Positions 1 to 64,000 of a stretch of 64,000 nt of DNA are shown here, in pieces. Where the stretch lies: positions 3,232,001 to 3,296,000 of the forward strand of contig OZ223209.1 of assembly GCA_965140415.1 (NCBI GenBank). Reading direction: 5' to 3'. Each line of letters begins with the position of its first letter. Position 1 is the stretch's first letter. The stretch is from Myxococcota bacterium (lineage in GTDB: Bacteria; Myxococcota_A; SURF-8). The notes beneath the pieces were generated by a model. The model saw only the letters and a list, made by a program, of their open reading frames with translations, made no database searches and was not told the origin of the DNA. Both the position numbers and the translations under genes were made by a program.

Positions 1-435
1 GTTGTCGTTTGTGCTTTAACCGGTCTGGTGCTCGTCACAACCGGAGCCTGGGAAAGCGGATTGAAAGGTGCCGCATTGTCAAAAGCCGCCTTCGAAAGCG
101 TTCCAACCGTTGGTCCCATCTTCCTGACAATTGGTCTTATGACCTTTGTCTTTACCACCATTATCGGCTGGTCTTATTACGGCGAACGAGCCATGGAGTA
201 TCTACTCGGCAAGAAAGCCATTCTTCCCTACCGGATCGCCTGGGTAACGTTCGTCATGGTTGGCAGTCTTTCCTCCATTCCGGTAGTGTGGAATTTCGCG
301 GATGCCGCCAATGCCATGATGGCCATTCCCAACCTTCTGGCGCTGCTGCTTCTTAATGGCGTCATCGTAAACGAAACGCGCAAGTATCTTTGGTCCGGCA
401 AGATCGATGAAATGGACGACGATATCCAGCCATAG
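1..435 (+). CDS. Alanine/glycine:cation symporter (AGCS family), C-terminal part; 5' truncated by the window edge
   Basis: Frame is open from base 1 (VVVCALTGLVLV). Motifs FTTIIGWSYYGE and VWNFADAANAMMAIPNL are typical of AGCS/AlsT transporters. Confidence 0.9.
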   Translation, partial: VVVCALTGLVLVTTGAWESGLKGAALSKAAFESVPTVGPIFLTIGLMTFVFTTIIGWSYYGERAMEYLLGKKAILPYRIAWVTFVMVGSLSSIPVVWNFADAANAMMAIPNLLALLLLNGVIVNETRKYLWSGKIDEMDDDIQP

Positions 436-661
436 TAGCCGGAATAACCTGAAAAGTTCCCTTTCCTTAGTGTAGCATCTGCCACGCTCTAAGACTTCAA
501 ATGCACAATCACGTCTTGACGCGCCGCGTTCTTGCCAGTATTCCTTCGCGTCATTGTGTAATTCTAGTTTTCTTTCCCTGTTGAAAACCAGCATAATATA
601 CAGTAATTACTAGTTTTTTATATCGCTATTCTTGAAATATCAAAAAATGCAAAGATTGAGA

Positions 662-690
662 TTGACTCGTCCGTCCGTTTCGGTTAGGAT
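662..690 (+). promoter_or_regulatory. Putative sigma70 promoter of the TetR gene
   Basis: TTGACT-N17-TAGGAT about 70 bp upstream of the ATG at 762. Confidence 0.5.
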
Positions 691-761
691 AATTTCAGTC
701 GTAAGGATTTGAAACAGAAACCAGGAAAGCAACCCAACACAAAAGGAAGTCAGCACACATA

Positions 762-1403
762 ATGCCATCGGAATTGAGACAACAAGTAGATCAGCAGAAA
801 AAAGAGCAAACCCGTCAGAACCTGTTGGATGCGGCCAAATCCGTGTTTACGTTAAACGGCTACCACGCCTGCCTGATTTCGGATATCGTTCAAAAAGCCG
901 GTGTAGGCCAAGGTACCTTCTATCGATACTTCAAGAACAAACGCGAAATCTTCGAAGCGCTGGTCGAGGAATTCATCTCCCAGCTGTTCGACGAATTCTC
1001 GGATATGTCCACCAGCCTTCCGACCAATGTCGGCGACTATCGTGACGCATCCGTCAATGCACTCATGCGTCTTGCTAAAAATGTCGAACAGAACCGAGAA
1101 TTGGTTGTGCTGTTCATGCGTGAAGCACCGGCAATCGACCGGGACTTCGAGAACAACCTGTCCGAATTCTTTAACCAGTTTGCGCAATTGGCCAAATTTT
1201 ACCTGGACCATGCCATTGAACGCGGCTTCGCTCGCCCCTGCAATTCTTTAATCGTCTCTCAGTCGATTGTTGGAATGGGCCTGCGCATGCTGCAACTGTG
1301 GAGCAACGGTCAACTGGCAGGGATTTCTATCGATACCATTATTGAAGAAGTCGTTGATTTCGCCTTCAACGGGATGGGATCAAGACCCGAAATGCAACAC
1401 TGA
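762..1403 (+). CDS. TetR/AcrR family transcriptional regulator
   Basis: N-terminal HTH: LLDAAKSVF...ISDIVQKAGVGQGTFYRYFKNKREIF. Confidence 0.93.
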   Translation: MPSELRQQVDQQKKEQTRQNLLDAAKSVFTLNGYHACLISDIVQKAGVGQGTFYRYFKNKREIFEALVEEFISQLFDEFSDMSTSLPTNVGDYRDASVNALMRLAKNVEQNRELVVLFMREAPAIDRDFENNLSEFFNQFAQLAKFYLDHAIERGFARPCNSLIVSQSIVGMGLRMLQLWSNGQLAGISIDTIIEEVVDFAFNGMGSRPEMQH

Positions 1404-1449
1404 AACGTCGAGGATTGTGGTTTCAAAGACATAAAACAGGAGAAAATTG

Positions 1450-2280
1450 ATGAAAAACGTAGCAGGAAAACGAGTGTTGATCACCGGAGCCGCCAGCGGC
1501 ATCGGCTACTGCCTGGCCGAAAACTTTGCCAAGGCCGGAGCGTATCTGATTCTTACGGATATCAACGGCGAAGCCCTGACCGAAGCCGTTCGTAAGTTGC
1601 AACCCTTGGCGGAAGGCATCGACAGTTATACCGTCGATGTTTCCAAGCGTGAACAGGTCGAGGAAATGGCTGCCGCCGTCATCGATAACGGCGGGCTGGA
1701 TATCCTGGTCAATAACGCGGGAATCGGCCATTCCGGGGAAATCGCGGAAACGTCGTTGGAGAAATGGCGGCTGCTGGTCGATGTCAACTTCTTCGGACCG
1801 CTGTATCACGTCTACGCATTTCTGCCCTACTTCATGCGCAAGCGAGGCGGTCAAATCGCCAACGTTTCTTCCGGACAAGCCTTCTTCCGGCTGCCCACCT
1901 GGGGCCCGTACGCCGTGATCAAGCTGGCGCTGGGAGCCGCTTCGGAAATCATGCATTACGAGTTGAAGAAATTCGATATCGATGTCACGACCGTCTATCC
2001 GTTCATGGTGAATACGCCTTTCTACAATGAAATCGAAGGCGATACGTTCGGGGCGAAGCTGTCCATGAAATTGCTGCCCTTCTATTCGATGTCCCCGGAA
2101 AAAGTCGGGCGCATCATTTTTAAAGCCATCAAAAAACGCAAAGCAGTAGAGATGGTCAGCGTATTCAACGATGTCGGTTATTACATGCGCCTGATGCCGC
2201 CGGTCGCAGGAGCCGTCAGCGCCGTTACAACGTGGTTTTTAGGGAAAGATTCTAAAGACTTGATGAACGATTTAGCCTGA
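1450..2280 (+). CDS. Short-chain dehydrogenase/reductase (SDR)
   Basis: TGAASGIG, LVNNAG and catalytic YAVIK (YxxxK); RBS AGGAG upstream. Confidence 0.93.
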   Translation: MKNVAGKRVLITGAASGIGYCLAENFAKAGAYLILTDINGEALTEAVRKLQPLAEGIDSYTVDVSKREQVEEMAAAVIDNGGLDILVNNAGIGHSGEIAETSLEKWRLLVDVNFFGPLYHVYAFLPYFMRKRGGQIANVSSGQAFFRLPTWGPYAVIKLALGAASEIMHYELKKFDIDVTTVYPFMVNTPFYNEIEGDTFGAKLSMKLLPFYSMSPEKVGRIIFKAIKKRKAVEMVSVFNDVGYYMRLMPPVAGAVSAVTTWFLGKDSKDLMNDLA

Positions 2281-2301
2281 GTTGAAATAAAGGAGGAAAC
2301 C

Positions 2302-2805
2302 ATGAAACGCTTGGATGCATTGAAAAGTATGATCGAGGAAAAACGCCTGGGTTTCAAAATGACCGAAACCATGACCGGCGAACATGAATTCGTGGGCGAT
2401 GCCGGAATGGAAGGTCGTCATTTCTTCGAATTCAATGTTGATTGGGGCCCGCGTGAACTGGGCAAGTGGATCAACCCGTTCAACGAGGAGTTTCTCGTTC
2501 AACCCTTGGAAGGAACAGTCACCGTCGGCGGACTTTGCACGGACGCCCCCTGCTCCGGCACGCTGGAGCTTCGCTATTTCAAAGATGCGAAGATCCGCTA
2601 CAGTTTCGAATTCGAGGCACAGGGTACGCGCTATCGCTATCTCGGGGAAAAAGTCAACATCAAGCCCTGGAATCTACCCGTTTCTCACACCACCTGCTTC
2701 GGTACTTTGGTGGAAGCGGACAGCGGCAAGCTGATTTCACGTTCGGTCACGCATTTCCGTCTGCGTACCGCACCGGCTTTCGTAGCCAGCATTCATCTGG
2801 CCTGA
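2302..2805 (+). CDS. Hypothetical protein (predicted all-beta), probably co-transcribed with the SDR
   Basis: Strong RBS AAGGAGG, 167-aa ORF with host-like codon usage. Loosely recalls accessory domains of cholesterol-oxidase-like proteins (unverified). Confidence 0.7.
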   Translation: MKRLDALKSMIEEKRLGFKMTETMTGEHEFVGDAGMEGRHFFEFNVDWGPRELGKWINPFNEEFLVQPLEGTVTVGGLCTDAPCSGTLELRYFKDAKIRYSFEFEAQGTRYRYLGEKVNIKPWNLPVSHTTCFGTLVEADSGKLISRSVTHFRLRTAPAFVASIHLA

Positions 2806-2823
2806 TTGAATCGACAAGGGGGG

Positions 2824-2887
2824 AGCCGCCGCACATCGATTGACGGATGCACGTCCGGATCGACTGTCGCGGCGGCTTTGTTTTTTT
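2824..2887 (+). terminator. Intrinsic terminator between convergent genes
   Basis: AGCCGCCGC...GCGGCGGCT stem with a large structured loop, followed by TTGTTTTTTT. Confidence 0.6.
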
Positions 2888-2923
2888 ACATTCCGTTTTT
2901 TTGCCGGTCGTCTTCCGCTCGAA

Positions 2924-4162
2924 TCAAACCTTACCGAAAATAAGCGACGTGTTGATTCCGCCGAACGCGAAATTGTTGTTCATGGCGATCTGCAATTCCG
3001 CCGGTTGCGGTTCGTGCATCACGTGCATCAGCGGCGCGCATTTCGGATCGGGATTCTCCAGTTTGATAGTCGGTGCAATAAAGTCTTCGCGCATCATCAA
3101 TACCGTTGCAACGGACTCGATGACACCTGCCGCACCCAGCGTATGTCCCATGTAACCCTTTAAACTGCTGACCGGGATTTTATCCCCCATAATGCGGTTG
3201 GTGGCAAAGGACTCGGCCCGGTCGCCGATCTTGGTCGCCGTGGCATGAGCATTGATATAGTTCACCTGCTCCGCATTCAGTTGCGCATCGGCTAACGCCC
3301 GAACCATGGAGCCTTGAATACCATCCGGGTTGCCGTTGGTCATGCTGAAGCCGTCGGAATTGGTTCCATATCCCAGAACCTCGGCGTAAATCCTGGCTCC
3401 GCGTTTTTTCGCGTGTTCGTATTCCTCCAGCACCAGGCAGCCTCCCCCCTCCCCAACTACCAGACCATCCCGGTCCTTGTCGAAGGGACGTGGCGAGGCT
3501 TCCGGGCGATCGTTGTAGCGAGTGCTGGTCGCCAGCATGAGATCGAAAATGGCGGCATCCATGTGATGCATCTCTTCGGCGCCGCCGCACAACATGACTT
3601 CCGCCCGGTTCAGCAGAATCTGCTCGTATCCGAATCCGACTCCCTGCGAACCGGAGACACAGGCCGTTGATGAGGCGACCACCGGCCCGTGGGTGTGAAA
3701 CATCACCGCCACGTTGGCCGCGCAGGTGTGGCTCATGAAACTTAGAAAGATGGTCGATGGTACACCTTGCAAGCTTAATTTATCCTCGGCCAGCACCATT
3801 CGGAAAAAACGTTCCTGGCTGTCCGCACTGCCAGAAGACGATCCGAACGACACACCGCAGCGGTCGCTTTCAATGGCAGCGGTTTCCAACCCGGAATCCG
3901 CAATCGCATTCTGAGTCGCCCGACAGGCCAGAATCGACACGCGCCCCATTTTACGCCGCAGTCCCTGCGGGATCTTCTCTTCTTCGATATTCTCACAGAC
4001 CCCGGCCAGGCGGGTGCGCATTTTCTCGACGATGTCCCATTCGGGCATCTTGCGGATGCCGGATCGCCCCTGCTTCAGTCCCTCGGTGAACTCATCCAGG
4101 CTGTTGCCGATTGGAGACAATAAGCCCATTCCCGTAACTACCACTCGCCGTCTATCTGCCAT
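2924..4162 (-). CDS. Beta-ketoacyl-ACP synthase (FabF/FabB-like, aryl-polyene KS-like)
   Basis: RRVVVTGMG; Cys-His-His triad motifs TACVSG, NAHATAT, GHTLGAAG; C-terminal NNFAFGGIN. Confidence 0.93.
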   Translation of the reverse strand: MADRRRVVVTGMGLLSPIGNSLDEFTEGLKQGRSGIRKMPEWDIVEKMRTRLAGVCENIEEEKIPQGLRRKMGRVSILACRATQNAIADSGLETAAIESDRCGVSFGSSSGSADSQERFFRMVLAEDKLSLQGVPSTIFLSFMSHTCAANVAVMFHTHGPVVASSTACVSGSQGVGFGYEQILLNRAEVMLCGGAEEMHHMDAAIFDLMLATSTRYNDRPEASPRPFDKDRDGLVVGEGGGCLVLEEYEHAKKRGARIYAEVLGYGTNSDGFSMTNGNPDGIQGSMVRALADAQLNAEQVNYINAHATATKIGDRAESFATNRIMGDKIPVSSLKGYMGHTLGAAGVIESVATVLMMREDFIAPTIKLENPDPKCAPLMHVMHEPQPAELQIAMNNNFAFGGINTSLIFGKV

Positions 4163-4217
4163 AATTCTTCGTGCCTCTCATACACAACGAAATCGATTCC
4201 AATTATCTTAAAAACAG

Positions 4218-4994
4218 CTATTCTGCTCCATCCTTCTGCGCCAATCCAAGAGCTTCGCGATAGCGTCGTTCCAGTTCCCGCGCTGCCTGTCTTTCCTCTC
4301 CTTCGGCAGGTGGGGGGATCGGCTCCCAGAATTCCAGCCGGATTCGGCTTGTACCCGGCGGAGGATAATACCAGGTATCCTCATGTGGAAGGAAAGGAGG
4401 TTCATGTCGAACGAAAACCGGCAGTATCGGAACGCCGGCCATCTGTGCGATCTTAAACGCTCCCGGTTTGAAACGCAACAATCCGCCTTTGGGTGAGCGT
4501 GTTCCTTCCGGGAAAAGCATGAAACTGCGGCCAGATCGCAGCGTCTTTACCGCATCTCGCATCGTTTCCAGCGGAGTGCTGCGGTAATCCGGCGACAGGA
4601 TGTAGCCGCATTGGCGAACAATCGGAGCCAGTGGCAGCCAATGCGTGAGACTGCGTTTGACCATCACGGAAACACCGGGAATTTCCTGCATCAGGTAAAG
4701 CACATCCAATAGTCCGGGATGATTGGCTACAATGACACAAGCTTCTTTTGGGGCTTGTCCTTTAGGATGCTCGTTGACGATCAGACGACTGATGCGCAAC
4801 ATGCCAAGCCAGACGAACAGAAAACCTTGAATCAGAAACCTGCAAGAGCTTTCCGCATGAGGAAAGACCAGAACCTGCATTCGCAATAAAAAAACGGAAA
4901 CCAGCCCAAGAGGCAACACCACCGCCCAAACGGAAAAGACAACCGCAATCAGTATTCCCCGTATTACACGGTGCAAACTCATATTCTCCGACAC
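4218..4994 (-). CDS. Lysophospholipid acyltransferase family (PlsC-like)
   Basis: VANHPGLLD (HX4D) and FPEGTRS motifs; N-terminal TM segment. Confidence 0.9.
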   Translation of the reverse strand: MSENMSLHRVIRGILIAVVFSVWAVVLPLGLVSVFLLRMQVLVFPHAESSCRFLIQGFLFVWLGMLRISRLIVNEHPKGQAPKEACVIVANHPGLLDVLYLMQEIPGVSVMVKRSLTHWLPLAPIVRQCGYILSPDYRSTPLETMRDAVKTLRSGRSFMLFPEGTRSPKGGLLRFKPGAFKIAQMAGVPILPVFVRHEPPFLPHEDTWYYPPPGTSRIRLEFWEPIPPPAEGEERQAARELERRYREALGLAQKDGAE

Positions 4995-5233
4995 TCCCGC
5001 TCGTTGATGGATTGCAATTTTCGTTTAGTAGAAATCCCCTAACCATCAACTTCCATGGTGGATTTCTCGATACAACGCAAACGAGGTTTGCTGCTGCACC
5101 GCATGACCCCAGAGAATAAAAGAAAACTGTTAAAAAAAGCAAGATCATAAAACCCGTTCAAAAACCTTGCGATTGCCGGTCAATTCAGGTAAATCCCTGT
5201 TGTTGATGTAAGGTAGCATAATGAAGGAGGCTC

Positions 5234-5488
5234 GTGTTGGATTCACAAAGCGCCCTTGAAATCATTCGGAAATACCTGGTTCAGGAGTTCGATCTGGCTG
5301 TGGAGCAAATCGTTCCGGAAGCGAACTTGTTCACGGATCTCGGCCTGGACAGTCTGGATGCCCTGGATATGCTCAGCATGCTGGATAAAGATATGAATAT
5401 TCCGATCGTCGAAGATGAAGTGCAGGAAATTCGCACAATCTCGCATGTCATCGACTATATCCAAAAACACGCTTCAACCACAAACTGA
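5234..5488 (+). CDS. Acyl carrier protein
   Basis: DLGLDSLD phosphopantetheine motif, acidic 84-aa protein, RBS AAGGAGG before GTG. Confidence 0.92.
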   Translation: MLDSQSALEIIRKYLVQEFDLAVEQIVPEANLFTDLGLDSLDALDMLSMLDKDMNIPIVEDEVQEIRTISHVIDYIQKHASTTN

Positions 5489-5491
5489 GCC

Positions 5492-6352
5492 ATGCTGCTC
5501 TCTCCCTGGCTGCTTCCAATCACACCGGAATCCGATGCTTCCTCATGCTACCTGGCCGACCGCATCCCGGATACATCTCCATGGTTTAACGGACACTTTC
5601 CAAATAATCCCGTTTTTCCAGGTTTGGCTATTCTCGCACAAGTGCATTCCGCCTTACAGAAGCACCTGATTGCCCAGTCTCGTCAATTGCAAACCGGTGG
5701 CCTTGCTCGCGTTCGTTTCAAGCGCGTCGTGCGTCCGGATGAACGCCTGCAAATCCGCTTCAATAAACTCACGGAAAACAAAGAAGCGTTTGAAGTGAAA
5801 GTCAACGATGAATGCTGCGGGTATGGGCAATGGCTGCTTCATCATCATACAGACCTTCCTGTAGCTCCAGTCAGTCTGTGGTCGGATGATCGTCCGTCAA
5901 AACTTGACGGCCTGGGAATCGAGACCGCCAGGCTATTGCCTCACGGTAAGGCGATCCGACTCGCCAGGCATCTTTCCGCCGCCGATTCAAAGGGCGGGAT
6001 CGTACAAGCCTGCGTGGAGAACTCCTGGCCCATGCATGAAAACGGCGTGGTCCCCTGCTTGACCTTGATCGAACTTGTCGCCCAGGCGGTGGGCATGTGG
6101 GCCATCTGGCGCAATCGAGCGGATGGTATTACAAAGCGACAAGGCTATCTTGTCGGGCTGCGTTTCGCTCATTTCTACGTTGAAAACCTCCCTGTCGGAG
6201 CGGACTTGGCGGTTTCGGTACGTCTGGTATCCGAAATTCGCAACTACCTTGTTTTCGAAGTGCTGATTCACCACGGTCATGAGGTCTGTTTCCATGCCGA
6301 AGTACAAGTGGCGGAAGCGGAAGAATCGGAAATAAACGAAAAAGCCGAATGA
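5492..6352 (+). CDS. Double-hotdog 3-hydroxyacyl-ACP dehydratase (ApeI-like plus ApeP-like fusion)
   Basis: N-half WFNGHFPNNPVFPG (FabA/FabZ type); C-half LLPH...IELVAQAVG...GYLVG (ApeP-like). Confidence 0.75.
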   Translation: MLLSPWLLPITPESDASSCYLADRIPDTSPWFNGHFPNNPVFPGLAILAQVHSALQKHLIAQSRQLQTGGLARVRFKRVVRPDERLQIRFNKLTENKEAFEVKVNDECCGYGQWLLHHHTDLPVAPVSLWSDDRPSKLDGLGIETARLLPHGKAIRLARHLSAADSKGGIVQACVENSWPMHENGVVPCLTLIELVAQAVGMWAIWRNRADGITKRQGYLVGLRFAHFYVENLPVGADLAVSVRLVSEIRNYLVFEVLIHHGHEVCFHAEVQVAEAEESEINEKAE

Positions 6353-6506
6353 TATCAGACTAATTACCCATGCTTTGAAATTCCTTCCCGGCAAGCGTCG
6401 CCTCCATTATTGGAATTAGGAATAAAGCTCCTTATTGCTCGTTCTATCTGTTGGAGTGAATGGAGCATCCCGGCTTGATGCCGGTTTAACAAAAGGGAGC
6501 TTGAAC

Positions 6507-6710
6507 ATGAAACGAAATGTTGGCAGCATCGATCGCGTCGTACGAATCACGCTTGGCGCAGGAATCATCGGAGTCGGAATCGCAACCCAAAGCTGGTGGG
6601 GACTACTCGGCATCATTCCCATTGCGGTCGCATTGGTCGGATTTTGCCCGCTCTATCCGGTTTGCGGAGTAAATACCTGCCAGAATAAAGCAGAAAAAAG
6701 CGAAACGTGA
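6507..6710 (+). CDS. DUF2892/YgaP-like small membrane protein
   Basis: MKRNVGSIDRVVRI...GFCPLY signature. Confidence 0.88.
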   Translation: MKRNVGSIDRVVRITLGAGIIGVGIATQSWWGLLGIIPIAVALVGFCPLYPVCGVNTCQNKAEKSET

Positions 6711-6806
6711 TATCCTGTTTCGCATTCGACTTGACGGATGCCTGATCTGCAACGGCTTTGATTGGGTTTAGCATTAAGCATAAAAGAAAAGTTTGGGAGG
6801 ATACTC

Positions 6807-7385
6807 ATGAGTCGCACACCATCCACCATGCTCGCTCTAGGAACTTCTGCGCCGGAATTTTGTTTGCCCGACGTAAACGGCAAGACAGTATCGTTGTCTG
6901 ATTTCGATGAATCACCGGCGCTGTTGGTGGTTTTTATGTGCAACCACTGCCCTTTTGTAAAACATCTAAAAACCGAACTGGCCCAGCTTATTCGTGAACT
7001 GCAACCGAAAGGTCTGGCAGCAGTCGGTATCAATTCAAACGATTACGCCAACTATCCCGACGACACCCCGGAACTGATGGCCGTTGATGCACAGAACTTC
7101 AATTACAGCTTTCCGTATCTGGTCGATGAAAACCAGGAAGTGGCCAAAGCCTATCGTGCGGCCTGCACCCCGGATTTCTTCCTTTTCGACCGCAACCGGA
7201 AACTTGTGTATCGGGGACAGATGGATGACAGCCGACCGGGGAACGAACTGCCTGTTACCGGCTCCGACCTTCGCACGGCGATCGAAAGCGTTTTGTCCGG
7301 TAAAGATATCAGCGAGCATCAGAAGCCAAGCATCGGCTGCAATATCAAGTGGAAAGCAGGCAACGAACCCGACTATTTTGGATGA
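6807..7385 (+). CDS. Thioredoxin-family (AhpC/TSA-like) protein
   Basis: FMCNHCPFV, AACTPDFFLFD, SIGCNIKW; RBS GGAGG. Confidence 0.92.
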   Translation: MSRTPSTMLALGTSAPEFCLPDVNGKTVSLSDFDESPALLVVFMCNHCPFVKHLKTELAQLIRELQPKGLAAVGINSNDYANYPDDTPELMAVDAQNFNYSFPYLVDENQEVAKAYRAACTPDFFLFDRNRKLVYRGQMDDSRPGNELPVTGSDLRTAIESVLSGKDISEHQKPSIGCNIKWKAGNEPDYFG

Positions 7386-7444
7386 GCTGTCGTGCGTATC
7401 TTTTGAAGATTCTTAAGGTTATCTGGTTGTCGTAAGATTCGGCG

Positions 7445-7882
7445 TTATTTCCATCCATTGGAAAGATTGTGCCCGCACTTGCCGCAGAATTTTGAAGTGG
7501 CAGGAATCATCGCGCCGCAGCCGGGACAGGCTCGCTCGTCATTCGAAGTCACCTGATCCAGTGGCATGAAAGCGGAGGACGCCATATGACCGGAATCGGA
7601 GCCCAGACGCTCAACTTGTTCCGCATCCGGCAATGAGGTGGCATAAGCGGGCATATCGGCCAGGGTGATCGCCGTACGGTCGATATCCATCGTGTTGTGC
7701 GAGACTCTCTGTCCGCGCTGCTTGCGCAACTGTTGTGCGCGAGGTGAATTATCTAAATCGAGGGTAGAAACCTTTTTCTTCTTCATCAGCATCGAAATCG
7801 CTGCAATTACAACGAGAATCAGCGTAACCACACCGGCAATTTGAAAGATATATTGCTGAAGAAAAGAAATGATCTGCGACAT
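7445..7882 (-). CDS. Membrane-anchored zinc-ribbon protein
   Basis: N-terminal TM plus KKKK; C-terminal CPGCG...KFCGKCG. Start is uncertain. Confidence 0.75.
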   Translation of the reverse strand: MSQIISFLQQYIFQIAGVVTLILVVIAAISMLMKKKKVSTLDLDNSPRAQQLRKQRGQRVSHNTMDIDRTAITLADMPAYATSLPDAEQVERLGSDSGHMASSAFMPLDQVTSNDERACPGCGAMIPATSKFCGKCGHNLSNGWK

Positions 7883-8185
7883 GATTTCTATCCGTTTTCT
7901 TTTGGGTTGACGTAAGACCGCACAAGACAAACTCGGCAAAATTACGTTTTCGCAAGTTGACAACCAACTCCACCTCTAGTCGTCCAACCCGATACTGCTT
8001 GGGATTGTTTTATTTTGTCATGTGATTTCCAAGGAATCAAGAATTTACCTTTACAAAATTACGGTCGCTTTTAAAGTTGAACCGATCCGATTTGTCCAAG
8101 CGGCAAAAAGCGTCCTTTTGTAAGCTCTTGCTTCTGTGGCCCGAACAGGTATACTGCCACATTCACAAATGGAAAAGGGTTGAAA

Positions 8186-9358
8186 ATGGCTGTCGATCAA
8201 GGAATCTGCTATGTGAACACCTCGTTTGGGGCCTGTGGAATCGGATGGCAACCCGACGGTATTGACCTGCTTCAACTGCCGGATCGAGATGCGTCTGCGA
8301 TGCTGGCTCGTTTGCAGCAACTGGCTCCAACTCGTCCTCTAACGGCAGATGCCCCTGCTTTCGTGCTTGATGCGGCGCGCATGATTCAACAGTACTTTTC
8401 CGGCGACATTCCCGATTTCAAAACCGTGCCTGTCGTCTATCCCAAAAATAGCAGTGCTCGTAAAACGTATGACGCGCTTAGGAACATACCAGCCGGAAAT
8501 ACCATTACTTACGGTGAGTTGGCAAAAAGGAGCGGCCACCCGAATGCGGCTCGGGCCGTAGGGCGTCGTATGGCGCAAAACCCGGTCCCGCTGATCGTTC
8601 CCTGCCATCGGGTGCTGCCGAAGTCGGGAGGTCTGGGCGGTTTCAGCGCCGGAGAAGGCGTTTCGTTAAAGGCGCGCATGTTGCATCTTGAAGGCTACCA
8701 TTTCAGTGAAAAGCACCACCGGGCGCTGATGCATTTGAGCGAGTGCGACCCGAAAATGAAAGACCTGAGCCATCGCTACGGTCCATACCTTCCGCTGCTG
8801 GTCGATCCGGGAGATCACTACAGCGCCTTGATCGAAATCATTTTGAGCCAGCAGGTAGCGACTCAGGCCGCGAAAACGATCTGCTCCCGCTTCCGAAAAC
8901 TGACGAATAACAACACATTTCCATCTGCGGAAAAAATCCTTACATTAAGCGAAGAGGATTTCAGGGCAACCGGCATCAGCAAGCAGAAAGCCTCGTACAT
9001 TCGGGATCTTGCAGAAAAGGTACTGCAACAGGAGTTGCCGCTGAAACAGTTGTGGCGCTATTCGGATGAGGAAGTCATTCAGGTGTTGACCAAGGTTCGC
9101 GGTTTGGGGCGCTGGTCGGCTCAGATGTTTTTACTGTTCCAGTTGAAGCGACTGGACCTGCTGCCGGTGGATGACCTGGGATTCCGTAACGGCCTGGCCG
9201 AGTTATATGGCGAGAAGCATATTGCAACCGCCGATGCGATGAAAGCCTTTGCAAAAATCTGGCAGCCTTACCGTTCTGTCGCCTGTTGGTATTTATGGCA
9301 GAGCCGATCCCCACAACGCCGCAACGACCTGCCGACCGAAGGGGCTCTTAACGTATGA
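8186..9358 (+). CDS. Fusion of O6-methylguanine-DNA methyltransferase (Ogt) and AlkA-type 3-methyladenine glycosylase
   Basis: TYGELA...ARAVG...NPVPLIVPCHRV, then IILSQQVA...GLGRWSAQMFLLFQLKRLDLLPVDDLG...WQPYRS (HhH-GPD). Confidence 0.88.
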   Translation: MAVDQGICYVNTSFGACGIGWQPDGIDLLQLPDRDASAMLARLQQLAPTRPLTADAPAFVLDAARMIQQYFSGDIPDFKTVPVVYPKNSSARKTYDALRNIPAGNTITYGELAKRSGHPNAARAVGRRMAQNPVPLIVPCHRVLPKSGGLGGFSAGEGVSLKARMLHLEGYHFSEKHHRALMHLSECDPKMKDLSHRYGPYLPLLVDPGDHYSALIEIILSQQVATQAAKTICSRFRKLTNNNTFPSAEKILTLSEEDFRATGISKQKASYIRDLAEKVLQQELPLKQLWRYSDEEVIQVLTKVRGLGRWSAQMFLLFQLKRLDLLPVDDLGFRNGLAELYGEKHIATADAMKAFAKIWQPYRSVACWYLWQSRSPQRRNDLPTEGALNV

Positions 9359-9380
9359 CTTCAATCATGGGAAGATCATA

Positions 9381-10070
9381 ATGCCGAATAATTCCGATGC
9401 ATTGATTCACTTTGTACGAGAGCGTCTGGACGCGATTCGCGATCCGCAGCGTGCAAAGGAAATGGCGGCGTACATGAAAACCGACATGCCCTTTTTCGGC
9501 GTTAAGGCAACGGAACGGAAAAAGATCGAACGACTGATTCCGAAGCATTTTCCGGTTGCAAATCGAAAACAATACGACCGGAACGTGCGCGAGCTCTGGA
9601 ATCAACCGGAACGCGAGTGCAAATACCTAGCAATTTCAACCGCCCGCGCGTTTTCTGCCTATATCGATTCTTCTTCACTTCCGTTGTATCGGACGATGAT
9701 CATTCAAGGAGCCTGGTGGGACCTGGTGGATGAAATCGCGGTGCATCTGGTTGGAGAAGTGCTGAGAAAACAACCGGAAAAGGTGTATCCGCTGATGGAT
9801 GCCTGGATCGAAGATGACGATCTGTGGGTTCGGCGTACGGCGATTTTATGTCAGATTCGTTTCAAGGAAAAAACGGATCGTGAGCGGCTTTTTGCGTATT
9901 GCCTCAATCACGCCCATGAAAAGGATTTCTTCATTCGCAAAGCGATTGGCTGGGCGCTACGAGAGTATTCAAAAACCGATCCAGAAAAAGTATTGGATTT
10001 TTGCGAGAAACACCGTGAAATCCTGGCCGGATTGAGTTATCGTGAGGCGACTCGAAGGATCGCGAGATAA
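9381..10070 (+). CDS. DNA alkylation repair protein (AlkD-like HEAT-repeat glycosylase)
   Basis: MAAYMK...FFGV, WWDLVD, WVRRTA, FFIRKAIGWALREYSK. Confidence 0.9.
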   Translation: MPNNSDALIHFVRERLDAIRDPQRAKEMAAYMKTDMPFFGVKATERKKIERLIPKHFPVANRKQYDRNVRELWNQPERECKYLAISTARAFSAYIDSSSLPLYRTMIIQGAWWDLVDEIAVHLVGEVLRKQPEKVYPLMDAWIEDDDLWVRRTAILCQIRFKEKTDRERLFAYCLNHAHEKDFFIRKAIGWALREYSKTDPEKVLDFCEKHREILAGLSYREATRRIAR

Positions 10071-10187
10071 AAATCGTAGGAAACAGAAATAATTTCGGGT
10101 GCGCTTGTCTAGCGCCCACATGCAAGACAGCATCCAGGTCGGGGAATCGGCTGAATAAAACACCCGTGGGCCAGGAAGGAAATCTAT

Positions 10188-10616
10188 ATGTCCGTGGCAA
10201 AAGATGGAAACGTCGTTCAGGTTCATTACACCGGAACGCTTGATGATGGTCAGACTTTCGATTCCTCTCGCGAACGCGAGCCGTTGGAATTCACGATCGG
10301 CCAGGGACAGATGATCCCCGGTTTTGAAAAAGCGGTTGTTGGTATGGCGGTTGGTGAAAGCAAAAGCGTTACCATCCCCTCAGAGGAAGCGTATGGTCCG
10401 CATCGCCCGGAAATGACAATGAAAATGGAAAAAGACAAGTTCCCCGACGGTGTAGATCCTCAAGTGGGAATGCAGTTCCAGGTCGGCTCCGAGAGCGGTT
10501 CCACCGTTATGGTGACCGTGGCCAAAGTCGAAGATGACGGCGTGACGTTGGATGCCAATCATCCTTTGGCGGGTAAGGACTTGACCTTCGAAATCGAAGT
10601 GATGTCGATTCAGTAG
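10188..10616 (+). CDS. FKBP-type peptidyl-prolyl isomerase (SlyD-like, no His-rich tail)
   Basis: VHYTGTLDDGQTFDSS, LDANHPLAGKDLTF. Confidence 0.93.
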   Translation: MSVAKDGNVVQVHYTGTLDDGQTFDSSREREPLEFTIGQGQMIPGFEKAVVGMAVGESKSVTIPSEEAYGPHRPEMTMKMEKDKFPDGVDPQVGMQFQVGSESGSTVMVTVAKVEDDGVTLDANHPLAGKDLTFEIEVMSIQ

Positions 10617-10651
10617 TCGAGAAGTTGTAACTAACGATCCAGGGGAAAGTC

Positions 10652-11200
10652 ATGTATTTCGATGCGATTGGTGAAGTGAACACGCAGAAAACGTTGGAGT
10701 TGGCGGCAGAACGGGCCAGAGAACTTGGAATCAAGGAATTGGTTCTCGCCACGACCAGTGGCCGCACCGCACGGGAAGCGCTGAAGATCTGCCCGGATTT
10801 GTCAATCACGGCAGTCAGTTATCATGCAGGCTTCAAAGAACCGTTCAAGCTTACACTTTCCGATGAAGAACGGAAATCATTGGAAGAGCAAGGGGTAAAG
10901 GTTGTTTGCGCTACCCATGCATTAAGTGGCGTGGAACGAGGTTTATCCCAGAAGCATGCCGGTTTGTATCCGGTGTTGTTGGTGGCGGACACGCTTAAAC
11001 TGTTCGGGCAGGGCTTGAAGGTTGCTGTGGAAGTGTCTATTATGGCTGCTGATTCCGGCGCTTTGTCCGGCAATCGAGTTGTCGCTGTGGGCGGTTCCGG
11101 TAAAGGTTGCGATGCGGCGCTGGTGCTGACCCCGGCCAATCAGAATCGCTTCTTCGACTTGAAAATTCACGAAGTCATCTGCAAGCCGAATCTTTACTGA
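10652..11200 (+). CDS. Pyruvate kinase C-terminal alpha/beta-domain-like protein (MTH1675-type)
   Basis: NTQKTLELA...VLATTSGRTA...HALSGVER...FGQGLKVAVEVSIMAADSG. Confidence 0.8.
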   Translation: MYFDAIGEVNTQKTLELAAERARELGIKELVLATTSGRTAREALKICPDLSITAVSYHAGFKEPFKLTLSDEERKSLEEQGVKVVCATHALSGVERGLSQKHAGLYPVLLVADTLKLFGQGLKVAVEVSIMAADSGALSGNRVVAVGGSGKGCDAALVLTPANQNRFFDLKIHEVICKPNLY

Positions 11201-11314
11201 TAGTGGGATTCTGCGTGTCGGACGATCTTATTTGTACGGCTTTTTAAGAAAGTAAAAAAATCTTTAAAAAGCCTTGATCTTTGCAAGATCCTGTTGTACA
11301 ACTCATTTCGCTGT

Positions 11315-11391
11315 TGCGGGGTGGAGCAGTCTGGTAGCTCGTCGGACTCATGATCCGAAGGTCGCCGGTTCGAATCCGGCCCCCGCTACCA
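11315..11391 (+). tRNA. tRNA-Met(CAT), initiator-type body with an atypical anticodon arm
   Basis: Cloverleaf with U1:U72 mismatch, A11:U24 pair, anticodon CAT at 11349-11351, GGTTCGAATCC T-loop and encoded CCA. Confidence 0.93.
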
Positions 11392-11400
11392 AAACACATT

Positions 11401-11435
11401 CGGACCGAAGATGAAACATTCTTCGGTCCGTTTTG
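11401..11435. terminator. Intrinsic terminator after the tRNA (possibly also serving the convergent helicase gene)
   Basis: CGGACCGAAGA-loop-TCTTCGGTCCG followed by TTTTG. Confidence 0.8.
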
Positions 11436-11438
11436 CGT

Positions 11439-13807
11439 TTATGAATCGATTCCTTTCCAGAAGTCAGCCACGGCGTTTTCCAATTCTTCTGAGTTCCGAC
11501 ACTCGATGGCCTGTCGCCATTCCTGCGAAAAAAGCTCCTGATAACGGCGATGTGAGAACCGCTCGTCGATCAGCACGACCAGACCGGTATCCGTTTCGCT
11601 GCGAATGACGCGGCCTGCCGCCTGCCATACGCGATTCAATCCGGGAAACTGGTAGGCGAATTCGAAACCGGAGCGATTCTTTTCATCGAAATAGGATCGG
11701 ATCAGATCCCGTTCCATGCAGAGTTGAGGCAGGCCGACGCCGATCACGATCACTCCGCTTAAACGTTCGCCGGTCAAATCGATGCCTTCTCCGAATATCC
11801 CGCCCATAACGGCAAAGCCGATCAGACTTTTTATAGGGGATTCCGTAAAGTTAGCGAGAAACGACTCGCGCTCTTCTTCCGCCATCGAAGGTGTTTGAAC
11901 AGCGTTTGGCATTTGACTTCCAAGGTTTCGAAGCAGGACAGCACGTCCCGCAAATACTGATAGGATGGGAAATACGCCAGGTAGTTTCCGATACGGGAAG
12001 ACACAATGTTGTGCAGGTTTTGGGCGATAACTTCATAAGAATCGGCTCTGCGTTTATAGCTTGTAGCGATGCCATGATGGACAAAGCGCCCCAGGTTCTC
12101 TTTCGGAAATGGCGAGGGCAACTCTCCGCTGGTATCATCCGGTTGGGCTCCATAGAGTTCCATGAAGTAAGGCAAGGGGGAAAGCGTCGCCGAAAAAAAG
12201 ATGGTGGCGCGAAATCGCCCGGTGGCTTGAGCCAGTAGCTCGCTCGGGTCCAGGCAATAAAGCCGTACCCGACAATCGGAGGCAGCCGCTTGCAGGATGC
12301 TGCGATAGTGATCGTCGAACAACTCTTCGGTGCGCAGATAGCGTAACACCTCGAAATAACAATCTAATATTACTTCCATATTAGGACTTTGCGGATTCTC
12401 CAGCAACCATTTTTCAGCGGCGGTGCTAAAGCTTCGCAGCCGCTTGGAGAGTTTGGCTATCGGTTCAGCTTGTATCAAACGCTTTTCAGGTTGAACCTCG
12501 CAGAGCTTTCGAATTTCCAGCATGGATGAGTTGATGTGAGAGACCAACTTCGCGCCTTTAGGCCAACTCTCTTTTAGTTCGCGTTTCAAGGCAAGAAAGG
12601 TCGCCTTGTTCAATTCCGCCGAAAACATGTCGCGTGCGCGATCGGCGAGATTGTGGGCTTCGTCGATCAGCAGGATGAAGTCGGTTTCTCCATTTTCGAA
12701 AAAACGCCGCAACGACACGCGCGGATCGAAGACATAATTGTAATCGCAGATGACCACATCCGCCCAGAGCGAAAGATCCAGCGAGAACTCAAACGGACAA
12801 ACCCTGTGCTTTTTCGCTGTACTTTCAACAACTTCTCTCGTCCACGTGTCTTGCATGAAGAGATCGGCGGTGGCGTCGTTGATGCGATCGAAATGACCGC
12901 GAGCATAGGGACATTCGTCCGGGTGACAGGCGGCTTCCGGTTCGAAACAGATTTTCTCTTTGGCGGTCAAGGTCAGGCTCTTCAATTTCAAACCGGAGCG
13001 GGACATTTCTTCAATCGCCTGCTGAGCGACCGTTCTGCCAATGGTTTTGGCCGTCAAGTAAAAGACTTTCGAAGACAAGCCTTCGCCAAGGGCTTTGACT
13101 GCGGGAAAAAGAACGGCAATGGTTTTACCGATGCCGGTTGGAGCCTGCGCGAAAAGATTATGCTGTTCCTGAATGGAGCGATACACGGCAACGGACAAAT
13201 TGCGCTGTCCCGCCCGATAATCCTGAAACGGGAAACTCAGTGTTTGAATGCTGGAGTTTCTCTTGCTGTGCCATTCTTTAAGCGTTTTCGCCCAGTTGGA
13301 ATACCGTTGCAGCAGATCGAAAAAGAAGTCGGATAACTGCTCGAAGGAAAAGTCGTCGTTGAATTCCTTTGTCTCTGCGCTGTCCAACTGGAAATACGTA
13401 AGCTGTACACCCATTTTCGGAAGCTGATATTCCAACGCGTAGAGATACGCATAGCATTTCGCCTGCGCCCAATGCTGTGGATAGCTATGAAATTCAATCG
13501 TTTCCAGCGCTTTCGAGGTGGTTTTGATTTCGTCGATGACCACGGGATCATGTCCGGAATACACGCCGTCCGCACGTCCCTGTACGCGAATGCCAAGACC
13601 ATCGACTTCGTAAATGGTACTCAATGCCACTTCGGATTGATAACTTTCCGGGCGTGATTTCTGAACTTTCTGATGACCTTTTGTGCCAGCCACCGCGCGG
13701 CTGCTGCCTACGAATTCCGTTCGCAAATCGCCCTGACGAAGCACGAATTCGACTAACTCGCGAACGGAAATAGATAGATCCGGTGTTTCTAAACGTGACG
13801 TCGTCAT
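11439..13807 (-). pseudogene. PD-(D/E)XK nuclease-fused DinG/XPD-family Fe-S helicase, split by a 1-nt frameshift near 11900 (real lesion or assembly error)
   Basis: ORF 11831-13807: QGRADG..DEIKT..WAQAKCY, APTGIGKT, Fe-S cysteines, IDEAHN, FSATL. ORF 11439-11912 supplies the C-terminal motifs GGIFGEGID, GVGLP, QAAGRVIR. Confidence 0.82.
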
Positions 13808-14634
13808 TCAGAAAATGCCCGCTCGTTTTCAAGGCAGGAGATCGTGGAGAGAATCATGTTTTTCATGCTCACGTTTCCCATGCAGATCAGGCGAACCATC
13901 CAATCTTCTTTAAGTTTTGCTCGCTTCATGATTTCCGTAGCGTTATTACCTTGTTGCCAGAGAAGTTTTACCGAACCGTAAAAATCTTCTAAAAACTGAA
14001 GCTTGGCTTTCATGTGGTCGTGACCTTCAGTCAATCGCGGATGATGGCAGCAGAAAATGGTATCGAATTCGTATGTAAGAATCTTTTGCAGCGAATGGAT
14101 TTGATCCAGAATGCGTTCGTCTGCGCGAAAGAACTTGATGCGGTCAGCCAGATACAGATCGCCTGAAAAAAGCCAGCCCCGATTTTTTTCAAGATAGACG
14201 CAGTGATCTTTGCTGTGACCGGGAGTATGAATCGGCGTCAAGCGATAGTTTCCAAGATCGATATCTTCGTTGCATTCCGACATTTCCATGCGCTCCGCCG
14301 CCCCCCAGACGAAATGCTGATATGGAAAAATTCGCGACGGTTTTTGCATTGATTCAACGGTCAATGAATGCCCAAGTACTGGAATATTATATCGATTTGA
14401 GATTACGGCGGCGTTACCGGAATGGTCTTCGTGATGATGCGTTAACAGAATGCGCTGCGGCTTTTTCGAATCGACCCACTCCAAAACCGCCCGACGCATG
14501 TTGCGCTGCCCGGTGTCGATCAAGGTTGAATTCAGCGAATAAAGATAAACGGTCATCAAAGGAGGCAGAAAAGGACCATATCCCAATTCCAGAGCCTGTA
14601 CTTCCTTGAAATCATGTGCTTTTATAATGTGCAT
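13804..14634 (-). CDS. Metallo-beta-lactamase fold hydrolase
   Basis: LIDTG, LTHHHEDHSG, HTPGHS, FSGD; stop overlaps the helicase start. Confidence 0.92.
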   Translation of the reverse strand: MHIIKAHDFKEVQALELGYGPFLPPLMTVYLYSLNSTLIDTGQRNMRRAVLEWVDSKKPQRILLTHHHEDHSGNAAVISNRYNIPVLGHSLTVESMQKPSRIFPYQHFVWGAAERMEMSECNEDIDLGNYRLTPIHTPGHSKDHCVYLEKNRGWLFSGDLYLADRIKFFRADERILDQIHSLQKILTYEFDTIFCCHHPRLTEGHDHMKAKLQFLEDFYGSVKLLWQQGNNATEIMKRAKLKEDWMVRLICMGNVSMKNMILSTISCLENERAFSE

Positions 14635-14813
14635 CGACTTGACTTCTTCTCCACTTACATCCAGAAATCGCCCGTGACGTGTGGTGGTCTGCTTCTATCA
14701 CCTTTGAACTTTATTTCGTTTTCGACCATTCACGCAAGCATAGTATCATAAATATCGATTCCCCCTGCCCTTCTTTTATAGTGAGCCAATAGTTACGGCA
14801 AACGGCTATATTG

Positions 14814-14866
14814 GACGCGAAACGACCGGTAAACGAACAGTAAATAGCCGCCAAAAGACCGTAAAT
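14814..14866 (+). repeat. 53-bp phased five-unit array, copy 1
   Basis: gacgcgaaac gaccggtaaac gaacagtaaat agccgccaaaa gaccgtaaat (10-11-11-11-10). Confidence 0.7.
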
Positions 14867-14960
14867 TGCCAGTGGTCCATTCACGCATGTTGTCAGTTGC
14901 TGTCTGCTGTTATATTACGCTGCGAAGTGCTGCCTCATGCTGCACTATAAAGCACTGTCA

Positions 14961-15013
14961 CTCTTCGTGCCTTTAGTGGCGTTTTACTGGTTGTTTACTG
15001 TGCGTTACCGTGC
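14961..15013 (-). repeat. 53-bp phased five-unit array, copy 2 (inverted relative to copy 1, more diverged)
   Basis: Minus strand: gcacggtaac gcacagtaaac aaccagtaaaa cgccactaaag gcacgaagag. Confidence 0.55.
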
Positions 15014-15134
15014 CAAGGCGGTCGTGCCCGATGCTATCTTATTTACAAGTTCTCTCTCTGCATGAGCATACCAATATATCATGTTCCAGCGTCGAGGAAT
15101 TAAGCGGTGACAGTCAAGCATCCGATTGTTGCAT

Positions 15135-15249
15135 AAAATAAGAACCCCGTAAGCAGTGCGGGCGCCCCCCCAACCTGCTTACGGGGTTTACTACAGGGAG
15201 ACCATCTTATTATTCTAAAACTGGGACTCGCCACGGGCCCTGTAGTGAG
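15135..15249 (-). ncRNA. Candidate ~115-nt small RNA (two stem-loops ending in an intrinsic terminator)
   Basis: Stem 15190-15198/15238-15246 (ACTACAGGG/CCCTGTAGT); 14-bp stem 15143-15156/15175-15188 followed on the minus strand by CTTATTTT; sigma54-like promoter directly upstream; no ORF in the track. Confidence 0.6.
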
Positions 15250-15259
15250 TCATATCATA

Positions 15260-15275
15260 TGAAAAATGCGTGCCA
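15260..15275 (-). promoter_or_regulatory. Putative sigma54 (-24/-12) promoter
   Basis: Minus strand TGGCACGCATTTTTCA versus consensus TGGCACGNNNNTTGCA; one mismatch, in the -12 GC. Confidence 0.55.
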
Positions 15276-15351
15276 CCTTTCTAAGCAGTAGTAATTCCAC
15301 AAGATAATTAATATACTTACCTGAAACCATCAAAAACACGCCCGGAAACTC

Positions 15352-15462
15352 TGACAATCGTGTCGCAGTGTCAAGAGATAGGTAAAGAAAAGCTGTCTAT
15401 CGATGTTTTATTCGGGACTTCCGGCTAAAACTCCTGGAAGAGCAAGCACGACAGATTTGTCA
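15352..15462. promoter_or_regulatory. Two palindromic YGACA-N4-TGTCR sites (15352-15365, 15449-15462); candidate enhancer-binding-protein UAS
   Basis: TGACAatcgTGTCG and CGACAgattTGTCA, roughly 80 and 175 bp upstream of the sigma54-like box. Confidence 0.5.
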
Positions 15463-15892
15463 TGCTCTCCCTGAAAACGGGCAAATTTGCTTAAGTTACA
15501 ATGACCTGTAAACCGAAGTCATTTAAATCCAGAAGCGCCCCCAATTCCCCAATCTTCTCGTTCTCAAAATCAGCGATTACCAACGATGCCACTCAAGTAA
15601 GCGACTCAAAGTTAAATTATTGCTAAACAGTGGAAATAAAACGCTTTCCCCGCCCGTCCATTCATTAGCTCAATAGAGCACCGTTTTTGTGATACTTTAT
15701 GATAATACTCGATGCAACAAGGTTTTAAGGAAACCGTAGAATGTCCCCAAACAAGTTTCTTTTCAATTGGAAATATTCACGGATCGATTCCCCTCTATCA
15801 GGATGCCAACTCAACTGGCAGATTCAGTACGAAACCAAAACCATTTCCGGTTTTTATAAAAGCAACCGGCACCAACCAATGGAGGATACGAG

Positions 15893-17158
15893 ATGTCCAA
15901 CTGGGATCTGAAAGAATTCAATACCCACCTGCTTCGCTGGGAAGAACGTCGTCAGGCGCTACGTGAGCAATCTCAAAAGCTTAGGGCAAGCAACCTGCCG
16001 TTGAAGTTTTTGCGCCAGCAATCTCACTTCACCACTCCCGCCAGCAATTACGACATGGTATTGAAAGCCGTCGAAAAAGGCAGCTCGGCAACCCGCAAGA
16101 TTCTGGAAAAATTCGATATTTCCACCACTCAATTAGCCGAGACGTTGGATATTTCCACCGCTTTTCTGGAAAGAGAATTGCAGCGCGATCCCGGTGCACC
16201 ATTGGTGATGGTCGATGGCGAAGACGCACAGGCACTGAGAGACGATGTCGTGGAGCGCGGGCGCGCCAATGCAATCCGAATTTTCAAGGAAGCCAACTGG
16301 GGTAAAACCCTGCGTTTTTATCGCCCCAGCGGGCTGAATCTGGATTACTCCTTAAAAGATATCCTGATCGTTCTCACCGAAAGCGCCAAGGGCTTGCCAC
16401 CGGAGAAATTCCCCATCGACGGCATTATCTGGCCCAAGGCCGAACACCCGGAAGAGATCGCCTTGATCGTTGAAATTCTTGGTGAAATCGAACACAATCT
16501 CGGACTTGCTGAGAATAGCATCAAAATGCAGTTCCTGGTCGAATCCGGCTACGGAGCCGCCCAGCTGCCTTCGTTGGTCAAGGCTGCCATCGGTCGTCTT
16601 GCCGGCCTGGTTTGGGGCATTGCCGATTATTCGGCAGACATCGGATTGCCGGAGATCGAAAACGGCCACCCGGTTTGCGACTGGGTCCGTTCGAACATCA
16701 TCAATATGGCAGGAGCTGCCAACGTTCCCGCCATCGATAATATGACCGTCAATTACCCGGTTCCCAATAAAGATCTTTCCTTGGCTGAAAACAGAAAGCT
16801 GATACTGGATCGCACCCGCGAGGTCTATTTGGACGCCGTGCATGGACGCGATCTTGGTATGGATGGAAAATGGGTCGGCCATCCGTTGCAGCTATTCGCC
16901 GTCAAGCTGGCTTATCGCCTGGGACTTACAGAAGAAGATGTCAAGGCCGAAGTCGACAAGATCGACGCCTACACCCAGGCCGTCGATGCCGAACAGGGAG
17001 CGACGATCATCAAAGGCGTTATGAGCGACCGGGCGACCGACCGGCATGCGCGCTTGAAGCTGCGCAAGGCGGTTGCGTTGGGAATGCTGGATGCCCACAA
17101 AGGCGTTGAGCTGGGAATCGTTACACAACAAGAAGCGGATGAACTCAAGCAAGGCTAG
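15893..17158 (+). CDS. CitE/HpcH-family CoA-ester lyase, probable malyl-CoA/beta-methylmalyl-CoA lyase
   Basis: MVDGEDA, WPKAE, LVES, WGIADYSADIG, GMDGKWVGHP motifs; first gene of the ethylmalonyl-CoA operon; RBS GGAGG. Confidence 0.75.
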   Translation: MSNWDLKEFNTHLLRWEERRQALREQSQKLRASNLPLKFLRQQSHFTTPASNYDMVLKAVEKGSSATRKILEKFDISTTQLAETLDISTAFLERELQRDPGAPLVMVDGEDAQALRDDVVERGRANAIRIFKEANWGKTLRFYRPSGLNLDYSLKDILIVLTESAKGLPPEKFPIDGIIWPKAEHPEEIALIVEILGEIEHNLGLAENSIKMQFLVESGYGAAQLPSLVKAAIGRLAGLVWGIADYSADIGLPEIENGHPVCDWVRSNIINMAGAANVPAIDNMTVNYPVPNKDLSLAENRKLILDRTREVYLDAVHGRDLGMDGKWVGHPLQLFAVKLAYRLGLTEEDVKAEVDKIDAYTQAVDAEQGATIIKGVMSDRATDRHARLKLRKAVALGMLDAHKGVELGIVTQQEADELKQG

Positions 17159-17185
17159 CTCGAATCCGGCATTAAAGGAGATTCC

Positions 17186-18901
17186 ATGTCGAACGAAAAG
17201 AATGTCGTCCAACTCGATGCTGCGGCTCACGCTCTACAGTTGCTGTTCGATCTGCTGAATTCCGCCAGCAGCGAATTGAAGGCACGAAGCAGTAAGGATG
17301 GCAGGCTGTCCACGTCCTTGTTGGATAAGAACCAGTTGGCCTCCTACGACCTGGCCCTTTGCTATGCCGAAGCCACAGCGGCACGTTTCGTGCTGGACTA
17401 TGCCCGGCGAGTCGAGCAGGCTCGGGGGAACGATCAACCGGAGTTCGCCATAGAGCAAAGGCTGGCCACATTTTTCACGGCGGAGGCGATTCAGTCGATT
17501 CGAGGACGACTCGGAGCCCGTCCTTCCGATTTCGGGCTGACCGGCACTCTTTTGGATACGACCTTCGGCGATGATTCCGTTCATGGCTTTCTGATGCATG
17601 AGCTTTCCGTTGCACATATTGAAGAGCTGGGTCAGCGAATTGCGGAGTTGAATGGCCGCACGGGTGCGTATCTGATTGAGGAAGATCACGAAATGATGCG
17701 CGAGAACTTCCGCAAGTTCGCAAACGATGTCGTCATGCCGCTTGCCGAGTCGATCCATCGCGACGATCTGATCATTCCCGGCGAAATCCTGGAACCTTTA
17801 AAAGAACTCGGCTGCTTTGGTTTGTCTATCCCGGAGCGTTTCGGCGGTCTGCAAAGCGACGATCATGAAGACAACATGGGAATGATCGTCGTTACCGAAG
17901 AACTTTCTCGCGGCTCTCTGGGTGCGGCGGGCAGCTTGATTACTCGCCCGGAAATCCTTGCCCGAGCTTTACTGAAGGGTGGCACCGAAACGCAAAAAGA
18001 AACCTGGCTGCCTAAGCTGGCAATGGGCGAGCCGCTATGCGCCGTGGCCGTAACCGAACCGGACTACGGCTCGGATGTGGCCGGGATGAAATTCAAGGCG
18101 ACCAGAACCGAAGGCGGTTGGCTGCTCAATGGCTCGAAAAGCTGGTGTACCTTTGGCGGTAAAGCCGGTGTGCTTTTGGTGCTAGCCCGCACCAATCCGG
18201 ACATGAAACTGGGACATCGCGGATTATCGATGTTTTTGGTGGAAAAGCCCTCCACCGATGGTCATGAATTCGAGCACGAGCTTCCCAACGGCGGAAAAGT
18301 CAGCGGTCGCGCCATTCCCACTATCGGCTATCGCGGAATGCATTCTTTCGATGTGTTCTTCGAAGACGTCTTTGTGCCGAACGAAAACCTGCTTGGCGGC
18401 GAAGAAGGCGAAGGCAAAGGCTTTTACTTTACCATGGCAGGTTTCAGCGGCGGACGCATCCAAACCGCCGCCAGAGCGGTTGGCGTGATGCAGGCTGCGT
18501 TTGAAAAAGCCGTCAGCTATGCTTCGGAACGCAAGGTATTCGGCAAGCCGATTGGAGAATATCAACTGACGCTCGTCAAGCTGGCCCGCATGGCTGCGCA
18601 CCTATTGGCTACGCGCCAGTTCACCTATTCCGTCGCACGCTTGATGGATCAGGGCCAGGGATCGATGGAAGCGAGCCTGGTGAAACTGTTTGCAGGCCGT
18701 AGCGCAGAATGGATCACACGCGAAGCGGTGCAGATCCACGGCGGCATGGGTTACGCCGAGGAAACCGCCGTCAGTCGCTATTTTCTCGATGCCCGCGTGC
18801 TCTCCATCTTTGAAGGAGCGGAAGAAACGCTTGCGCTGAAAGTGATCGCGCGCTCCTTGATCGAAAACGCCGCAGTCCTTTCCAATCCGGCGGAGGTATA
18901 A
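17186..18901 (+). CDS. mcd: Acyl-CoA dehydrogenase, probable (2S)-methylsuccinyl-CoA dehydrogenase
   Basis: Long N-terminal extension; VVTEELSRGSLG.AGSLITRPEI, AVTEPDYGSD, IGYRGM, RIQTAARA, QIHGGMGY, IFEGAEE; operon context. Confidence 0.8.
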   Translation: MSNEKNVVQLDAAAHALQLLFDLLNSASSELKARSSKDGRLSTSLLDKNQLASYDLALCYAEATAARFVLDYARRVEQARGNDQPEFAIEQRLATFFTAEAIQSIRGRLGARPSDFGLTGTLLDTTFGDDSVHGFLMHELSVAHIEELGQRIAELNGRTGAYLIEEDHEMMRENFRKFANDVVMPLAESIHRDDLIIPGEILEPLKELGCFGLSIPERFGGLQSDDHEDNMGMIVVTEELSRGSLGAAGSLITRPEILARALLKGGTETQKETWLPKLAMGEPLCAVAVTEPDYGSDVAGMKFKATRTEGGWLLNGSKSWCTFGGKAGVLLVLARTNPDMKLGHRGLSMFLVEKPSTDGHEFEHELPNGGKVSGRAIPTIGYRGMHSFDVFFEDVFVPNENLLGGEEGEGKGFYFTMAGFSGGRIQTAARAVGVMQAAFEKAVSYASERKVFGKPIGEYQLTLVKLARMAAHLLATRQFTYSVARLMDQGQGSMEASLVKLFAGRSAEWITREAVQIHGGMGYAEETAVSRYFLDARVLSIFEGAEETLALKVIARSLIENAAVLSNPAEV

Positions 18902-18904
18902 ACC

Positions 18905-20080
18905 ATGTCTTTCTCTTTCACTGCAAACGATCAACGTGAATTGGCCAATTCGGTCCCCGTCGATCTTAAGCAAGCGAGTTTCCCTCAATATGGCCGTTAC
19001 CTGGACGATTTCAACCCAGGAGAGGTTTTCGCTCATCCGCGAGGTTTTACTTTTACCCGCAGTGCGATGATCGCATTCTCACGCACCTTCTTGCAGGCCA
19101 ATCCACTGTATCTAAACGTGGAATATGCCCGCGCGCTGGGCTTTGGCGATCTTCCGGCTTCGCCGCAGATGGTATTCAATGTCGTCCTGTCTTTGGGCGT
19201 GCAAAACGACTCAGAAAAGGCCATGGCGAATCTGGGTTACTATCAGGTCCAATTCCTGCGGCCTGTCTACCCCAACGACACTCTAACCGCCATGACGCAG
19301 GTTGTAGAGCGCAAAGAGCGCGGTGAAGACAAGCCCGGCATCGTGAAAATCCGAACGCTGGGCCTCAACCAGGATGGACAGGTTGTCTTGCAGTACGAAC
19401 GCAAGATCATGGTTCCCTGGCGCGGCAATCGCCCCGGCACAAGTCAGCCAAAGGCAGAATCGGTGCAATTCCCATGGGTCGAGCGAGCGTCCATCGAGTT
19501 ACCTCTGGCTGCTTCAGGTTCTCATGAACAGCTTACTGGAGAGACATACTACGAAGATTTTTCGGTGGGCGACATTATCGTACATCCAAACGGGCGCACG
19601 ATTACCGACGAGCACCTGGCGCTGACCTATCTTACCGGCAATACGCATCCGCTGCATTTCGACAGTGTGTACAGCCAGGGATTGAACGGAAAAATGAGTG
19701 GCACTCCGATTGTCTATGGCGGGCTGGTTTTCGCCTGGCTCGATGGTCTGGCCAGTCGCGACATCGGAGAAAACGCCCTCTGGGAGCTCGGCTTCACCGA
19801 GGGCTACCACACGCAACCTGCCGTCAGTGGCGACACGGTCTATGCGATTTCCCGCATTCTGGCGAAAGAAGATCTGGATGATTCGAACGGAATTCACGCC
19901 GGAATCGTAACGGCACAACTGATCGGCGTGAAGAACATCAGTGGAAAAAATGCGCTGGAAAGCTTTGGAGAAGGTCTCTTTTTAAAAGAAAACAACAAGA
20001 AGAAGCTGGGTAAAGACAAGATTCCGCAAAAGATTTTTGAGATCGAGCGCAGACTGCTTCTTTTAAAACGCCCTCTATAA
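18905..20080 (+). CDS. mch: Double MaoC-like hydratase, probable mesaconyl-CoA hydratase
   Basis: YGRYLDDF...ANLGY..VQFLRPVYPNDTL and a second hotdog YYEDFSVGD...NTHPLHFD...VYGG; operon context. Confidence 0.78.
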   Translation: MSFSFTANDQRELANSVPVDLKQASFPQYGRYLDDFNPGEVFAHPRGFTFTRSAMIAFSRTFLQANPLYLNVEYARALGFGDLPASPQMVFNVVLSLGVQNDSEKAMANLGYYQVQFLRPVYPNDTLTAMTQVVERKERGEDKPGIVKIRTLGLNQDGQVVLQYERKIMVPWRGNRPGTSQPKAESVQFPWVERASIELPLAASGSHEQLTGETYYEDFSVGDIIVHPNGRTITDEHLALTYLTGNTHPLHFDSVYSQGLNGKMSGTPIVYGGLVFAWLDGLASRDIGENALWELGFTEGYHTQPAVSGDTVYAISRILAKEDLDDSNGIHAGIVTAQLIGVKNISGKNALESFGEGLFLKENNKKKLGKDKIPQKIFEIERRLLLLKRPL

Positions 20081-20088
20081 AGGAAACG

Positions 20089-22116
20089 ATGATGGCAGAC
20101 TCGCCCTCCAGCAGCAAACGCGACCGCCCCTGGCTGATGCGAACCTATTCAGGTCACTCTTCTGCACGTGCATCCAACGAGTTGTATCGCACCAATTTAA
20201 GCAAGGGACAAACCGGCCTGTCCGTTGCTTTCGATCTGCCGACCCAGACCGGCTACGATGCCGATCATCCGCTTTCAAAGGGTGAAGTAGGCAAAGTCGG
20301 CGTACCGATCGCTCATATCGGCGATATGGACATCCTGTTCGACCAGATCCCCCTGGATAAGATGAACACGTCGATGACCATCAACGCAACGGCAGCCTGG
20401 CTGTTGGCCATGTACGTCGCCCTTGCGGAGCAGCGGGGCATCGATCCCAAAGAGTTGCGTGGCACGACCCAGAACGACATCATCAAGGAATATCTGTCCA
20501 GAGGAACTCATATCTTTCCGCCGCAGCCTTCCATGCGCTTAACGGTGGATACAATCAATTATGCCGTCTCCAATCTTCCGCATTGGAATCCGATCAACAT
20601 TTGCAGCTATCATTTGCAGGAAGCCAGCGCGACGCCGGAACAGGAACTGGCCTATGCGCTCTCCGCAGCGATTACCGTGCTGGATTCCGTGAAAGCATCC
20701 GGCCAGATCTCCGATCAGGATTTTCCGAAGGTCGTGGGTCGCATCAGCTTTTTCGTCAATGCCGGAATCCGCTTCATCGAAGAAGCGTGCAAGATGCGCG
20801 CATTCACGGAAATGTGGGACACGATTACAAAAGAACGCTACGGCGTGGCAGATCCCAAACTGCGTCGCTTTCGATACGGCGTACAGGTCAATTCACTGGG
20901 CTTGACCGAATCGCAGCCGGAGAACAACGTCCAGCGGATCGTACTGGAAATGCTGTCCGTCGTCTTAGGCAAAAACGCCAGGGCGCGCGCCATTCAACTG
21001 CCCGCCTGGAACGAAGCCTTGGGACTGCCTCGCCCCTGGGATCAGCAGTGGTCCCTGCGCATTCAACAGATTATGGCCTATGAGACCGACCTGCTTGAAT
21101 ACGGAGATATTCTTTCCGGTTCACCCGTCATCGAACGGAAAACCCATACTTTGATCAGCGGTGCCCACAAAGAAATGGCCGAGATCGAAAAGCAGGGAGG
21201 CATGCTGAACGCCGTTGAAAACGGTTATGTAAAACGACGCCTTGTAACCAGTCATTCCGAGCGTTTGCGCGCCATTGAATCCGGCGAACGGGTTGTGGTT
21301 GGCGTCAATCGTTTCAAAGAAACGGCGGATTCGCCATTGGTCGCCGGTTCAGACAGCGGCATCATGACTGTAGACGCCCGTGTGGAGCGCGAACAGATCG
21401 AACGGCTGCAAGCTCACCGGGCGCGTCGTAACCAGGCGGAAGTCGAAGCCGCCCTCGCTCAACTGCGCGATGCGGCATTAACAAACGAAAATATCATGCC
21501 GGCCTCCATTCGTTGCGCCAAAGCCGGTGTCACCACCGGTGAGTGGGGAAACCTTCTGCGAGACATCTTCGGAGAATACCGACCGCCAACGGGAATCGAC
21601 ATCTCCATCCGCCAGATAGACCGAAGCGACAACGAGTTTCGTCTGCGAGATGCCGTACATCAAACTGGTGAAGAGTTGGGACGTCCGTTAAAGATCCTGG
21701 TTGGAAAACCGGGCTTGGACGGTCACAGCAACGGCGCGGAACAGATCGCGGTAAAGGCGCGTGACGTCGGTTTTGAAGTGGTTTACGAAGGCATTCGCCT
21801 GACGCCGGAACAGATTGCCAAAGCCGCCTTGGAAGAAGGCGTGCACCTGGTCGGCTTGTCGGTTCTCTCCGGCAGCCACTGCGAACTGGTAGGCGAAACG
21901 ATGGGTCAGCTACGAACCGCAGGATTGGAAAATCTTCCGGTCGTGGCAGGCGGCATCATTCCTCCTGCCGATGAGCAGTATCTGAAAGAACTAGGCGTTG
22001 CTTCAGTTTACACGCCCAAAGATGCGGATCTGAATCGAATCATGGCGGATCTGATCGCCATCATTCGCAGCAGAAACAAGCTTGCGGCATTACCGGAACT
22101 CATTGAGAATCGATGA
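20089..22116 (+). CDS. ecm: Ethylmalonyl-CoA mutase (B12-dependent, MeaA)
   Basis: PWLMRTYSGHS, NICSYHLQEA, RYGVQVNSLGLTE and B12 motif KPGLDGHSNG. Confidence 0.9.
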   Translation: MMADSPSSSKRDRPWLMRTYSGHSSARASNELYRTNLSKGQTGLSVAFDLPTQTGYDADHPLSKGEVGKVGVPIAHIGDMDILFDQIPLDKMNTSMTINATAAWLLAMYVALAEQRGIDPKELRGTTQNDIIKEYLSRGTHIFPPQPSMRLTVDTINYAVSNLPHWNPINICSYHLQEASATPEQELAYALSAAITVLDSVKASGQISDQDFPKVVGRISFFVNAGIRFIEEACKMRAFTEMWDTITKERYGVADPKLRRFRYGVQVNSLGLTESQPENNVQRIVLEMLSVVLGKNARARAIQLPAWNEALGLPRPWDQQWSLRIQQIMAYETDLLEYGDILSGSPVIERKTHTLISGAHKEMAEIEKQGGMLNAVENGYVKRRLVTSHSERLRAIESGERVVVGVNRFKETADSPLVAGSDSGIMTVDARVEREQIERLQAHRARRNQAEVEAALAQLRDAALTNENIMPASIRCAKAGVTTGEWGNLLRDIFGEYRPPTGIDISIRQIDRSDNEFRLRDAVHQTGEELGRPLKILVGKPGLDGHSNGAEQIAVKARDVGFEVVYEGIRLTPEQIAKAALEEGVHLVGLSVLSGSHCELVGETMGQLRTAGLENLPVVAGGIIPPADEQYLKELGVASVYTPKDADLNRIMADLIAIIRSRNKLAALPELIENR

Positions 22117-23174
22117 TGATGACAGGCATCGACAGTTCGTCCGACATTTCCACATTGGCCGTTCGCATCCAGCAAGGCGACCGGATCGCAATTGCCAATG
22201 CGTTGAACCTGATGGACGACCGACGTGCCAGTTCCCAAGACCGCGCGTCGATTTTGCTGGATTCACTAATCAACTCAGAATACGAAAATGACCGCCACCT
22301 GATCGGATTGACCGGCCCACCCGGAGTCGGCAAATCGACTTTAAGCTCCGCGTTGATTGCAGCCTGGCGCAAGCAGGGGAAAACGGTCGGCGTGTTGGCG
22401 GTCGATCCTTCCAGTTCCGTAACGGGCGGGGCGCTGCTCGGCGATCGACTACGCATGATGGCGGGCAAATCCGATACCGGCGTTTTCATTCGCTCCCTGG
22501 CGGGACGTGGCGAACATGGAGGTCTGGCCGCTGAAATCTGGCCGATGAGTCAAGTGCTTATGGCCGCGTTCGATCGCATCTTGATCGAAACCATCGGTGT
22601 CGGTCAATCCGAAATCGATGTTGCCACGATCGCCGACACGACCTGTTTCGTAGCGCAACCGGCAGCAGGCGACAGCATCCAGTTTTTAAAAGCGGGAGTC
22701 ATGGAAATCCCGCACATTCTACTCGTCAACAAATCGGACCTTGGAAAAATTGCGGAACAAACCCAAGTGGAATTGCAACGCGCCCTGCCTTCTTTTGAAG
22801 ATTCCGTATCCCTGCGTTGGCGCTCTCAGATCCAATCTGTCAGTGCGCTTACCGGAGCGGCCATTCCCGATCTGGTCGATCAGATCGAACGCCATCGACA
22901 CTGGCTGATCGATCACAACTTGTTACAAACCAGACGTAAAGAGTTTCAGATCGACTGGGTGCTAAAGCGCCTGCAATTGGAATTCGGCTCGTTTGGTATT
23001 GACCGACTTGGTGGAAAATCCAAAATTTCCAAAGCTCTGCTTCATTCCCAGGATTCTCCATTTTCCAGATACCGCATCTATCGACATCAATTGACTGCCG
23101 CCTTTTCGGCGGATGTCGGACAAAATTACAACCACAGCGAAAAGGACTTGAGTGATGACCAAAGATCTATATGA
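22113..23174 (+). CDS. meaB: MeaB/ArgK-family GTPase chaperone of B12 mutases
   Basis: [44 protein letters not shown]. Confidence 0.92.
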
Positions 23175-24936
23175 CATCGGTGAAGCTCCCCCATTAGGAA
23201 TCGTCCCCCCAAAAATGCACGCATGGCTGATACGCGAGGAACGATTCGGCGAACCGATGAAAAGTTTTCAGAAAGAAGTCGTAGACGTACCTGAAATCAA
23301 GGACGATGAAGTCCTGGTTTACGTCATGGCGGCGGGAGTCAATTACAATAACGTCTGGTCCGCCCTGGGTACGCCGGTCAACGTCATTCAAGCCCGCCAG
23401 AAGCAGGGAGAAAAGGAAGACTTCCACATCGGCGGCAGCGACGCCAGCGGCATCGTGTACAAAACGGGGAAAAGCGTCACCAATGTCAAAGTCGGCGACG
23501 AAGTGGTGATCCACTGCGGCAGTTGGAGCCAGGATTGTCCCATGGTGCAGCGCGGCGAAGACCCGATGTTCAGCCCGACGTTCCGAATCTGGGGCTATGA
23601 AACCAACTACGGCAGTTTCGCTCAGTTCACTCGCGTTCAGGGACACCAGTGCCTGCCCAAGCCCAAGCATCTAAGCTGGGAAGCGGCTGCCAGCTACATG
23701 CTGGTAGGGGCTACGGCCTATCGTATGTTCCTTGGATTAGGCGACAAGTCATTGAAAAAAGACGACGTGACCCTGATCTGGGGCGGTGCGGGCGGCTTGG
23801 GTTCCATGGCCATTCAAATTGCAAAAGCCGTCGGAGCGATCCCGATTGCAGTCGTCTCCAACGACAACAAATTCGAATATTGCGAAAGCCTGGGGGCGAA
23901 AGGCTGCATCAACCGCACGCATTTCGACCATTGGGGAATGCTGCCCCACTGGAAAGACACCGCAGGCTATGCCAAGTGGTTCAAGGGCGTTCGGAAATTC
24001 GGCAAAGCGCTTTGGGATGTGCTGGGAGAGAAACGCGCACCGCGAATCGTCTTCGAGCATCCCGGAGAGGCGACCATCCCGACATCCCTTTTCGTAGCGG
24101 AGACCGGCGGCATTGTGGTGATCTGCGCAGGAACCACCGGTTACAACGCCACCGTGGATCTTCGCTATCTCTGGATGCGCCAGAAGCGCGTACAGGGTTC
24201 GCATTTCGCCAACGATGTGCAGGCGGACGGATTTAATCGCCTGGTGATCGAAGGCCTGGTCGATCCCTGCCTGTCGAAGTCGTTTACCTACAATGAGTTG
24301 CCGCTTTCTCACCAATTGATGTACGAAAACAAGCACCCGCACGGCAACATGGGCGTGCTTGTCGGCGCGACGGAATTCGGCCTGGGAATTTCGGAAAAGA
24401 CACCTCATCCATCGCCATTCTTCGCTTTGTCAACGGACGATACCCACGACAAAGTCCCCCCGTATCCTCTTTCCACGCCGACTCCGAAATTCATTACGGA
24501 GCCGCTTGAAACGTTGGAACTGGAACTGGTTGACGACGGAACTCTGGTGCGCGATCTCATGCATCCGGGGCTTGTCACCTGCTCACCGAGCGATTCGGTG
24601 AAAGAGGTCGCGACCCGCATGGTTGAAAACGATATCCATGCCGTGGTTGTCGTTTACGATGCGGAACCGGTGGGCGTGGTCTCACAAACCGATATGGTGC
24701 TCGCCCGCCAGGGCCGCAGCGCCGATGCGGTGAAAGGATTGAAAGCCAGCGACATCATGACGCCCGGCTGCGTAACCTGTACGCTGGATACCTCTCTATC
24801 CGATGCCGTTTCCACCATGACCGGGCTGCGCATCCATCGTCTGATCGTGACCAGACAGGATCACGGACAAAATGTCCCCATCGGCGTGATTTCGATGACG
24901 GACATCATCCGCAAACTGGTGGTAGACGCCAACTGA
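23155..24936 (+). CDS. ccr: Crotonyl-CoA carboxylase/reductase with a fused C-terminal CBS pair
   Basis: [57 protein letters not shown]; then a Pro-rich linker and two CBS repeats. Confidence 0.92.
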
Positions 24937-24971
24937 GCAGAATTCCGTTGACGTTCAGTGACGATACGATT

Positions 24972-25000
24972 CCGCCCCGGTTATCCGGGGCGGTTTTTTT
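24972..25000 (+). terminator. Intrinsic terminator of the ethylmalonyl-CoA operon
   Basis: CCGCCCCGG-TTAT-CCGGGGCGG-TTTTTTT. Confidence 0.88.
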
Positions 25001-25013
25001 ATTAAGTGAGCTA

Positions 25014-26987
25014 CTATTGAAGTTCTTCTACATGATGGGCGGGAACCGAAACGCCGTCGATGCTGCGCTCTTGCTCATCGGGATTGAAAGCGACCCGCGT
25101 TCCATCCGGCAAGCGCCAGATCAGCGGCAACACATGATGGTTGCTGTTCAGAATCGAATCCGATACCGAAGTTACCAGATAGTCCGGTGGTTCCGCAGGG
25201 AACAGATCTTCCGGCACCGAAGGTTCTCCGCTTAAGGACGCGGAAATAATTGTAGAAGTCAATCCCCAGCTACGGCGCGCTTCGTCCAGTTCGGGAAGAT
25301 TGTCGCTCAAGAACAAACCGCCTCCGCCAAAGGCCACCACCCAGGCGCCCATATCCACTTCATTTTGCGGCAGGGTGCGCAATAGAGGGGGATCGGGGTC
25401 GCATAGAGTGGCATAACACATCATATAGCGAGCCGAAACCGCACGGGCTTCATTGACGATGAAGTAGTAATTCGCGCCGGTCTGCTCGAAAGCGATATCC
25501 GGTCCCAGTCGCCAGGCATCGACATGTTCGAAGCTGGGTGTGGGAGGCGCGCCGACGGCCAGCAGAATCACCTCTTCTCCGGCAGCTTCACGAATAATCG
25601 ATAGCGCCTGATGGTACGCCTGCATCCCGGTGACATCCTGGCTGCGTCCGCCTTCATACGTTCCGGCGAACAGGAAATCGATTTTCAAGAAGTCATAGCC
25701 CCAGGAAACGATTTGCTGAATGAATCCCGCCAGATGAGCTGCGGCATCCGGTTGCGTAACATCCAGAATGCGCATATCGCCATGCATCGGATGCCCGAAG
25801 CTCGATCCGGTTACGAACCAGTCGGGATGCTCAGTAACCAGATCACTATCCGAATCGACCAGCAACGGAGCCAGCCAGACACCGATTTCAAAGCCCTGCT
25901 GATGCATGTCATCGGCCAGTCCATTCATGCCGGAAGGGAACTTCTCGTTGGGCGTCCATTCACCCCAGGCTTGCTGCCAGCCATCATCCACGACGATTCG
26001 CATTTTCTTATCGCTCGGGATCTGATCCTGTAAAATCGTTTTCGCGATAGCGGCATTGGCCTGAACGTCGGATTCCGTGACTTTGTCCCACAGTTCATAC
26101 CAGGAGTTCCAGCCCGCATCGGCTTTGGCTACAACGGTCTTTCTTCTACTGGGAAGCTCCCGCCCAAATGCTTCTTGTGTCGCGTGCAGATCCTTACCGA
26201 GCCAGATACGCCAGGATTCCGAAGTAACGGAATCCCCACTGTTCAACGAAATGGCCTCTCCGGTTGAACCATTGACCAGACGGACACCCACGGGATGCTC
26301 GGACGTCTCAGAATCGGTGTAGGCTTGCAACCAGGATTTGAAAAGCTGCGAGCTTACGGCTCCGGCAAACAGGCTGTATTCCCCGCCACCCACAGCCGTA
26401 TACCACCAGGAAAGTTCCTTACCGGATCGAACGGTCTCCGTGTTTCCGGTCGCCGCAAGCGCTTCATCCAATTCCTCTTCGGTCGGTTCGGCATTCAAGG
26501 CGATCATACCGCTTTGCGACCAGGATTGAAACCCGTTGGACAGCCATGCGCGAGCGCCGGGAAGCTTTACATGTCCTGTAAAAGAGAAGGCGTTGAGTGT
26601 AACCGCCTGCTCGGCACTGAAGCTCAAGGAGGCCAGTCCATCTTCGTAACTCAATAAAACTTTTCCGAAAGAATCGATGGCGCAGGAAAGCCCTTCATCC
26701 GTTTTCTCGCAGGAAGTGTCGGTTTGCACGTCGTACCACTGGCCATCCAGTTGAACGGCAGGCAGCATCAACCACTCCGCTTCTCCACAACCGACGGAAA
26801 GCGTCAAGCCCGTAGAATCCAGAGTCGCCTGCATCGTATCGCAAGTCGCTTCCGAATCCGTCTCCGACTCTCCGAATTCTTCGGAATCCAAATCACCATC
26901 TGCCACGGTTTCGTCCGAATCGCCACAACCATTGAGAACAAGCAGAACGAACAGAAAGAAAGCGACAACCATCGATTTGACACTCAT
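25014..26987 (-). CDS. Glycoside hydrolase family 36 (alpha-galactosidase-like) lipoprotein
   Basis: Lipobox VLNG-C and DGD acidic linker; GWNSWY, VVDDGWQ, FLKIDF (nucleophile), WRLGPD (acid/base). Confidence 0.85.
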   Translation of the reverse strand: MSVKSMVVAFFLFVLLVLNGCGDSDETVADGDLDSEEFGESETDSEATCDTMQATLDSTGLTLSVGCGEAEWLMLPAVQLDGQWYDVQTDTSCEKTDEGLSCAIDSFGKVLLSYEDGLASLSFSAEQAVTLNAFSFTGHVKLPGARAWLSNGFQSWSQSGMIALNAEPTEEELDEALAATGNTETVRSGKELSWWYTAVGGGEYSLFAGAVSSQLFKSWLQAYTDSETSEHPVGVRLVNGSTGEAISLNSGDSVTSESWRIWLGKDLHATQEAFGRELPSRRKTVVAKADAGWNSWYELWDKVTESDVQANAAIAKTILQDQIPSDKKMRIVVDDGWQQAWGEWTPNEKFPSGMNGLADDMHQQGFEIGVWLAPLLVDSDSDLVTEHPDWFVTGSSFGHPMHGDMRILDVTQPDAAAHLAGFIQQIVSWGYDFLKIDFLFAGTYEGGRSQDVTGMQAYHQALSIIREAAGEEVILLAVGAPPTPSFEHVDAWRLGPDIAFEQTGANYYFIVNEARAVSARYMMCYATLCDPDPPLLRTLPQNEVDMGAWVVAFGGGGLFLSDNLPELDEARRSWGLTSTIISASLSGEPSVPEDLFPAEPPDYLVTSVSDSILNSNHHVLPLIWRLPDGTRVAFNPDEQERSIDGVSVPAHHVEELQ

Positions 26988-27015
26988 GAGCCCGCCTTTG
27001 CAAAAGAGTATGATC

Positions 27016-27045
27016 CGTGCAGACCGGATTAATCCGGTCTGCACG
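27016..27045. other. Perfect 30-bp palindrome in an intergenic region
   Basis: CGTGCAGACCGGATT|AATCCGGTCTGCACG. Confidence 0.9.
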
Positions 27046-27095
27046 AGGTACGTTCATGTTTTCCCTAATAATACACTTTCGCGCGGACCGCAAGT

Positions 27096-30000
27096 TTAGG
27101 AGCGTCGGCGCATCTGTCTGCGGTGACGAAATACGATCATCCAGAAGAACAACAGCATCCAAATCGGCGGATTGGCGGGATTGGACTGGCACCCCATATC
27201 GTTCTCACAGCCACCGGGAATCGTCGGATCGATCGGACCACCATTGTCGCCGGAGCTTGAATCGCCATCACTGCTATACTCTTCATCCCCAGGCACGATC
27301 GAGTCGCCATCGACGTCCCCATCTGCAACCGCATCGGATTCGCTGTCGAATTCTACATCACCATCTTCTACCACATCGCCATCCACGGGACCGGGCTTGT
27401 CGATATCGCCATCGACCCAGGGCGTTTCCGAATCTCCGGTTTCGCCTTCAGAACTCTCCTGATCCAGATCACCGTCTACAATCGCCAGGATCTCGAAATG
27501 AACGACGTTGGAAGGAATTGATGTATTACCTGCCCCATCCATTGCGGTTGCGACCACAGCCTGTTCCCCTTGCTGCAAGTCCGATTCGGAAACACAAGAG
27601 AAATCGCCGGAAGCGGATGCTGCGACTGTACATAGCGCAGCGCTCTGGTCTTCCATCCAAACGGTCACGGAAGAAAGCGCTTCGGTTTGTCCGCTGAATG
27701 TCGGGCGCAGTTCCGTCAGTTGTGCGCCATCGGTTGGTGCTTCAATCACAGGTGCGTCTGGCGCGTGCGTATCAAGGTACAATAAGAGGCTTTGAGTCGT
27801 CTCGTTATCTCCGATATCGAGCACGGACAAGCTAGCGGTATACATTCCATCGGGTAGCGGAATGCTCATCGAATCGCGACCGGTCCAAACCTGCTCGATC
27901 TGATCCAGCTTTCCCTGCAACGTGAAACTCGACTCAAACTGCAAATCGTTGGAAACATCACGGATGTTCAATGTCGCCTCATGCAACTCCGAAGAGTCTT
28001 CCAGTTCCGCATGGAACGTGGTTGATTCTCGCAAAGGATTGAACGCCGTTGGTGTCGCGGTGAAACTCGAAATAACCGGATTAGTCAGATCCATATACAT
28101 GACGCCATCGGAAGAAGCGGGCAAGCTGCTGCGCCCGGTATCGTCGTAGGCTTTGACCTGGAAGGTATAGCTTCGGTTCAAAATCAGCGAAACCGGCACG
28201 ATGTAATCCGTAGCCAGTCCCGTATCGACCCAGGATACGATCCGGTTCCCCTGATCATCCAGCACCGAAGCCAGATAACCGCTGGCTCCGGTTACGTCAT
28301 CCCAACTGGCCGCCAGAGCATCCGGTGTTTCCGTGCTGTCGATATCCACGCTAGGATCGACCAGTTGATAATCGGCGCTAAGTTGCACGTCGCGTACTTC
28401 GCCGGGGGCGGAGAGATCCTCCTGGTCGATTAGATGAAGCTGGCCGTCGTCGGTGGCAACCAGAATTTCCAGTTCACCGTCCTGATCGACATCGGCGACC
28501 ACCGGCTCGGAAACCGTAACGGAAAACGGCAAAGCCCACAACAGCGTCTGATCGGAAAGCTGCATCGCCATCAGGAATCCGTCATCCGTTCCGAATATTA
28601 CATCTTCCTCGCCATTTCCATCGATATCGCATACCGTCAAGTTGCTCAAGGTGTTTCCATCGCCCGGATCGGACGCGCCCAGTTCGCCGTTACGTGGCCA
28701 CACACGCCCGGACCAGTCGGCTTGTCCATCCGGTCCGAAAGCCTGCAAGTATCCCATCGTGCTGCTTTTAATGAAACCAAGGCCATCAGGATGCGAATAC
28801 AGCGCCAGCCAGCGTTCCCAGACTTCGTCGGAATAATCGTGGGGAATCGTAAAACTCGGACTTTCAGTCAATAGTTCAAAAAGCTGAATGCCTTTATCCG
28901 CCTGGAAATTGACGATCAGCAGTTCCTGTTCGTCATCGTTGTCGAAATCCGCCAGAATATTGTCTTTGAGCCAGTGGGTGTCGTTCACGGAAGAAATCAG
29001 GCTGCCATCCAAACCATTGTAATACTCGATATTGTAGGTATCGTGAAAAATGACATCCTCCCGACCGTCGCCGGTGATATCCAGTAAATGCGCCCTGTAG
29101 GCTACCCAGCGATAATTCTGCGAGGTCGCCACATTCCAGATTTCGGTCCCATCGGTTCCATCTAGTGCCACCAGGCGCATGTCGGATTCCGCAGGCAGGC
29201 GCGTATCCGCAATCGTCACCACGGCATCTCTCACATCATCCAGGTTCACATCTCCGAAAGCGATGTCCTGCGGCGCACTGCCGTAACCGGTAAACTCTTT
29301 TGTCCAAATCGCCTCTCCCGCTTCGTCTAGCAGGTGAATTTTCGGGTTCACCGCGTCCAGAACATCTGCCGCCGGAATTTCCAGGTTTCCGTCTCCATTC
29401 AAATCGATCGTCATCGAAAACGGTGCGGTTTCGCCTCGATAAGCCCACAAGCGCTCTGGCGGTGTCAACGCGGTCGCGGTTGAAAGATTCAACACTTCGA
29501 ACTCTGTGCTGCTGCGTGTCACAATCAATTCCGAGTGACCGTCGTCATCGAGGTCAGCAACCAGAGGACTGCTTGAGAACGTCCCGCCCTGAAGGTGGGC
29601 CTGCTGGGACAGTGTATTCGATAAAATGTCCAAATAGCCACTGGACCGATAAATCGCCGTCTCGGAAAGCTCTCCCGGCTGGGAGAGTTCATTTCCCAGA
29701 GTCAACAGCACAATCGATTCGCCGTCCGGGATCGGCCAATCCGCGAGCACAATCGGGGATGCCAGATCCGAGCGCACGGCCCGCAGGTGATCGGCTAACC
29801 CGTCGTTATTTTGATCCAGCAGAAAATACAGATCCTGTTTCTGGTCGCCATTGACATCCTGGGCGGCGATTTGTAAGGAATAGTCCCAGACATTCTGATC
29901 CGGCTTATCCTGCGGTCGAACGTAAAAGGGTGCCGCATCGGCAATACTCCAGCGGAAAACGAAGGTCGTTCCCACCAGCGAATAGACCTCGATCGGTCCG

Positions 30001-31253
30001 AATGCAGCAATGGAAGGCGTATTGGCGGGAACGCGCTGGACGATGAGTTCTGCCAGTCCATCATTATCCAGATCCTCTATGCCATGCAGATAGACATTGG
30101 CAAGCGTGGCCTGCACAGCACCATCCGAGGCATCGTATACCGCTAACGTCCACTGATCGGCAACGGAAATGCCATCGTAATCACCGGCAACGGAGCCCGG
30201 CGTTGAATACTCGTTATCCGTGTTATTATATACACTTAGCGCGACATCCACCTGACCGTCACCATTTAAATCGCTTACACTGTTTTCTGCAATGGCAATT
30301 CCCTTTCCCGCTGTTGGGAACCATTGATAGGACCAGGAAACTTCTTTTTTTACGGCGTCGTAAACCAGAACGCCGTAATCCGTGTGGAAGCGGCTTAACG
30401 CTACGATTTCATTCTGCGGGTCATCGTCCACATTCACGATCTGGCTTATCCCCTGAAAATAAGACTGGAAAACAGGAGGTACAATGGTCTGTTCGGTGCC
30501 GTCTTCGCCATTTAGAATCGTGATCTGCGCCGCTTCCCAGAAGACGACCTCCGCGCTGCCGTCGTTGTCCACATCCCCGATGACATAGGCACTGGCATCC
30601 GTGTAGGTTTGGTGCTGGTAGTGCCACAGCTCGTTCAGTTCGGCAGGAGTTTGAAATCCATCCCGAAAGGAAAATGCATGTGTGTACTCGTAGAAACTAC
30701 GCGGTTTGGTGACGAGATCCGGGTAGCCGTCGCCATCGAGATCGCCGACTCTGGCCTGAAATGGTACACTTTTACTGGCACCACTGCCAAAAGCATCGTA
30801 ATACCAAAGAGTTTCACCCGTTTTGCCATTCAGGATCACAACCGCAGCAGGCACATTGGCGCGCAACACGAGCAAGTCCTGTTCACCGTTGCGATCGAAA
30901 TCCCATGCGCCGATGATATAGCTGGCATTCAAGGCGTCGGAAAACCACAGCGTCTGTCCTTGCGGCGTCTTCAGTGCGACCTTGCCACCTACGATCATCG
31001 CAATATCTTTACGGCCATCCCCAGTCAAATCACCGATATAGCTACGAGTTGCGGAAAGACTTCCGCCCAGATAGTAGCTCCATTTCACGGTCGGATGCGT
31101 AATTCCGCCCTGCCCTTGTGACCTTCCCGTAAAACCGGGATCGTGCCGAAAAGTGGGCCAGTCCAGGCTCTGAGAAAAGCCGGGAACGGAAAAGAGAAGA
31201 ACCCAAACGAAGAACAGGGACTTCCCCCAGCTCAGTTTGCTGTTCCGAAACAT
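27096..31253 (-). CDS. Large surface protein: FG-GAP/VCBS beta-propeller repeats, Fn3/FlgD/Big-like domains, DGD linker and C-terminal MYXO-CTERM-like anchor
   Basis: Signal peptide; WPTFRHDPGFTG; many DxDxDG repeats; C-terminus GGCENDMGCQS...IWMLLFFWMIVFRHRRQMRRRS; RBS GGAGG before ATG 31253. Confidence 0.85.
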   Translation of the reverse strand: MFRNSKLSWGKSLFFVWVLLFSVPGFSQSLDWPTFRHDPGFTGRSQGQGGITHPTVKWSYYLGGSLSATRSYIGDLTGDGRKDIAMIVGGKVALKTPQGQTLWFSDALNASYIIGAWDFDRNGEQDLLVLRANVPAAVVILNGKTGETLWYYDAFGSGASKSVPFQARVGDLDGDGYPDLVTKPRSFYEYTHAFSFRDGFQTPAELNELWHYQHQTYTDASAYVIGDVDNDGSAEVVFWEAAQITILNGEDGTEQTIVPPVFQSYFQGISQIVNVDDDPQNEIVALSRFHTDYGVLVYDAVKKEVSWSYQWFPTAGKGIAIAENSVSDLNGDGQVDVALSVYNNTDNEYSTPGSVAGDYDGISVADQWTLAVYDASDGAVQATLANVYLHGIEDLDNDGLAELIVQRVPANTPSIAAFGPIEVYSLVGTTFVFRWSIADAAPFYVRPQDKPDQNVWDYSLQIAAQDVNGDQKQDLYFLLDQNNDGLADHLRAVRSDLASPIVLADWPIPDGESIVLLTLGNELSQPGELSETAIYRSSGYLDILSNTLSQQAHLQGGTFSSSPLVADLDDDGHSELIVTRSSTEFEVLNLSTATALTPPERLWAYRGETAPFSMTIDLNGDGNLEIPAADVLDAVNPKIHLLDEAGEAIWTKEFTGYGSAPQDIAFGDVNLDDVRDAVVTIADTRLPAESDMRLVALDGTDGTEIWNVATSQNYRWVAYRAHLLDITGDGREDVIFHDTYNIEYYNGLDGSLISSVNDTHWLKDNILADFDNDDEQELLIVNFQADKGIQLFELLTESPSFTIPHDYSDEVWERWLALYSHPDGLGFIKSSTMGYLQAFGPDGQADWSGRVWPRNGELGASDPGDGNTLSNLTVCDIDGNGEEDVIFGTDDGFLMAMQLSDQTLLWALPFSVTVSEPVVADVDQDGELEILVATDDGQLHLIDQEDLSAPGEVRDVQLSADYQLVDPSVDIDSTETPDALAASWDDVTGASGYLASVLDDQGNRIVSWVDTGLATDYIVPVSLILNRSYTFQVKAYDDTGRSSLPASSDGVMYMDLTNPVISSFTATPTAFNPLRESTTFHAELEDSSELHEATLNIRDVSNDLQFESSFTLQGKLDQIEQVWTGRDSMSIPLPDGMYTASLSVLDIGDNETTQSLLLYLDTHAPDAPVIEAPTDGAQLTELRPTFSGQTEALSSVTVWMEDQSAALCTVAASASGDFSCVSESDLQQGEQAVVATAMDGAGNTSIPSNVVHFEILAIVDGDLDQESSEGETGDSETPWVDGDIDKPGPVDGDVVEDGDVEFDSESDAVADGDVDGDSIVPGDEEYSSDGDSSSGDNGGPIDPTIPGGCENDMGCQSNPANPPIWMLLFFWMIVFRHRRQMRRRS

Positions 31254-31507
31254 GGTGCATCCTCCGCGATGATGGTTTGCATGGCCGTATAAACAACCGT
31301 AAATACAGGTATTATCATCTAGCGACAGGCGGTTTCCGGACATCCTTGGCGTGGCCAACTCGGTGAGCCGCTGCTACTGATATGGAACGATTTCGAGGCT
31401 CCGATATTTCCAGAAAAAACGACAATGCCACTCCTTTTTTTGTGGCTCAACTCCCACGGCCTGGAAGTGGCTTGTTTTATATTGAGTGTTTTGGGTGACG
31501 GGTGCGC

Positions 31508-31623
31508 GAAACGAAGCTTGCCCATGTGACCCTCGAACACGGGCAAGCCTGCGGCTTAGCCCGCGCCACCCTTCCGTCATTTGAAAGTATTTTTCGGCTT
31601 ACGCCTCGCCGCTACAAGAAGAC
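31508..31623. repeat. Dispersed REP-like repeat family A, copy 1
   Basis: Shares GCTTGCCCATGT..AACACGGGCAA.CCTG.GG.TTAGCCCGCGCCACCC..CGGCTTA.GC..CG.CG.TAC with 42453-42559 and 53345-53507. Confidence 0.85.
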
Positions 31624-31652
31624 ATCACGAATAATGAACAATAACCCCTCTA

Positions 31653-31763
31653 GCCTTACGTGATCGGAGATCGTGGAAGGCTGTGTGTCTTCAATAAGCC
31701 ACGCACGGCCTCCCGGAATTTACATCCCGTGAGACCTTGGCACATCCCGATTACTCGATAGAC
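31653..31763. repeat. Dispersed repeat family B, copy 1
   Basis: Aligns with 56949-57059 (GATCGTGGAAGGC.GTGTGTCTTCAATAAG..ACGCACGGCCTCCCGGAATT...TGGCACATC..GATTACTCGAT). Confidence 0.85.
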
Positions 31764-31775
31764 CGAAAGATCTTC

Positions 31776-32162
31776 TTACTTTTTCCGTTGCTTATCTAAA
31801 GGCGTGACGCAGGTTCCGATGGCTCGGCACACAAGAATGGGTTCATCCAACACATCGCAGGCGCTGTCATGACCGGGAACGGGAGCGATCACTTTTATGG
31901 CGGTAAAGGACATTTTCCGACTGGTCTTGCCTTCTGCGATGATCTCGCCCGATGCCTCGATGTAATCACCGGCATAAACCGGAGCCAGGAATTCAACTTC
32001 CTCATAGGCCCGAAACAAGCCCTCATCGCCATCCTTGCGAATCAACAACTCAGTGGCCACATCACCAAACAACCCCAACATCCGGGCGCCATCAACCAGA
32101 TTGCCACCGTAATGCGCGTCATGAGCACTCATCCGCAAACGAAGAACTACACGCTCACCCAT
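31776..32162 (-). CDS. kal: 3-aminobutyryl-CoA ammonia-lyase-like hotdog protein
   Basis: [58 protein letters not shown]. Confidence 0.82.
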
Positions 32163-32236
32163 TTTCAACTCCTACACATGATGAACAAGCATAAACGTCA
32201 GGCAACAATCTTACTTATCAGAAAATGGCGATTTGT

Positions 32237-33259
32237 CTAGTCGTCGAACGGATTATCGCGATTATTATCAAGAAACTGCATCAGTTCGGCGATGTTCTTT
32301 CTACTACCAATATATAGAGGCGAGCGGGAATGCAAGCCGTTCGGAGTCAGTTCGAGAATGCGCTGCTCGCCGTTCGTTGCTGCCCCTCCGGCCTGTTCCA
32401 TGATAAATGCCAGCGGATTGGCTTCATACAACAAGCGGAGTTTGCCCTCCGGCTTCTTTTTCTCCTGGGGATACAGGAAGATCCCGCCATAAAGCAGCGT
32501 CCGATGAAAATCGGCCACGAGCGAACCGATGTAACGCAGCGTATAAACCTCGCCCGTTTCCTCGTCCGGCTCTTTCAAACTCGCGATGTACTGCTTCACA
32601 CCTTTGGGCCAACGAGCGGAATAAGCTTCGTTCACGCTGTACACTTTTCCCTTTTCCGGGGTCTTCATATAGGGGTGCGAAAGGAGAAACTCTCCAAAAG
32701 AGGGGTCCATGGTGAAACCGTGCACGCCATCCCCGGAGGAGTAAACCATCAACGTGGAAGAACCATACAGGATATATCCGGATGCAACCTGCTTGTATCC
32801 AGGTTGCGAAAGATCCTCGTCCCGTCCCTGATCGCCTGGCCTCGGATGACGCAGAATCGAGAAAATCGTTCCGATCGACACATTGGCGTCGATGTTGGAA
32901 GATCCATCGAGAGGATCGAAGTTCACCATGTATTCGCCGATAGTCTCTTTGGTTACCGGCACCGAGGCTTCCAGTTCTTCGGACGCCATCGCAGCCAGCA
33001 AACCGGTGCCATTCAACACGTTGATCATTACCCGATTGGCGTATTCATCCAGTTTCTGGACTTCTTCGCCCTGAATGTTGGTATCGCCAGTCATACCCAG
33101 AATATCCGCCAAACCGGCTTTACGCACTTCTGCGGAAATGACCTTCGCCGCAAAAGCAATGTCCATCAACAGCTTGGACAAATGTCCGCGTGCTTCGGGA
33201 TAGCGCTTCTGCGTTTCCATAATATGCCGGTCTATGGTGATATACGCCTGCTTCATCAT
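32237..33259 (-). CDS. fbp: Fructose-1,6-bisphosphatase class 1
   Basis: GEEVQKLD, FDPLDGSSN, RYIGSLVADFHRTLLYGGIF, KLRLLYEANP. Confidence 0.96.
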   Translation of the reverse strand: MMKQAYITIDRHIMETQKRYPEARGHLSKLLMDIAFAAKVISAEVRKAGLADILGMTGDTNIQGEEVQKLDEYANRVMINVLNGTGLLAAMASEELEASVPVTKETIGEYMVNFDPLDGSSNIDANVSIGTIFSILRHPRPGDQGRDEDLSQPGYKQVASGYILYGSSTLMVYSSGDGVHGFTMDPSFGEFLLSHPYMKTPEKGKVYSVNEAYSARWPKGVKQYIASLKEPDEETGEVYTLRYIGSLVADFHRTLLYGGIFLYPQEKKKPEGKLRLLYEANPLAFIMEQAGGAATNGEQRILELTPNGLHSRSPLYIGSRKNIAELMQFLDNNRDNPFDD

Positions 33260-33452
33260 TGAGTCTTCCTCCAAAAGAATTCCAGGCCACACATGCTAAG
33301 GAATGCCTATACCTTAACAGAAGTTTCACTCTCAAAGCAAAAAAAATCCATGCATGGCTGAATGATTGCTTTCACCAAGCAAGACAATCGCCATCCAAAG
33401 AAAATTCCCGTATCCGTTTAAGATTTCGGTTTTATTCCGTTTCGACCGCAGA

Positions 33453-36400
33453 TCAGTCCAGCCAGCCGTAAATCTGGTAGCTTCCCTGCCCCGTAACAGC
33501 CTGAACCAACAGATAGTAGCGATCCTGTGTGACTTCCCATTCAATCGACTGCATCGACTGATCTTCCATCGAGGCGACATCGTAGGTTTCCGACGTGGCA
33601 ACTTCGTCTTTTCTCAAAAAGAGGTGGAAGACGCTTTGTTGCTGGCTATCCAGAATCACGGAAAAATAGCCGCTACTCTGGAAATCGATGTAGTAAAGTT
33701 CCTGCTGAAGTTCATTCAACCTGCCTTCCACAACTTCATCCAGCGGCAAACGTATCGCCGTCTCTGTTCCGGCAAGGGAGACTGTCAGGGAAAATTCACC
33801 GGCTCCGCTATACTTGTGAACCATGATGTAATACACACCGGCCTGGGCCTGTTCGATCACGACCGTTTCATCGGCGGAGGAAGAATAGCCCCGTCCATCG
33901 TAATCTTCCGTCGTCGGCATCTCGCCAAGTCGTACATACAGATCGAAATCCGCTCCCTGTTCCGGTCCATCCAGCGAAACGGACAGATCCGCATTCGCAT
34001 CCAGCACGAACTGGTAGATCACGCTTTCTACCGCATCCGACAACGCCCCTTCCGCAGGGTCATCCGCTAGCAGCGTTTCGATTTCGGATTCACTTTCGAT
34101 TTCGATTTCAAAGCTCTTTTTATCACCGTTCATGAAGGTTTCCGCACTTCCTTCATCGGGCAGGAAAACGACCTCTACCGCATACTGCAATTCATGGATG
34201 CCGCCGCCCAGAAAGTCCAAACTGGAATAGTCAATCGCAATGCGATCCGGGTTGTCTCCATCGAAGTTGACTGCATCTTCTGCAACATCATGGTAGCTCG
34301 TGCCAATCACCGCGCCATCGTCGCCGCTCAACGGATTTCCGGAAGCATCGAATAGCCGTATTGTGGTTTGCAATTGACCACTGACCGTCCCCGGCGTGAC
34401 GCTGTAATACAGATCCCAGCGCAACGTTTTTCCGGTATCGCTTTCCGCTTCTTTATTGAAAGCGTGACCTTTGTCTTCAAACAGTGGCGACTGCGTCTCG
34501 CCTGCCGGTTGATAGGTGGTAAACACGCTCACCGATGGATCGCCGTAGAGGTTGAAGGACAGCATATTCATAAGTGTGCCATCCCCCCAGGAGAAGTAAC
34601 AGGGCTTACTGCGAACCATGGCCAAGGCACGACCGGCGCTGAAGTTTTTGGCCAGATAACTTGTGTAGTAATAGCCGAAGCTGACGTTATCCATGCGGCT
34701 GGAGTTCGGGCTGGACCAGGACGGCGAATAAAGCGTCACGCTTGTCGCTCCCATGGTGGTGACCGCCCCGCCTTTGTAAAGCAGGCTGTGGCCCAGGTTT
34801 CCGCTGCTGTCCGGTCGATGATTCAGGCAACTGACCTGGACTGTATGAGTCGGATGCTCGCTGTCGAAGCAGGAGGAAGACATGCTGCTATAGGCGAAGT
34901 CTTCCCAGTCCTTCTCGTTCATGTCGGCAATGCCATCGTTATCGGTATCTTCCAGCCAGGTTTTCCCGGCTGCGGAAGAACTGTTACCATGCGCCCACCA
35001 GGACGTAATGCCGTAACCTTTGGACCACTCATCGCACACGTTTTGGGTGCTGAAGGTACGATCCGGATCGTATTTAGACGGTTCCGCCCCACGGTTGTCA
35101 TACAGAGAGAATGGTTGCAGCTTATTGGAGGCATTCAAAAAATCACTCTTCATGCGCTCGGCGTATTTCGCGCCATCCACCGTAAAACCTCGATTGACTT
35201 CTTCTTCGCCGCCATTATCACCGTGGTCCATTTCATGGGAAAAGTCGCTGATCGGATTCGGCAATAACACCTTGCTCCGCCACTCGATATCCTGTTGTAA
35301 CTCATAATCCATCGTAAAACGCAGGATATCGTCGAGCCGATCCGTATTGTTGTTGTACACAGGAATGCGACCGACATACAGTTCCGGCGTCAGATCGACG
35401 CCGCCGTAGCCGGTATCGCCATTATTGGAGCCGTATTCACACCAGATCCCGTCACCATCCTTGTCCCAGTTGCCATTGAGATCGGCATAGTAGGCATCCG
35501 TGGCGGTCTTTTCCCAATTGTCCTTTTTCTCTTCCTTATTGTAGCGAGGCCAGCAGACGCGCATCGGCGCGCCGTTGTCGCTGCCATTGGGATCGGACAG
35601 AATCAGCAGGTATTGAATGCCTCGGCGGGCATATTCCTGCTTGAGCCAGTTTCTGGCTTTCTCTGCATTGTCCACGCCTTCCATCACACCGAAGTCATCT
35701 TCCGTGATCAACAGCACCGAGTAACCAATCGACGCTTTGTGCGCCATGAAGTCTTCTAAAACCTCACTTTTCGAAACAATAGCGTTGGTCGTCAGGATGG
35801 CATAATCGGTCTTGGCCACCATTTCCTCCTCATCCGGCGGCGGAGCAAGATAACGATTGCCCATGGTCCCGATATTGGAAAAGAGTGTTTGGGCCTGTCG
35901 ATCAAAGCTGCGATCCTGTAGCAACGTCACCTGCCGACGTCGCTCGATACTGCTTTTTTGCACGGCCACCGGCGTACTCAGATGAACGCGCAATAACGAC
36001 GTACGCAACAATTTCCCGCTTACGGGATTGTAGGAAAATGGGAAGAAGGTCGCACGTACGAACTTCCATTTGCGCATCTGCGCCGCTTCGGAAAGAAGCA
36101 AGGGAGAAGCCGGCCAGTTTTCATCCGTGTTGTAGATCTGGGTGTTTTTACCATCTACGATGTAGGGGCGCTGGGCCAGGTAGTCTTGAAACGTTGCATT
36201 CTCAAGATCGGGACGGAAATTGGCGGGACCGGCGGGAGCCAAATCGTAGGAGCCGATCACATTCACGGTTTCCTCGGAAAGCACTTCCATCGAAATCTGG
36301 CTGGTATCCGCATCCGGAGGCAGCAGTACATTGAACGAAATCGAGGGCAGATCCGGGTTTCCCGGCTCGGAAAGATTACCAAAGCCCTTTACGATGATTT

Positions 36401-36833
36401 CATCCAGCCCCTGCTCGTTCTCATTAAAGGCCAGTCGCAGGCCTTCCGTGTCGATGATGAAAGTTTGAGCGTCGGTGAAACGGATGAAGTTCTCCGGCTG
36501 GCAGACCTTGTCGGAGGCATCGGAAAATGGCAGGCAAACCTCACCGGAAAGGCAATCACTGTCTTTCGTGCAGAAATACTCACGCAGCATTTCCTCACTC
36601 TGAGCGGCTTGAGTGGGAGTCTCTTCGTCTCCCGAGAGTTCGCTGTCAATGTCACCATCGGGAAGGATGTCGCTTCCATCCCCATCGGTTTCAACGTCTC
36701 CAGCCTGTTCCTCATCGCCATCCACTAACGGGTCATCGTTGTTGTCATCGTCAGAGCAGCCGATCAGAATGGTGCAAGAAAGAAGAAAGAGAATCAGCAA
36801 GTGTATTCCGTTGGATAAACGCCCGTGCATCAT
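33453..36833 (-). CDS. C25 (gingipain-like) cysteine peptidase lipoprotein with propeptide and C-terminal PPC-like domains
   Basis: Lipobox LIG-C and DGD linker; PGNPDLP propeptide; TDAYYADL, PELYVGRIP, WWAHG (His), VSCL (Cys), FNLYGDP; ADFDLYVR PPC motif. Confidence 0.85.
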   Translation of the reverse strand: MMHGRLSNGIHLLILFLLSCTILIGCSDDDNNDDPLVDGDEEQAGDVETDGDGSDILPDGDIDSELSGDEETPTQAAQSEEMLREYFCTKDSDCLSGEVCLPFSDASDKVCQPENFIRFTDAQTFIIDTEGLRLAFNENEQGLDEIIVKGFGNLSEPGNPDLPSISFNVLLPPDADTSQISMEVLSEETVNVIGSYDLAPAGPANFRPDLENATFQDYLAQRPYIVDGKNTQIYNTDENWPASPLLLSEAAQMRKWKFVRATFFPFSYNPVSGKLLRTSLLRVHLSTPVAVQKSSIERRRQVTLLQDRSFDRQAQTLFSNIGTMGNRYLAPPPDEEEMVAKTDYAILTTNAIVSKSEVLEDFMAHKASIGYSVLLITEDDFGVMEGVDNAEKARNWLKQEYARRGIQYLLILSDPNGSDNGAPMRVCWPRYNKEEKKDNWEKTATDAYYADLNGNWDKDGDGIWCEYGSNNGDTGYGGVDLTPELYVGRIPVYNNNTDRLDDILRFTMDYELQQDIEWRSKVLLPNPISDFSHEMDHGDNGGEEEVNRGFTVDGAKYAERMKSDFLNASNKLQPFSLYDNRGAEPSKYDPDRTFSTQNVCDEWSKGYGITSWWAHGNSSSAAGKTWLEDTDNDGIADMNEKDWEDFAYSSMSSSCFDSEHPTHTVQVSCLNHRPDSSGNLGHSLLYKGGAVTTMGATSVTLYSPSWSSPNSSRMDNVSFGYYYTSYLAKNFSAGRALAMVRSKPCYFSWGDGTLMNMLSFNLYGDPSVSVFTTYQPAGETQSPLFEDKGHAFNKEAESDTGKTLRWDLYYSVTPGTVSGQLQTTIRLFDASGNPLSGDDGAVIGTSYHDVAEDAVNFDGDNPDRIAIDYSSLDFLGGGIHELQYAVEVVFLPDEGSAETFMNGDKKSFEIEIESESEIETLLADDPAEGALSDAVESVIYQFVLDANADLSVSLDGPEQGADFDLYVRLGEMPTTEDYDGRGYSSSADETVVIEQAQAGVYYIMVHKYSGAGEFSLTVSLAGTETAIRLPLDEVVEGRLNELQQELYYIDFQSSGYFSVILDSQQQSVFHLFLRKDEVATSETYDVASMEDQSMQSIEWEVTQDRYYLLVQAVTGQGSYQIYGWLD

Positions 36834-36971
36834 GGAGATTTCCTTCCTGGTGTTTGGTGACAGTAGTGGCCTGTACTGCTTGGCGTGGTTTTGCAATATA
36901 TGTTTTTGGTTGACTTGTCAAGCCCAGGATTGAATCAGGTATTCTTCTTGGTTCTAATGGAAAATGTGGGA

Positions 36972-37183
36972 AGCTTTCTTTTCCCTTCCCCGACGGAGCC
37001 GCCTCGCATCATGAGGTTTGAGTAACCGGGGTGTTACGGGCGGCGGTCAAGGCCGGAGCGAGAGCGACGTTCATATAGCCTTGACGGTCGCCCGCGCCAC
37101 GGTACAAGCCGAACGTGACGCAATGCGAGCGAACGAAGGCGAAGGGAAAAACCCTTCCTTGATGGTGGGTCTTGTGGATTTCT
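36972..37183 (-). repeat. Dispersed ~210-bp structured element family C, copy 1
   Basis: Reverse complement aligns with 59930-60142; nested inverted repeats. Confidence 0.85.
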
Positions 37184-37217
37184 GCTTTGCTTTCCGCTTT
37201 TGGGACTCGACCCCAAT

Positions 37218-39866
37218 TCAAATCTGGTCAGGATCTCTCGTCAGGTAGGATCGGATGTTGCGCGCTATCGATTCGACGGCTTGCTTGTTGTTGTGTTCGT
37301 GCGCCAACTCCAAATAAAGCTTACGCTTTTTCATCATCTTTTCCGCTTTTTTGCGGTTGACCAACAACTTGCGCTGCACTTTCACCACAACCGTATCGTC
37401 ATATTGCACATCGGAAATCAGCACACCGCGATGCTGGAAATATTTCAATGCATTCTGGAAATTGTTTTTCGAATAGGCCTCTCCGCGTTCCAGCGCACCG
37501 ATAAGCACCATCTTCTTGCCCTCATCCAGTACGATTTTCAAAAACTTCTTTTCGGAAAGCCGCTTTTCGACCAGATAGTGCAATGAAGACGCCACCACCC
37601 AATAACTTTCCAGGAAGTTCGAAATCAGTCTCCCGAACAGGTGCAGGTTTTTATCCGTCTTTTCCGTTTTGACGAATTCATCCTCTTCAATTGCCAGAAT
37701 TCCGTGACTTGTCAGCAACTCACAGGCATGTTCGAACTGGAGATTGAAGGATTCTTTGGGAGAATGGATGATTTCGAAATCGAAGATCTCATCCAATCCT
37801 TTCGCACGCCGTTTGACTTCTTCAACGGAAACCCGTTCCTTACCCAAGGAACTGAAAGCCAGGGCCACAATCGATGTCGGCACGAAGTAATGGAGAATGT
37901 GATTCTTGTAATAATCGAGCCGCAGGCGATGATTTTCATTGAGCACGTACACGGTTTCATCCGCGACCAGATGCGTCTCGATACTTCCTTCCGTTCTCAA
38001 TAAATCCAGCGTTTCGTGCATGGTCCAGTCCGCATGTTCCAGAGATGGCGCTAAAATCGCCCCGAATTCCTTCAGGTAATGCAGAATAAACTCGACCACC
38101 CGCTGAAGATGCTTTTCTTCCACCCCTTTTCGACCGGCGGTCAAAAGAGCCAGCCCGACCACGGCGGAAGGCGTCACCGTCATCGATTCATTGATACGAT
38201 GCACCAGTTCATAACCCAGCATCTGAATGAGACTGCGCCGCTGCTTGTCGCTAATTTGCTCCGGCGTATGTCCTCGTTCCTGAACGTAATCATGCAATGA
38301 AATCGGCTTGCCGACCTGTAGATAAACGGCACCGTAATTCAACCGGAACACATCGAATACCTTCAATAAACCGGAGGTGGATTCCTTTTTCTTTTCGCCA
38401 CCGGCGCTTTCCTTGCCATGGGATTGTTCTTCAATCAGCTTGTTGTAGTTGATGGAAATCGGAATGAAGGTGATGTCGCGGCGCGGATTTCTCAGATAGG
38501 CGTCGACATAAATCGATAAAATCCCGAACTTCGGATGCAGCATCTTTCCGGAACGCGAGCGAGTACCCTCGATGAAAAACTCCTGAGAGTAACCCTCCCA
38601 CAGCATTCGAATCAGGTACTGCCGCAGGATCACGGAATACAGGCGATTGTCTTTGAATGAGCGACGAATGAAAATCGCACCCATGCGCCGGAACAGAAAT
38701 CCCATTGGCCAGAACGCCATATTTTCCCCGGCGATAATATGCGGAGCAACAATGCCGTTTTCGTACATCAACCAACTCCACAACAGGAAATCCATGTAGG
38801 ACTTGTGGCTAGGGACATAAACCACGGCATTTTGCTTGAGTTGCTCGCGAACAAGTTCCAATCCCTTGGGATCGAGTTTGATTTTGCTGAACATTCGCCC
38901 GGTAGAAACGCGCATCAAATAGCTGGCCATAATGATGAATGTAAAGCGATAGTCCGCTGCCAGAAATTCCAGTTCCTTGGCCGCTCGGGCCTGGATTTTC
39001 CGAACGGGAACATCCTCTTCCGCAGCGATCTGCGAGATGACGTCCTGAACGGCGTCGCTATTGATGACGGATTCCAGAATCCAGGTGCGAGGCTTGGTCA
39101 TCGGACCGGTAACCGCTTCCCGCTCTTCCGTGAAGAAGTGGAACAGTCGCCACCTGATTTCCTGGATGGGATTTTTGCCGTGCTGCTCGAATACGTCTGA
39201 AGTCCAGTCGTCCAGGCGCAAGGGCTGACCGCTGCGCACGAAAGCAGACTTGTAATGTCGTAGGAAAATGATGATTTTCCGCAGGCGTCCAGGCTTCAGC
39301 GAATTGCCGAAAAAGATATCCCAGATCGACCGAATCATGCTGACCGGCCGCTTGGACCAGATGGTGATTTGCGGCATCAGGAAAATCGGCGTGTCGCATT
39401 CCTTTTGCAAATCCAGCAGGCGGCGCAGTTCATCGATTTTGCGCTGAGAGCGCAGCGACAAAAAACTCCCCTTGTTTTGCAGGAAAATCACATACTGCTC
39501 ACCAGGCAACACCGATTTATGCACGCGACGTTTGAAGGCCTTGTTCTTTCGGGAAAACCAGCCGACCATTCGAGTAAACAAACCCATAAGCCAGTTTTCA
39601 TTTGGATAAAGAACCGGCGGCAGGCCATTCTTGATCAGAAAATGGGTGAAAATCAGATATTCCAGATAGCTGGAGAACTGAAATACGTGAATGACGGCGC
39701 CTTGTGAAAGATGCTTTTTGATAGCGGCTACGTTCTTTTTGAAGAACTTGACCTTATCGAACATGCCTCCCAATAACCAGAGCCAGAAGCGCGTCATCAA
39801 AGGCAGGACTCCGGCCAATGATTCACGTTTCAATTCCGTTTCGCTGATTTCACTCTGATGCTCCAT
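37218..39866 (-). CDS. plsB: Glycerol-3-phosphate O-acyltransferase (PlsB-like)
   Basis: VPSHKSYMD, GAIFIRRSF, FFIEGTRSRSGK, LDYYKNHILH; ~880 aa. Confidence 0.88.
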   Translation of the reverse strand: MEHQSEISETELKRESLAGVLPLMTRFWLWLLGGMFDKVKFFKKNVAAIKKHLSQGAVIHVFQFSSYLEYLIFTHFLIKNGLPPVLYPNENWLMGLFTRMVGWFSRKNKAFKRRVHKSVLPGEQYVIFLQNKGSFLSLRSQRKIDELRRLLDLQKECDTPIFLMPQITIWSKRPVSMIRSIWDIFFGNSLKPGRLRKIIIFLRHYKSAFVRSGQPLRLDDWTSDVFEQHGKNPIQEIRWRLFHFFTEEREAVTGPMTKPRTWILESVINSDAVQDVISQIAAEEDVPVRKIQARAAKELEFLAADYRFTFIIMASYLMRVSTGRMFSKIKLDPKGLELVREQLKQNAVVYVPSHKSYMDFLLWSWLMYENGIVAPHIIAGENMAFWPMGFLFRRMGAIFIRRSFKDNRLYSVILRQYLIRMLWEGYSQEFFIEGTRSRSGKMLHPKFGILSIYVDAYLRNPRRDITFIPISINYNKLIEEQSHGKESAGGEKKKESTSGLLKVFDVFRLNYGAVYLQVGKPISLHDYVQERGHTPEQISDKQRRSLIQMLGYELVHRINESMTVTPSAVVGLALLTAGRKGVEEKHLQRVVEFILHYLKEFGAILAPSLEHADWTMHETLDLLRTEGSIETHLVADETVYVLNENHRLRLDYYKNHILHYFVPTSIVALAFSSLGKERVSVEEVKRRAKGLDEIFDFEIIHSPKESFNLQFEHACELLTSHGILAIEEDEFVKTEKTDKNLHLFGRLISNFLESYWVVASSLHYLVEKRLSEKKFLKIVLDEGKKMVLIGALERGEAYSKNNFQNALKYFQHRGVLISDVQYDDTVVVKVQRKLLVNRKKAEKMMKKRKLYLELAHEHNNKQAVESIARNIRSYLTRDPDQI

Positions 39867-39961
39867 CACGCCACCCTTCCGACGAATTGCCTGAACGACA
39901 GATCCAAGTTTACAAACTTGCAGACGGGATTACAACTTACTATAACACGGTTCGTCGTTAT

Positions 39962-41080
39962 TTATTCCGGCCTTTCCGGTTTGCCACTCCACAAACGATC
40001 GGGAAGACTTTCGATATGCAGGCTTTGTGTCGGGAAAGCGAACGACAATCCCATGCTTTCGAACTTGCGCATGATGGCAAGAAGGAACTGCTGTTTAACT
40101 TCAAGATATTCCGCCCAATTGGTCGTTTTGGTAAAGCAATAGATGAAGATTTCCAAACTGGAATTTCCGAGTGCATCGAAATTGACCAGGTAGTAATCCT
40201 GTAGAATATTCTCGTCCTGCCGGATGATTTCCCGCACGGCTTCGACAGCCGCCTGCATGTGATCCGCCTTGGTGTCGTAGGTGACACCAATCGTCATCTT
40301 GATGCGCCGTTTCTGCATCCGTGACCAGTTATTGATCGAAGAGGTCGTCAAAGACGCATTCGGCAACGTGATCAGGCTGTTGGCAAAGGTACGAATGCGC
40401 GTCGTGCGTAATCCGACTTCCTCCACCGTTCCTTCCACTCCACCGACATCGATCCAGTCGCCGATTTGAAAGGGGCGATCGAAAAAGATCACCGCCGCCC
40501 CGAAGAAGTTGGACAAGGTATCTTTGGAAGCCAACGCCAGCGCCGCACCACCCAGGCCGAGTCCGGCGATTAAGCTGGTAACGGAGTAACCCATGTTGGC
40601 AAGAAAGAGGCTTACACCAAGTAAGATCAGGAATACTTTGAAGGTTCGCTGTAAGATTGGAACCGCCTGATCGTCCAAGCGGGTTTCCGTTTGCGCCGCC
40701 CGCTCTTTCCAATGTTCGAAAAGTCCATCCGACAATCGAATGGCAAACCAGATCACCAAAAGAATGCTAAGTCCCTTCCCTAAAGAAAGCGCCAGGTTAT
40801 CCAGGTCGATGGGGTCCGTCGGCAGCGGCAGGATTTGACTGGCAATGAATATTCCGGCAAAAGCCGCTCCCCATCCCAAAGGTTTGGATAGTGCAGCCAG
40901 CAGAATATTGTCGTAGGCCATCTCCGTCTTTTCGGAAGCAGCGGCCAAACGCGCCAGGATAAACTCGAAAATCCTTTTAGCAAGAAAGCCTAGTAGTACG
41001 GCAAGAAATGCAAACAGCAGTTGACGAACGGACACTCCGAAAACAAATGTCTGCATGACGTCATGTAAAGAATCCCACAT
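39962..41080 (-). CDS. MscS-family mechanosensitive channel
   Basis: AGLGLGGAALALASKDTLSNFF..DRPFQIGDWI..GTVEEVGLRTTRIR..AFPTQ. Confidence 0.93.
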   Translation of the reverse strand: MWDSLHDVMQTFVFGVSVRQLLFAFLAVLLGFLAKRIFEFILARLAAASEKTEMAYDNILLAALSKPLGWGAAFAGIFIASQILPLPTDPIDLDNLALSLGKGLSILLVIWFAIRLSDGLFEHWKERAAQTETRLDDQAVPILQRTFKVFLILLGVSLFLANMGYSVTSLIAGLGLGGAALALASKDTLSNFFGAAVIFFDRPFQIGDWIDVGGVEGTVEEVGLRTTRIRTFANSLITLPNASLTTSSINNWSRMQKRRIKMTIGVTYDTKADHMQAAVEAVREIIRQDENILQDYYLVNFDALGNSSLEIFIYCFTKTTNWAEYLEVKQQFLLAIMRKFESMGLSFAFPTQSLHIESLPDRLWSGKPERPE

Positions 41081-41231
41081 CTCTCCTCCCACAATGCAAT
41101 CGTTGAAATCCTTCGTCGTTCACCGATCCTACCTGCGGTACAGGAGACTGTCAACGAAACGGAAAGGATTCCAACTGGAAGCTACAAGTTAGACATGCTT
41201 GTCTAATCCCCCTGGATCATAGACAAAAAAG

Positions 41232-41261
41232 TTGACTTGACGTATTGATTTTGCTAAGAAT
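41232..41261 (+). promoter_or_regulatory. Putative sigma70 promoter of the M23 gene
   Basis: TTGACT-N17-TAAGAA(T). Confidence 0.4.
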
Positions 41262-41366
41262 ATCGGGCAAACATGAGCAGGCCGAAGTGTTTTGACTTCT
41301 GCTTCAATCGCTAGGCCGACCTTCTTTTCGAGCTAAACCGGTAATTGGGAAAACATAACGTTCACG

Positions 41367-42332
41367 ATGAAACTACGGACCTTTTTCAGAAAATCCGATA
41401 GTAGTTACAACGTCATGGTCGTGCCGAGCGATTCGGCTCGAATGAAAAGTTTCCGTATCAAGCATAACACCGTTCATGCTTTGATCACGATTACGGCGGT
41501 CTTTTTCCTGGTACTCGCGGGTGTGCTGACCTACCTGATTCTGCGGCCTGGCGATATTCAAAAAGAGATGACGCTGCTTCGGGAGAACATCGAACTGAAA
41601 AACAATCTGGTCGATGTCCATACGAAACTGGCGTTATTGGAGAATACGGTTGACCGACTGGAACGCTTCGACCGCCAACTGCGCGCCATGACCAATTTCG
41701 CCGATCATCGCCGGAAAGTGGCCATCGGACCTTTGAGCGAAGAAGAGATGCTGGCCTCCTCCACCAATCCCAATCGCCGAATCAACGAAGCCCTTGCTCT
41801 GAAACTGACGGAAAATCTCGGCAAGTTGAAGAGCGCCGATTTGGGGAGCGAAGTGGATCGCCTGCTGGCCTTATCCGTGGAACGAGAGAAAGAGTTGGCG
41901 GAATTGACCAACTTCCTTGAAGATCAGCGCATGCTGCTTTCGCACATTCCGTCGATCTGGCCTTCCGACGGCTGGGTCACCAGCGGCTTCGGCTATCGAA
42001 ACAGCCCCTTCACCAATTCCAAGAAGTTCCATGAAGGTTTGGATATCGCCAACAATATCGGAACGCCGATTCATTCGCCCGCAGATGGAACGGTGATTTA
42101 TACCGGTCGTCGCGATGGCTATGGTTTGACGTTGGTGATCAATCACGGTTTCGGACTGACGACCCGCTACGGGCATTGCTCGCGTTTCGAGGTTAAAGTG
42201 GGTGACAAAGTCAAACGCGGCGATAAAGTGGCAGAAGTCGGCAACACCGGTCGATCCACCGGACCGCATCTGCACTACGAAGTCCGTTTCAACAACATTC
42301 CTCAAAACCCGCGACGCTACATCCTGGAATAA
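41367..42332 (+). CDS. M23 family metallopeptidase with TM anchor and coiled coil
   Basis: PSIWPSDGWVTSGFG, HEGLD, YGH, STGPHLHYEV. Confidence 0.94.
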   Translation: MKLRTFFRKSDSSYNVMVVPSDSARMKSFRIKHNTVHALITITAVFFLVLAGVLTYLILRPGDIQKEMTLLRENIELKNNLVDVHTKLALLENTVDRLERFDRQLRAMTNFADHRRKVAIGPLSEEEMLASSTNPNRRINEALALKLTENLGKLKSADLGSEVDRLLALSVEREKELAELTNFLEDQRMLLSHIPSIWPSDGWVTSGFGYRNSPFTNSKKFHEGLDIANNIGTPIHSPADGTVIYTGRRDGYGLTLVINHGFGLTTRYGHCSRFEVKVGDKVKRGDKVAEVGNTGRSTGPHLHYEVRFNNIPQNPRRYILE

Positions 42333-42452
42333 GCACCACGTCTTTTTCTAGATCTGTCCTTTTCGAGCCACTCCGACTTGTAGCTTTTTTGCGACCGATT
42401 TAGAGGTCTGTCTAAACGTTCACCTGACAAGTGGCATTGGCGAAGCGAAGAA

Positions 42453-42587
42453 AAACGACGCTTGCCCATGTGGATCTCTAACACGGGCAAGCCTGTGGCT
42501 TAGCCCGCGCCACCCATCCGTCGTTTGAAAGAATTTTCCGGCTTACGCTCCGTCGCTACTGGATTGCCTGCCTTCGCAGGCAATGAC
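42453..42587. repeat. Repeat family A, copy 2, plus an adjacent small REP-like hairpin
   Basis: Family A core to 42559, then CTGGATTGCCTGCCTTCGCAGGCAATGAC. Confidence 0.8.
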
Positions 42588-42599
42588 CATTCATCTATT

Positions 42600-43415
42600 T
42601 CAATTTATCCTAGATGCAACAGTCGCCTTCCAGGACTCGATTTTCTCCAGTATTTCCGGTGCGGCTTTCAATCCGGCCTGATATCCAAGCTGATAAATAT
42701 CCAGCATGGCGTCCGTTTCGAAGACGCCGAAGGTATCGATTTTATCCGGGCAGATCAACACATCGCATAGTTCGCGCTTGTCGTGTCTGTCCGCGTGATA
42801 GCGCAAATCCATCACGCGCTCGATGACATCCCGAAAGCTGTCTAGATCTTCTTTTTCGATGACCTTGTGCGGCGCGACATTGACTCCAATTATCAAATCG
42901 CAATCTTTTTTCAATGGCTCTACCGGAAAGTTATCCAGAATACCGCCATCCATGTACATTTCATCTTCAACCGCTACCGGGCTGAACATGATTGGAAAAC
43001 TGGCCGACGCCACTACGATCGGCCATAAAGGGCCGGAATCGATGATTTTCAAGGTTCCGCTCAGCATGGCTGAAACCGCCACAGAAAGCTTAAGTGGAAG
43101 TTCCTCGAAGGTTTCAACTTTGACATACTTCTTGATGTCATCGACATACGCCACGCTGTTGAATAATCCGGCTTCCAAGATTCCCAGTTTGCTTACTCGA
43201 AAAGGGTCGGTTTCCGTCCAAAAATCGAGCATTTTTTGAATGCCGCAACGCGCCGCAGCCATTACGCCAACCAGCGCGCCTGCGCTGGCTCCTGAAAAAT
43301 GAGAGATTTCGATGCCGTTTTCTTTGAACGCTTGAAGAATGCCAATATGCGCCAGCCCACGTACGCCGCCGCCGGATAGCGCCATTCCAATTTTCGGTTG
43401 TGATTGTGGTGTCAT
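42600..43415 (-). CDS. Patatin-like phospholipase
   Basis: LSGGGVRG, GASAG (GxSxG), ASASFP, DGG. Confidence 0.93.
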   Translation of the reverse strand: MTPQSQPKIGMALSGGGVRGLAHIGILQAFKENGIEISHFSGASAGALVGVMAAARCGIQKMLDFWTETDPFRVSKLGILEAGLFNSVAYVDDIKKYVKVETFEELPLKLSVAVSAMLSGTLKIIDSGPLWPIVVASASFPIMFSPVAVEDEMYMDGGILDNFPVEPLKKDCDLIIGVNVAPHKVIEKEDLDSFRDVIERVMDLRYHADRHDKRELCDVLICPDKIDTFGVFETDAMLDIYQLGYQAGLKAAPEILEKIESWKATVASRIN

Positions 43416-43441
43416 CGTTTTCCTGAGTAATAGAATTGTAC

Positions 43442-43494
43442 GTTTACGGTCATTTACTGGTCATTTACTGGTCGTTTACCGGTCGTTTCCGGTC
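43442..43494 (-). repeat. 53-bp phased five-unit array, copy 3, abutting a TACAAT -10-like box of the patatin gene
   Basis: Minus strand: gaccggaaac gaccggtaaac gaccagtaaat gaccagtaaat gaccgtaaac g TACAAT. Confidence 0.8.
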
Positions 43495-43542
43495 GGCTTG
43501 TGGGCAAGCAATCCGAGCTTTGCAGCTTCGAAATTGCCTGTA

Positions 43543-43576
43543 GAAAGCCGGATCGCGATTTCTCACGATCCGGCTT
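43543..43576 (-). terminator. Hairpin downstream of the giant ORF
   Basis: AAGCCGGATCG...CGATCCGGCTT; weak U-tract. Confidence 0.5.
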
Positions 43577-43597
43577 GCTGTAGCAGACGAACCTCCG

Positions 43598-46500
43598 TTA
43601 GCGTTGAATCAGACAGGGAACGCCGGCGACGTTGATACCTACCGAAACACCATCGGGATTTTCCGGTATGGCATCCGTTTCCGGATTCGTCGCGAGTACG
43701 CCATCGTCATTCAAATCGACGTCGGGAATCGGGTCCGCCGGATCATCTCGAATCAGAATTTCCAGCGGGTTGATCATCTGGCCATCCAGATCCAATTCCA
43801 CCGCCAGATTTCCAGCCGGAACCACGCCACCCAGCAAGCTTTCATTCATGCTGACTCCGTTTGCGCCAGAAGCAAAGGTCGCGTCGATATAGGCCGGTTC
43901 CACATTCATATCCAACGCGGTTTCTCCCGTATCTAAAGAAAGGCTAAAGCGCGCTGGTTGATCCGGGTAGGTATTTAATCGTACCTGTCCGAAATCATTA
44001 ACGATTTCGACGTTTTTAAAGCGAATCATCGGCAAGCCGGTCTCTTCGTCGTAGCTGGATGGATCGATGGCGAAGGTTTCCGTTCCACTGAAATTGTCGC
44101 TGGAATCCGCATCGAGATCGACGCCGATATAACCATTGATTGTCACGACGACAGGCGGATCGCCAGGACCGGGCAACTCGGCAAGGCCGGTCAATTCCAG
44201 AATCATCAATAAGGGATCTTCAGGATCAACGATTTTATCAGCCAGAATCGGATTGGCCAGACTGCCCAAGCCAGTCAAGGCATTATCCACAGCCAGATCG
44301 CCTAAATTGCCGATCTGATCGACGTTAAATCCATCTGCCGCACCGCCGATTTGAACCACGTTCAATACGATAGCCGGGGGCGCAACGTTGGATATCGTGA
44401 TCGAATCGTCTCCCACATTTCCACGCGCATCGGTTGCACTGGCGACTAGCACGTTCTGACCTTCGACCAAGGGAACAAGCGCCGACCAGGTTGAGGTCAT
44501 GCCGCTTTCGTTATCCAGCATCACGTATACGCCATTGACGGCGAAACTCTGCAAGGTGGACAACGCCCGGTCATCCGCGATAATGCCCGTTACCTGCACT
44601 TCTCCGGCGGCAAGGCTGGCGCCGTCTTGTGGAGACGTAATCGTAACCGTTGGTGGATCGTCGGGAGCCGTGAAGGTCACGGTTACGCTTTCCTCATCGT
44701 ATCCGCCGGTGAAATCCTCGGCGCGAATGACAAGAACGTTTTCGCCATCCGCCAAAACGACACTGGCGCTGAAACTGCGGTTGAAATAATCCCAGTTGAT
44801 TGAATGAGTGTCGCCGTTCAAAGTCAGACTCAACGTAATCTGCGCCGGGTTTCCGCCTTCGGCCACCGTTCCACTGACCTCGACGGGATTCGTGTTGAAA
44901 TCCTGCCCGTTCTGAGGCGCGGTAAGCGTAATAACCGGCGGCGTGACCGGCTCGACGCGACGCACGTTAAGAGAAATCGTCGTCGTGCCACCAAGCCCAT
45001 CGGTCGCTTCGGCGCGTAGTGCATTGACGCCCATGGCCAAAGCCAGCGAGGCATCCGACTGCCAGGTTCCGGCACCTTCATCGATCGTACAAGCCACCCA
45101 GTCGCCGCTACCGATGCGCACCCGTACGGTCACATCGGAAAGCGGGCCATCGTCTGAAATCGTTCCGGTAACCACGACCGACGCTTCCGCTGTGGTCGTT
45201 CCCGGATAGGTAACAGCAAGCTCCGGGAGGTCGTTTGGCGCTTCATAGAACACCGAAACGCTGTCTTGGCCGACCTGATCATTGGTATCACGCACCGAAA
45301 GCAGCAGGCTGTTACTACCTGGCTGCAAGGTTACGGATTCCGAAATCTGTCCCGTACTTACATCGACCGTTTGCTCCTGCCCGTTGATGGAAAGCGTACC
45401 CACGCAGGTCGACAAATCCGAGTCCTGCACCGTAGCGGTAAGCGTGATATTCGGATCGGTGACGCGTGCAGGCTGCGGATCGATATCCACCACCGGGGGC
45501 AGATCGCCCAGTTGATTTTCCAAACCGCATACGCTGAAACCTTCACCGTCCGCCGTTACACCCAACAGATCCGATACGGTTTCATTGTCGATGGAAAATT
45601 CATCCTGCTCCGGCACACCCGAATCCACCGGCCAGGAGAAACGCCCGATCTCACCCGCCGTTGCGACTAAGGAAGTTCCCGCCCACAATAACTGAGGCGC
45701 ATCCTGCTGCGTGGCATGCGTATAGAAGCCATCGGCCAACGCGGAGGAAACCAGCGCATCCGCCGTGGGCGTCATCAGGTTCGCATCGCCGGAATAACTG
45801 ACGCTCATATGCGCTCCGGCAAAACTCTGCGTTCCGTCCGTACAGATCTGCAACTCTGAAAGCGTTGGCTCGGCGATCTGAATGGTGGTGCTGTCCGACA
45901 GATCGCCCGCGCTGGCAGTCACAAGCACCGCGCCTGGATCATCGTAGGAAGTAAAGGTCACCGTGACGATACCGCTTGCATCGGTCGTGGCGACACTCGA
46001 TGCGCTCAGTTCTCCCAGCGTAGTCGGGTCGAGTTCGAACTGTACTTCAGTGCCCGCCGGTACCGGCCCACCGGCATTTCGTTCCACGGTCACTGTCAGT
46101 ACCGATTGTGCGCCCTGCACCAGAATGGTTTGCGGATCGGCGCTCAGATCGATCATGGAAGGCGCATCCGGATCAATGCGCGTTACATTCAGTAGGATTT
46201 CAGTCGTCAGGCCACTTAGATCGGAAGCAAGCACCGTGATTTCATTTGCTCCCAACTCTAACTCCACCCATTGACTGAACGCCCCGCTTTCTTCGATTAC
46301 AGGCTGATACGATTCAGATCCGACGGTAATGCTTAACGGCACTGCGGCCAAGGCGATGTCGTCGGCAACCGTTCCAACGACTTCCACTCCCGTTTCCATG
46401 GTTTCCGCGCCGTTTTCAGGAGCAGTCACGGTCAAGCTCGGCGGATTCTCATCCTGCAATTCGATAACGCCCTCACTGAATGCCGCATTACCGGACAAAT

Positions 46501-49500
46501 CGGACACATCGATGCGAATCGTGTTGTCGCCAAGTTGCAAGACCATTGGCAGGTAAAAATCGTTTTCCGTGGCGTCATAAGTCGCGGCTACCGCCTCCGC
46601 AGCATTCAAGGAAACGGTCGGAGACAGCGTATCCGCCGTATCAACATCATCCGTTATTGCAAAGCGCAAGGTCTGCGCCGCTGCCGTAACAAGCGGATCC
46701 GGCGCTGTGACCTGGATAACCGGAAGTTGATTGTCTACATAGGAGATCGTCACTTCCAGTTCGCCTTCATTGCCCTGCGGATCGGCAGCGAAAATGGAAA
46801 CGGCATTGTCCCCGAGTGCAAGTGTCAACTCGCCGGTAAACGTTCCCAGCAGCGGCTCGTAGGTACAGCTAACGCGCTCCCCTTCGCCTATTGCGGCTTC
46901 AACCACAAGTTCATCGTCGCCGAAAATGTCGTGAGCGGTCCCCTTGATCGTCACTGCCGCGCGATGCACGATCAACTCATCCGGCGGGGAAACCGTCACC
47001 ACTCCATCCGTAACGGAAGTGAGAGTGATTTCAGGCGGATCGACATCGACCAGTTCCAGCGGATGTATCACCGCCTCGCTCACGTTCTCGGCCAGATCCT
47101 TGGCCTGCACCGTGATGATATTGTCTCCCAGCTTCGGTAACGTGATTTCAACTGCAAATTCGCCGTTCTCACCAAGTTCCGTTCCCAATACAGCGTACGA
47201 TTCGCCATCGGTCACCACGATTTGAACTCCGAGAATTCCTACATTGTCCGTTGCCAAGCCGGTGAGCGTCTGCACGGCTTCCGTAACTTGCGGTCCCATC
47301 GGACCGGTGACTTGCACCACGGGCGGTGTATCGTCAGTCAGCGTGACATCGCCGCTGTCGGATGCGGTCGCCCCGCGTTCATCGGTAACGGTCGCCACTA
47401 CGGTATTCAATCCCAGAGCAAGCAGAACATCCCCAGTAAACGTGCAACCGGCTTCACCGCCCGTAACGATAGCAGCGACGCCCTCCCCTTCTCTGACTCG
47501 CAAAGAAACGGTGGCCGCTTCGCAACTGCCATCGGGATCGGTAATGACACCGGAAACCGACAACAGCGGTTCCGTTACCGAATCGGGCAACGCATCCAGC
47601 TTGATGGTCGGGGCGCGATTGGCGCTTTCCTCGGAAAGATAAGCAGGCAAACCGGTCAATATGACACCGGCGGAAACGCCATCGCCGTTTTCCGTATTGT
47701 TGGTTTTATCTAACTGACCATCTTCATCCAGATCGATATCCACATCATCTTTTAACAGCGCCAAAGGAGCGATGTTCCCCAGCGCCTCCAACGGCTGGGC
47801 CAGCACCGAACAGGGAATCACACCGCCTAATAAGCCGTCTTTCAAATCGATTCCGCCCGAACGCAGGGCGCTCTGTTCGATAATGCCGGAGATCTGGGTT
47901 TCGTTGATCGTTAACGAAATCATGGCCCCTTCATCCCCCATGGGAATGGCCAAGGTAAAGACGGCAGGTCCACCTTTTAGATGAGCCACGCCATCCTCAT
48001 CCGCCCAGATATCCACACGGTCGAAATGAATCAACAGTTCCCCGTCCTCGTTAAAGGACATCGGATCGATACCGAACATTTCGGAACCACTGAAGTTATC
48101 CGTGTAATCGTCGTCCAGATCCGTGCCCATATAGCCATCCAGAGAAACCGCACCGCTTTCTCCCGGAGCAGGCAGATTGGTCAATCCGCGCAGCTTGAAC
48201 ACCAGAATCACCGATCCTTTGTCCACCGCATCTTTCAATGAGCCATTCGCCAGCGTTCCCAGCGAAGCCACGCCATTATCCGGGTCGGGATCGCCTTCCG
48301 GGCTACGCCCTTCATCGAGGTTGAAGCCTTGGGTTTCATCTCCGATCTGCACCATGTTCAGCACCAGCACCGGGTCGTCGTCGATATCCGGGCCGGTGAA
48401 GTCCGCGACGAGCGGCTCCTCTTCCTGTTCGCCATCGCCATCGGGCAGATCGCCGTCGATATCCAAATCTCCGGCGAATTCCGAATCATCGTCGCCATCC
48501 GGCACGATAAAACCGCTTTCACTATCCGAACAACCGACCGCCAGCAGCATTGGAAGCAGGAACAAGAAGAGCAGTCCCATCCAGGGCGAATCGACTCCGT
48601 GGCGACGCCGCCGCCAGAAAACTCCCAGCAGCGCAAAGGCGGCGGTCAACAACAGCAAGGAACCATCCGTATCCTGGCTCTGACAACCCAGACAACCGGA
48701 TAAATCCCCGAAAGCATCGAAAATCGAACCACCGGTCGGTTCACTCGCACCGCTAAGCACCGTACTTTCACCGGTCAGTGCATCGTATTGAATCTTCATC
48801 GTGGCGTAGCTGACGTGCGGTTCGTTATTGCCATCCAGGAAATTGTAATCGGTCACGAAAACCCGCAGCATGTTTTCACCATCGGTCAACAGGCTTTGCG
48901 CAATCGTTCCCTCCCAGTAAAGCCCTTCGGCATTGGGCAGAGCGGAAACCGTGATGGAACTGAACTCCACCAGAGGAGTAGCCGGGTCGGTCACCGGGCC
49001 GATGAAGGTTTGAATGCTCGCATTGACGGCATTGGCGGATACGCCCAGACCATTCACGATCCCGGAGAAGGGCAAATCGCCGCTATGGACGTCGTTTGGC
49101 GCGGTGATATAGATACTCGCCTGCAAGTCGCCCATCATGTCGATGAATTCGGCATTCGGATCGATTACGCTCAGTTCCGCAATACGCATGCCGCTGCCAG
49201 GCAGATCGATGGAACCGTAAGAGGACATGAACATCGGCAATACCAGATCGATCAAGGTCGGCACCGCCGCGCGTAAGGTCGTTTCATTCAACACGAAGGC
49301 CGACCAGAGCAGATCCGTATACACTTCCGGATCGGCGAGTTCCACTTCGACCTTATCCACTTCCGGGATGCCTTCGGAAGCCACATAACGAAGCGTGGCA
49401 TCGGCATACAATTCGATGGCGATATCGAACATGGCGGTTTCATACTCGCCATCACCATTGGTGTCGCCGTAGAAAGACATGACCATGTCGCCCGCACGCG

Positions 49501-52500
49501 CACGAATGCCATCCGGGTCCTGGATGCCCTCGACCGTGATCGGCAGCATAGGATGAAGCTGGATGATCATCGGCGTTCCGGTCGGAACGATTTGCTGAAC
49601 ATCCGTGCGATTCGGATTGGCCAATTCAGGAATAAAGATAGAGAAGGACGCCGTATCCAAGGAAAGCGCATCCCCCACGGTTTCCTGATCGATCGTCATT
49701 TCCAGGGTTCCCTGTGCCCATTCGCTGTAAATCAGGTAGTTGACCAGATCGTCGTTCAGCGCCACTTCCAAGGTTCGCGCCAAGCCATTCTGATCGACCA
49801 TGACCAGTTGCGGGCGACTGGCCGCATCGGGATTGGGGGTGATCAACGAACCCGGGGAATCGTAGATATCCTGTGCTGGAGGATAAGTGACCGGGTCCAG
49901 ACAGGGCAGGAAGTCATCCGGGTCTTCGGTTTCATCATCCGACTTGTCGGTAAACGCCGTCGGATCGGGACAGGGATTGCCGTAGAAATCGAGCCAGAAC
50001 TTCAACCCACTGACATCATTACTGATACTGGCGATATACAGTGCAAAGCTCGTATTTTCCTCTTCCATAAGTGGCGCAGCCAGGGCATCGCCCAGGTTGC
50101 CAAGTATGGAATCGATTTCGTTCGTAAAGGCATCGACCATGGCGTCGCGAATGGCGTCCATGGCCAAATCTAGAACCCATTCCGCGAAATCGCAATCTTC
50201 CAGTTCAAGAGTGAAATCACTTAACGTGACAGTGACCGATCCCGGTATCGAAACCAAAGCCGGACCGTCGGTACCATCCACGAAGTCCGCTTTCAAAGAG
50301 ATGGTCGCCGGGCGCGCCCTGGCATAGGCTTCACTGCCGAACCAGCAGGCCCAGTTCGAATTCATGTACATATCGACGTGCAGGTAATGGATGACCATCG
50401 TGATATCGACGTGCCCATCATTATCGATGCCCATCAATACAGTCACGCTCTGATCGCAGTTATAACGGCAACGGGGCGGATTCATGACACCGGAAGGACC
50501 ATCATAGCGGTGACCGCTACCAGGATCGCAAAACGCGAGGCCGGTTGCATCCATCGAAATGCCCGCCTCGGAAACCGATTCGTCGATCATTTCCGATCCG
50601 TCCATGGCTTCCACCTCCGTTTCCACCATGGCGGTGAAATAGCTGAGTACAGACTCCGCCAGCCCCATACCGGCTCCGTTTTTGCCGATATCGCCTCGCA
50701 GCAGGTAGTCGCCGGTCAACGCACCCTGAATGTTCAGGTTGTCGTTGGCCAATTCATCCGTGGCTGTAACACGCAACAACTGCAAACCGCCGGTATTGAA
50801 CGCCTCCTGTGGGATAGTGAACTCGAAGTCTGCATAATCGTTGCTCGTGGTAACGGGCAGATCCTGACCGTCGAATTGCACGGTTACAGCCGAAGTACCG
50901 GTGTATAAATCGGTTGCCTGCCCCGTAACCAGAATGCTGCTCGTTCCATCGTAGTTTCCCAACTCGGGAGCATTGAACTGGCCGGAACTGGAAACGTGCG
51001 CTCCGCGCCGGAATCCGTTCAAGCTGATTTCCGGTCCTTCTACATCCTGATGCACCGTGATGGCATGCTGCGCCTCATTACCTGCGCCATCTCGGGCGCT
51101 GGCGGTAACGCCATTGGCTCGCGGAATCAGCGGCAACGGTCCAAGCTGGAAGCTGCCGTCTGTGACAGTTGCCTCATAGCCGTTTACCCAGACGCCTTCG
51201 ATACCGCTTACGGCATCGGAAACCGTACCGGAGATAATCACCGTGGGAGCGTTAGTCACCACGCCATCCACGCCATCTTCCGGCAGGAAGACATAGCCAT
51301 CCCGGAAAACACGAGTGATTTCAATGACTGGAGCAACTGTATCCATCGTCACCACCAAATCGACGGTTACCAGGTTACCTGCGGTATCCTGAGCGACGAC
51401 TTGAAGCGTGTTTTCTCCTTCCGCCAGTTCCCAGTCGGGCACGGAGAAGGAGTCACCCTGTTGCAGGCTTCCATCGGGTACGCCGTTCAAACTGACAATG
51501 CGAACGGTTTCGCTGATGCCGATGATCCAAGTGTATGGAGACGTGTTGACAAACGGATCGGAAAGCAGAGTCAAGACGGGATCGATGAAATCCCCCACGA
51601 TAGTCACGGGGCCGGCGTCGGTGGTATTTCCCGCCAGATCGACCGCCTGAGCACTAAAGGTATTCTCTCCTTGCTCAATCGTGACTTCGATCTGCCAAGT
51701 TCCGGCTGAACTGTCGTAGCTCGCCGTTTCACCATTGACGCTTACGCTCTCTATGCCGTATCCATCCGAAGCCGTTCCACCGATAACTACGGTGGATTGA
51801 TTGGTCGGACTCGCTACCGGATCGATGGCAATGGCCGGAGCAGTCGCATCGTAAGTTACTGAAATCTGAACGGCTTCACTGATATTTCCCGCCAGATCCC
51901 GGGCCGTTGCACTTACGGAATGCACCCCTTCACCGGAGAACGTAACATCCGCGCCCCACAGCCATTGCCCGCTTCCCATATCGATTAGCTGGGCGGCATT
52001 GCCCTGCACCAGCACTTCCACGACATCATGAAGATCCGTAGCCGTTCCCGAGAATTGAGTCGGGCTTTGGTTCAGGTAGTCTCCTTCCAAGGGACTGTCG
52101 AAAACGATTTCCGGAGATATCGTATCCAGAGTAATCGTTGCCGGTTCGCTGAATGCACCGATTCGGCCCAAGGCATCGGCAGCACGTGCAGTAAACGAAT
52201 TCTCGCCCTCCTGGAGTTGAACGAGAGCAGCGAAACTACCATCGGGGTAGACATTGACATCGGCTGCGATCAGTTGATCCTGTAACCAGATTTCGACCAC
52301 GCAATCGTCGAGGGACTGGTCATCGGCCACTACACCACTGATGGCAAAGGTACTGTCGTTCGTAAGAACACCATCGTCATCGAGCGTCACCACCGGAGAC
52401 GCATTCAAGCCATCGAAAACGATGTGCCCGGCAGCGCGTCTGGCTGCCAATACGGCATCGCCAATCGTGAAATCGGCATTGGGTTGCGGGTTCGGGCGCA

Positions 52501-52756
52501 CCCGATGCGGATATGGATCGGCAGGATCGGACAGTAACTCTCCCGGCGCGACATCTCCTCGGGAGACATCCTGTTCCGTCGCTTCCGTTTCACCGGCAAT
52601 CAATTCAAATGCCCGTTGCACGTCCAGTTCATCAACCCCAACTGGATCGACGAGATCGGTCAGTTCATCTGCCGTAGGATCTTCCGCCAACACTGGAAAG
52701 GCCCCAAGCATAAACCAACCCAATAGAATCGCGATTACAGATAGATTCCGGACCAT
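43598..52756 (-). CDS. Giant (~3050 aa) multidomain surface protein, apparent polyprotein. Order: signal peptide, dockerin-like, Ig-like repeats, BPI/LBP-like, internal CTERM-like anchor plus lipoprotein signal, duplicated unknown domain, Ig-like repeats, cohesin-like
   Basis: Single uninterrupted ORF with RBS AAGGAGG before ATG 52756; many ..GxNx....AxDxxGN Big repeats; internal GCLGCQS-TM-WRRRRH-TM-LAVG-C. Confidence 0.88.
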   Translation of the reverse strand: MVRNLSVIAILLGWFMLGAFPVLAEDPTADELTDLVDPVGVDELDVQRAFELIAGETEATEQDVSRGDVAPGELLSDPADPYPHRVRPNPQPNADFTIGDAVLAARRAAGHIVFDGLNASPVVTLDDDGVLTNDSTFAISGVVADDQSLDDCVVEIWLQDQLIAADVNVYPDGSFAALVQLQEGENSFTARAADALGRIGAFSEPATITLDTISPEIVFDSPLEGDYLNQSPTQFSGTATDLHDVVEVLVQGNAAQLIDMGSGQWLWGADVTFSGEGVHSVSATARDLAGNISEAVQISVTYDATAPAIAIDPVASPTNQSTVVIGGTASDGYGIESVSVNGETASYDSSAGTWQIEVTIEQGENTFSAQAVDLAGNTTDAGPVTIVGDFIDPVLTLLSDPFVNTSPYTWIIGISETVRIVSLNGVPDGSLQQGDSFSVPDWELAEGENTLQVVAQDTAGNLVTVDLVVTMDTVAPVIEITRVFRDGYVFLPEDGVDGVVTNAPTVIISGTVSDAVSGIEGVWVNGYEATVTDGSFQLGPLPLIPRANGVTASARDGAGNEAQHAITVHQDVEGPEISLNGFRRGAHVSSSGQFNAPELGNYDGTSSILVTGQATDLYTGTSAVTVQFDGQDLPVTTSNDYADFEFTIPQEAFNTGGLQLLRVTATDELANDNLNIQGALTGDYLLRGDIGKNGAGMGLAESVLSYFTAMVETEVEAMDGSEMIDESVSEAGISMDATGLAFCDPGSGHRYDGPSGVMNPPRCRYNCDQSVTVLMGIDNDGHVDITMVIHYLHVDMYMNSNWACWFGSEAYARARPATISLKADFVDGTDGPALVSIPGSVTVTLSDFTLELEDCDFAEWVLDLAMDAIRDAMVDAFTNEIDSILGNLGDALAAPLMEEENTSFALYIASISNDVSGLKFWLDFYGNPCPDPTAFTDKSDDETEDPDDFLPCLDPVTYPPAQDIYDSPGSLITPNPDAASRPQLVMVDQNGLARTLEVALNDDLVNYLIYSEWAQGTLEMTIDQETVGDALSLDTASFSIFIPELANPNRTDVQQIVPTGTPMIIQLHPMLPITVEGIQDPDGIRARAGDMVMSFYGDTNGDGEYETAMFDIAIELYADATLRYVASEGIPEVDKVEVELADPEVYTDLLWSAFVLNETTLRAAVPTLIDLVLPMFMSSYGSIDLPGSGMRIAELSVIDPNAEFIDMMGDLQASIYITAPNDVHSGDLPFSGIVNGLGVSANAVNASIQTFIGPVTDPATPLVEFSSITVSALPNAEGLYWEGTIAQSLLTDGENMLRVFVTDYNFLDGNNEPHVSYATMKIQYDALTGESTVLSGASEPTGGSIFDAFGDLSGCLGCQSQDTDGSLLLLTAAFALLGVFWRRRRHGVDSPWMGLLFLFLLPMLLAVGCSDSESGFIVPDGDDDSEFAGDLDIDGDLPDGDGEQEEEPLVADFTGPDIDDDPVLVLNMVQIGDETQGFNLDEGRSPEGDPDPDNGVASLGTLANGSLKDAVDKGSVILVFKLRGLTNLPAPGESGAVSLDGYMGTDLDDDYTDNFSGSEMFGIDPMSFNEDGELLIHFDRVDIWADEDGVAHLKGGPAVFTLAIPMGDEGAMISLTINETQISGIIEQSALRSGGIDLKDGLLGGVIPCSVLAQPLEALGNIAPLALLKDDVDIDLDEDGQLDKTNNTENGDGVSAGVILTGLPAYLSEESANRAPTIKLDALPDSVTEPLLSVSGVITDPDGSCEAATVSLRVREGEGVAAIVTGGEAGCTFTGDVLLALGLNTVVATVTDERGATASDSGDVTLTDDTPPVVQVTGPMGPQVTEAVQTLTGLATDNVGILGVQIVVTDGESYAVLGTELGENGEFAVEITLPKLGDNIITVQAKDLAENVSEAVIHPLELVDVDPPEITLTSVTDGVVTVSPPDELIVHRAAVTIKGTAHDIFGDDELVVEAAIGEGERVSCTYEPLLGTFTGELTLALGDNAVSIFAADPQGNEGELEVTISYVDNQLPVIQVTAPDPLVTAAAQTLRFAITDDVDTADTLSPTVSLNAAEAVAATYDATENDFYLPMVLQLGDNTIRIDVSDLSGNAAFSEGVIELQDENPPSLTVTAPENGAETMETGVEVVGTVADDIALAAVPLSITVGSESYQPVIEESGAFSQWVELELGANEITVLASDLSGLTTEILLNVTRIDPDAPSMIDLSADPQTILVQGAQSVLTVTVERNAGGPVPAGTEVQFELDPTTLGELSASSVATTDASGIVTVTFTSYDDPGAVLVTASAGDLSDSTTIQIAEPTLSELQICTDGTQSFAGAHMSVSYSGDANLMTPTADALVSSALADGFYTHATQQDAPQLLWAGTSLVATAGEIGRFSWPVDSGVPEQDEFSIDNETVSDLLGVTADGEGFSVCGLENQLGDLPPVVDIDPQPARVTDPNITLTATVQDSDLSTCVGTLSINGQEQTVDVSTGQISESVTLQPGSNSLLLSVRDTNDQVGQDSVSVFYEAPNDLPELAVTYPGTTTAEASVVVTGTISDDGPLSDVTVRVRIGSGDWVACTIDEGAGTWQSDASLALAMGVNALRAEATDGLGGTTTISLNVRRVEPVTPPVITLTAPQNGQDFNTNPVEVSGTVAEGGNPAQITLSLTLNGDTHSINWDYFNRSFSASVVLADGENVLVIRAEDFTGGYDEESVTVTFTAPDDPPTVTITSPQDGASLAAGEVQVTGIIADDRALSTLQSFAVNGVYVMLDNESGMTSTWSALVPLVEGQNVLVASATDARGNVGDDSITISNVAPPAIVLNVVQIGGAADGFNVDQIGNLGDLAVDNALTGLGSLANPILADKIVDPEDPLLMILELTGLAELPGPGDPPVVVTINGYIGVDLDADSSDNFSGTETFAIDPSSYDEETGLPMIRFKNVEIVNDFGQVRLNTYPDQPARFSLSLDTGETALDMNVEPAYIDATFASGANGVSMNESLLGGVVPAGNLAVELDLDGQMINPLEILIRDDPADPIPDVDLNDDGVLATNPETDAIPENPDGVSVGINVAGVPCLIQR

Positions 52757-52825
52757 CAGTCGCCTCCTTGCAATGAAGACCGATTGCATTTTGTGTTACC
52801 GATAAAACGATTGCAGTCTCTTACC

Positions 52826-52853
52826 ACTATATCGAAGAGAACGTGCTTTTCAA
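52826..52853 (-). promoter_or_regulatory. Putative sigma70 promoter of the giant ORF
   Basis: Minus strand TTGAAA-N16-TATAGT. Confidence 0.4.
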
Positions 52854-52914
52854 CCGGAAATCGAGCTTCTTTGTAGTTTTACGGCAAGTAGACAGAAAAA
52901 AGGTGTGGACTGGG

Positions 52915-53259
52915 TCAGTCATCCATACCCGGAGTACGTCGCAACCGCTTTTTCTGTCCGTGTAATTGCTTGGCTGCCAGTCGGCGACGAATTGAATTTC
53001 TTGTGGGATTTGTGGCTTTGCGGGTTTTACGAGGGCGATTCAACTGCTTGAGTCGAACGATCAGACGCTGAAAGGCCATTTCCAGATTCTGGTTTTGAGA
53101 ACGGCGCTCCACCGCGATTACCGTCAACCCCGAAGGCGGATGAAACAAGCGTACGCCGGTTTCACTGGTATTGCGATGCTGCCCACCCGGACCGCTGGCC
53201 CGGAAAAAGCTTACCTCGCATTCGCGTTGCAGGGTTTCACGATCCGTACTGTAACTCAT
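52915..53259 (-). CDS. ArfB-like peptidyl-tRNA hydrolase (ribosome rescue, release-factor GGQ domain)
   Basis: RASGPGGQHRN, RSQNQN, basic C-terminal tail. Confidence 0.85.
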   Translation of the reverse strand: MSYSTDRETLQRECEVSFFRASGPGGQHRNTSETGVRLFHPPSGLTVIAVERRSQNQNLEMAFQRLIVRLKQLNRPRKTRKATNPTRNSIRRRLAAKQLHGQKKRLRRTPGMDD

Positions 53260-53344
53260 GGCGACACTTTCAACATTCTGTTTTTACTTGCCTTTTTCAG
53301 ATTAGTTCCCAATCAATTTTCGCGATATGTCCTTTTTTGATTTC

Positions 53345-53507
53345 TGTAGCGGCGGAGCGTCCGCTCGCCGACGCGTAGCATGGGTCAAGCGGAGGGAAAC
53401 GAAGCTTGCCCATGTAGCCCTCGAACACGGGCAAACCTGCGGTTTAGCCCGCGCCACCCGGAAATCAACTAGTTTTTTCGGCTTATGCCTCGCCGTTACA
53501 AAAAGAC
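53345..53507. repeat. Repeat family A, copy 3 (most complete; ends form an inverted pair)
   Basis: TGTAGCGGCG...CGCCGTTACA enclosing the family A core. Confidence 0.85.
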
Positions 53508-53558
53508 GTTGCTAATGATGAATGATGACTCCTCACCTTCTTCATTCTTCTGGGCAAC

Positions 53559-53999
53559 CTAACTCCGATCAAATTCGGGAGCGATGGGAACCGTCGTGGG
53601 CGCGAAGGTGCCCGCGCCGGTTGCGACAAGCCTCCCGGAAGCGGTATGGACCTGCATCTCGGCAGTAGCAATGCGTTTTCCAAGCCGCACCAGTTTGCCG
53701 GTAGAAATCAACTTCTCCTGCTTGACATGCTCCAACAATCGCACCTGAAACTCCACCGTGGCAATCCAGGTGTCATAGTGTGGCGCAACGGTAAACCAGC
53801 CGGCATTATCGAGCAAGGTGGCGAATACTCCCCCATGCACCCCATTCAAGGCATGATCGAAGTTTTCATTATATGGCAACTCGAAACAGGCGTTGCCATC
53901 GGCATCATAAGAGATTTCCATTCCAAACGCCTTTTTGATGGGCGCTCGATTGAAAAGCGCAACAAATTGCTCCCGTCGCTGTTTTAGATCCTGCACCAT
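53559..53999 (-). CDS. PaaI-family thioesterase
   Basis: NGVHGGVFATLLD, ATVEF, GKLVRLGKR. Confidence 0.9.
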   Translation of the reverse strand: MVQDLKQRREQFVALFNRAPIKKAFGMEISYDADGNACFELPYNENFDHALNGVHGGVFATLLDNAGWFTVAPHYDTWIATVEFQVRLLEHVKQEKLISTGKLVRLGKRIATAEMQVHTASGRLVATGAGTFAPTTVPIAPEFDRS

Positions 54000-54139
54000 C
54001 CCAAAACAACCTTTCCAAAGTCGATGTACTTGCCGAATCGCTCCCTACCATGCCGACGGGCAGCAGCCGATGTCAAGCAAATCCTGCCTGATTGCCGGGT
54101 TTTCGTCATCACCAATTCACCTATTTTCTGCTACACGGC

Positions 54140-55000
54140 AGTTTTCCACAATCAATATCCAGGTAATAGAAAGGACATTTTATTGTCTATTTTCTATCAG
54201 TTAAATTAACTATCCACGAGTTATCCACATTCTCCACAAGGGTTTTTCACACAGCTTATCCACAAGTTATCCACAATTCAAGAAATCGAAATTCCTACAT
54301 TCATGACAGATTCGTTCTTTCTAGCCCACATCCACTTAAAAGAACTGTTTCCATTTTCACTTTTACTCACACAACCAGGATAAGGAATCCAATCAAATGC
54401 AATCGTGAAAAACGTTCTTTTTTCCACCTGATAAGCAGTTATTTATAATCTTTGTTGTTTTCCATAAACCAGCAAAAGGGATGCAACCTTGTATTACACG
54501 TAATACATAACACGTTTTTCCATTTGATTTTACTAGAGAAGCGATACCCCGATCCCGCCACAGGCCTATATTTGATGCGGAACAAATCAAACTTCGACAA
54601 TCGGTATCAATCAAATTGAACCGATGTATCATATCTGTATCATGAATGCGATTACATTGAAGAGATCGACCTGCTTCATGCAGTTGATTCCATCCCTAAA
54701 AGCAAATCAGGACAATCATACTCTGAATAGAATATTCTTATTATCACAATCTGGCCAGAACAGACCACCCATATTTGCGACATTCATAGTCCGTTTTTCC
54801 TGTTGAATTCACCTCCTACCAGCTCACAAAACGAAGTGCCTCAAATCCCCTCTTTTGGGAAACTCAAACTCTATAGATTAAAACTTAATTGTGGATAACT
54901 TGTGGATATCGTCATTTTAACAATTGTGAATAACGAATCTATAGACTTGTAATCACAAATGATTTCAGCACACTAAACCAGTATATCATCTGTGAATAAC
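54140..55000. other. AT-rich DnaA-box cluster (candidate oriC or DnaA-titration locus)
   Basis: TTATCCACA at 54221, 54256, 54267; near-matches at 54142, 54210, 54230, 54243; inverted TGTGGATAA at 54890, TGTGGATAT at 54901, TGTGAATAA at 54925 and 54991; ~1 kb without a credible gene. Confidence 0.75.
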
Positions 55001-55076
55001 GATTACAAATAGAAGGTTTTCCATAATTGACCGAGGATTTCCGCTGCCAGAATCCTCTAAGCATCTGAATGAACAA

Positions 55077-56141
55077 TCATTTTTTCTTTTTGGAATTTTT
55101 CGATGGCGTGGACTTTCGCTTGCGCCAACTGGCCACAGCTCGACTGGATTTCATTTCATACGGACGCTCCAGCAACTCCAGTTCTTTCTTCTGTTTGCGG
55201 TAGCTTTCCATGCGACTCGCGTCCAGTTCTCCAGCCTCAATTGCCGCCAATACGGCACAGCCCGGCTCTTTTTCATGGCTACAGTCGCGAAACTGGCATT
55301 TCGCCGCAATCTCTGCGATATCGCTGAAAGCCAGCCTTAAAACCTCCTGATCGCCCCACAGCTGCACTTCACGCATGCCGGGGGTATCGATGACCAAGGC
55401 TCCAGAATGCAGCAGGATCAACTCACGATGCGTCGTGGTGTGACGCCCCCGGTCGTCGTATTCGCGCACCGGACCGGTAAGCTGGCGCTCTTCCCCAAGT
55501 AAACGATTGATAATAGAGGATTTTCCTACTCCGGAAGACCCAAGCAGGGCAACGCTTTCGCCTTCTTTCAGATAGCTCTCCAATTGTGGAAAACCTTCTC
55601 CCGTTTGAGCGCTGAGCGCCAGCACGGGCAAGTCGAGCGCCAGTTGCCGAGTCTGCTCGATACGGCTGGCCACATCCTCGCAGATATCCAGTTTATTCAA
55701 TAAAACCACCGGTTCAGCGCCACTTTCCCAGGCCATCGTAAGAAAGCGCTCGATCCGGCGCGGATTGAACTCGCCATCCAGCCCGCTCACTAAAAATACG
55801 GTGTCGATATTGGCGGCTACAACCTGGGCATCCAGTTCCATACCCGAGGCGCGCCGTGAAAAGGCACTGAAACGCGGCAGCAGATCGTAAATTACGGCGC
55901 GAGAATCGTTTTTTCGCGCTTTGACCGCAACCCAATCACCGACTACCGGAAAATCGGCCAGCGTTTGGGTTTCGTGGCGAAATTTCCCCAATACGCGCGC
56001 CAAACAGACGCGATCGTCCAGCGCAATGGAATAGGAAGTTCGAAAAGCGCGAAGAACGCGGGCCGGTTGCAGCCCTTTTCGGCGATAGGGTCGGAACTGT
56101 CGTTCCCATTCATCATTCCAACCCAGTTGTCGAAGGTTCAT
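55077..56141 (-). CDS. rsgA: Ribosome small subunit-dependent GTPase A
   Basis: PVVGDWV, VAANID, LNKLD, GSSGVGKS, GRHTTT, DTPGMRE, CQFRDCSHEKEPGC. Confidence 0.95.
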   Translation of the reverse strand: MNLRQLGWNDEWERQFRPYRRKGLQPARVLRAFRTSYSIALDDRVCLARVLGKFRHETQTLADFPVVGDWVAVKARKNDSRAVIYDLLPRFSAFSRRASGMELDAQVVAANIDTVFLVSGLDGEFNPRRIERFLTMAWESGAEPVVLLNKLDICEDVASRIEQTRQLALDLPVLALSAQTGEGFPQLESYLKEGESVALLGSSGVGKSSIINRLLGEERQLTGPVREYDDRGRHTTTHRELILLHSGALVIDTPGMREVQLWGDQEVLRLAFSDIAEIAAKCQFRDCSHEKEPGCAVLAAIEAGELDASRMESYRKQKKELELLERPYEMKSSRAVASWRKRKSTPSKNSKKKK

Positions 56142-56459
56142 CCTTTTCCCTTTTCCTGTGATCGCCGCTGCAACAAAACTACTTTTTTATGTCGACGGAT
56201 CTGTCCGACAGCATAACCAACAAAAAAACAAAGTCAATATCAGCCGTAAAGATTATCATCCTCCCTTTTCAGTGCCGATTTCAACACAAGCAAACACCCA
56301 CGAATCCCACTGTTTTTACACACCTTTTTAAAACACTCACATTCAATACCTATTATTTTTTCTTTTTTTTAACATATACCCCTTGCTTTTTTTTCATTTC
56401 CATTTATTTTTTTGTCCGGTTATTGGAGGTGAACGCAGCAGCTATCTGGAGCGAAGATC

Positions 56460-56879
56460 ATGCCGATTTACGAGTATCAATGCGAGAAATGCAACAAAGT
56501 TATCGAAGTGATGCAGAAAATCACAGAAGAACCTTTGCAGGAGTGCGAGTGTGGAGAACATGGTAAGGTCCATCGCTTGATCTCCAGAACATCCTTCGTA
56601 CTCAAAGGCACCGGCTGGTACGAAACCGATTTCAAAGATAAAGGCAAAAGCAAATCCGGCAGCTCTCACGCCTCATCCCCCTCCAATGGTTCGAACGACT
56701 CCAGCCAATCCGCCGCCTCAGATACCTCCAGCGGCTCCAATGGTGACAGCAGCAACTCCACGACTTCCGAAAGCAAAAGCAACGGCGACAGCACGAAGTC
56801 GGAAGCCAGCACGACCACCGCGACTCCGAGTTCCTCTGCTTCTTCGGAGAGCAAAGCCAGCACCAGCAAAGCATCCTGA
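56460..56879 (+). CDS. FmdB-family zinc-ribbon protein with Ser-rich low-complexity tail
   Basis: [11 protein letters not shown]...[13 protein letters not shown]. Confidence 0.9.
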
Positions 56880-56934
56880 AGCACGACTCTGACACTTATT
56901 GCGATTCTCAATCATTTTCAGCCACAGATTCTGT

Positions 56935-57059
56935 GATTTTGTGCCATCGTCTTATGCGATCGAAGATCGTGGAAGGCAGTGTGTCTTCAATAAGTTACGC
57001 ACGGCCTCCCGGAATTCTCATTCCGTGATACCATGGCACATCATGATTACTCGATGGAC
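56935..57059. repeat. Dispersed repeat family B, copy 2
   Basis: Aligns with 31653-31763; TGTGCCAT...ATGGCACA can close a long stem. Confidence 0.85.
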
Positions 57060-57163
57060 AAAACTGATAATGCATAATGATTTCTATAAGGGATTTGTTA
57101 TTTGACGCCCCCAGCCGACTCCGCTACACTGGATTTCAAGCTTTCTTTAAACTGGCGGACGTG

Positions 57164-58783
57164 ATGCAGAGGCTACTACTTCCCTTACTCATATTCATTC
57201 TCCACACCTCATTGGCGTGGGCAGGCGACGACCTGGAAAAACTGGATCGCGAAGTCGATATTGCCAGCAGCCCCTGGCAAACACCCGTTCCTCCATTTTC
57301 AGACTGGTCCCTGCTGGATACAAGCCGAACGGCGGGAGAGATTACTCTTCATCTGAAACATATCCAGAGCGCACTGCCTCTCGATCTGATCCTGACCAAA
57401 CGCGATGACGACCAGGCGCACTACTCTCAAACTCGCCTTTACAATCTGCTTTATCGCGAACCGCAGAACCAGCAGATTGACCCGTCGGCACTTAAAGCAC
57501 TGCTTGAGGCATGGCGATCTAACCTATTGGAGTTCGAAGAACCTAAAACGTTTTTACTTGGTCATCAACAACTGGATCGCACTGCCCGGCAGCAAGCCAC
57601 CCAAAAACGAATCGACCGGCGCAACAAGGCGATCAAAGCCGAACAACGCCGCAAGCAACTGGGAGTGGAACAGTTCCTTGGCCAAGGTCAACGTCTAAAA
57701 CTCAGTGAAACGGAACTTCAAGTCTGGATGGGACTGCTATTGCTATCCGTTCTGGTCTTTCTGTACCCGCCTGTCAATTGTCTTAGGGTTGGAAATGGAA
57801 GCCCGATCATTCCCAGTGGACACTTCACCTCAGCCATGCTAGCCTTGGCATTTGCGCTCGGCACAACAAGCACTTTACAAACGTATCTTCATGGTGTTAC
57901 GACAGACACCTCAAGCAGCTTCGAGCAAACAACAGCCACATTACTGAACATACTGCCATCCATCTTTCTTGAATTCGACCAATGGTTTAACGACTTCTCC
58001 GGCATGGGTTGGTCGCTTTTACTTGGGGCACTGATCTACATCAATCTGTTCTTCATCCAGCGCATCGCATATGTCCTGTATGCGCAACGACAGATCGGCC
58101 TGATTACCGCCCTGCTTTATGTACTTTTCCGCTTTCTCAGCGCCGATACAACGGCTTTACTGCCTACTTTGATTGCAGACTGCGGTATCGGCTTGTCACT
58201 CTTGGGACTGACGAACGCAACGCTATCCAAGAGGAACCGCTGGCAGATCTTCTTCGCCGTCACCGGCTCGACGCTGGCAATATGGCAAGTCCCCTGCCTG
58301 ATCGGCCTGCTTCCATTATTATGGATCTACCCGCTTATCATCAGCCCGGACTGGAAAGCGACGCTGGCCTCTCCGCTTAGCTGGACACCTCCCCTTTTAA
58401 CCGCCCTGGCTGCTGCACCGCTTTTCGCATGGACTTCCTCTACTCCTGCCGACTTGCTATTGCCGACTTTGTTTCTTGGAGGATTTTCGGATTTCTCCCT
58501 AGCCGGCCTGACAACGATGTCCCCTTCCTGGATTTTCGGCATTCTTGCCATAGTTGGGATCGTCATGTCGATCGGCATCTGGCTGCAACCCACCGGAGTG
58601 CGCCTCACCTCTTTGGCACTGCTTTTAAGCCTGCTTTTCTGTCTGATCTTCAAGATCGGATTTACAGGAGATTTAGCCAAAGCCTGCAAACTCGAACAAC
58701 TCTTCCTGCTGCCATTATTGCTTCTGGCATCGATGATCTTTGCCGCCTATCTTCGATTGCGTGGCAAAACAAGCGAATTGTAG
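57164..58783 (+). CDS. Hypothetical protein: signal peptide, soluble domain, then many TM segments
   Basis: MQRLLLPLLIFILHTSLAWA signal-like sequence and a polytopic Leu-rich C-terminal two-thirds. Start is uncertain. Confidence 0.7.
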   Translation: MQRLLLPLLIFILHTSLAWAGDDLEKLDREVDIASSPWQTPVPPFSDWSLLDTSRTAGEITLHLKHIQSALPLDLILTKRDDDQAHYSQTRLYNLLYREPQNQQIDPSALKALLEAWRSNLLEFEEPKTFLLGHQQLDRTARQQATQKRIDRRNKAIKAEQRRKQLGVEQFLGQGQRLKLSETELQVWMGLLLLSVLVFLYPPVNCLRVGNGSPIIPSGHFTSAMLALAFALGTTSTLQTYLHGVTTDTSSSFEQTTATLLNILPSIFLEFDQWFNDFSGMGWSLLLGALIYINLFFIQRIAYVLYAQRQIGLITALLYVLFRFLSADTTALLPTLIADCGIGLSLLGLTNATLSKRNRWQIFFAVTGSTLAIWQVPCLIGLLPLLWIYPLIISPDWKATLASPLSWTPPLLTALAAAPLFAWTSSTPADLLLPTLFLGGFSDFSLAGLTTMSPSWIFGILAIVGIVMSIGIWLQPTGVRLTSLALLLSLLFCLIFKIGFTGDLAKACKLEQLFLLPLLLLASMIFAAYLRLRGKTSEL

Positions 58784-58952
58784 CCCTTGCAATCAATAAA
58801 TTCGGTTCAGAATGAAAATCAGCAAAAAAACGGCAGGCACAATCTTGACAGAAAGATGAAAGAAAGGGATGGTAAACTCGTTCTGTATTGAACCGACCCC
58901 GTTTCTTTAAATGGGTTCACGTGCTTTAACGGGAATGGTAAAGGCGGATAGT

Positions 58953-59876
58953 ATGTTCGGAATGGGTACACCATTGGAATGGGGCGTTTTCGGCGGCATC
59001 GTACTCGGTCTGCTGGCCCTGGATCTTTTCCTGTTCAACCGGGAGGCGCACCAGGTTTCCGTACGCGAAGCAGCCATTTGGAGCGCCGTTTGGGTTGGCC
59101 TGTCGTTACTGTTCAACGTCTTTGTCTATTTCGATCACGGCTACGAGCCGGCAATCAACTTTCTCACCGCCTATTTAGTCGAGAAGTCGCTCTCCGTCGA
59201 CAACTTGTTCGTATTCCTGGCGTTATTCAACTACTTTAAAATACCGAGTAAATACCAACATCGGGTGTTGTTCTGGGGAGTAATCGGCGCACTGCTGATG
59301 CGTATCCTGTTCATCGGCGCAGGTGCCGCACTGTTGTCCACTTTCGACTGGATGATGTATGTTTTTGGAGCCTTCTTGATTTACACCGGTGTCAAACTCG
59401 GCGTTTCCGGAGATCACGACATCGACCCGGCGCATTCGCCGATCATGAAAATCACGACTCGCTTTTTCCGCATTTCAAAGCAATTGCATGGCAGCCGCTT
59501 TTTCATCCGCGAAAACGGTGTGCGCATGGCGACTCCGCTGTTTCTGGTGCTCGTGATTATCGAGTTTACAGATGTGCTGTTCGCCTTCGATTCCGTTCCT
59601 GCCGTACTGGCAATCTCGAACGATCTGTTTATCGTGTATACTTCCAATATTTTCGCGATTTTAGGACTGCGCGCCCTGTACTTTCTGCTGGCAGGAGTTA
59701 TTGAAAAGCTACGTTTCTTGGACACCGGTTTGGCCATCATCCTGTGCTTTATCGGCGTTAAAATGGTGATTGCGGAGTGGATTCACATTCCGGCATTGAC
59801 CAGTTTCGGCGTGATCTGCGGCGTCCTGACCGTCACCATCATCGCCTCGATCCTTATTCCCAAAAAACAGGATTAG
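58953..59876 (+). CDS. TerC/Alx family membrane protein
   Basis: YLVEKSLSVDNLFVF, QHRVLFWGV, DVLFAFDSVPA, YTSNIFAILGLRALYF. Confidence 0.94.
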   Translation: MFGMGTPLEWGVFGGIVLGLLALDLFLFNREAHQVSVREAAIWSAVWVGLSLLFNVFVYFDHGYEPAINFLTAYLVEKSLSVDNLFVFLALFNYFKIPSKYQHRVLFWGVIGALLMRILFIGAGAALLSTFDWMMYVFGAFLIYTGVKLGVSGDHDIDPAHSPIMKITTRFFRISKQLHGSRFFIRENGVRMATPLFLVLVIIEFTDVLFAFDSVPAVLAISNDLFIVYTSNIFAILGLRALYFLLAGVIEKLRFLDTGLAIILCFIGVKMVIAEWIHIPALTSFGVICGVLTVTIIASILIPKKQD

Positions 59877-59929
59877 CCCGTTTTGAAACAAGGTTCCACG
59901 TCTTCAACCGGACAGCAGAACAGACAGGT

Positions 59930-60142
59930 AGAAATCCACAAGACCCACCATCAAGGAAGGGGTTTCCCTTCCCTCTACCGTCACTCGCCACGCATCATTT
60001 AGCGGCTTGTACCGGGGCGCGAGCCGCCGTCAAGGCTATATGAACGTCGCGTTGCTCCGGCCTTGACTACTGCCCGCTAGTACCCCGGTTATTCAAGCCT
60101 CATGATGCGAGGCGGCTCCGTCGGGGAAGGGAAAATCAAGCT
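59930..60142 (+). repeat. Dispersed structured element family C, copy 2
   Basis: Blocks AGAAATCCACAAGACCCACCATCAAGGAAGGG and CCTCATGATGCGAGGCGGCTCCGTCGGGGAAGGGAAAA are identical to copy 1. Confidence 0.85.
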
Positions 60143-60315
60143 ACCTGCGCTATTCGTTCGAATCGAGTAAGCTCCCCGGAAAGGGACGCTGAACCATATT
60201 TTGTAATCCACACAGATATGATGAAATAAATCAGACAGTTGAAACACTCCTATCATTAGGTGCTAAAACCATTGAGTAGAACCTATATTGCGACTGCAAA
60301 CAAAGGAGGGTACGA

Positions 60316-60771
60316 ATGTCGAAACATGTGATGATTGTGGACGATGACATCAACAACCTGGATTTCTTGACCACCGTATTGAAAAAGCACGGCTATGAAT
60401 CCTCGACGGCTAAAGATGGGCGTGAGGGCCTTGAAAAACTGAAAGGTTTCAAGCCCGATCTGCTGGTGCTGGATGTCATGATGCCGAAGAAAACCGGATT
60501 CGCGCTGTTCAAGCAGATGAAAGCGGATGCGGACCTGTGTGATATTCCAGTCGTTATGCTGACCGCCATTGCCGGTGTCATCGACGAAAACAAAGAAGCC
60601 GCCGCTGAAGAAACAATCAGTGAGATCGGCGATGCATTCCATGACAAAATGGAAAAGATGGTGCAATTCTTCCGCAGCGAAGGAGAAATTCGACCGGAAG
60701 CCTTTGTCGACAAACCCATTCAGCCGGATATCTTCGTCGCGACCATTGAGAAGTTCATCGGCAAGCCATAG
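60316..60771 (+). CDS. Single-domain response regulator
   Basis: MIVDDD, LDVMMP, VMLTA, VDKP; RBS AGGAGG. Confidence 0.92.
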   Translation: MSKHVMIVDDDINNLDFLTTVLKKHGYESSTAKDGREGLEKLKGFKPDLLVLDVMMPKKTGFALFKQMKADADLCDIPVVMLTAIAGVIDENKEAAAEETISEIGDAFHDKMEKMVQFFRSEGEIRPEAFVDKPIQPDIFVATIEKFIGKP

Positions 60772-60905
60772 CTCCGATTCCACTGGATGCTACAGAAATG
60801 TTGTGGTGGAAAAGGAAGTTACTGTCATTCGTTGGGATAATCGAAATCTGACAGAACGATGGCAGGGAGCGGAATCGCTCCAAACGAAAAGAATGGCAAC
60901 AATCG

Positions 60906-62786
60906 ATGGAAGCGGCAAAACGTCCACAAAAAGCGGTGTTGGTCGGAGGCGGAAAGGCGAGCCGTGAGATCCTGGAACTAGTTGTATCCGGGAAACTCAA
61001 AGTCTTTTCCCTTGAAATCATGGCCGTCGTCGATCCAAACCTGGAAGCCCCTGGCGTAATATACGCCGATGAGCATTACTGGCCGACCTTGCAGAGCATT
61101 GAAGAAGCATTGCATCTGCCAGGATTGGAAGTTGTCATCGAACTGACCAACGATCCACGAGTGACCGAACAACTGTATCGCCAAGTCCCAAAAGGGGTGC
61201 GCATTATCGACCATATGACCGCGCGCCTCTTTTGGGATATCTTTGAATTCGATCAGCAGTTGGTGGCTCAATTCAAGGAAAAACAACAACTTCAGAAACA
61301 GGTCGAAACCGAACGCAAGAACCTGCAACAGATTCTGGACAGCCTGCCGCATGTCGTCATGGTAGTCGACCCGGACTTGCGTATTACCTGGTCGAACCGG
61401 CGTTTCAACCAGGTCACCGGTATTCCAACAGCACAGGCAGTCGGAGAACACTGCTATAAAGCCTTTTGCAGAAAACTGGACCGGTACGAAATCGGTGAAG
61501 ACCAGTGCCCCTGCCGCAAGGTGATGAAAACCGGCGAGCAGGTTACGCTGACCAAAGAACGCATCAGCGGTGGGACCAAGCGTTACTATGAAATCACGGC
61601 TAGTCCGATCAAGGACGAAAGCGGAAAGATCGTTCAGATTGTTGAAACTTCTCAGGAAATCACGACTCTGAAAGAGATGATCCAGACGACCCAGGAGCAA
61701 CAGCAGCTGTTCGAAAACTTCATGCAGACTGCGAGCGATTTCTTTGCGATAAAGGACATGCAGGGTCGCTACTTGGTGATCAACAACAGCTTTGCCCAAT
61801 TCTTCGGCAAAACCCCCAATGAATTCATTGGACGCGATGACCAGGAAGTCTTGCCGCAGGATATCGCCCTTATGATGGAATACGGCGATCAGCAAGTGAA
61901 ACGCTTACAGGCGGATCTCTGCTATACCGATACGTTCCTGCATCAAGGGAAAGAGTGCACCCTGCTGACGACGCGCTTCCCGCTACGCGACTACGAAGGC
62001 ACCATGACCGGTGTTTGCTCGATTTCACGAGACGTCACGGAAGAGCGTCGCCTGCAAAATCAATTGCTGCAATCGGAACGACTGGCGGCAGTCGGTCGCG
62101 CCATTGGCGGGCTGGCCCATGATATCAAGAACATATTGAACGGTTTGCAAGGTGGCCAATACGTGCTGGATTACGGCGTCGAGAATGAAGATATCGGAGA
62201 TATTAAAAAAGGAAAGCGGATGCTGGAACGCAACATCTCGCGTATTTCCGATATGATTCGCAATATGCTGGCCTATTCAAAAGATCGTAAACCCGTTTTT
62301 TCATTGGTGAATCCGCGAGATCTGGTTTCCGAACTTTGCGAAACCGTTTCCGCCAATCTCGACGATCACGGGATTACATTTGTTTGTGATAACCACTGTC
62401 TGGACCAGGAACTCTACCTCGATGGCACCCAGCTTTATCGGGTACTGACGAACTTCGTCAGCAATGCCATCGATGCCTGTAACGAAAAAGTCTATACCGA
62501 TGAAGATGGTCCGATCATCACGATCAGCGCCTGCCCCGATACCCACGATCAACGGAATCTGATGATCACCGTGATGGACAACGGCATCGGCATGACGGAA
62601 AAAGTCAAGAAGCAGATGTTCGAAGGCTTTTTCAGCACAAAAGGATCGCGAGGCACCGGCTTCGGCATGCCGGTCAGTAGAAAACTGGTGCAGGAGATGG
62701 GAGGCCGGATGGAAGTCGAATCCGAATTCGGCAAGGGTACGACCTTGCGTGTGATTCTACCTGCCCATACGGAAAAACCCGCCTGA
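60906..62786 (+). CDS. Cytoplasmic PAS-PAS sensor histidine kinase with N-terminal Rossmann-like domain
   Basis: LAHDIKN H-box, NFVSNAIDA, DNGIG, FFSTKG..GTGFG; two PAS domains; N-terminal VLVGGG. Confidence 0.92.
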   Translation: MEAAKRPQKAVLVGGGKASREILELVVSGKLKVFSLEIMAVVDPNLEAPGVIYADEHYWPTLQSIEEALHLPGLEVVIELTNDPRVTEQLYRQVPKGVRIIDHMTARLFWDIFEFDQQLVAQFKEKQQLQKQVETERKNLQQILDSLPHVVMVVDPDLRITWSNRRFNQVTGIPTAQAVGEHCYKAFCRKLDRYEIGEDQCPCRKVMKTGEQVTLTKERISGGTKRYYEITASPIKDESGKIVQIVETSQEITTLKEMIQTTQEQQQLFENFMQTASDFFAIKDMQGRYLVINNSFAQFFGKTPNEFIGRDDQEVLPQDIALMMEYGDQQVKRLQADLCYTDTFLHQGKECTLLTTRFPLRDYEGTMTGVCSISRDVTEERRLQNQLLQSERLAAVGRAIGGLAHDIKNILNGLQGGQYVLDYGVENEDIGDIKKGKRMLERNISRISDMIRNMLAYSKDRKPVFSLVNPRDLVSELCETVSANLDDHGITFVCDNHCLDQELYLDGTQLYRVLTNFVSNAIDACNEKVYTDEDGPIITISACPDTHDQRNLMITVMDNGIGMTEKVKKQMFEGFFSTKGSRGTGFGMPVSRKLVQEMGGRMEVESEFGKGTTLRVILPAHTEKPA

Positions 62787-62799
62787 TTATCCTGTTTTA

Positions 62800-64000
62800 T
62801 CAAGGACTGCTTTCTTCCGATTGCACTTCGGGTTCATCCACTGTCGAATCCGGTTGCGGACTGGGTATCTCCTCCGAGTTGCTGCTGCGATCGAAATGAT
62901 AGCCTATAGACAACGTCGCAACGTGCCGGAAGGTGTGAAAGGTTCCCGGAAGCGGGGCTTCCGTAGAGAGCTCGTGGGGAATCATATAACTGAACATATA
63001 CGCGACATCAACGTAAACGATGTCGTTGGCCACCGAATCCCATTGACCGCCGAAACCGACACCAACATTCAAGCGCTGGCTATCCGGCTGCAAAGGATCC
63101 ACGGCTTTGTCGGGCTGCACGTCGCTGTCGTATGAAACACCAAGACGCGCCACGAAGTTGTCGGTAGCCCAGCCTTCAACGCCAAGGGCGATCTGGAAAC
63201 CGTCACTTAAATCCTGCTCGATGATCTCGGCCATCCGGCGTTCTTCCGGGCCTTCATACATGCCATATTCAAAATCGACCTGCCGCGTTTCGTACAGGGA
63301 CCAGGAGAAGTACCAGAGATCCAGTTCCAGTGAGACGCGCTCGTGCGGCCAGAATCGTGCTCCAAGGGAAAGCTGGTGCGGAGCCTGAATGCGGAAATCG
63401 TAATTCTGCTCCTGAAAACGCCAGGCCCAAGGAGAACTGACATCGAACGACATCTTCCCGTCGAACTTCAGATCGTAGGTGCTGCGGTAGCCCAGACCCA
63501 CACGCGCCCAATCGACAGGCTGATACGCGATTCCGAAGTTGCCGCCAAAGCCCCAACCGCTTCCTTCCAGTTTCATCTGGTTTTCCGCCTGCTCCTGCCC
63601 ACTTGGAATTACACCAAGTGTCAAGCTGCGAGTCGTCAAAAACGACGCCCAGATCGCGTCGAAACCGGCTGCAAGATGCAGGTTTTTACATGGAGTAAAC
63701 GAAATGTTCGGATTGACCGTCATGCTTTTGATTTCATTGCGAATGGCGATGTGCGAACCTTCCCACTGCTCCGGCCAACTCAGTTTGATGCCATAGTTGG
63801 GAAAAACAGCCAGCCCTAAGCTCAGGATGTCGTTGATTTTAAAGGAAGTAAACAAATGCGGGCCGAATTCCGGCTTGATATTGCTTTCCGTTTTGACACC
63901 CTGCGGGTTTTCATAGGTGCTGTCCGCGATATACACGGTCAAACCCAATTCCAACGCCTGCCCTTCGATAAAGGAGATGTTGGCGGCGTTGTGATACTGC
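62800..64000 (-). CDS. OmpP1/FadL-family outer-membrane transporter; 5' truncated by the window edge
   Basis: Frame is open to the edge (YHNAANISF). LGLAVFPNYG..W, VNPNISF, GWGFGGNFG, GLGYRS, RLGVSYD, QPDSQR. Confidence 0.88.
   Translation of the reverse strand, partial: QYHNAANISFIEGQALELGLTVYIADSTYENPQGVKTESNIKPEFGPHLFTSFKINDILSLGLAVFPNYGIKLSWPEQWEGSHIAIRNEIKSMTVNPNISFTPCKNLHLAAGFDAIWASFLTTRSLTLGVIPSGQEQAENQMKLEGSGWGFGGNFGIAYQPVDWARVGLGYRSTYDLKFDGKMSFDVSSPWAWRFQEQNYDFRIQAPHQLSLGARFWPHERVSLELDLWYFSWSLYETRQVDFEYGMYEGPEERRMAEIIEQDLSDGFQIALGVEGWATDNFVARLGVSYDSDVQPDKAVDPLQPDSQRLNVGVGFGGQWDSVANDIVYVDVAYMFSYMIPHELSTEAPLPGTFHTFRHVATLSIGYHFDRSSNSEEIPSPQPDSTVDEPEVQSEESSP

Follow-up and report, generated by a model that had tools for sequence, protein, structure and literature searches.

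We have found that the window, i.e. the whole 64,000-nt stretch of Myxococcota DNA analysed here, very likely carries a real gene for a small RNA on its minus strand, which is conserved within a single order and preceded by a σ54-type promoter. The mechanism that explains the sequence comparisons best, with a somewhat better than even chance of being correct, is a trans-acting RNA that would regulate many surface-lipoprotein mRNAs by base-pairing. The RNA probably tunes the cell surface and not carbon metabolism. The parts of the gene are listed in Table 1.

Table 1 Features of the small RNA locus (positions in the window)
Feature	Position	Strand	Remarks
Predicted small RNA, ~113 nt	15135..15249	minus	ends inferred from promoter spacing and terminator
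σ54-type promoter P2, TGGCACGCATTTTTCA	15260..15275	minus	−24 GG; −12 TC replacing GC
Proximal enhancer-like palindrome CGACA-N4-TGTCA	15352..15365	strand-neutral	centre −83 to −85 from P2
Distal palindrome TGACA-N4-TGTCG	15449..15462	strand-neutral	overlaps ATG of the broken small gene; position not conserved
A+T-rich spacer, possible IHF region	15276..15320	minus	71% A+T over the 45 nt preceding the promoter
Core CCCGUGGCG(A/G)GUC, candidate seed	15224..15237	minus	12 of 13 positions unchanged over the 8 loci
Outer stem, 9-bp arms 15238-15246 and 15190-15198	15190..15246	minus	encloses core and variable AU-rich segment
UCUCCC	15196-15201	minus	partly within the 3′ stem arm
Terminator-like 14-bp hairpin	15143-15188	minus	predicted fold at all 8 loci
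U-rich tail CUUAUUUUAU	15133-15142	minus	directly after the 14-bp hairpin
Broken frame of 59-63 aa orphan gene	15317..15463	minus	frame intact at 7 other loci

Promoter, structure and distribution of the predicted RNA

The elements described in an earlier, sequence-only reading of this DNA (two related palindromes, an AT-rich spacer, a promoter, a stem, UCUCCC, a hairpin and a U-rich tail) were all recovered on the minus strand where that reading had placed them. Its central proposal, a small RNA gene behind a σ54-type promoter and enhancer that is absent from Rfam, also appears sound: the Rfam search over the window locus gave two chance matches only, far under the gathering thresholds, and the seven homologous loci gave none. 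The statement that the region contains no ORF holds for the RNA; upstream of it, however, and covering the first palindrome, lies the disrupted frame of a small gene which is intact in relatives. From the spacing to P2, we predict the transcription start (+1) near 15249.

The unit of RNA, promoter and enhancer was found at eight loci, in seven of the ten genomes of the order and on one metagenome contig (L018), so the expected conservation in relatives was borne out. When the 1.25-kb gap was compared by BLAST with 40 relatives, the RNA region matched in four of them; G006 and the metagenome contig were added by a pattern scan, whose matches carried Myxococcota record titles, and by the first RNA model. 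This model missed G008, which belongs to another family and was recovered via the small protein encoded upstream. The recurrence of the unit at seven other loci with conserved spacing is more than expected by chance. The RNA was not detected in the remaining genomes of the order, G003 (86% complete), G005 (79%) and G007 (95%), and the RNA model gave no strong match beyond the order among 151 genomes of the phylum, its seven strong matches all being training sequences of the model. A paralogue search showed the RNA to be single-copy in each genome; four weak matches of 19-21 bits, with neither promoter nor stem by eye, were dropped. Twenty pattern matches in viral contigs, with best partial scores of 13-18 bits, were taken as chance. 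Some loci have a convergent gene downstream and others a co-directional one, and the RNA is not a leader since its neighbour genes change between loci.

A TGGCAYG promoter ends 22-24 nt ahead of the core at all eight loci. The −12 element of P2 reads TTTC at seven of them (T at −13) and has the canonical GC in G008. The mismatch at this element, which the earlier reading had considered a possible cause of an inactive promoter, is therefore not a sign of decay, being common to seven loci while the eighth is canonical. A palindrome GACA-N4-TG(T/C)C is centred at −83 to −85 from P2 at each of the eight loci, the copy in G008 being imperfect. The spacer contains 56-71% A+T at these loci, and an IHF-like match was present at three of them, the window not among them.

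The window's genome (G000) contains rpoN and 29 activator-domain matches, none of them in a gene near the RNA locus. Of its 65 intergenic σ54-like sites, ten have the palindrome upstream, as against 0.6% of random intergenic positions; the controls at the same sites gave 0 downstream and 0-2 for other spacer lengths. In partial sequence of relatives, the palindrome precedes 4 of 16 σ54-like sites and other spacers gave none. Six of the nine other palindrome promoters in G000 precede lipoprotein or secreted-protein genes by inspection. These nine promoters lie at 170610, 224410, 250189, 250837, 1032400, 3859280, 4821987, 5150940 and 5967571, and two of them adjoin a gene for an unusual 980-aa activator (246983-249925) with an N-terminal helix-turn-helix-like start. 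This protein is a candidate activator of the RNA besides the PilR-like one encoded at 5546800. The consensus of PilR is of the TGTC type, which did not turn up in those portions of the PilR literature that were searched. The σ54 promoter of pilA has GACA-N5-TGTC and not N4, so that PilR is also a candidate only.

The predicted fold of the 123-nt RNA stretch is stable (z −4.5; none of 200 shuffles equally stable), whereas the folds of two homologues were not significant against shuffles (18/200). In the outer stem, 96.6% of the cells over the eight loci are paired (at most 47.7% in slid controls). The anticipated covariation was also found: 5 of 11 pairs show two-sided changes, in a structure drawn from the same eight sequences and with most changes supplied by G008. 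Shuffles reached the outer-stem values in 0-1 of 500 cases, and in 39 of 500 for pair types. The stem is extended by a 4-bp helix beyond a 3′ bulge. The arms of the terminator are divergent, yet a hairpin is predicted at all eight loci, with a weak tail in G008; a simple terminator scan called no terminator and missed the 14-bp hairpin. The core is the sole long invariant segment of the alignment, and its (A/G) position is a natural one-base variant of the candidate seed, with A changed to G in G008. The predicted accessibility of the core is low in the window's RNA and differs among the homologues.

Core complements upstream of lipoprotein genes

Complements of the core were sought upstream of the 4156 genes which a simple custom caller had defined in the window's genome. 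A search near start codons returned mostly lipoproteins with Asp-Gly-Asp repeats, and this DGD class, picked after that result, was then delimited by a fixed rule (391 genes, 355 of them with at least 30 nt of non-coding sequence upstream). About 390 predicted lipoproteins of this genome have Asp-Gly-Asp repeat tethers following the lipobox. The expansion is also seen in family f1, G008 and G036 and not in G006, G007 or G009.

Core complements rank 1, 2, 4, 9 and 10 of 9081 7-mers for enrichment upstream of the DGD genes. On the sense strand they precede 35 of 355 DGD genes and 87 of 2683 others (p 1.5e-7); chance alone would account for about 11 of these 35 genes. The antisense control gave 14/355 and 86/2683 (p 0.27). 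None of 2000 shuffled seeds matched this enrichment. When the 14 genes that had suggested the class were left out, the counts were 29/348 and 82/2678 (p 1e-5), and when only the last 100 nt were considered, 22/301 and 49/2068. In a sliding scan along the RNA, the enrichment of complements peaked at nt 13-24. The signal is specific to a single base, as the 7-mers of the window's own core occur upstream of 28/355 DGD genes and 67/2683 others, as against 5/355 and 49/2683 for those of the G008 variant. Lipoproteins without DGD repeats showed no enrichment (8/195). The 35 site-bearing upstream regions are non-homologous, except for one shared divergent gap. Among the site-bearing genes are those starting at 1997143, 3863945 and 4647221 of the window's genome.

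The repetition of the analysis in two relatives (1.2 Mb each) gave a weaker result than that in the window's genome, and it was driven by one of the two. Pooled, G001 and G004 had sites upstream of 12/124 DGD genes and 41/1086 others (p 0.005; 0/2000 shuffles); separately, the counts were 9/79 and 15/558 in G001 (p 0.001; antisense 6/79 and 14/558, p 0.03) and 3/45 and 26/528 in G004 (p 0.4). With a plain lipobox class, the pooled counts were 16/179 and 37/1031 (p 0.003). In the 0.4 Mb analysed in G008, none of the 18 DGD genes had a site for either version of the seed; at this length the compensatory test is underpowered. Sites of the window's genome were retained in 2 of 7 putative orthologues (p 0.12). 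By eye, at least one of its sites falls within what looks like a promoter spacer, and a match in G004 resembles an unrelated conserved upstream element. Counts of a combined seed-plus-RBS pattern gave too weak a signal for comparison between genomes. The RNA and the class do not fully coincide among genomes, since G006 and G009 have the RNA and few DGD repeats, and G003 and G005 have the repeats with the RNA undetected (79-86% complete). G001 and G004 together have 12 site-bearing proteins, of which seven matched Pfam families (Ig-like, PKD, beta-helix, MopE-type metal-binding repeats and one esterase-like) and five did not. Two lipoproteins encoded in the window, not site-bearing, are glycosidase-like and C25 peptidase-like.

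Relative to the start codon, the sites are found 28-186 nt upstream, on the far side of the Shine-Dalgarno sequence, which they do not sequester. Blocking of a site was not predicted to open the Shine-Dalgarno region, so that simple anti-antisense activation is disfavoured. A position directly behind a −10 box, as expected for 5′-end stabilization, was found for 10 of 35 sites as against 19% (p 0.11, not significant). Six enhancer-driven secreted-protein genes were also checked and none had a site, in a sample too small for a test.

We give about one chance in four to the alternative that the σ54-dependent RNA is real and binds a protein or another RNA, as a sponge or decoy acting via its core or its G-rich loop, the motif ahead of lipoprotein genes then marking a separate site for a protein or a signal in the DNA, or arising in part as a statistical artefact. 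The terminator loop (15160-15175) has a pyrimidine followed by at least five G at all eight loci, and complements of this G-run were not enriched in the sliding scan of the window's genome; the run could pair with the CCCG stretch in the core or with some other RNA. Several other observations agree with a sponge or decoy: Hfq (PF17209) gave no match in the window's genome (93.7% complete), while the same model matched 5 of 14 control genomes; a basic protein of about 60 aa is encoded beside the RNA at seven of the eight loci; and the sites are weakly conserved between orthologues and absent from the 18 genes of G008. On the other hand, the motif that ranks first upstream of these genes reads as the precise reverse complement of the only invariant segment and has the orientation that pairing requires, and no second conserved box, which a promoter would need, flanks the sites. 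Furthermore, although CsrA is present in the genome, repeated GGA loop motifs are absent from the eight-locus alignment. These points argue for pairing of the core with lipoprotein mRNAs, which we prefer.

The small gene upstream and the neighbouring genes

An ORF of 59-63 aa with a ribosome-binding site and its own σ54-type promoter (P1) precedes P2 at all seven other loci, and its stop codon lies 6-12 nt before P2 where measured. The gene is truly coding because G009 and G006 differ at 11 places over 39 codons, each of them a synonymous third-position change. The proximal palindrome is situated within its conserved L-H-Y-D-K-x-V codons at all seven loci; such a dual role of one sequence, as enhancer and as codons of a conserved orphan, is unusual. 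The same GACA-N4-TGTC motif precedes both P1 and P2 at four of the seven loci, where the exact distal sites lie at −325 to −337, upstream of P1; the distal palindrome of the window lies at −180. In the window, the relic of the frame begins at 15463 behind a ribosome-binding site and retains HCDTIVR in frame (HYDKIVR in relatives), but codons 13, 31 and 49 are stops, and the window lacks P1. The HMM of the small protein found no match in the window's genome.

The small protein is a basic and aromatic orphan of 59-63 aa (e.g. L014:2278-2457:+), restricted to the order among the genomes searched. A search of 401 genomes gave six strong matches, all within the order, and three weak ones. According to two database searches, about a dozen short, unnamed proteins form its family, and five long proteins also matched in the small-protein database search with E of 2e-8 to 7e-4. 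It belongs to no Pfam or NCBIfam family, and neither a PDB relative (best E 0.66) nor a usable Atlas match was found; the Atlas model of the protein (pLDDT 0.48) is too poor to trust.

Since the small gene has P1 and stops shortly before P2, a transcript from P1 should run through the RNA. The structure might thus serve chiefly as 3′ UTR and terminator for the mRNA of the small protein, or belong to a dual-function transcript, and in the window's lineage be a decaying relic after loss of the protein. We regard this reading as improbable, in spite of the coding character of the gene and its own promoter at 7/7 loci, because P2, the enhancer spacing, the stem and the core are intact in the window, where both the frame and P1 are lost, and because the seed-complement signal is strongest in the window's genome. 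The broken frame itself would fit a relic, as would one contig of a near-identical population without the core. This single contig over the locus in run X2 (depth 11) shows no other difference over some 790 nt, but a gap of 19 nt (15229-15247) removes the 5′ arm and most of the core. As the missing stretch is flanked by a 5-nt inverted repeat, the gap is either a genuine loss-of-function allele or an artefact, and in the former case some populations of the species can do without the RNA. Run X2 also shows a loose end at 15526, suggesting an insertion upstream.

The idea that UCUCCC is an anti-Shine-Dalgarno seed of an RNA tied to the divergent ethylmalonyl-CoA operon is largely refuted and has very little probability left, for although the operon is present (Ccr over the cut-off, a mutase, a MeaB-like GTPase and a lyase-like first gene) and so is the motif, UCUCCC is replaced by UUUCCU, UUCCAU or UUUCCC in homologues, lies partly in the stem and has complements that are not enriched (19/355 and 97/2683, p 0.08), and the operon shows no synteny with the RNA. 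The link to carbon assimilation suggested by the earlier reading fails likewise: elsewhere the RNA has different neighbours, and only in this genome does it lie beside the ethylmalonyl-CoA genes. Ccr exceeded the cut-off in 3 of 11 genomes and in all but four of the six RNA-bearing relatives; in the two relatives having it, the gene is on another contig or 2.2 Mb from the RNA. The operon leader in the window contains no seed complement.

Several other features were noted in this part of the window. An inverted repeat TGCCA-N7-TGGCA (15804-15820), seen by eye about 75 nt upstream of the ethylmalonyl-CoA operon, is a possible operator. The crotonyl-CoA carboxylase/reductase gene (23152-24936) encodes a C-terminal extension weakly matching CBS-domain proteins, and the Ccr frames of G004 and G008 are likewise long (626-681 aa). 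An imperfect palindromic repeat of about 200-230 nt (14785-15021) lies between the RNA and a hydrolase gene. nhmmer found it at about 16 intergenic loci of the window's genome and at none in 20 relatives, and its DNA fold was no better than that of shuffles. One copy adjoins an IS200-type transposase-like ORF (271453-271881, by eye). The repeat is probably a non-autonomous IS200/IS605-related or REP-like element.

Proposed mechanism and comparison with known systems

In the mechanism that we favour, a σ54 enhancer-binding activator would bind GACA-N4-TGTC and switch on the stand-alone 113-nt RNA together with a small set of genes encoding mostly secreted proteins. The outer stem would present the invariant core of 12-13 nt, which could pair with ACUCGCCACG-type sites in at least about two dozen other surface-lipoprotein mRNAs at the upstream positions described above. 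In such a surface-protein switch, which turns one set up and another down, the RNA would form the post-transcriptional arm. In relatives, the activator may also drive the adjoining upstream gene for the 60-aa protein, within whose codons the enhancer of the RNA is located. MicA, RybB and MicL form the repressor arm of σE, and by analogy with σE and its small RNAs we infer that surface proteins are split into a group raised by the activator and a group lowered by the RNA. Repression, by loss of translation or faster decay, is slightly favoured over activation, as upstream pairing can repress: on one of its targets, GcvB can act some 50 nt ahead of the ribosome-binding site, according to the part of the source consulted (PMC8383071).

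A bolder version is possible, though we hold it to be rather unlikely. In this version, an Hfq-independent master small RNA would control hundreds of Asp-Gly-Asp-tethered lipoproteins through single dispersed seed sites of 7-10 nt, within a nested σ54 cascade, with its enhancer in the codons of a co-induced 60-aa orphan that may be a partner or a second effector.

With a −24/−12 promoter, an upstream palindromic enhancer, and rpoN and activators in the genome, the locus has features of σ54-dependent trans-acting small RNA genes, as it does in being a stand-alone unit with a conserved structure and terminator and no ORF. As far as the consulted parts of the sources go, the closest likeness is to Pxr of Myxococcus xanthus (RF01812), which also has a σ54 promoter with an upstream enhancer region, a length of about 108-115 nt, an occurrence in one Myxococcota clade and a trans-acting role (PMC5684412, PMC5568312, PMC11928866); direct Pxr targets were predicted and not confirmed (PMC11928866). 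In the same portions of these sources, Pxr has three predicted stem-loops and lies downstream of pxrK-pxrR, whereas the window's RNA has one enclosing stem and a terminator hairpin, and its family follows the orphan small gene or its relic with no adjacent activator gene. The RF01812 model was not among the matches up to E 5 over the window locus, gave none in the window's genome at E 1 and none anywhere in 61 genomes, in a search run without a positive control. Pxr was the sole myxobacterial regulatory small RNA to turn up in the literature searched, and none of the papers listed there dealt with the RNA of the window. The RNA would represent a second clade-specific σ54 small RNA family besides Pxr, with an explicit seed-target rule and a natural one-base variant in G008. 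It also suggests how about 390 similar lipoprotein genes could be coordinated post-transcriptionally without Hfq.

GlmY and Qrr are non-coding RNAs under a dedicated enhancer-binding protein. This arrangement is also described in the consulted part of the report on the σ54-dependent non-coding RNAs of Desulfovibrio vulgaris (PMC4641369). The window's RNA matched no Rfam family. DapZ-type small RNAs, in the part of the source consulted, similarly have a promoter of their own where the preceding gene ends, and share a terminator with its mRNA (PMC8383071). Here, however, both promoters are of the σ54 type, with the inner enhancer embedded in conserved codons of the 60-aa gene. The literature considered also included PMC3333781, PMC6211767 and bioRxiv 10.64898/2026.06.06.730518.

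Sponges of the CsrB/RsmZ type would be expected to carry the repeated GGA loop motifs that are missing here. GcvB, Qrr, MicA, RybB and MicL depend on Hfq. The predicted RNA resembles GcvB in that one short conserved seed would reach many envelope or transport mRNAs (PMC8383071). It differs from GcvB and the σE-dependent small RNAs in its σ54-type promoter and in its putative targets, which belong to a lineage-expanded class of lipoproteins.

Follow-up and report, generated by a model that had tools for sequence, protein, structure and literature searches.

Bacterial proteins are normally sorted chain by chain, and we know of almost no natural polyproteins in bacteria that are split by envelope sorting enzymes. 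The stretch of Myxococcota DNA analyzed here (64,000 nucleotides of contig OZ223209.1, referred to as the window) contains one giant open reading frame that raises the question of such a case. According to an earlier note, made from the sequence alone, a C-terminal sorting signal lies in the middle of this frame and is followed directly by a lipoprotein signal peptide. The questions are whether the frame is a genuine single gene and whether its product is cut into two separately anchored proteins.

The giant ORF is located on the minus strand and encodes 3063 aa counted from the first ATG. The frame was found to be uninterrupted, as previously described for 43598-52756; position 52756 corresponds to Met12, the start of the called protein P0002 (3052 aa), and the frame extends to 52789. 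The features of the ORF are summarized in Table 1. The N-terminal signal-peptide layout, read by eye, recurs in relatives. A patatin gene downstream of the giant ORF (42600..43415) had no counterpart beside the homologues in the four loci compared.

Table 1. Features of the giant ORF in window coordinates (residues numbered from the first ATG)
Feature	Position	Strand	Basis
Whole ORF, 3063 aa	43598..52789	-	Single open frame; P0002, 3052 aa, from Met12
Putative N-terminal Sec-type signal peptide (basic n-region, hydrophobic core, ...VLA, then EDP)	52685..52789	-	Read by eye
N-half Ig-like domain array (Big_13 and OmpL47-type matches)	50930..52417	-	Domain matches
N-half central region, residues 620-1345: predicted two-lobed BPI/LBP/CETP-like (TULIP) fold, then beta-sandwich	48755..50932	-	AlphaFold2, Foldseek
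Internal MYXO-CTERM tag, residues 1364-1396: Cys1366/Cys1369 motif, spacer, helix, RRRR	48602..48700	-	TIGR03901
Hydrophobic helix of the internal tag, residues 1376-1392	48614-48664	-	17 residues
Basic loop RRRRH-GVDSPW, residues 1393-1403	48581..48613	-	Sequence; basic cluster in all aligned relatives
Second hydrophobic segment and lipobox, residues 1404-1420, A-V-G-C	48530..48580	-	Sequence and conservation
Acidic D/G/E-rich linker past the lipobox Cys, residues 1421-1465	48395..48529	-	Sequence
First D domain of the C-half, residues 1462-1770: predicted meander beta-barrel, Ca-site-like D-x-D-x-D-G motif	47480..48406	-	AlphaFold2
C-half Ig-like array (9 Glucodextran_B stretches, Big_1, Big_7)	44435..47482	-	Domain matches
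Second D-domain copy, extreme C-terminus, residues 2785-3063	43601..44437	-	Internal match, 43% identity

The junction consists of S-G-C-L-G-C, a 17-residue hydrophobic stretch (1376-1392), RRRRH-GVDSPW (1393-1403), MGLLFLFLLPMLLAVG-C and an acidic D/G/E-rich linker. The codons of Cys1366, Cys1369 and the lipobox residue Cys1420, counted by hand, occupy 48692-48694, 48683-48685 and 48530-48532, respectively. The sequence is exactly as the earlier note described it, including the last of these codons.

The first part of the junction carries the MYXO-CTERM signature of a Cys motif (Cys1366/1369), a transmembrane helix (1376-1392) and an Arg-rich cluster (RRRR, 1393-1396). It was matched by the NCBIfam profile TIGR03901 (MYXO-CTERM, curated cut-off 20 bits) with 24.7 bits in the whole protein, 27.7 bits on a 120-aa piece and 30.3 bits in a six-frame genome search, and the proposed identity of the tag was thereby confirmed at 24.7-30.3 bits. 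The tag is not C-terminal, as 1667 residues lie beyond its Arg cluster. The genome contains 25 TIGR03901 matches; in 23 of them, 1-9 residues separate the end of the match from the stop, and each of the two internal ones runs straight into a lipobox segment. A lipobox signal comprises a basic n-region, a hydrophobic h-region, G/A/S at position -1 and Cys at +1; judged by this rule, the second part of the junction is a type II signal with RRRRH as n-region, a 16-residue h-region and A-V-G-C, position -3 being Ala, not Leu. This signal is not N-terminal in the precursor, as it begins at residue 1393 of 3063. The basic loop RRRRH-GVDSPW appears to be common to both elements, as cytoplasmic tail of the tag and as n-region of the signal peptide that follows.

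Both elements resemble the termini of other proteins encoded in the window. At the C-terminus of the FG-GAP protein (27096..31358; 27096-31253 in the earlier note), a Cys motif precedes a hydrophobic stretch and a tail of basic residues. An N-terminal lipobox with D/G-rich linkers behind it is found in two proteins, one of the Melibiase family (25014..27044) and one of the Peptidase_C25 family (33453..36896), previously listed as GH36 and C25 lipoproteins. The likeness of the tag to a true C-terminus and of the second part to lipoprotein N-termini was therefore borne out.

Positions 48000-49000 were covered, with neither a difference nor a gap, by a 16.3-kb Logan contig (depth 40.8) from a public run that may represent the source sample; run X2 covered the stretch in short pieces only. 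Neither the missed stop nor the indel that had been considered at the junction was found in this contig, with the reservation that it may represent the same sample. The junction exceeds chance: both internal matches are joined to a lipobox, and the independent contig is identical. As the tag is joined directly to a lipoprotein export signal, the cell probably cuts the precursor into two anchored proteins. A match of the profile NF058595 ("invert_tail", the lipo-invert C-terminal anchoring domain) at the junction (13.7-17 bits, cut-off 37) was rejected as noise from hydrophobic segments, because the genome contained 99 sub-threshold matches and matches were also obtained in 14 of 14 control genomes.

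The second ORF with an internal tag, P0008, lies outside the window in the same genome and shows the same type of junction as the giant ORF. It surfaced from the TIGR03901 list only; two regular-expression hairpin scans of the genome returned the giant ORF and one or two ordinary polytopic proteins and missed P0008, so these scans were insensitive and no count was derived from them. The P0008 family is fused in 15 genomes, which keep the two-Cys design, and is split into two genes in one (G018). In this split form, gene 1 ends in a terminal MYXO-CTERM tag and gene 2 opens with its own signal peptide, the two overlapping in TGATG. The junction is therefore the expected product of an end-to-start fusion of such a pair. 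The split example belongs to the P0008 family, not to the family of the giant ORF.

For the giant ORF, 11 distinct relatives were compared (G000, G004/P0003, G008/P0004, G006/P0010, G007, P0005, P0006, P0007, P0009, P0011 and P0012), with identities of 31-58% or less. In all 11, a single frame contains the tag Cys with its helix, the basic loop, and the second helix with the lipobox Cys, while the helices themselves diverge. The first tag Cys and the lipobox Cys are each kept in 11 of 11, and G/A/S is found at position -1 of the lipobox in ten, the exception being P0009 with Q at this position and a loop of ~55 residues. With TIGR03901, four of the five aligned genome copies matched at E<=0.1, P0005 (19.6 bits) and P0007 (18.2 bits) scored just below the cut-off of 20, and P0006, P0009, P0011 and P0012 gave no match at E<=0.1. 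A split form of this family was absent among 8000 scored shorter proteins (0 matches). An alignment-based scan of contigs from 185,579 species yielded four loci only, all fused, and no split form; a preceding contig scan with a single protein as query gave no match. Both questions that the earlier note had put to the homologues were thus answered in favor of the junction, which is kept in one frame in 11 of 11 relatives, none found split, with the lipobox Cys conserved throughout. We conclude that the giant ORF is a real, conserved single gene encoding two envelope proteins with a membrane hairpin between them.

This conservation also bears on the possibility that the hairpin is left uncut, the whole protein being anchored to the inner membrane through its two helices, its halves both lying in the periplasm, and the Cys motifs being relics of the fusion. 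A tag profile that is sub-threshold or silent in six of the 11 relatives and a lipobox that is degenerate in one are consistent with such an anchor. Relics would be expected to decay, however, and the conserved cysteines therefore speak against it: both are present in every relative at 31-58% identity despite the diverging helices, ten of 11 keep G/A/S at -1, and the 15 fused copies of the P0008 family also keep the two-Cys design. We consider an uncut hairpin anchor unlikely.

Rather improbable, too, is a single cut, by which either a myxosortase frees the N-half and leaves the C-half on an uncleaved signal anchor, or LspA cuts and leaves the N-half anchored by its helix. Either cut by itself would part the halves, and the published proposal for MXAN_5598 of Myxococcus xanthus, as given in the passages on that protein, involves the tag only (PMC11980579). 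Against a single cut, the tag and lipobox motifs are conserved together, the tag of gene 1 in the split form is terminal, as are the 23 normal ones in the genome, and proteins related to the C-half that stand alone are ordinary lipoproteins. The latter were identified by their D domain, 11 of 54 matches being chosen by length and inspected. The complete, short proteins P0021, P0026, P0043, P0044 and P0048 start with a lipobox signal, which an acidic linker joins directly to the D domain, and in P0018, which is cut at its start, the lipobox is still present. Judged by sequence, the C-half starts like stand-alone lipoproteins of the same D-domain family. The AlphaFold2 model of the first D domain had a pLDDT of 87.9. 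Foldseek gave no match to it at E<=1e-3, VIA-align retrieved generic small barrels (OmpA-like, avidins, lipocalins and the barrels of TbpB/HpuA/fHbp) with a best Z of 8.1, and the ESM Atlas held no usable match.

Separate translation of the C-half from the internal ATG at 48578-48580, with an incidental fusion of the frames, is very unlikely. G000 has this in-frame ATG (Met1404) with an upstream GGAG, and G006 has an ATG at the same place, but the GGAG is 14 nt away from the ATG and the product from Met1404 would be devoid of a basic n-region. Furthermore, G004 contains no in-frame ATG, GTG or TTG from the basic cluster to the lipobox, and G008 and G007 contain only a TTG, inside the hydrophobic core and without a Shine-Dalgarno-like motif. 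The internal start raised in the earlier note was therefore not upheld, since the Met is not conserved and one relative lacks any in-frame start codon there. Finally, one substitution at Trp1403 (TGG to TGA) would suffice for a stop immediately ahead of the ATG, but the junction is not an assembly error, because the independent short-read contig is identical, even if possibly from the same sample, and the relatives, in ten other assemblies or clusters from several sources, keep one open frame, which makes an erased stop or a shifted frame between two genes barely conceivable.

The genome encodes the enzymes for cleavage into two anchored proteins. A myxosortase core (NF040914, Mrt_core) was found at G000:C1:2971025-2971339 with 127.4 bits (cut-off 100). 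LspA (lspA, 129.1 bits) and Lnt (lnt, 284.1 bits) are encoded, as are two copies of Lgt over the cut-off (152.4 bits, and 144 bits adjoining lspA) and two weaker ones. Two GspD secretins were over the cut-off. From the sequence features, conservation, predicted folds and enzyme genes observed for the giant ORF, we infer all processing steps, and the best reading, in which we place moderate confidence, is one precursor cut into two lipid-anchored proteins. Sec would export the N-half with its signal peptide, Ig-like domains and BPI/LBP-like domain until the MYXO-CTERM helix halts transfer, the RRRR loop remaining cytoplasmic. The second hydrophobic segment would then restart export, now of the C-half, and the junction cysteines on both sides would reach the outer face of the inner membrane, where an Lgt-type enzyme may lipidate them. 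Once freed by a myxosortase cut at the tag, the N-half (~1330 aa) would bear its lipid anchor at the C-terminus and be carried to the surface by the type II system. A cut by LspA ahead of Cys1420 would free an N-terminally lipidated C-half of 1644 aa, and a hairpin of ~50 residues would be discarded. To our knowledge, Lgt and LspA act on N-terminal signals only, and the model assumes that they also accept a signal tethered to an upstream helix.

Several elements of the proposed route are known from separate systems. The n-region, hydrophobic core, lipobox Cys, acidic tether and enzymes of the bacterial lipoprotein pathway (Lgt, LspA, Lnt) are all present; the signal differs in lying at residue 1393 and in sharing its n-region with the preceding tag. 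In flavivirus polyproteins and in FbcH, the cytochrome b/c1 precursor of Bradyrhizobium, type I signal peptidase, in the flaviviruses that of the host, cuts at helix-hairpin junctions. The logic is the same, as a stop-transfer helix and an internal signal peptide let a membrane peptidase split the chain, but those systems add no lipid anchors, whereas here two lipid-anchoring systems would flank one hairpin. With canonical myxosortase sorting (MrtX, MrtC and MrtP; PMC11980579; bioRxiv 10.1101/2023.06.07.544157), in which MrtX cleaves MYXO-CTERM (PMC11980579), the ORF shares the tripartite tag with its invariant Cys, and the genome the myxosortase core and type II genes; the tag lies 1667 residues from the C-terminus instead of at it.

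The closest precedent is MXAN_5598, which also bears a MYXO-CTERM tag in mid-chain. It was read as a probable fusion of two genes, and its N-terminal adhesin part was proposed to be processed and surface-anchored (Guo, Haft & Wall, mBio 2025, PMC11980579). Its C-terminal part is no lipoprotein but an outer-membrane beta-barrel that includes an OmpA domain, and the processing of MXAN_5598 is likewise a proposal (PMC11980579). The passages of that article on MXAN_5598 make no reference to a lipobox or signal peptide behind the tag. The statement in the earlier note that no such system had been described was therefore too strong with regard to the internal MYXO-CTERM tag, although the direct pairing with a lipoprotein signal is absent from these passages. 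The same article cites, for an internal tag that is processed, the ArtA substrate HVO_0405 of Haloferax volcanii, which has its tripartite signal away from the C-terminus (PMC11980579, citing Abdul Halim et al. 2017); this case is archaeal, with another sorting enzyme and tag. In TraA/TraB of M. xanthus, the ORF of a MYXO-CTERM protein lies upstream of and overlaps its partner gene (PMC11980579), as in the split pair of G018 (TGATG), but these are two separate genes of different protein families, likened by gene layout. In our literature search, PMC11980579 was the only source on an internal MYXO-CTERM tag, and no description of an internal lipobox or of a bacterial polyprotein tied to a signal peptidase was found.

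The N-half provides a lead to the function of the predicted surface proteins. The AlphaFold2 model of residues 620-1345 had a mean pLDDT of 84.7, and Foldseek matched it to BPI (1ewf, E 3.5e-18, TM 0.55 on target), LBP (4m4d), CETP (2obd) and OrfX/P47. The BPI/LBP/CETP matches span residues ~700-1230, with E values of 3.5e-18 to 3e-16 and a probability of 1.00. The N-half is thus predicted to adopt the two-lobed BPI/LBP/CETP-like (TULIP) fold and to bind lipid. Sequence identity is 10-13%, the Pfam family LBP_BPI_CETP_C (PF02886) scored 17.9 bits on the giant ORF, below its gathering threshold of 23, and the predicted fold is embedded here in a giant Ig-rich predicted surface protein. The ESM Atlas gave weak leads only for this region (best score 0.91, low recognition, Myxococcota clusters), one cluster carrying LBP_BPI_CETP on 21% of its members. 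A complex prediction of the BPI-like region with the first D domain scored 0.00, which bears neither for nor against an interaction. In each of the two junction ORFs of the genome, a BPI-like module predicted to bind lipid forms the upstream partner. Their C-halves are unrelated (hhalign probability <1%), and whole-protein BLASTP between the two families detected no similarity.

If both cuts occur, a sorting tag that is normally terminal and a lipoprotein signal that is normally N-terminal each function in mid-chain, Lgt and LspA accept a tethered signal, and gene fusion can fix an equal dosage of two surface proteins. We tentatively propose that Myxococcota may possess secreted "polyproteins" in which a hairpin of tag and lipoprotein signal is cut by myxosortase and Lgt/LspA into C- and N-terminally anchored products at a ratio of 1:1. 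[quoted passage not shown] The finding further adds BPI/LBP-like domains to the predicted surface of an uncultured lineage of myxobacteria. As the upstream partner is BPI-like in both cases, the hairpin device may serve a two-part surface machine that binds or moves lipids, such as lipids from the membranes of prey or kin.

Midway through the giant ORF, an internal MYXO-CTERM tag (helix 1) leads through a basic loop into a second hydrophobic stretch with a lipobox cysteine; this junction is real and conserved. Its layout as described in the earlier note (Cys motif, helix, RRRRH-GVDSPW, lipobox Cys) was confirmed by reading of the sequence. The frame placed there at 43598-52756 is indeed long and open, with the correction that 52756 corresponds to Met12, where the called 3052-aa protein begins. 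The suspected tag was matched by TIGR03901 (NCBIfam MYXO-CTERM; cut-off 20 bits) over residues 1364-1396 with 24.7 bits in the whole protein, 27.7 bits in a 120-aa piece and 30.3 bits in a six-frame genome search. The likeness to other proteins of the window held as well. At the C-terminus of the FG-GAP protein a Cys motif is followed by a helix and a basic tail, and in the Melibiase-family and Peptidase_C25 proteins the N-terminal lipobox leads into D/G-rich linkers.

Positions of the junction elements, of neighbouring and related genes, and of processing genes in the source genome (G000)
Feature	Position	Strand	Remark
Giant ORF	43598..52789	(-)	3063 aa
Cys-x-Gly-Cys motif	Cys1366, Cys1369	(-)	first element of junction
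Polar spacer, short	between Cys1369 and helix 1	(-)	junction
Helix 1	after spacer	(-)	junction; 17-residue hydrophobic stretch
Basic loop RRRRH-GVDSPW	between the two hydrophobic stretches	(-)	junction
Helix 2	Cys codon 48530-48532	(-)	junction; 16-residue hydrophobic stretch, end A-V-G-Cys1420
Acidic linker	directly after Cys1420	(-)	junction; 45 residues
Acidic-motif region	52417..52685	(-)	residues ~36-125
D domain, first copy	47480..48406	(-)	~260 residues
D domain, second copy	43601..44437	(-)	extreme C-terminus
Patatin-like phospholipase gene	42600..43415	(-)	183 nt downstream of giant ORF, same strand
FG-GAP/Ig surface protein	27096..31358	(-)	
Melibiase-family protein	25014..27044		
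Peptidase_C25 protein	33453..36896		
P0008	G000:C1:845600-850612 (L054:201-5213)	(+)	1670-aa ORF, outside window
Second-family gene pair	L076 = G018:C25:13500-24500	(-)	two genes
Myxosortase core NF040914	G000		127.4 bits vs cut-off 100
LspA	G000		one copy
Lgt	G000		two copies above cut-off, of which one adjoins lspA; also two weaker paralogues
Lnt	G000		present
GspD secretins	G000		two over cut-off
Lgt-like genes (4)	G000:C1:4253002-4253763, 3700167-3701033, 3967149-3968000, 144530-145252		one directly beside lspA

A missed stop or indel is contradicted by a 16.3-kb Logan contig (depth 40.8) from a public sequencing run; the contig, possibly derived from the source sample, covers 48000-49000 with 0 differences and 0 gaps. 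The relatives contradict it more strongly. In the same order, four further species genomes contain a homologue, and each reads through the junction without a stop; the open frames span 3098, 3151, 3094 and 2366 aa, the shortest being cut off by a contig edge. The gene was found in five species genomes, G000 included (E<=1e-10), of an order that comprises only ten. When 185,579 species were scanned, each represented by one genome, only the same four loci came back, titled 'MAG: Myxococcota bacterium' or 'uncultured Myxococcales bacterium'. A search of 5.8 billion protein clusters gave six, the window's own among them, and HMMER against 1.84 billion representatives added P0009 and P0010 as well as the more distant P0011 and P0012. 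With duplicates merged (P0003 close to the copy in G004, P0004 and P0010 equal to those in G008 and G006), this family comprises 11 distinct sequences.

The tag Cys, helix 1, the basic cluster, helix 2 and the Cys closing it are present in 11/11 sequences, including the lipobox Cys whose loss would have spoken against the earlier note, and the residue at -1 is G, A or S in ten. Overall identity to the G000 protein is 31-58%, and both helices vary freely in sequence. Some observations count against the tag-to-lipobox reading. The divergent cluster representative P0009 (3046 aa) has a basic loop of ~55 residues between the helices and Q at -1 before the second Cys, and may be a variant or decaying form. 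TIGR03901 at E<=0.1 matched four of the five aligned genome copies; P0005 (19.6 bits) and P0007 (18.2 bits) scored below the cut-off, and no match was obtained at E<=0.1 in P0006, P0009, P0011 and P0012. In a preprint (bioRxiv 10.1101/2023.06.07.544157), the model's authors themselves describe it as difficult to give this 34-residue model good sensitivity in different lineages. The FG-GAP protein carries a clear tag, yet is not among the 25 TIGR03901 matches of G000 (E<=0.1); the HMM therefore undercounts tags in this lineage.

A C-half translated from an internal start, the alternative named in the earlier note, is poorly compatible with the relatives. G000 has a GGAG 14 nt from the internal ATG; this Met is not conserved, the sole candidate start in G008 and G007 is a TTG within the hydrophobic core lacking a Shine-Dalgarno-like motif, and in G004 the stretch from the basic cluster to the lipobox contains none of ATG, GTG or TTG in frame.

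Nor did the homologues prove to be two genes: a split form of the first family was found neither among 8000 shorter candidates sharing most words (0 matches, E<=1e-5) nor among 54 HMMER matches. G000 has 25 tag matches, of which 18 exceed the cut-off. In 23 of the 25 a stop follows the tag after 1-9 residues; the other two are internal, in the giant ORF and in P0008, where a lipobox segment likewise follows at once. This second family, for which neither Pfam nor NCBIfam matched P0008 above threshold, retained the junction in all 12 genomes first aligned, some of which belong to two further families of the phylum (25-30% identity), and also in G011, G020 and G040. G018, from the same taxonomic family as the fused G011, has it as two genes: a 923-aa frame with a terminal MYXO-CTERM, and a gene with its own signal peptide whose ATG overlaps the preceding stop as TGATG. 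The fused junction is thus exactly what would be expected from an end-to-start fusion of such a coupled pair.

The N-half of the giant ORF contains a Sec-type signal, Ig-like domains and a central region in which no Pfam family scores above threshold. Modelled with AlphaFold2 from a 10-row alignment (mean pLDDT 84.7), residues 620-1345 matched the solved lipid-binding proteins BPI (1ewf, E 3.5e-18), LBP (4m4d) and CETP (2obd), and also bacterial OrfX/P47 proteins. Profile-profile comparison (hhalign) tied this region to the second-family N-half (probability 97.7%, E 2e-12, 339 columns), so that in both G000 junction proteins the hairpin is predicted to be preceded by a BPI-like module; the C-halves are unrelated (probability <1%). 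P0008 additionally opens with its own N-terminal lipoprotein signal, and its N-half would therefore be lipid-anchored at both ends. In the giant ORF, the signal peptide is followed by conserved, repeated acidic D-x-D / G-D-A-V-L motifs, which are reminiscent of calcium sites of the dockerin or EF-hand-like type; the region matched no family. The patatin-like gene has no counterpart beside the homologues in the four other genomes.

In the C-half, the acidic linker precedes the first D domain, and about ten Ig-like domains separate it from the second copy (43% identity). The domain, which includes a D-x-D-x-D-G motif, was modelled as a meander beta-barrel (40-row alignment, pLDDT 87.9) with no specific relative among solved structures. 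It has 54 matches (E<=1e-3); outside the giant ORF it is found in small lipoproteins that stand alone and at the C-terminal end of further giant proteins. Among the 11 matches inspected, five are complete short proteins in which a lipobox signal and an acidic linker immediately precede the domain. Another, with its start cut off, retains the lipobox, and the remaining five are either fragments or C-terminal parts of large proteins. Judged by these signals, the stand-alone relatives are predicted lipoproteins.

Processing at tag and lipobox into two anchored proteins, as the earlier note proposed, is the reading best supported by the sequence. From the observed features we infer every processing step. 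Sec would export the N-half until the tag helix halts transfer. The Arg cluster would remain cytoplasmic, as the positive-inside rule predicts, and helix 2 would restart export, leaving both cysteines at the periplasmic face, on either side of the hairpin. Myxosortase would cleave at the lipidated tag and Lgt and LspA would process Cys1420. The BPI-like protein would then be anchored by its C-terminus, the other product would be a lipoprotein, and the hairpin would be discarded. Analogies exist in viral polyproteins and in the Bradyrhizobium cytochrome b/c1 precursor. The four Lgt-like genes of G000 could bear on the acyltransferase proposed for MYXO-CTERM cysteines.

An internal MYXO-CTERM as a general idea is already in print, and PMC11980579 was the only paper retrieved on it. 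In its accessible sections, myxosortase cleavage at the tag is shown for TraA, MXAN_5598 is treated as a probable gene fusion, with processing proposed for its N-part, and internal tags are referenced to studies of LPXTG and of an archaeal ArtA substrate; these sections do not mention a lipoprotein signal after the tag, and 'lipobox' occurs once, in another context. The literature search returned no paper on an internal lipobox or on a bacterial polyprotein with signal peptidase. If processed as proposed, the fusion would fix both products at 1:1, and a need for this ratio is also suggested by the TGATG overlap that couples the two genes in the split form.
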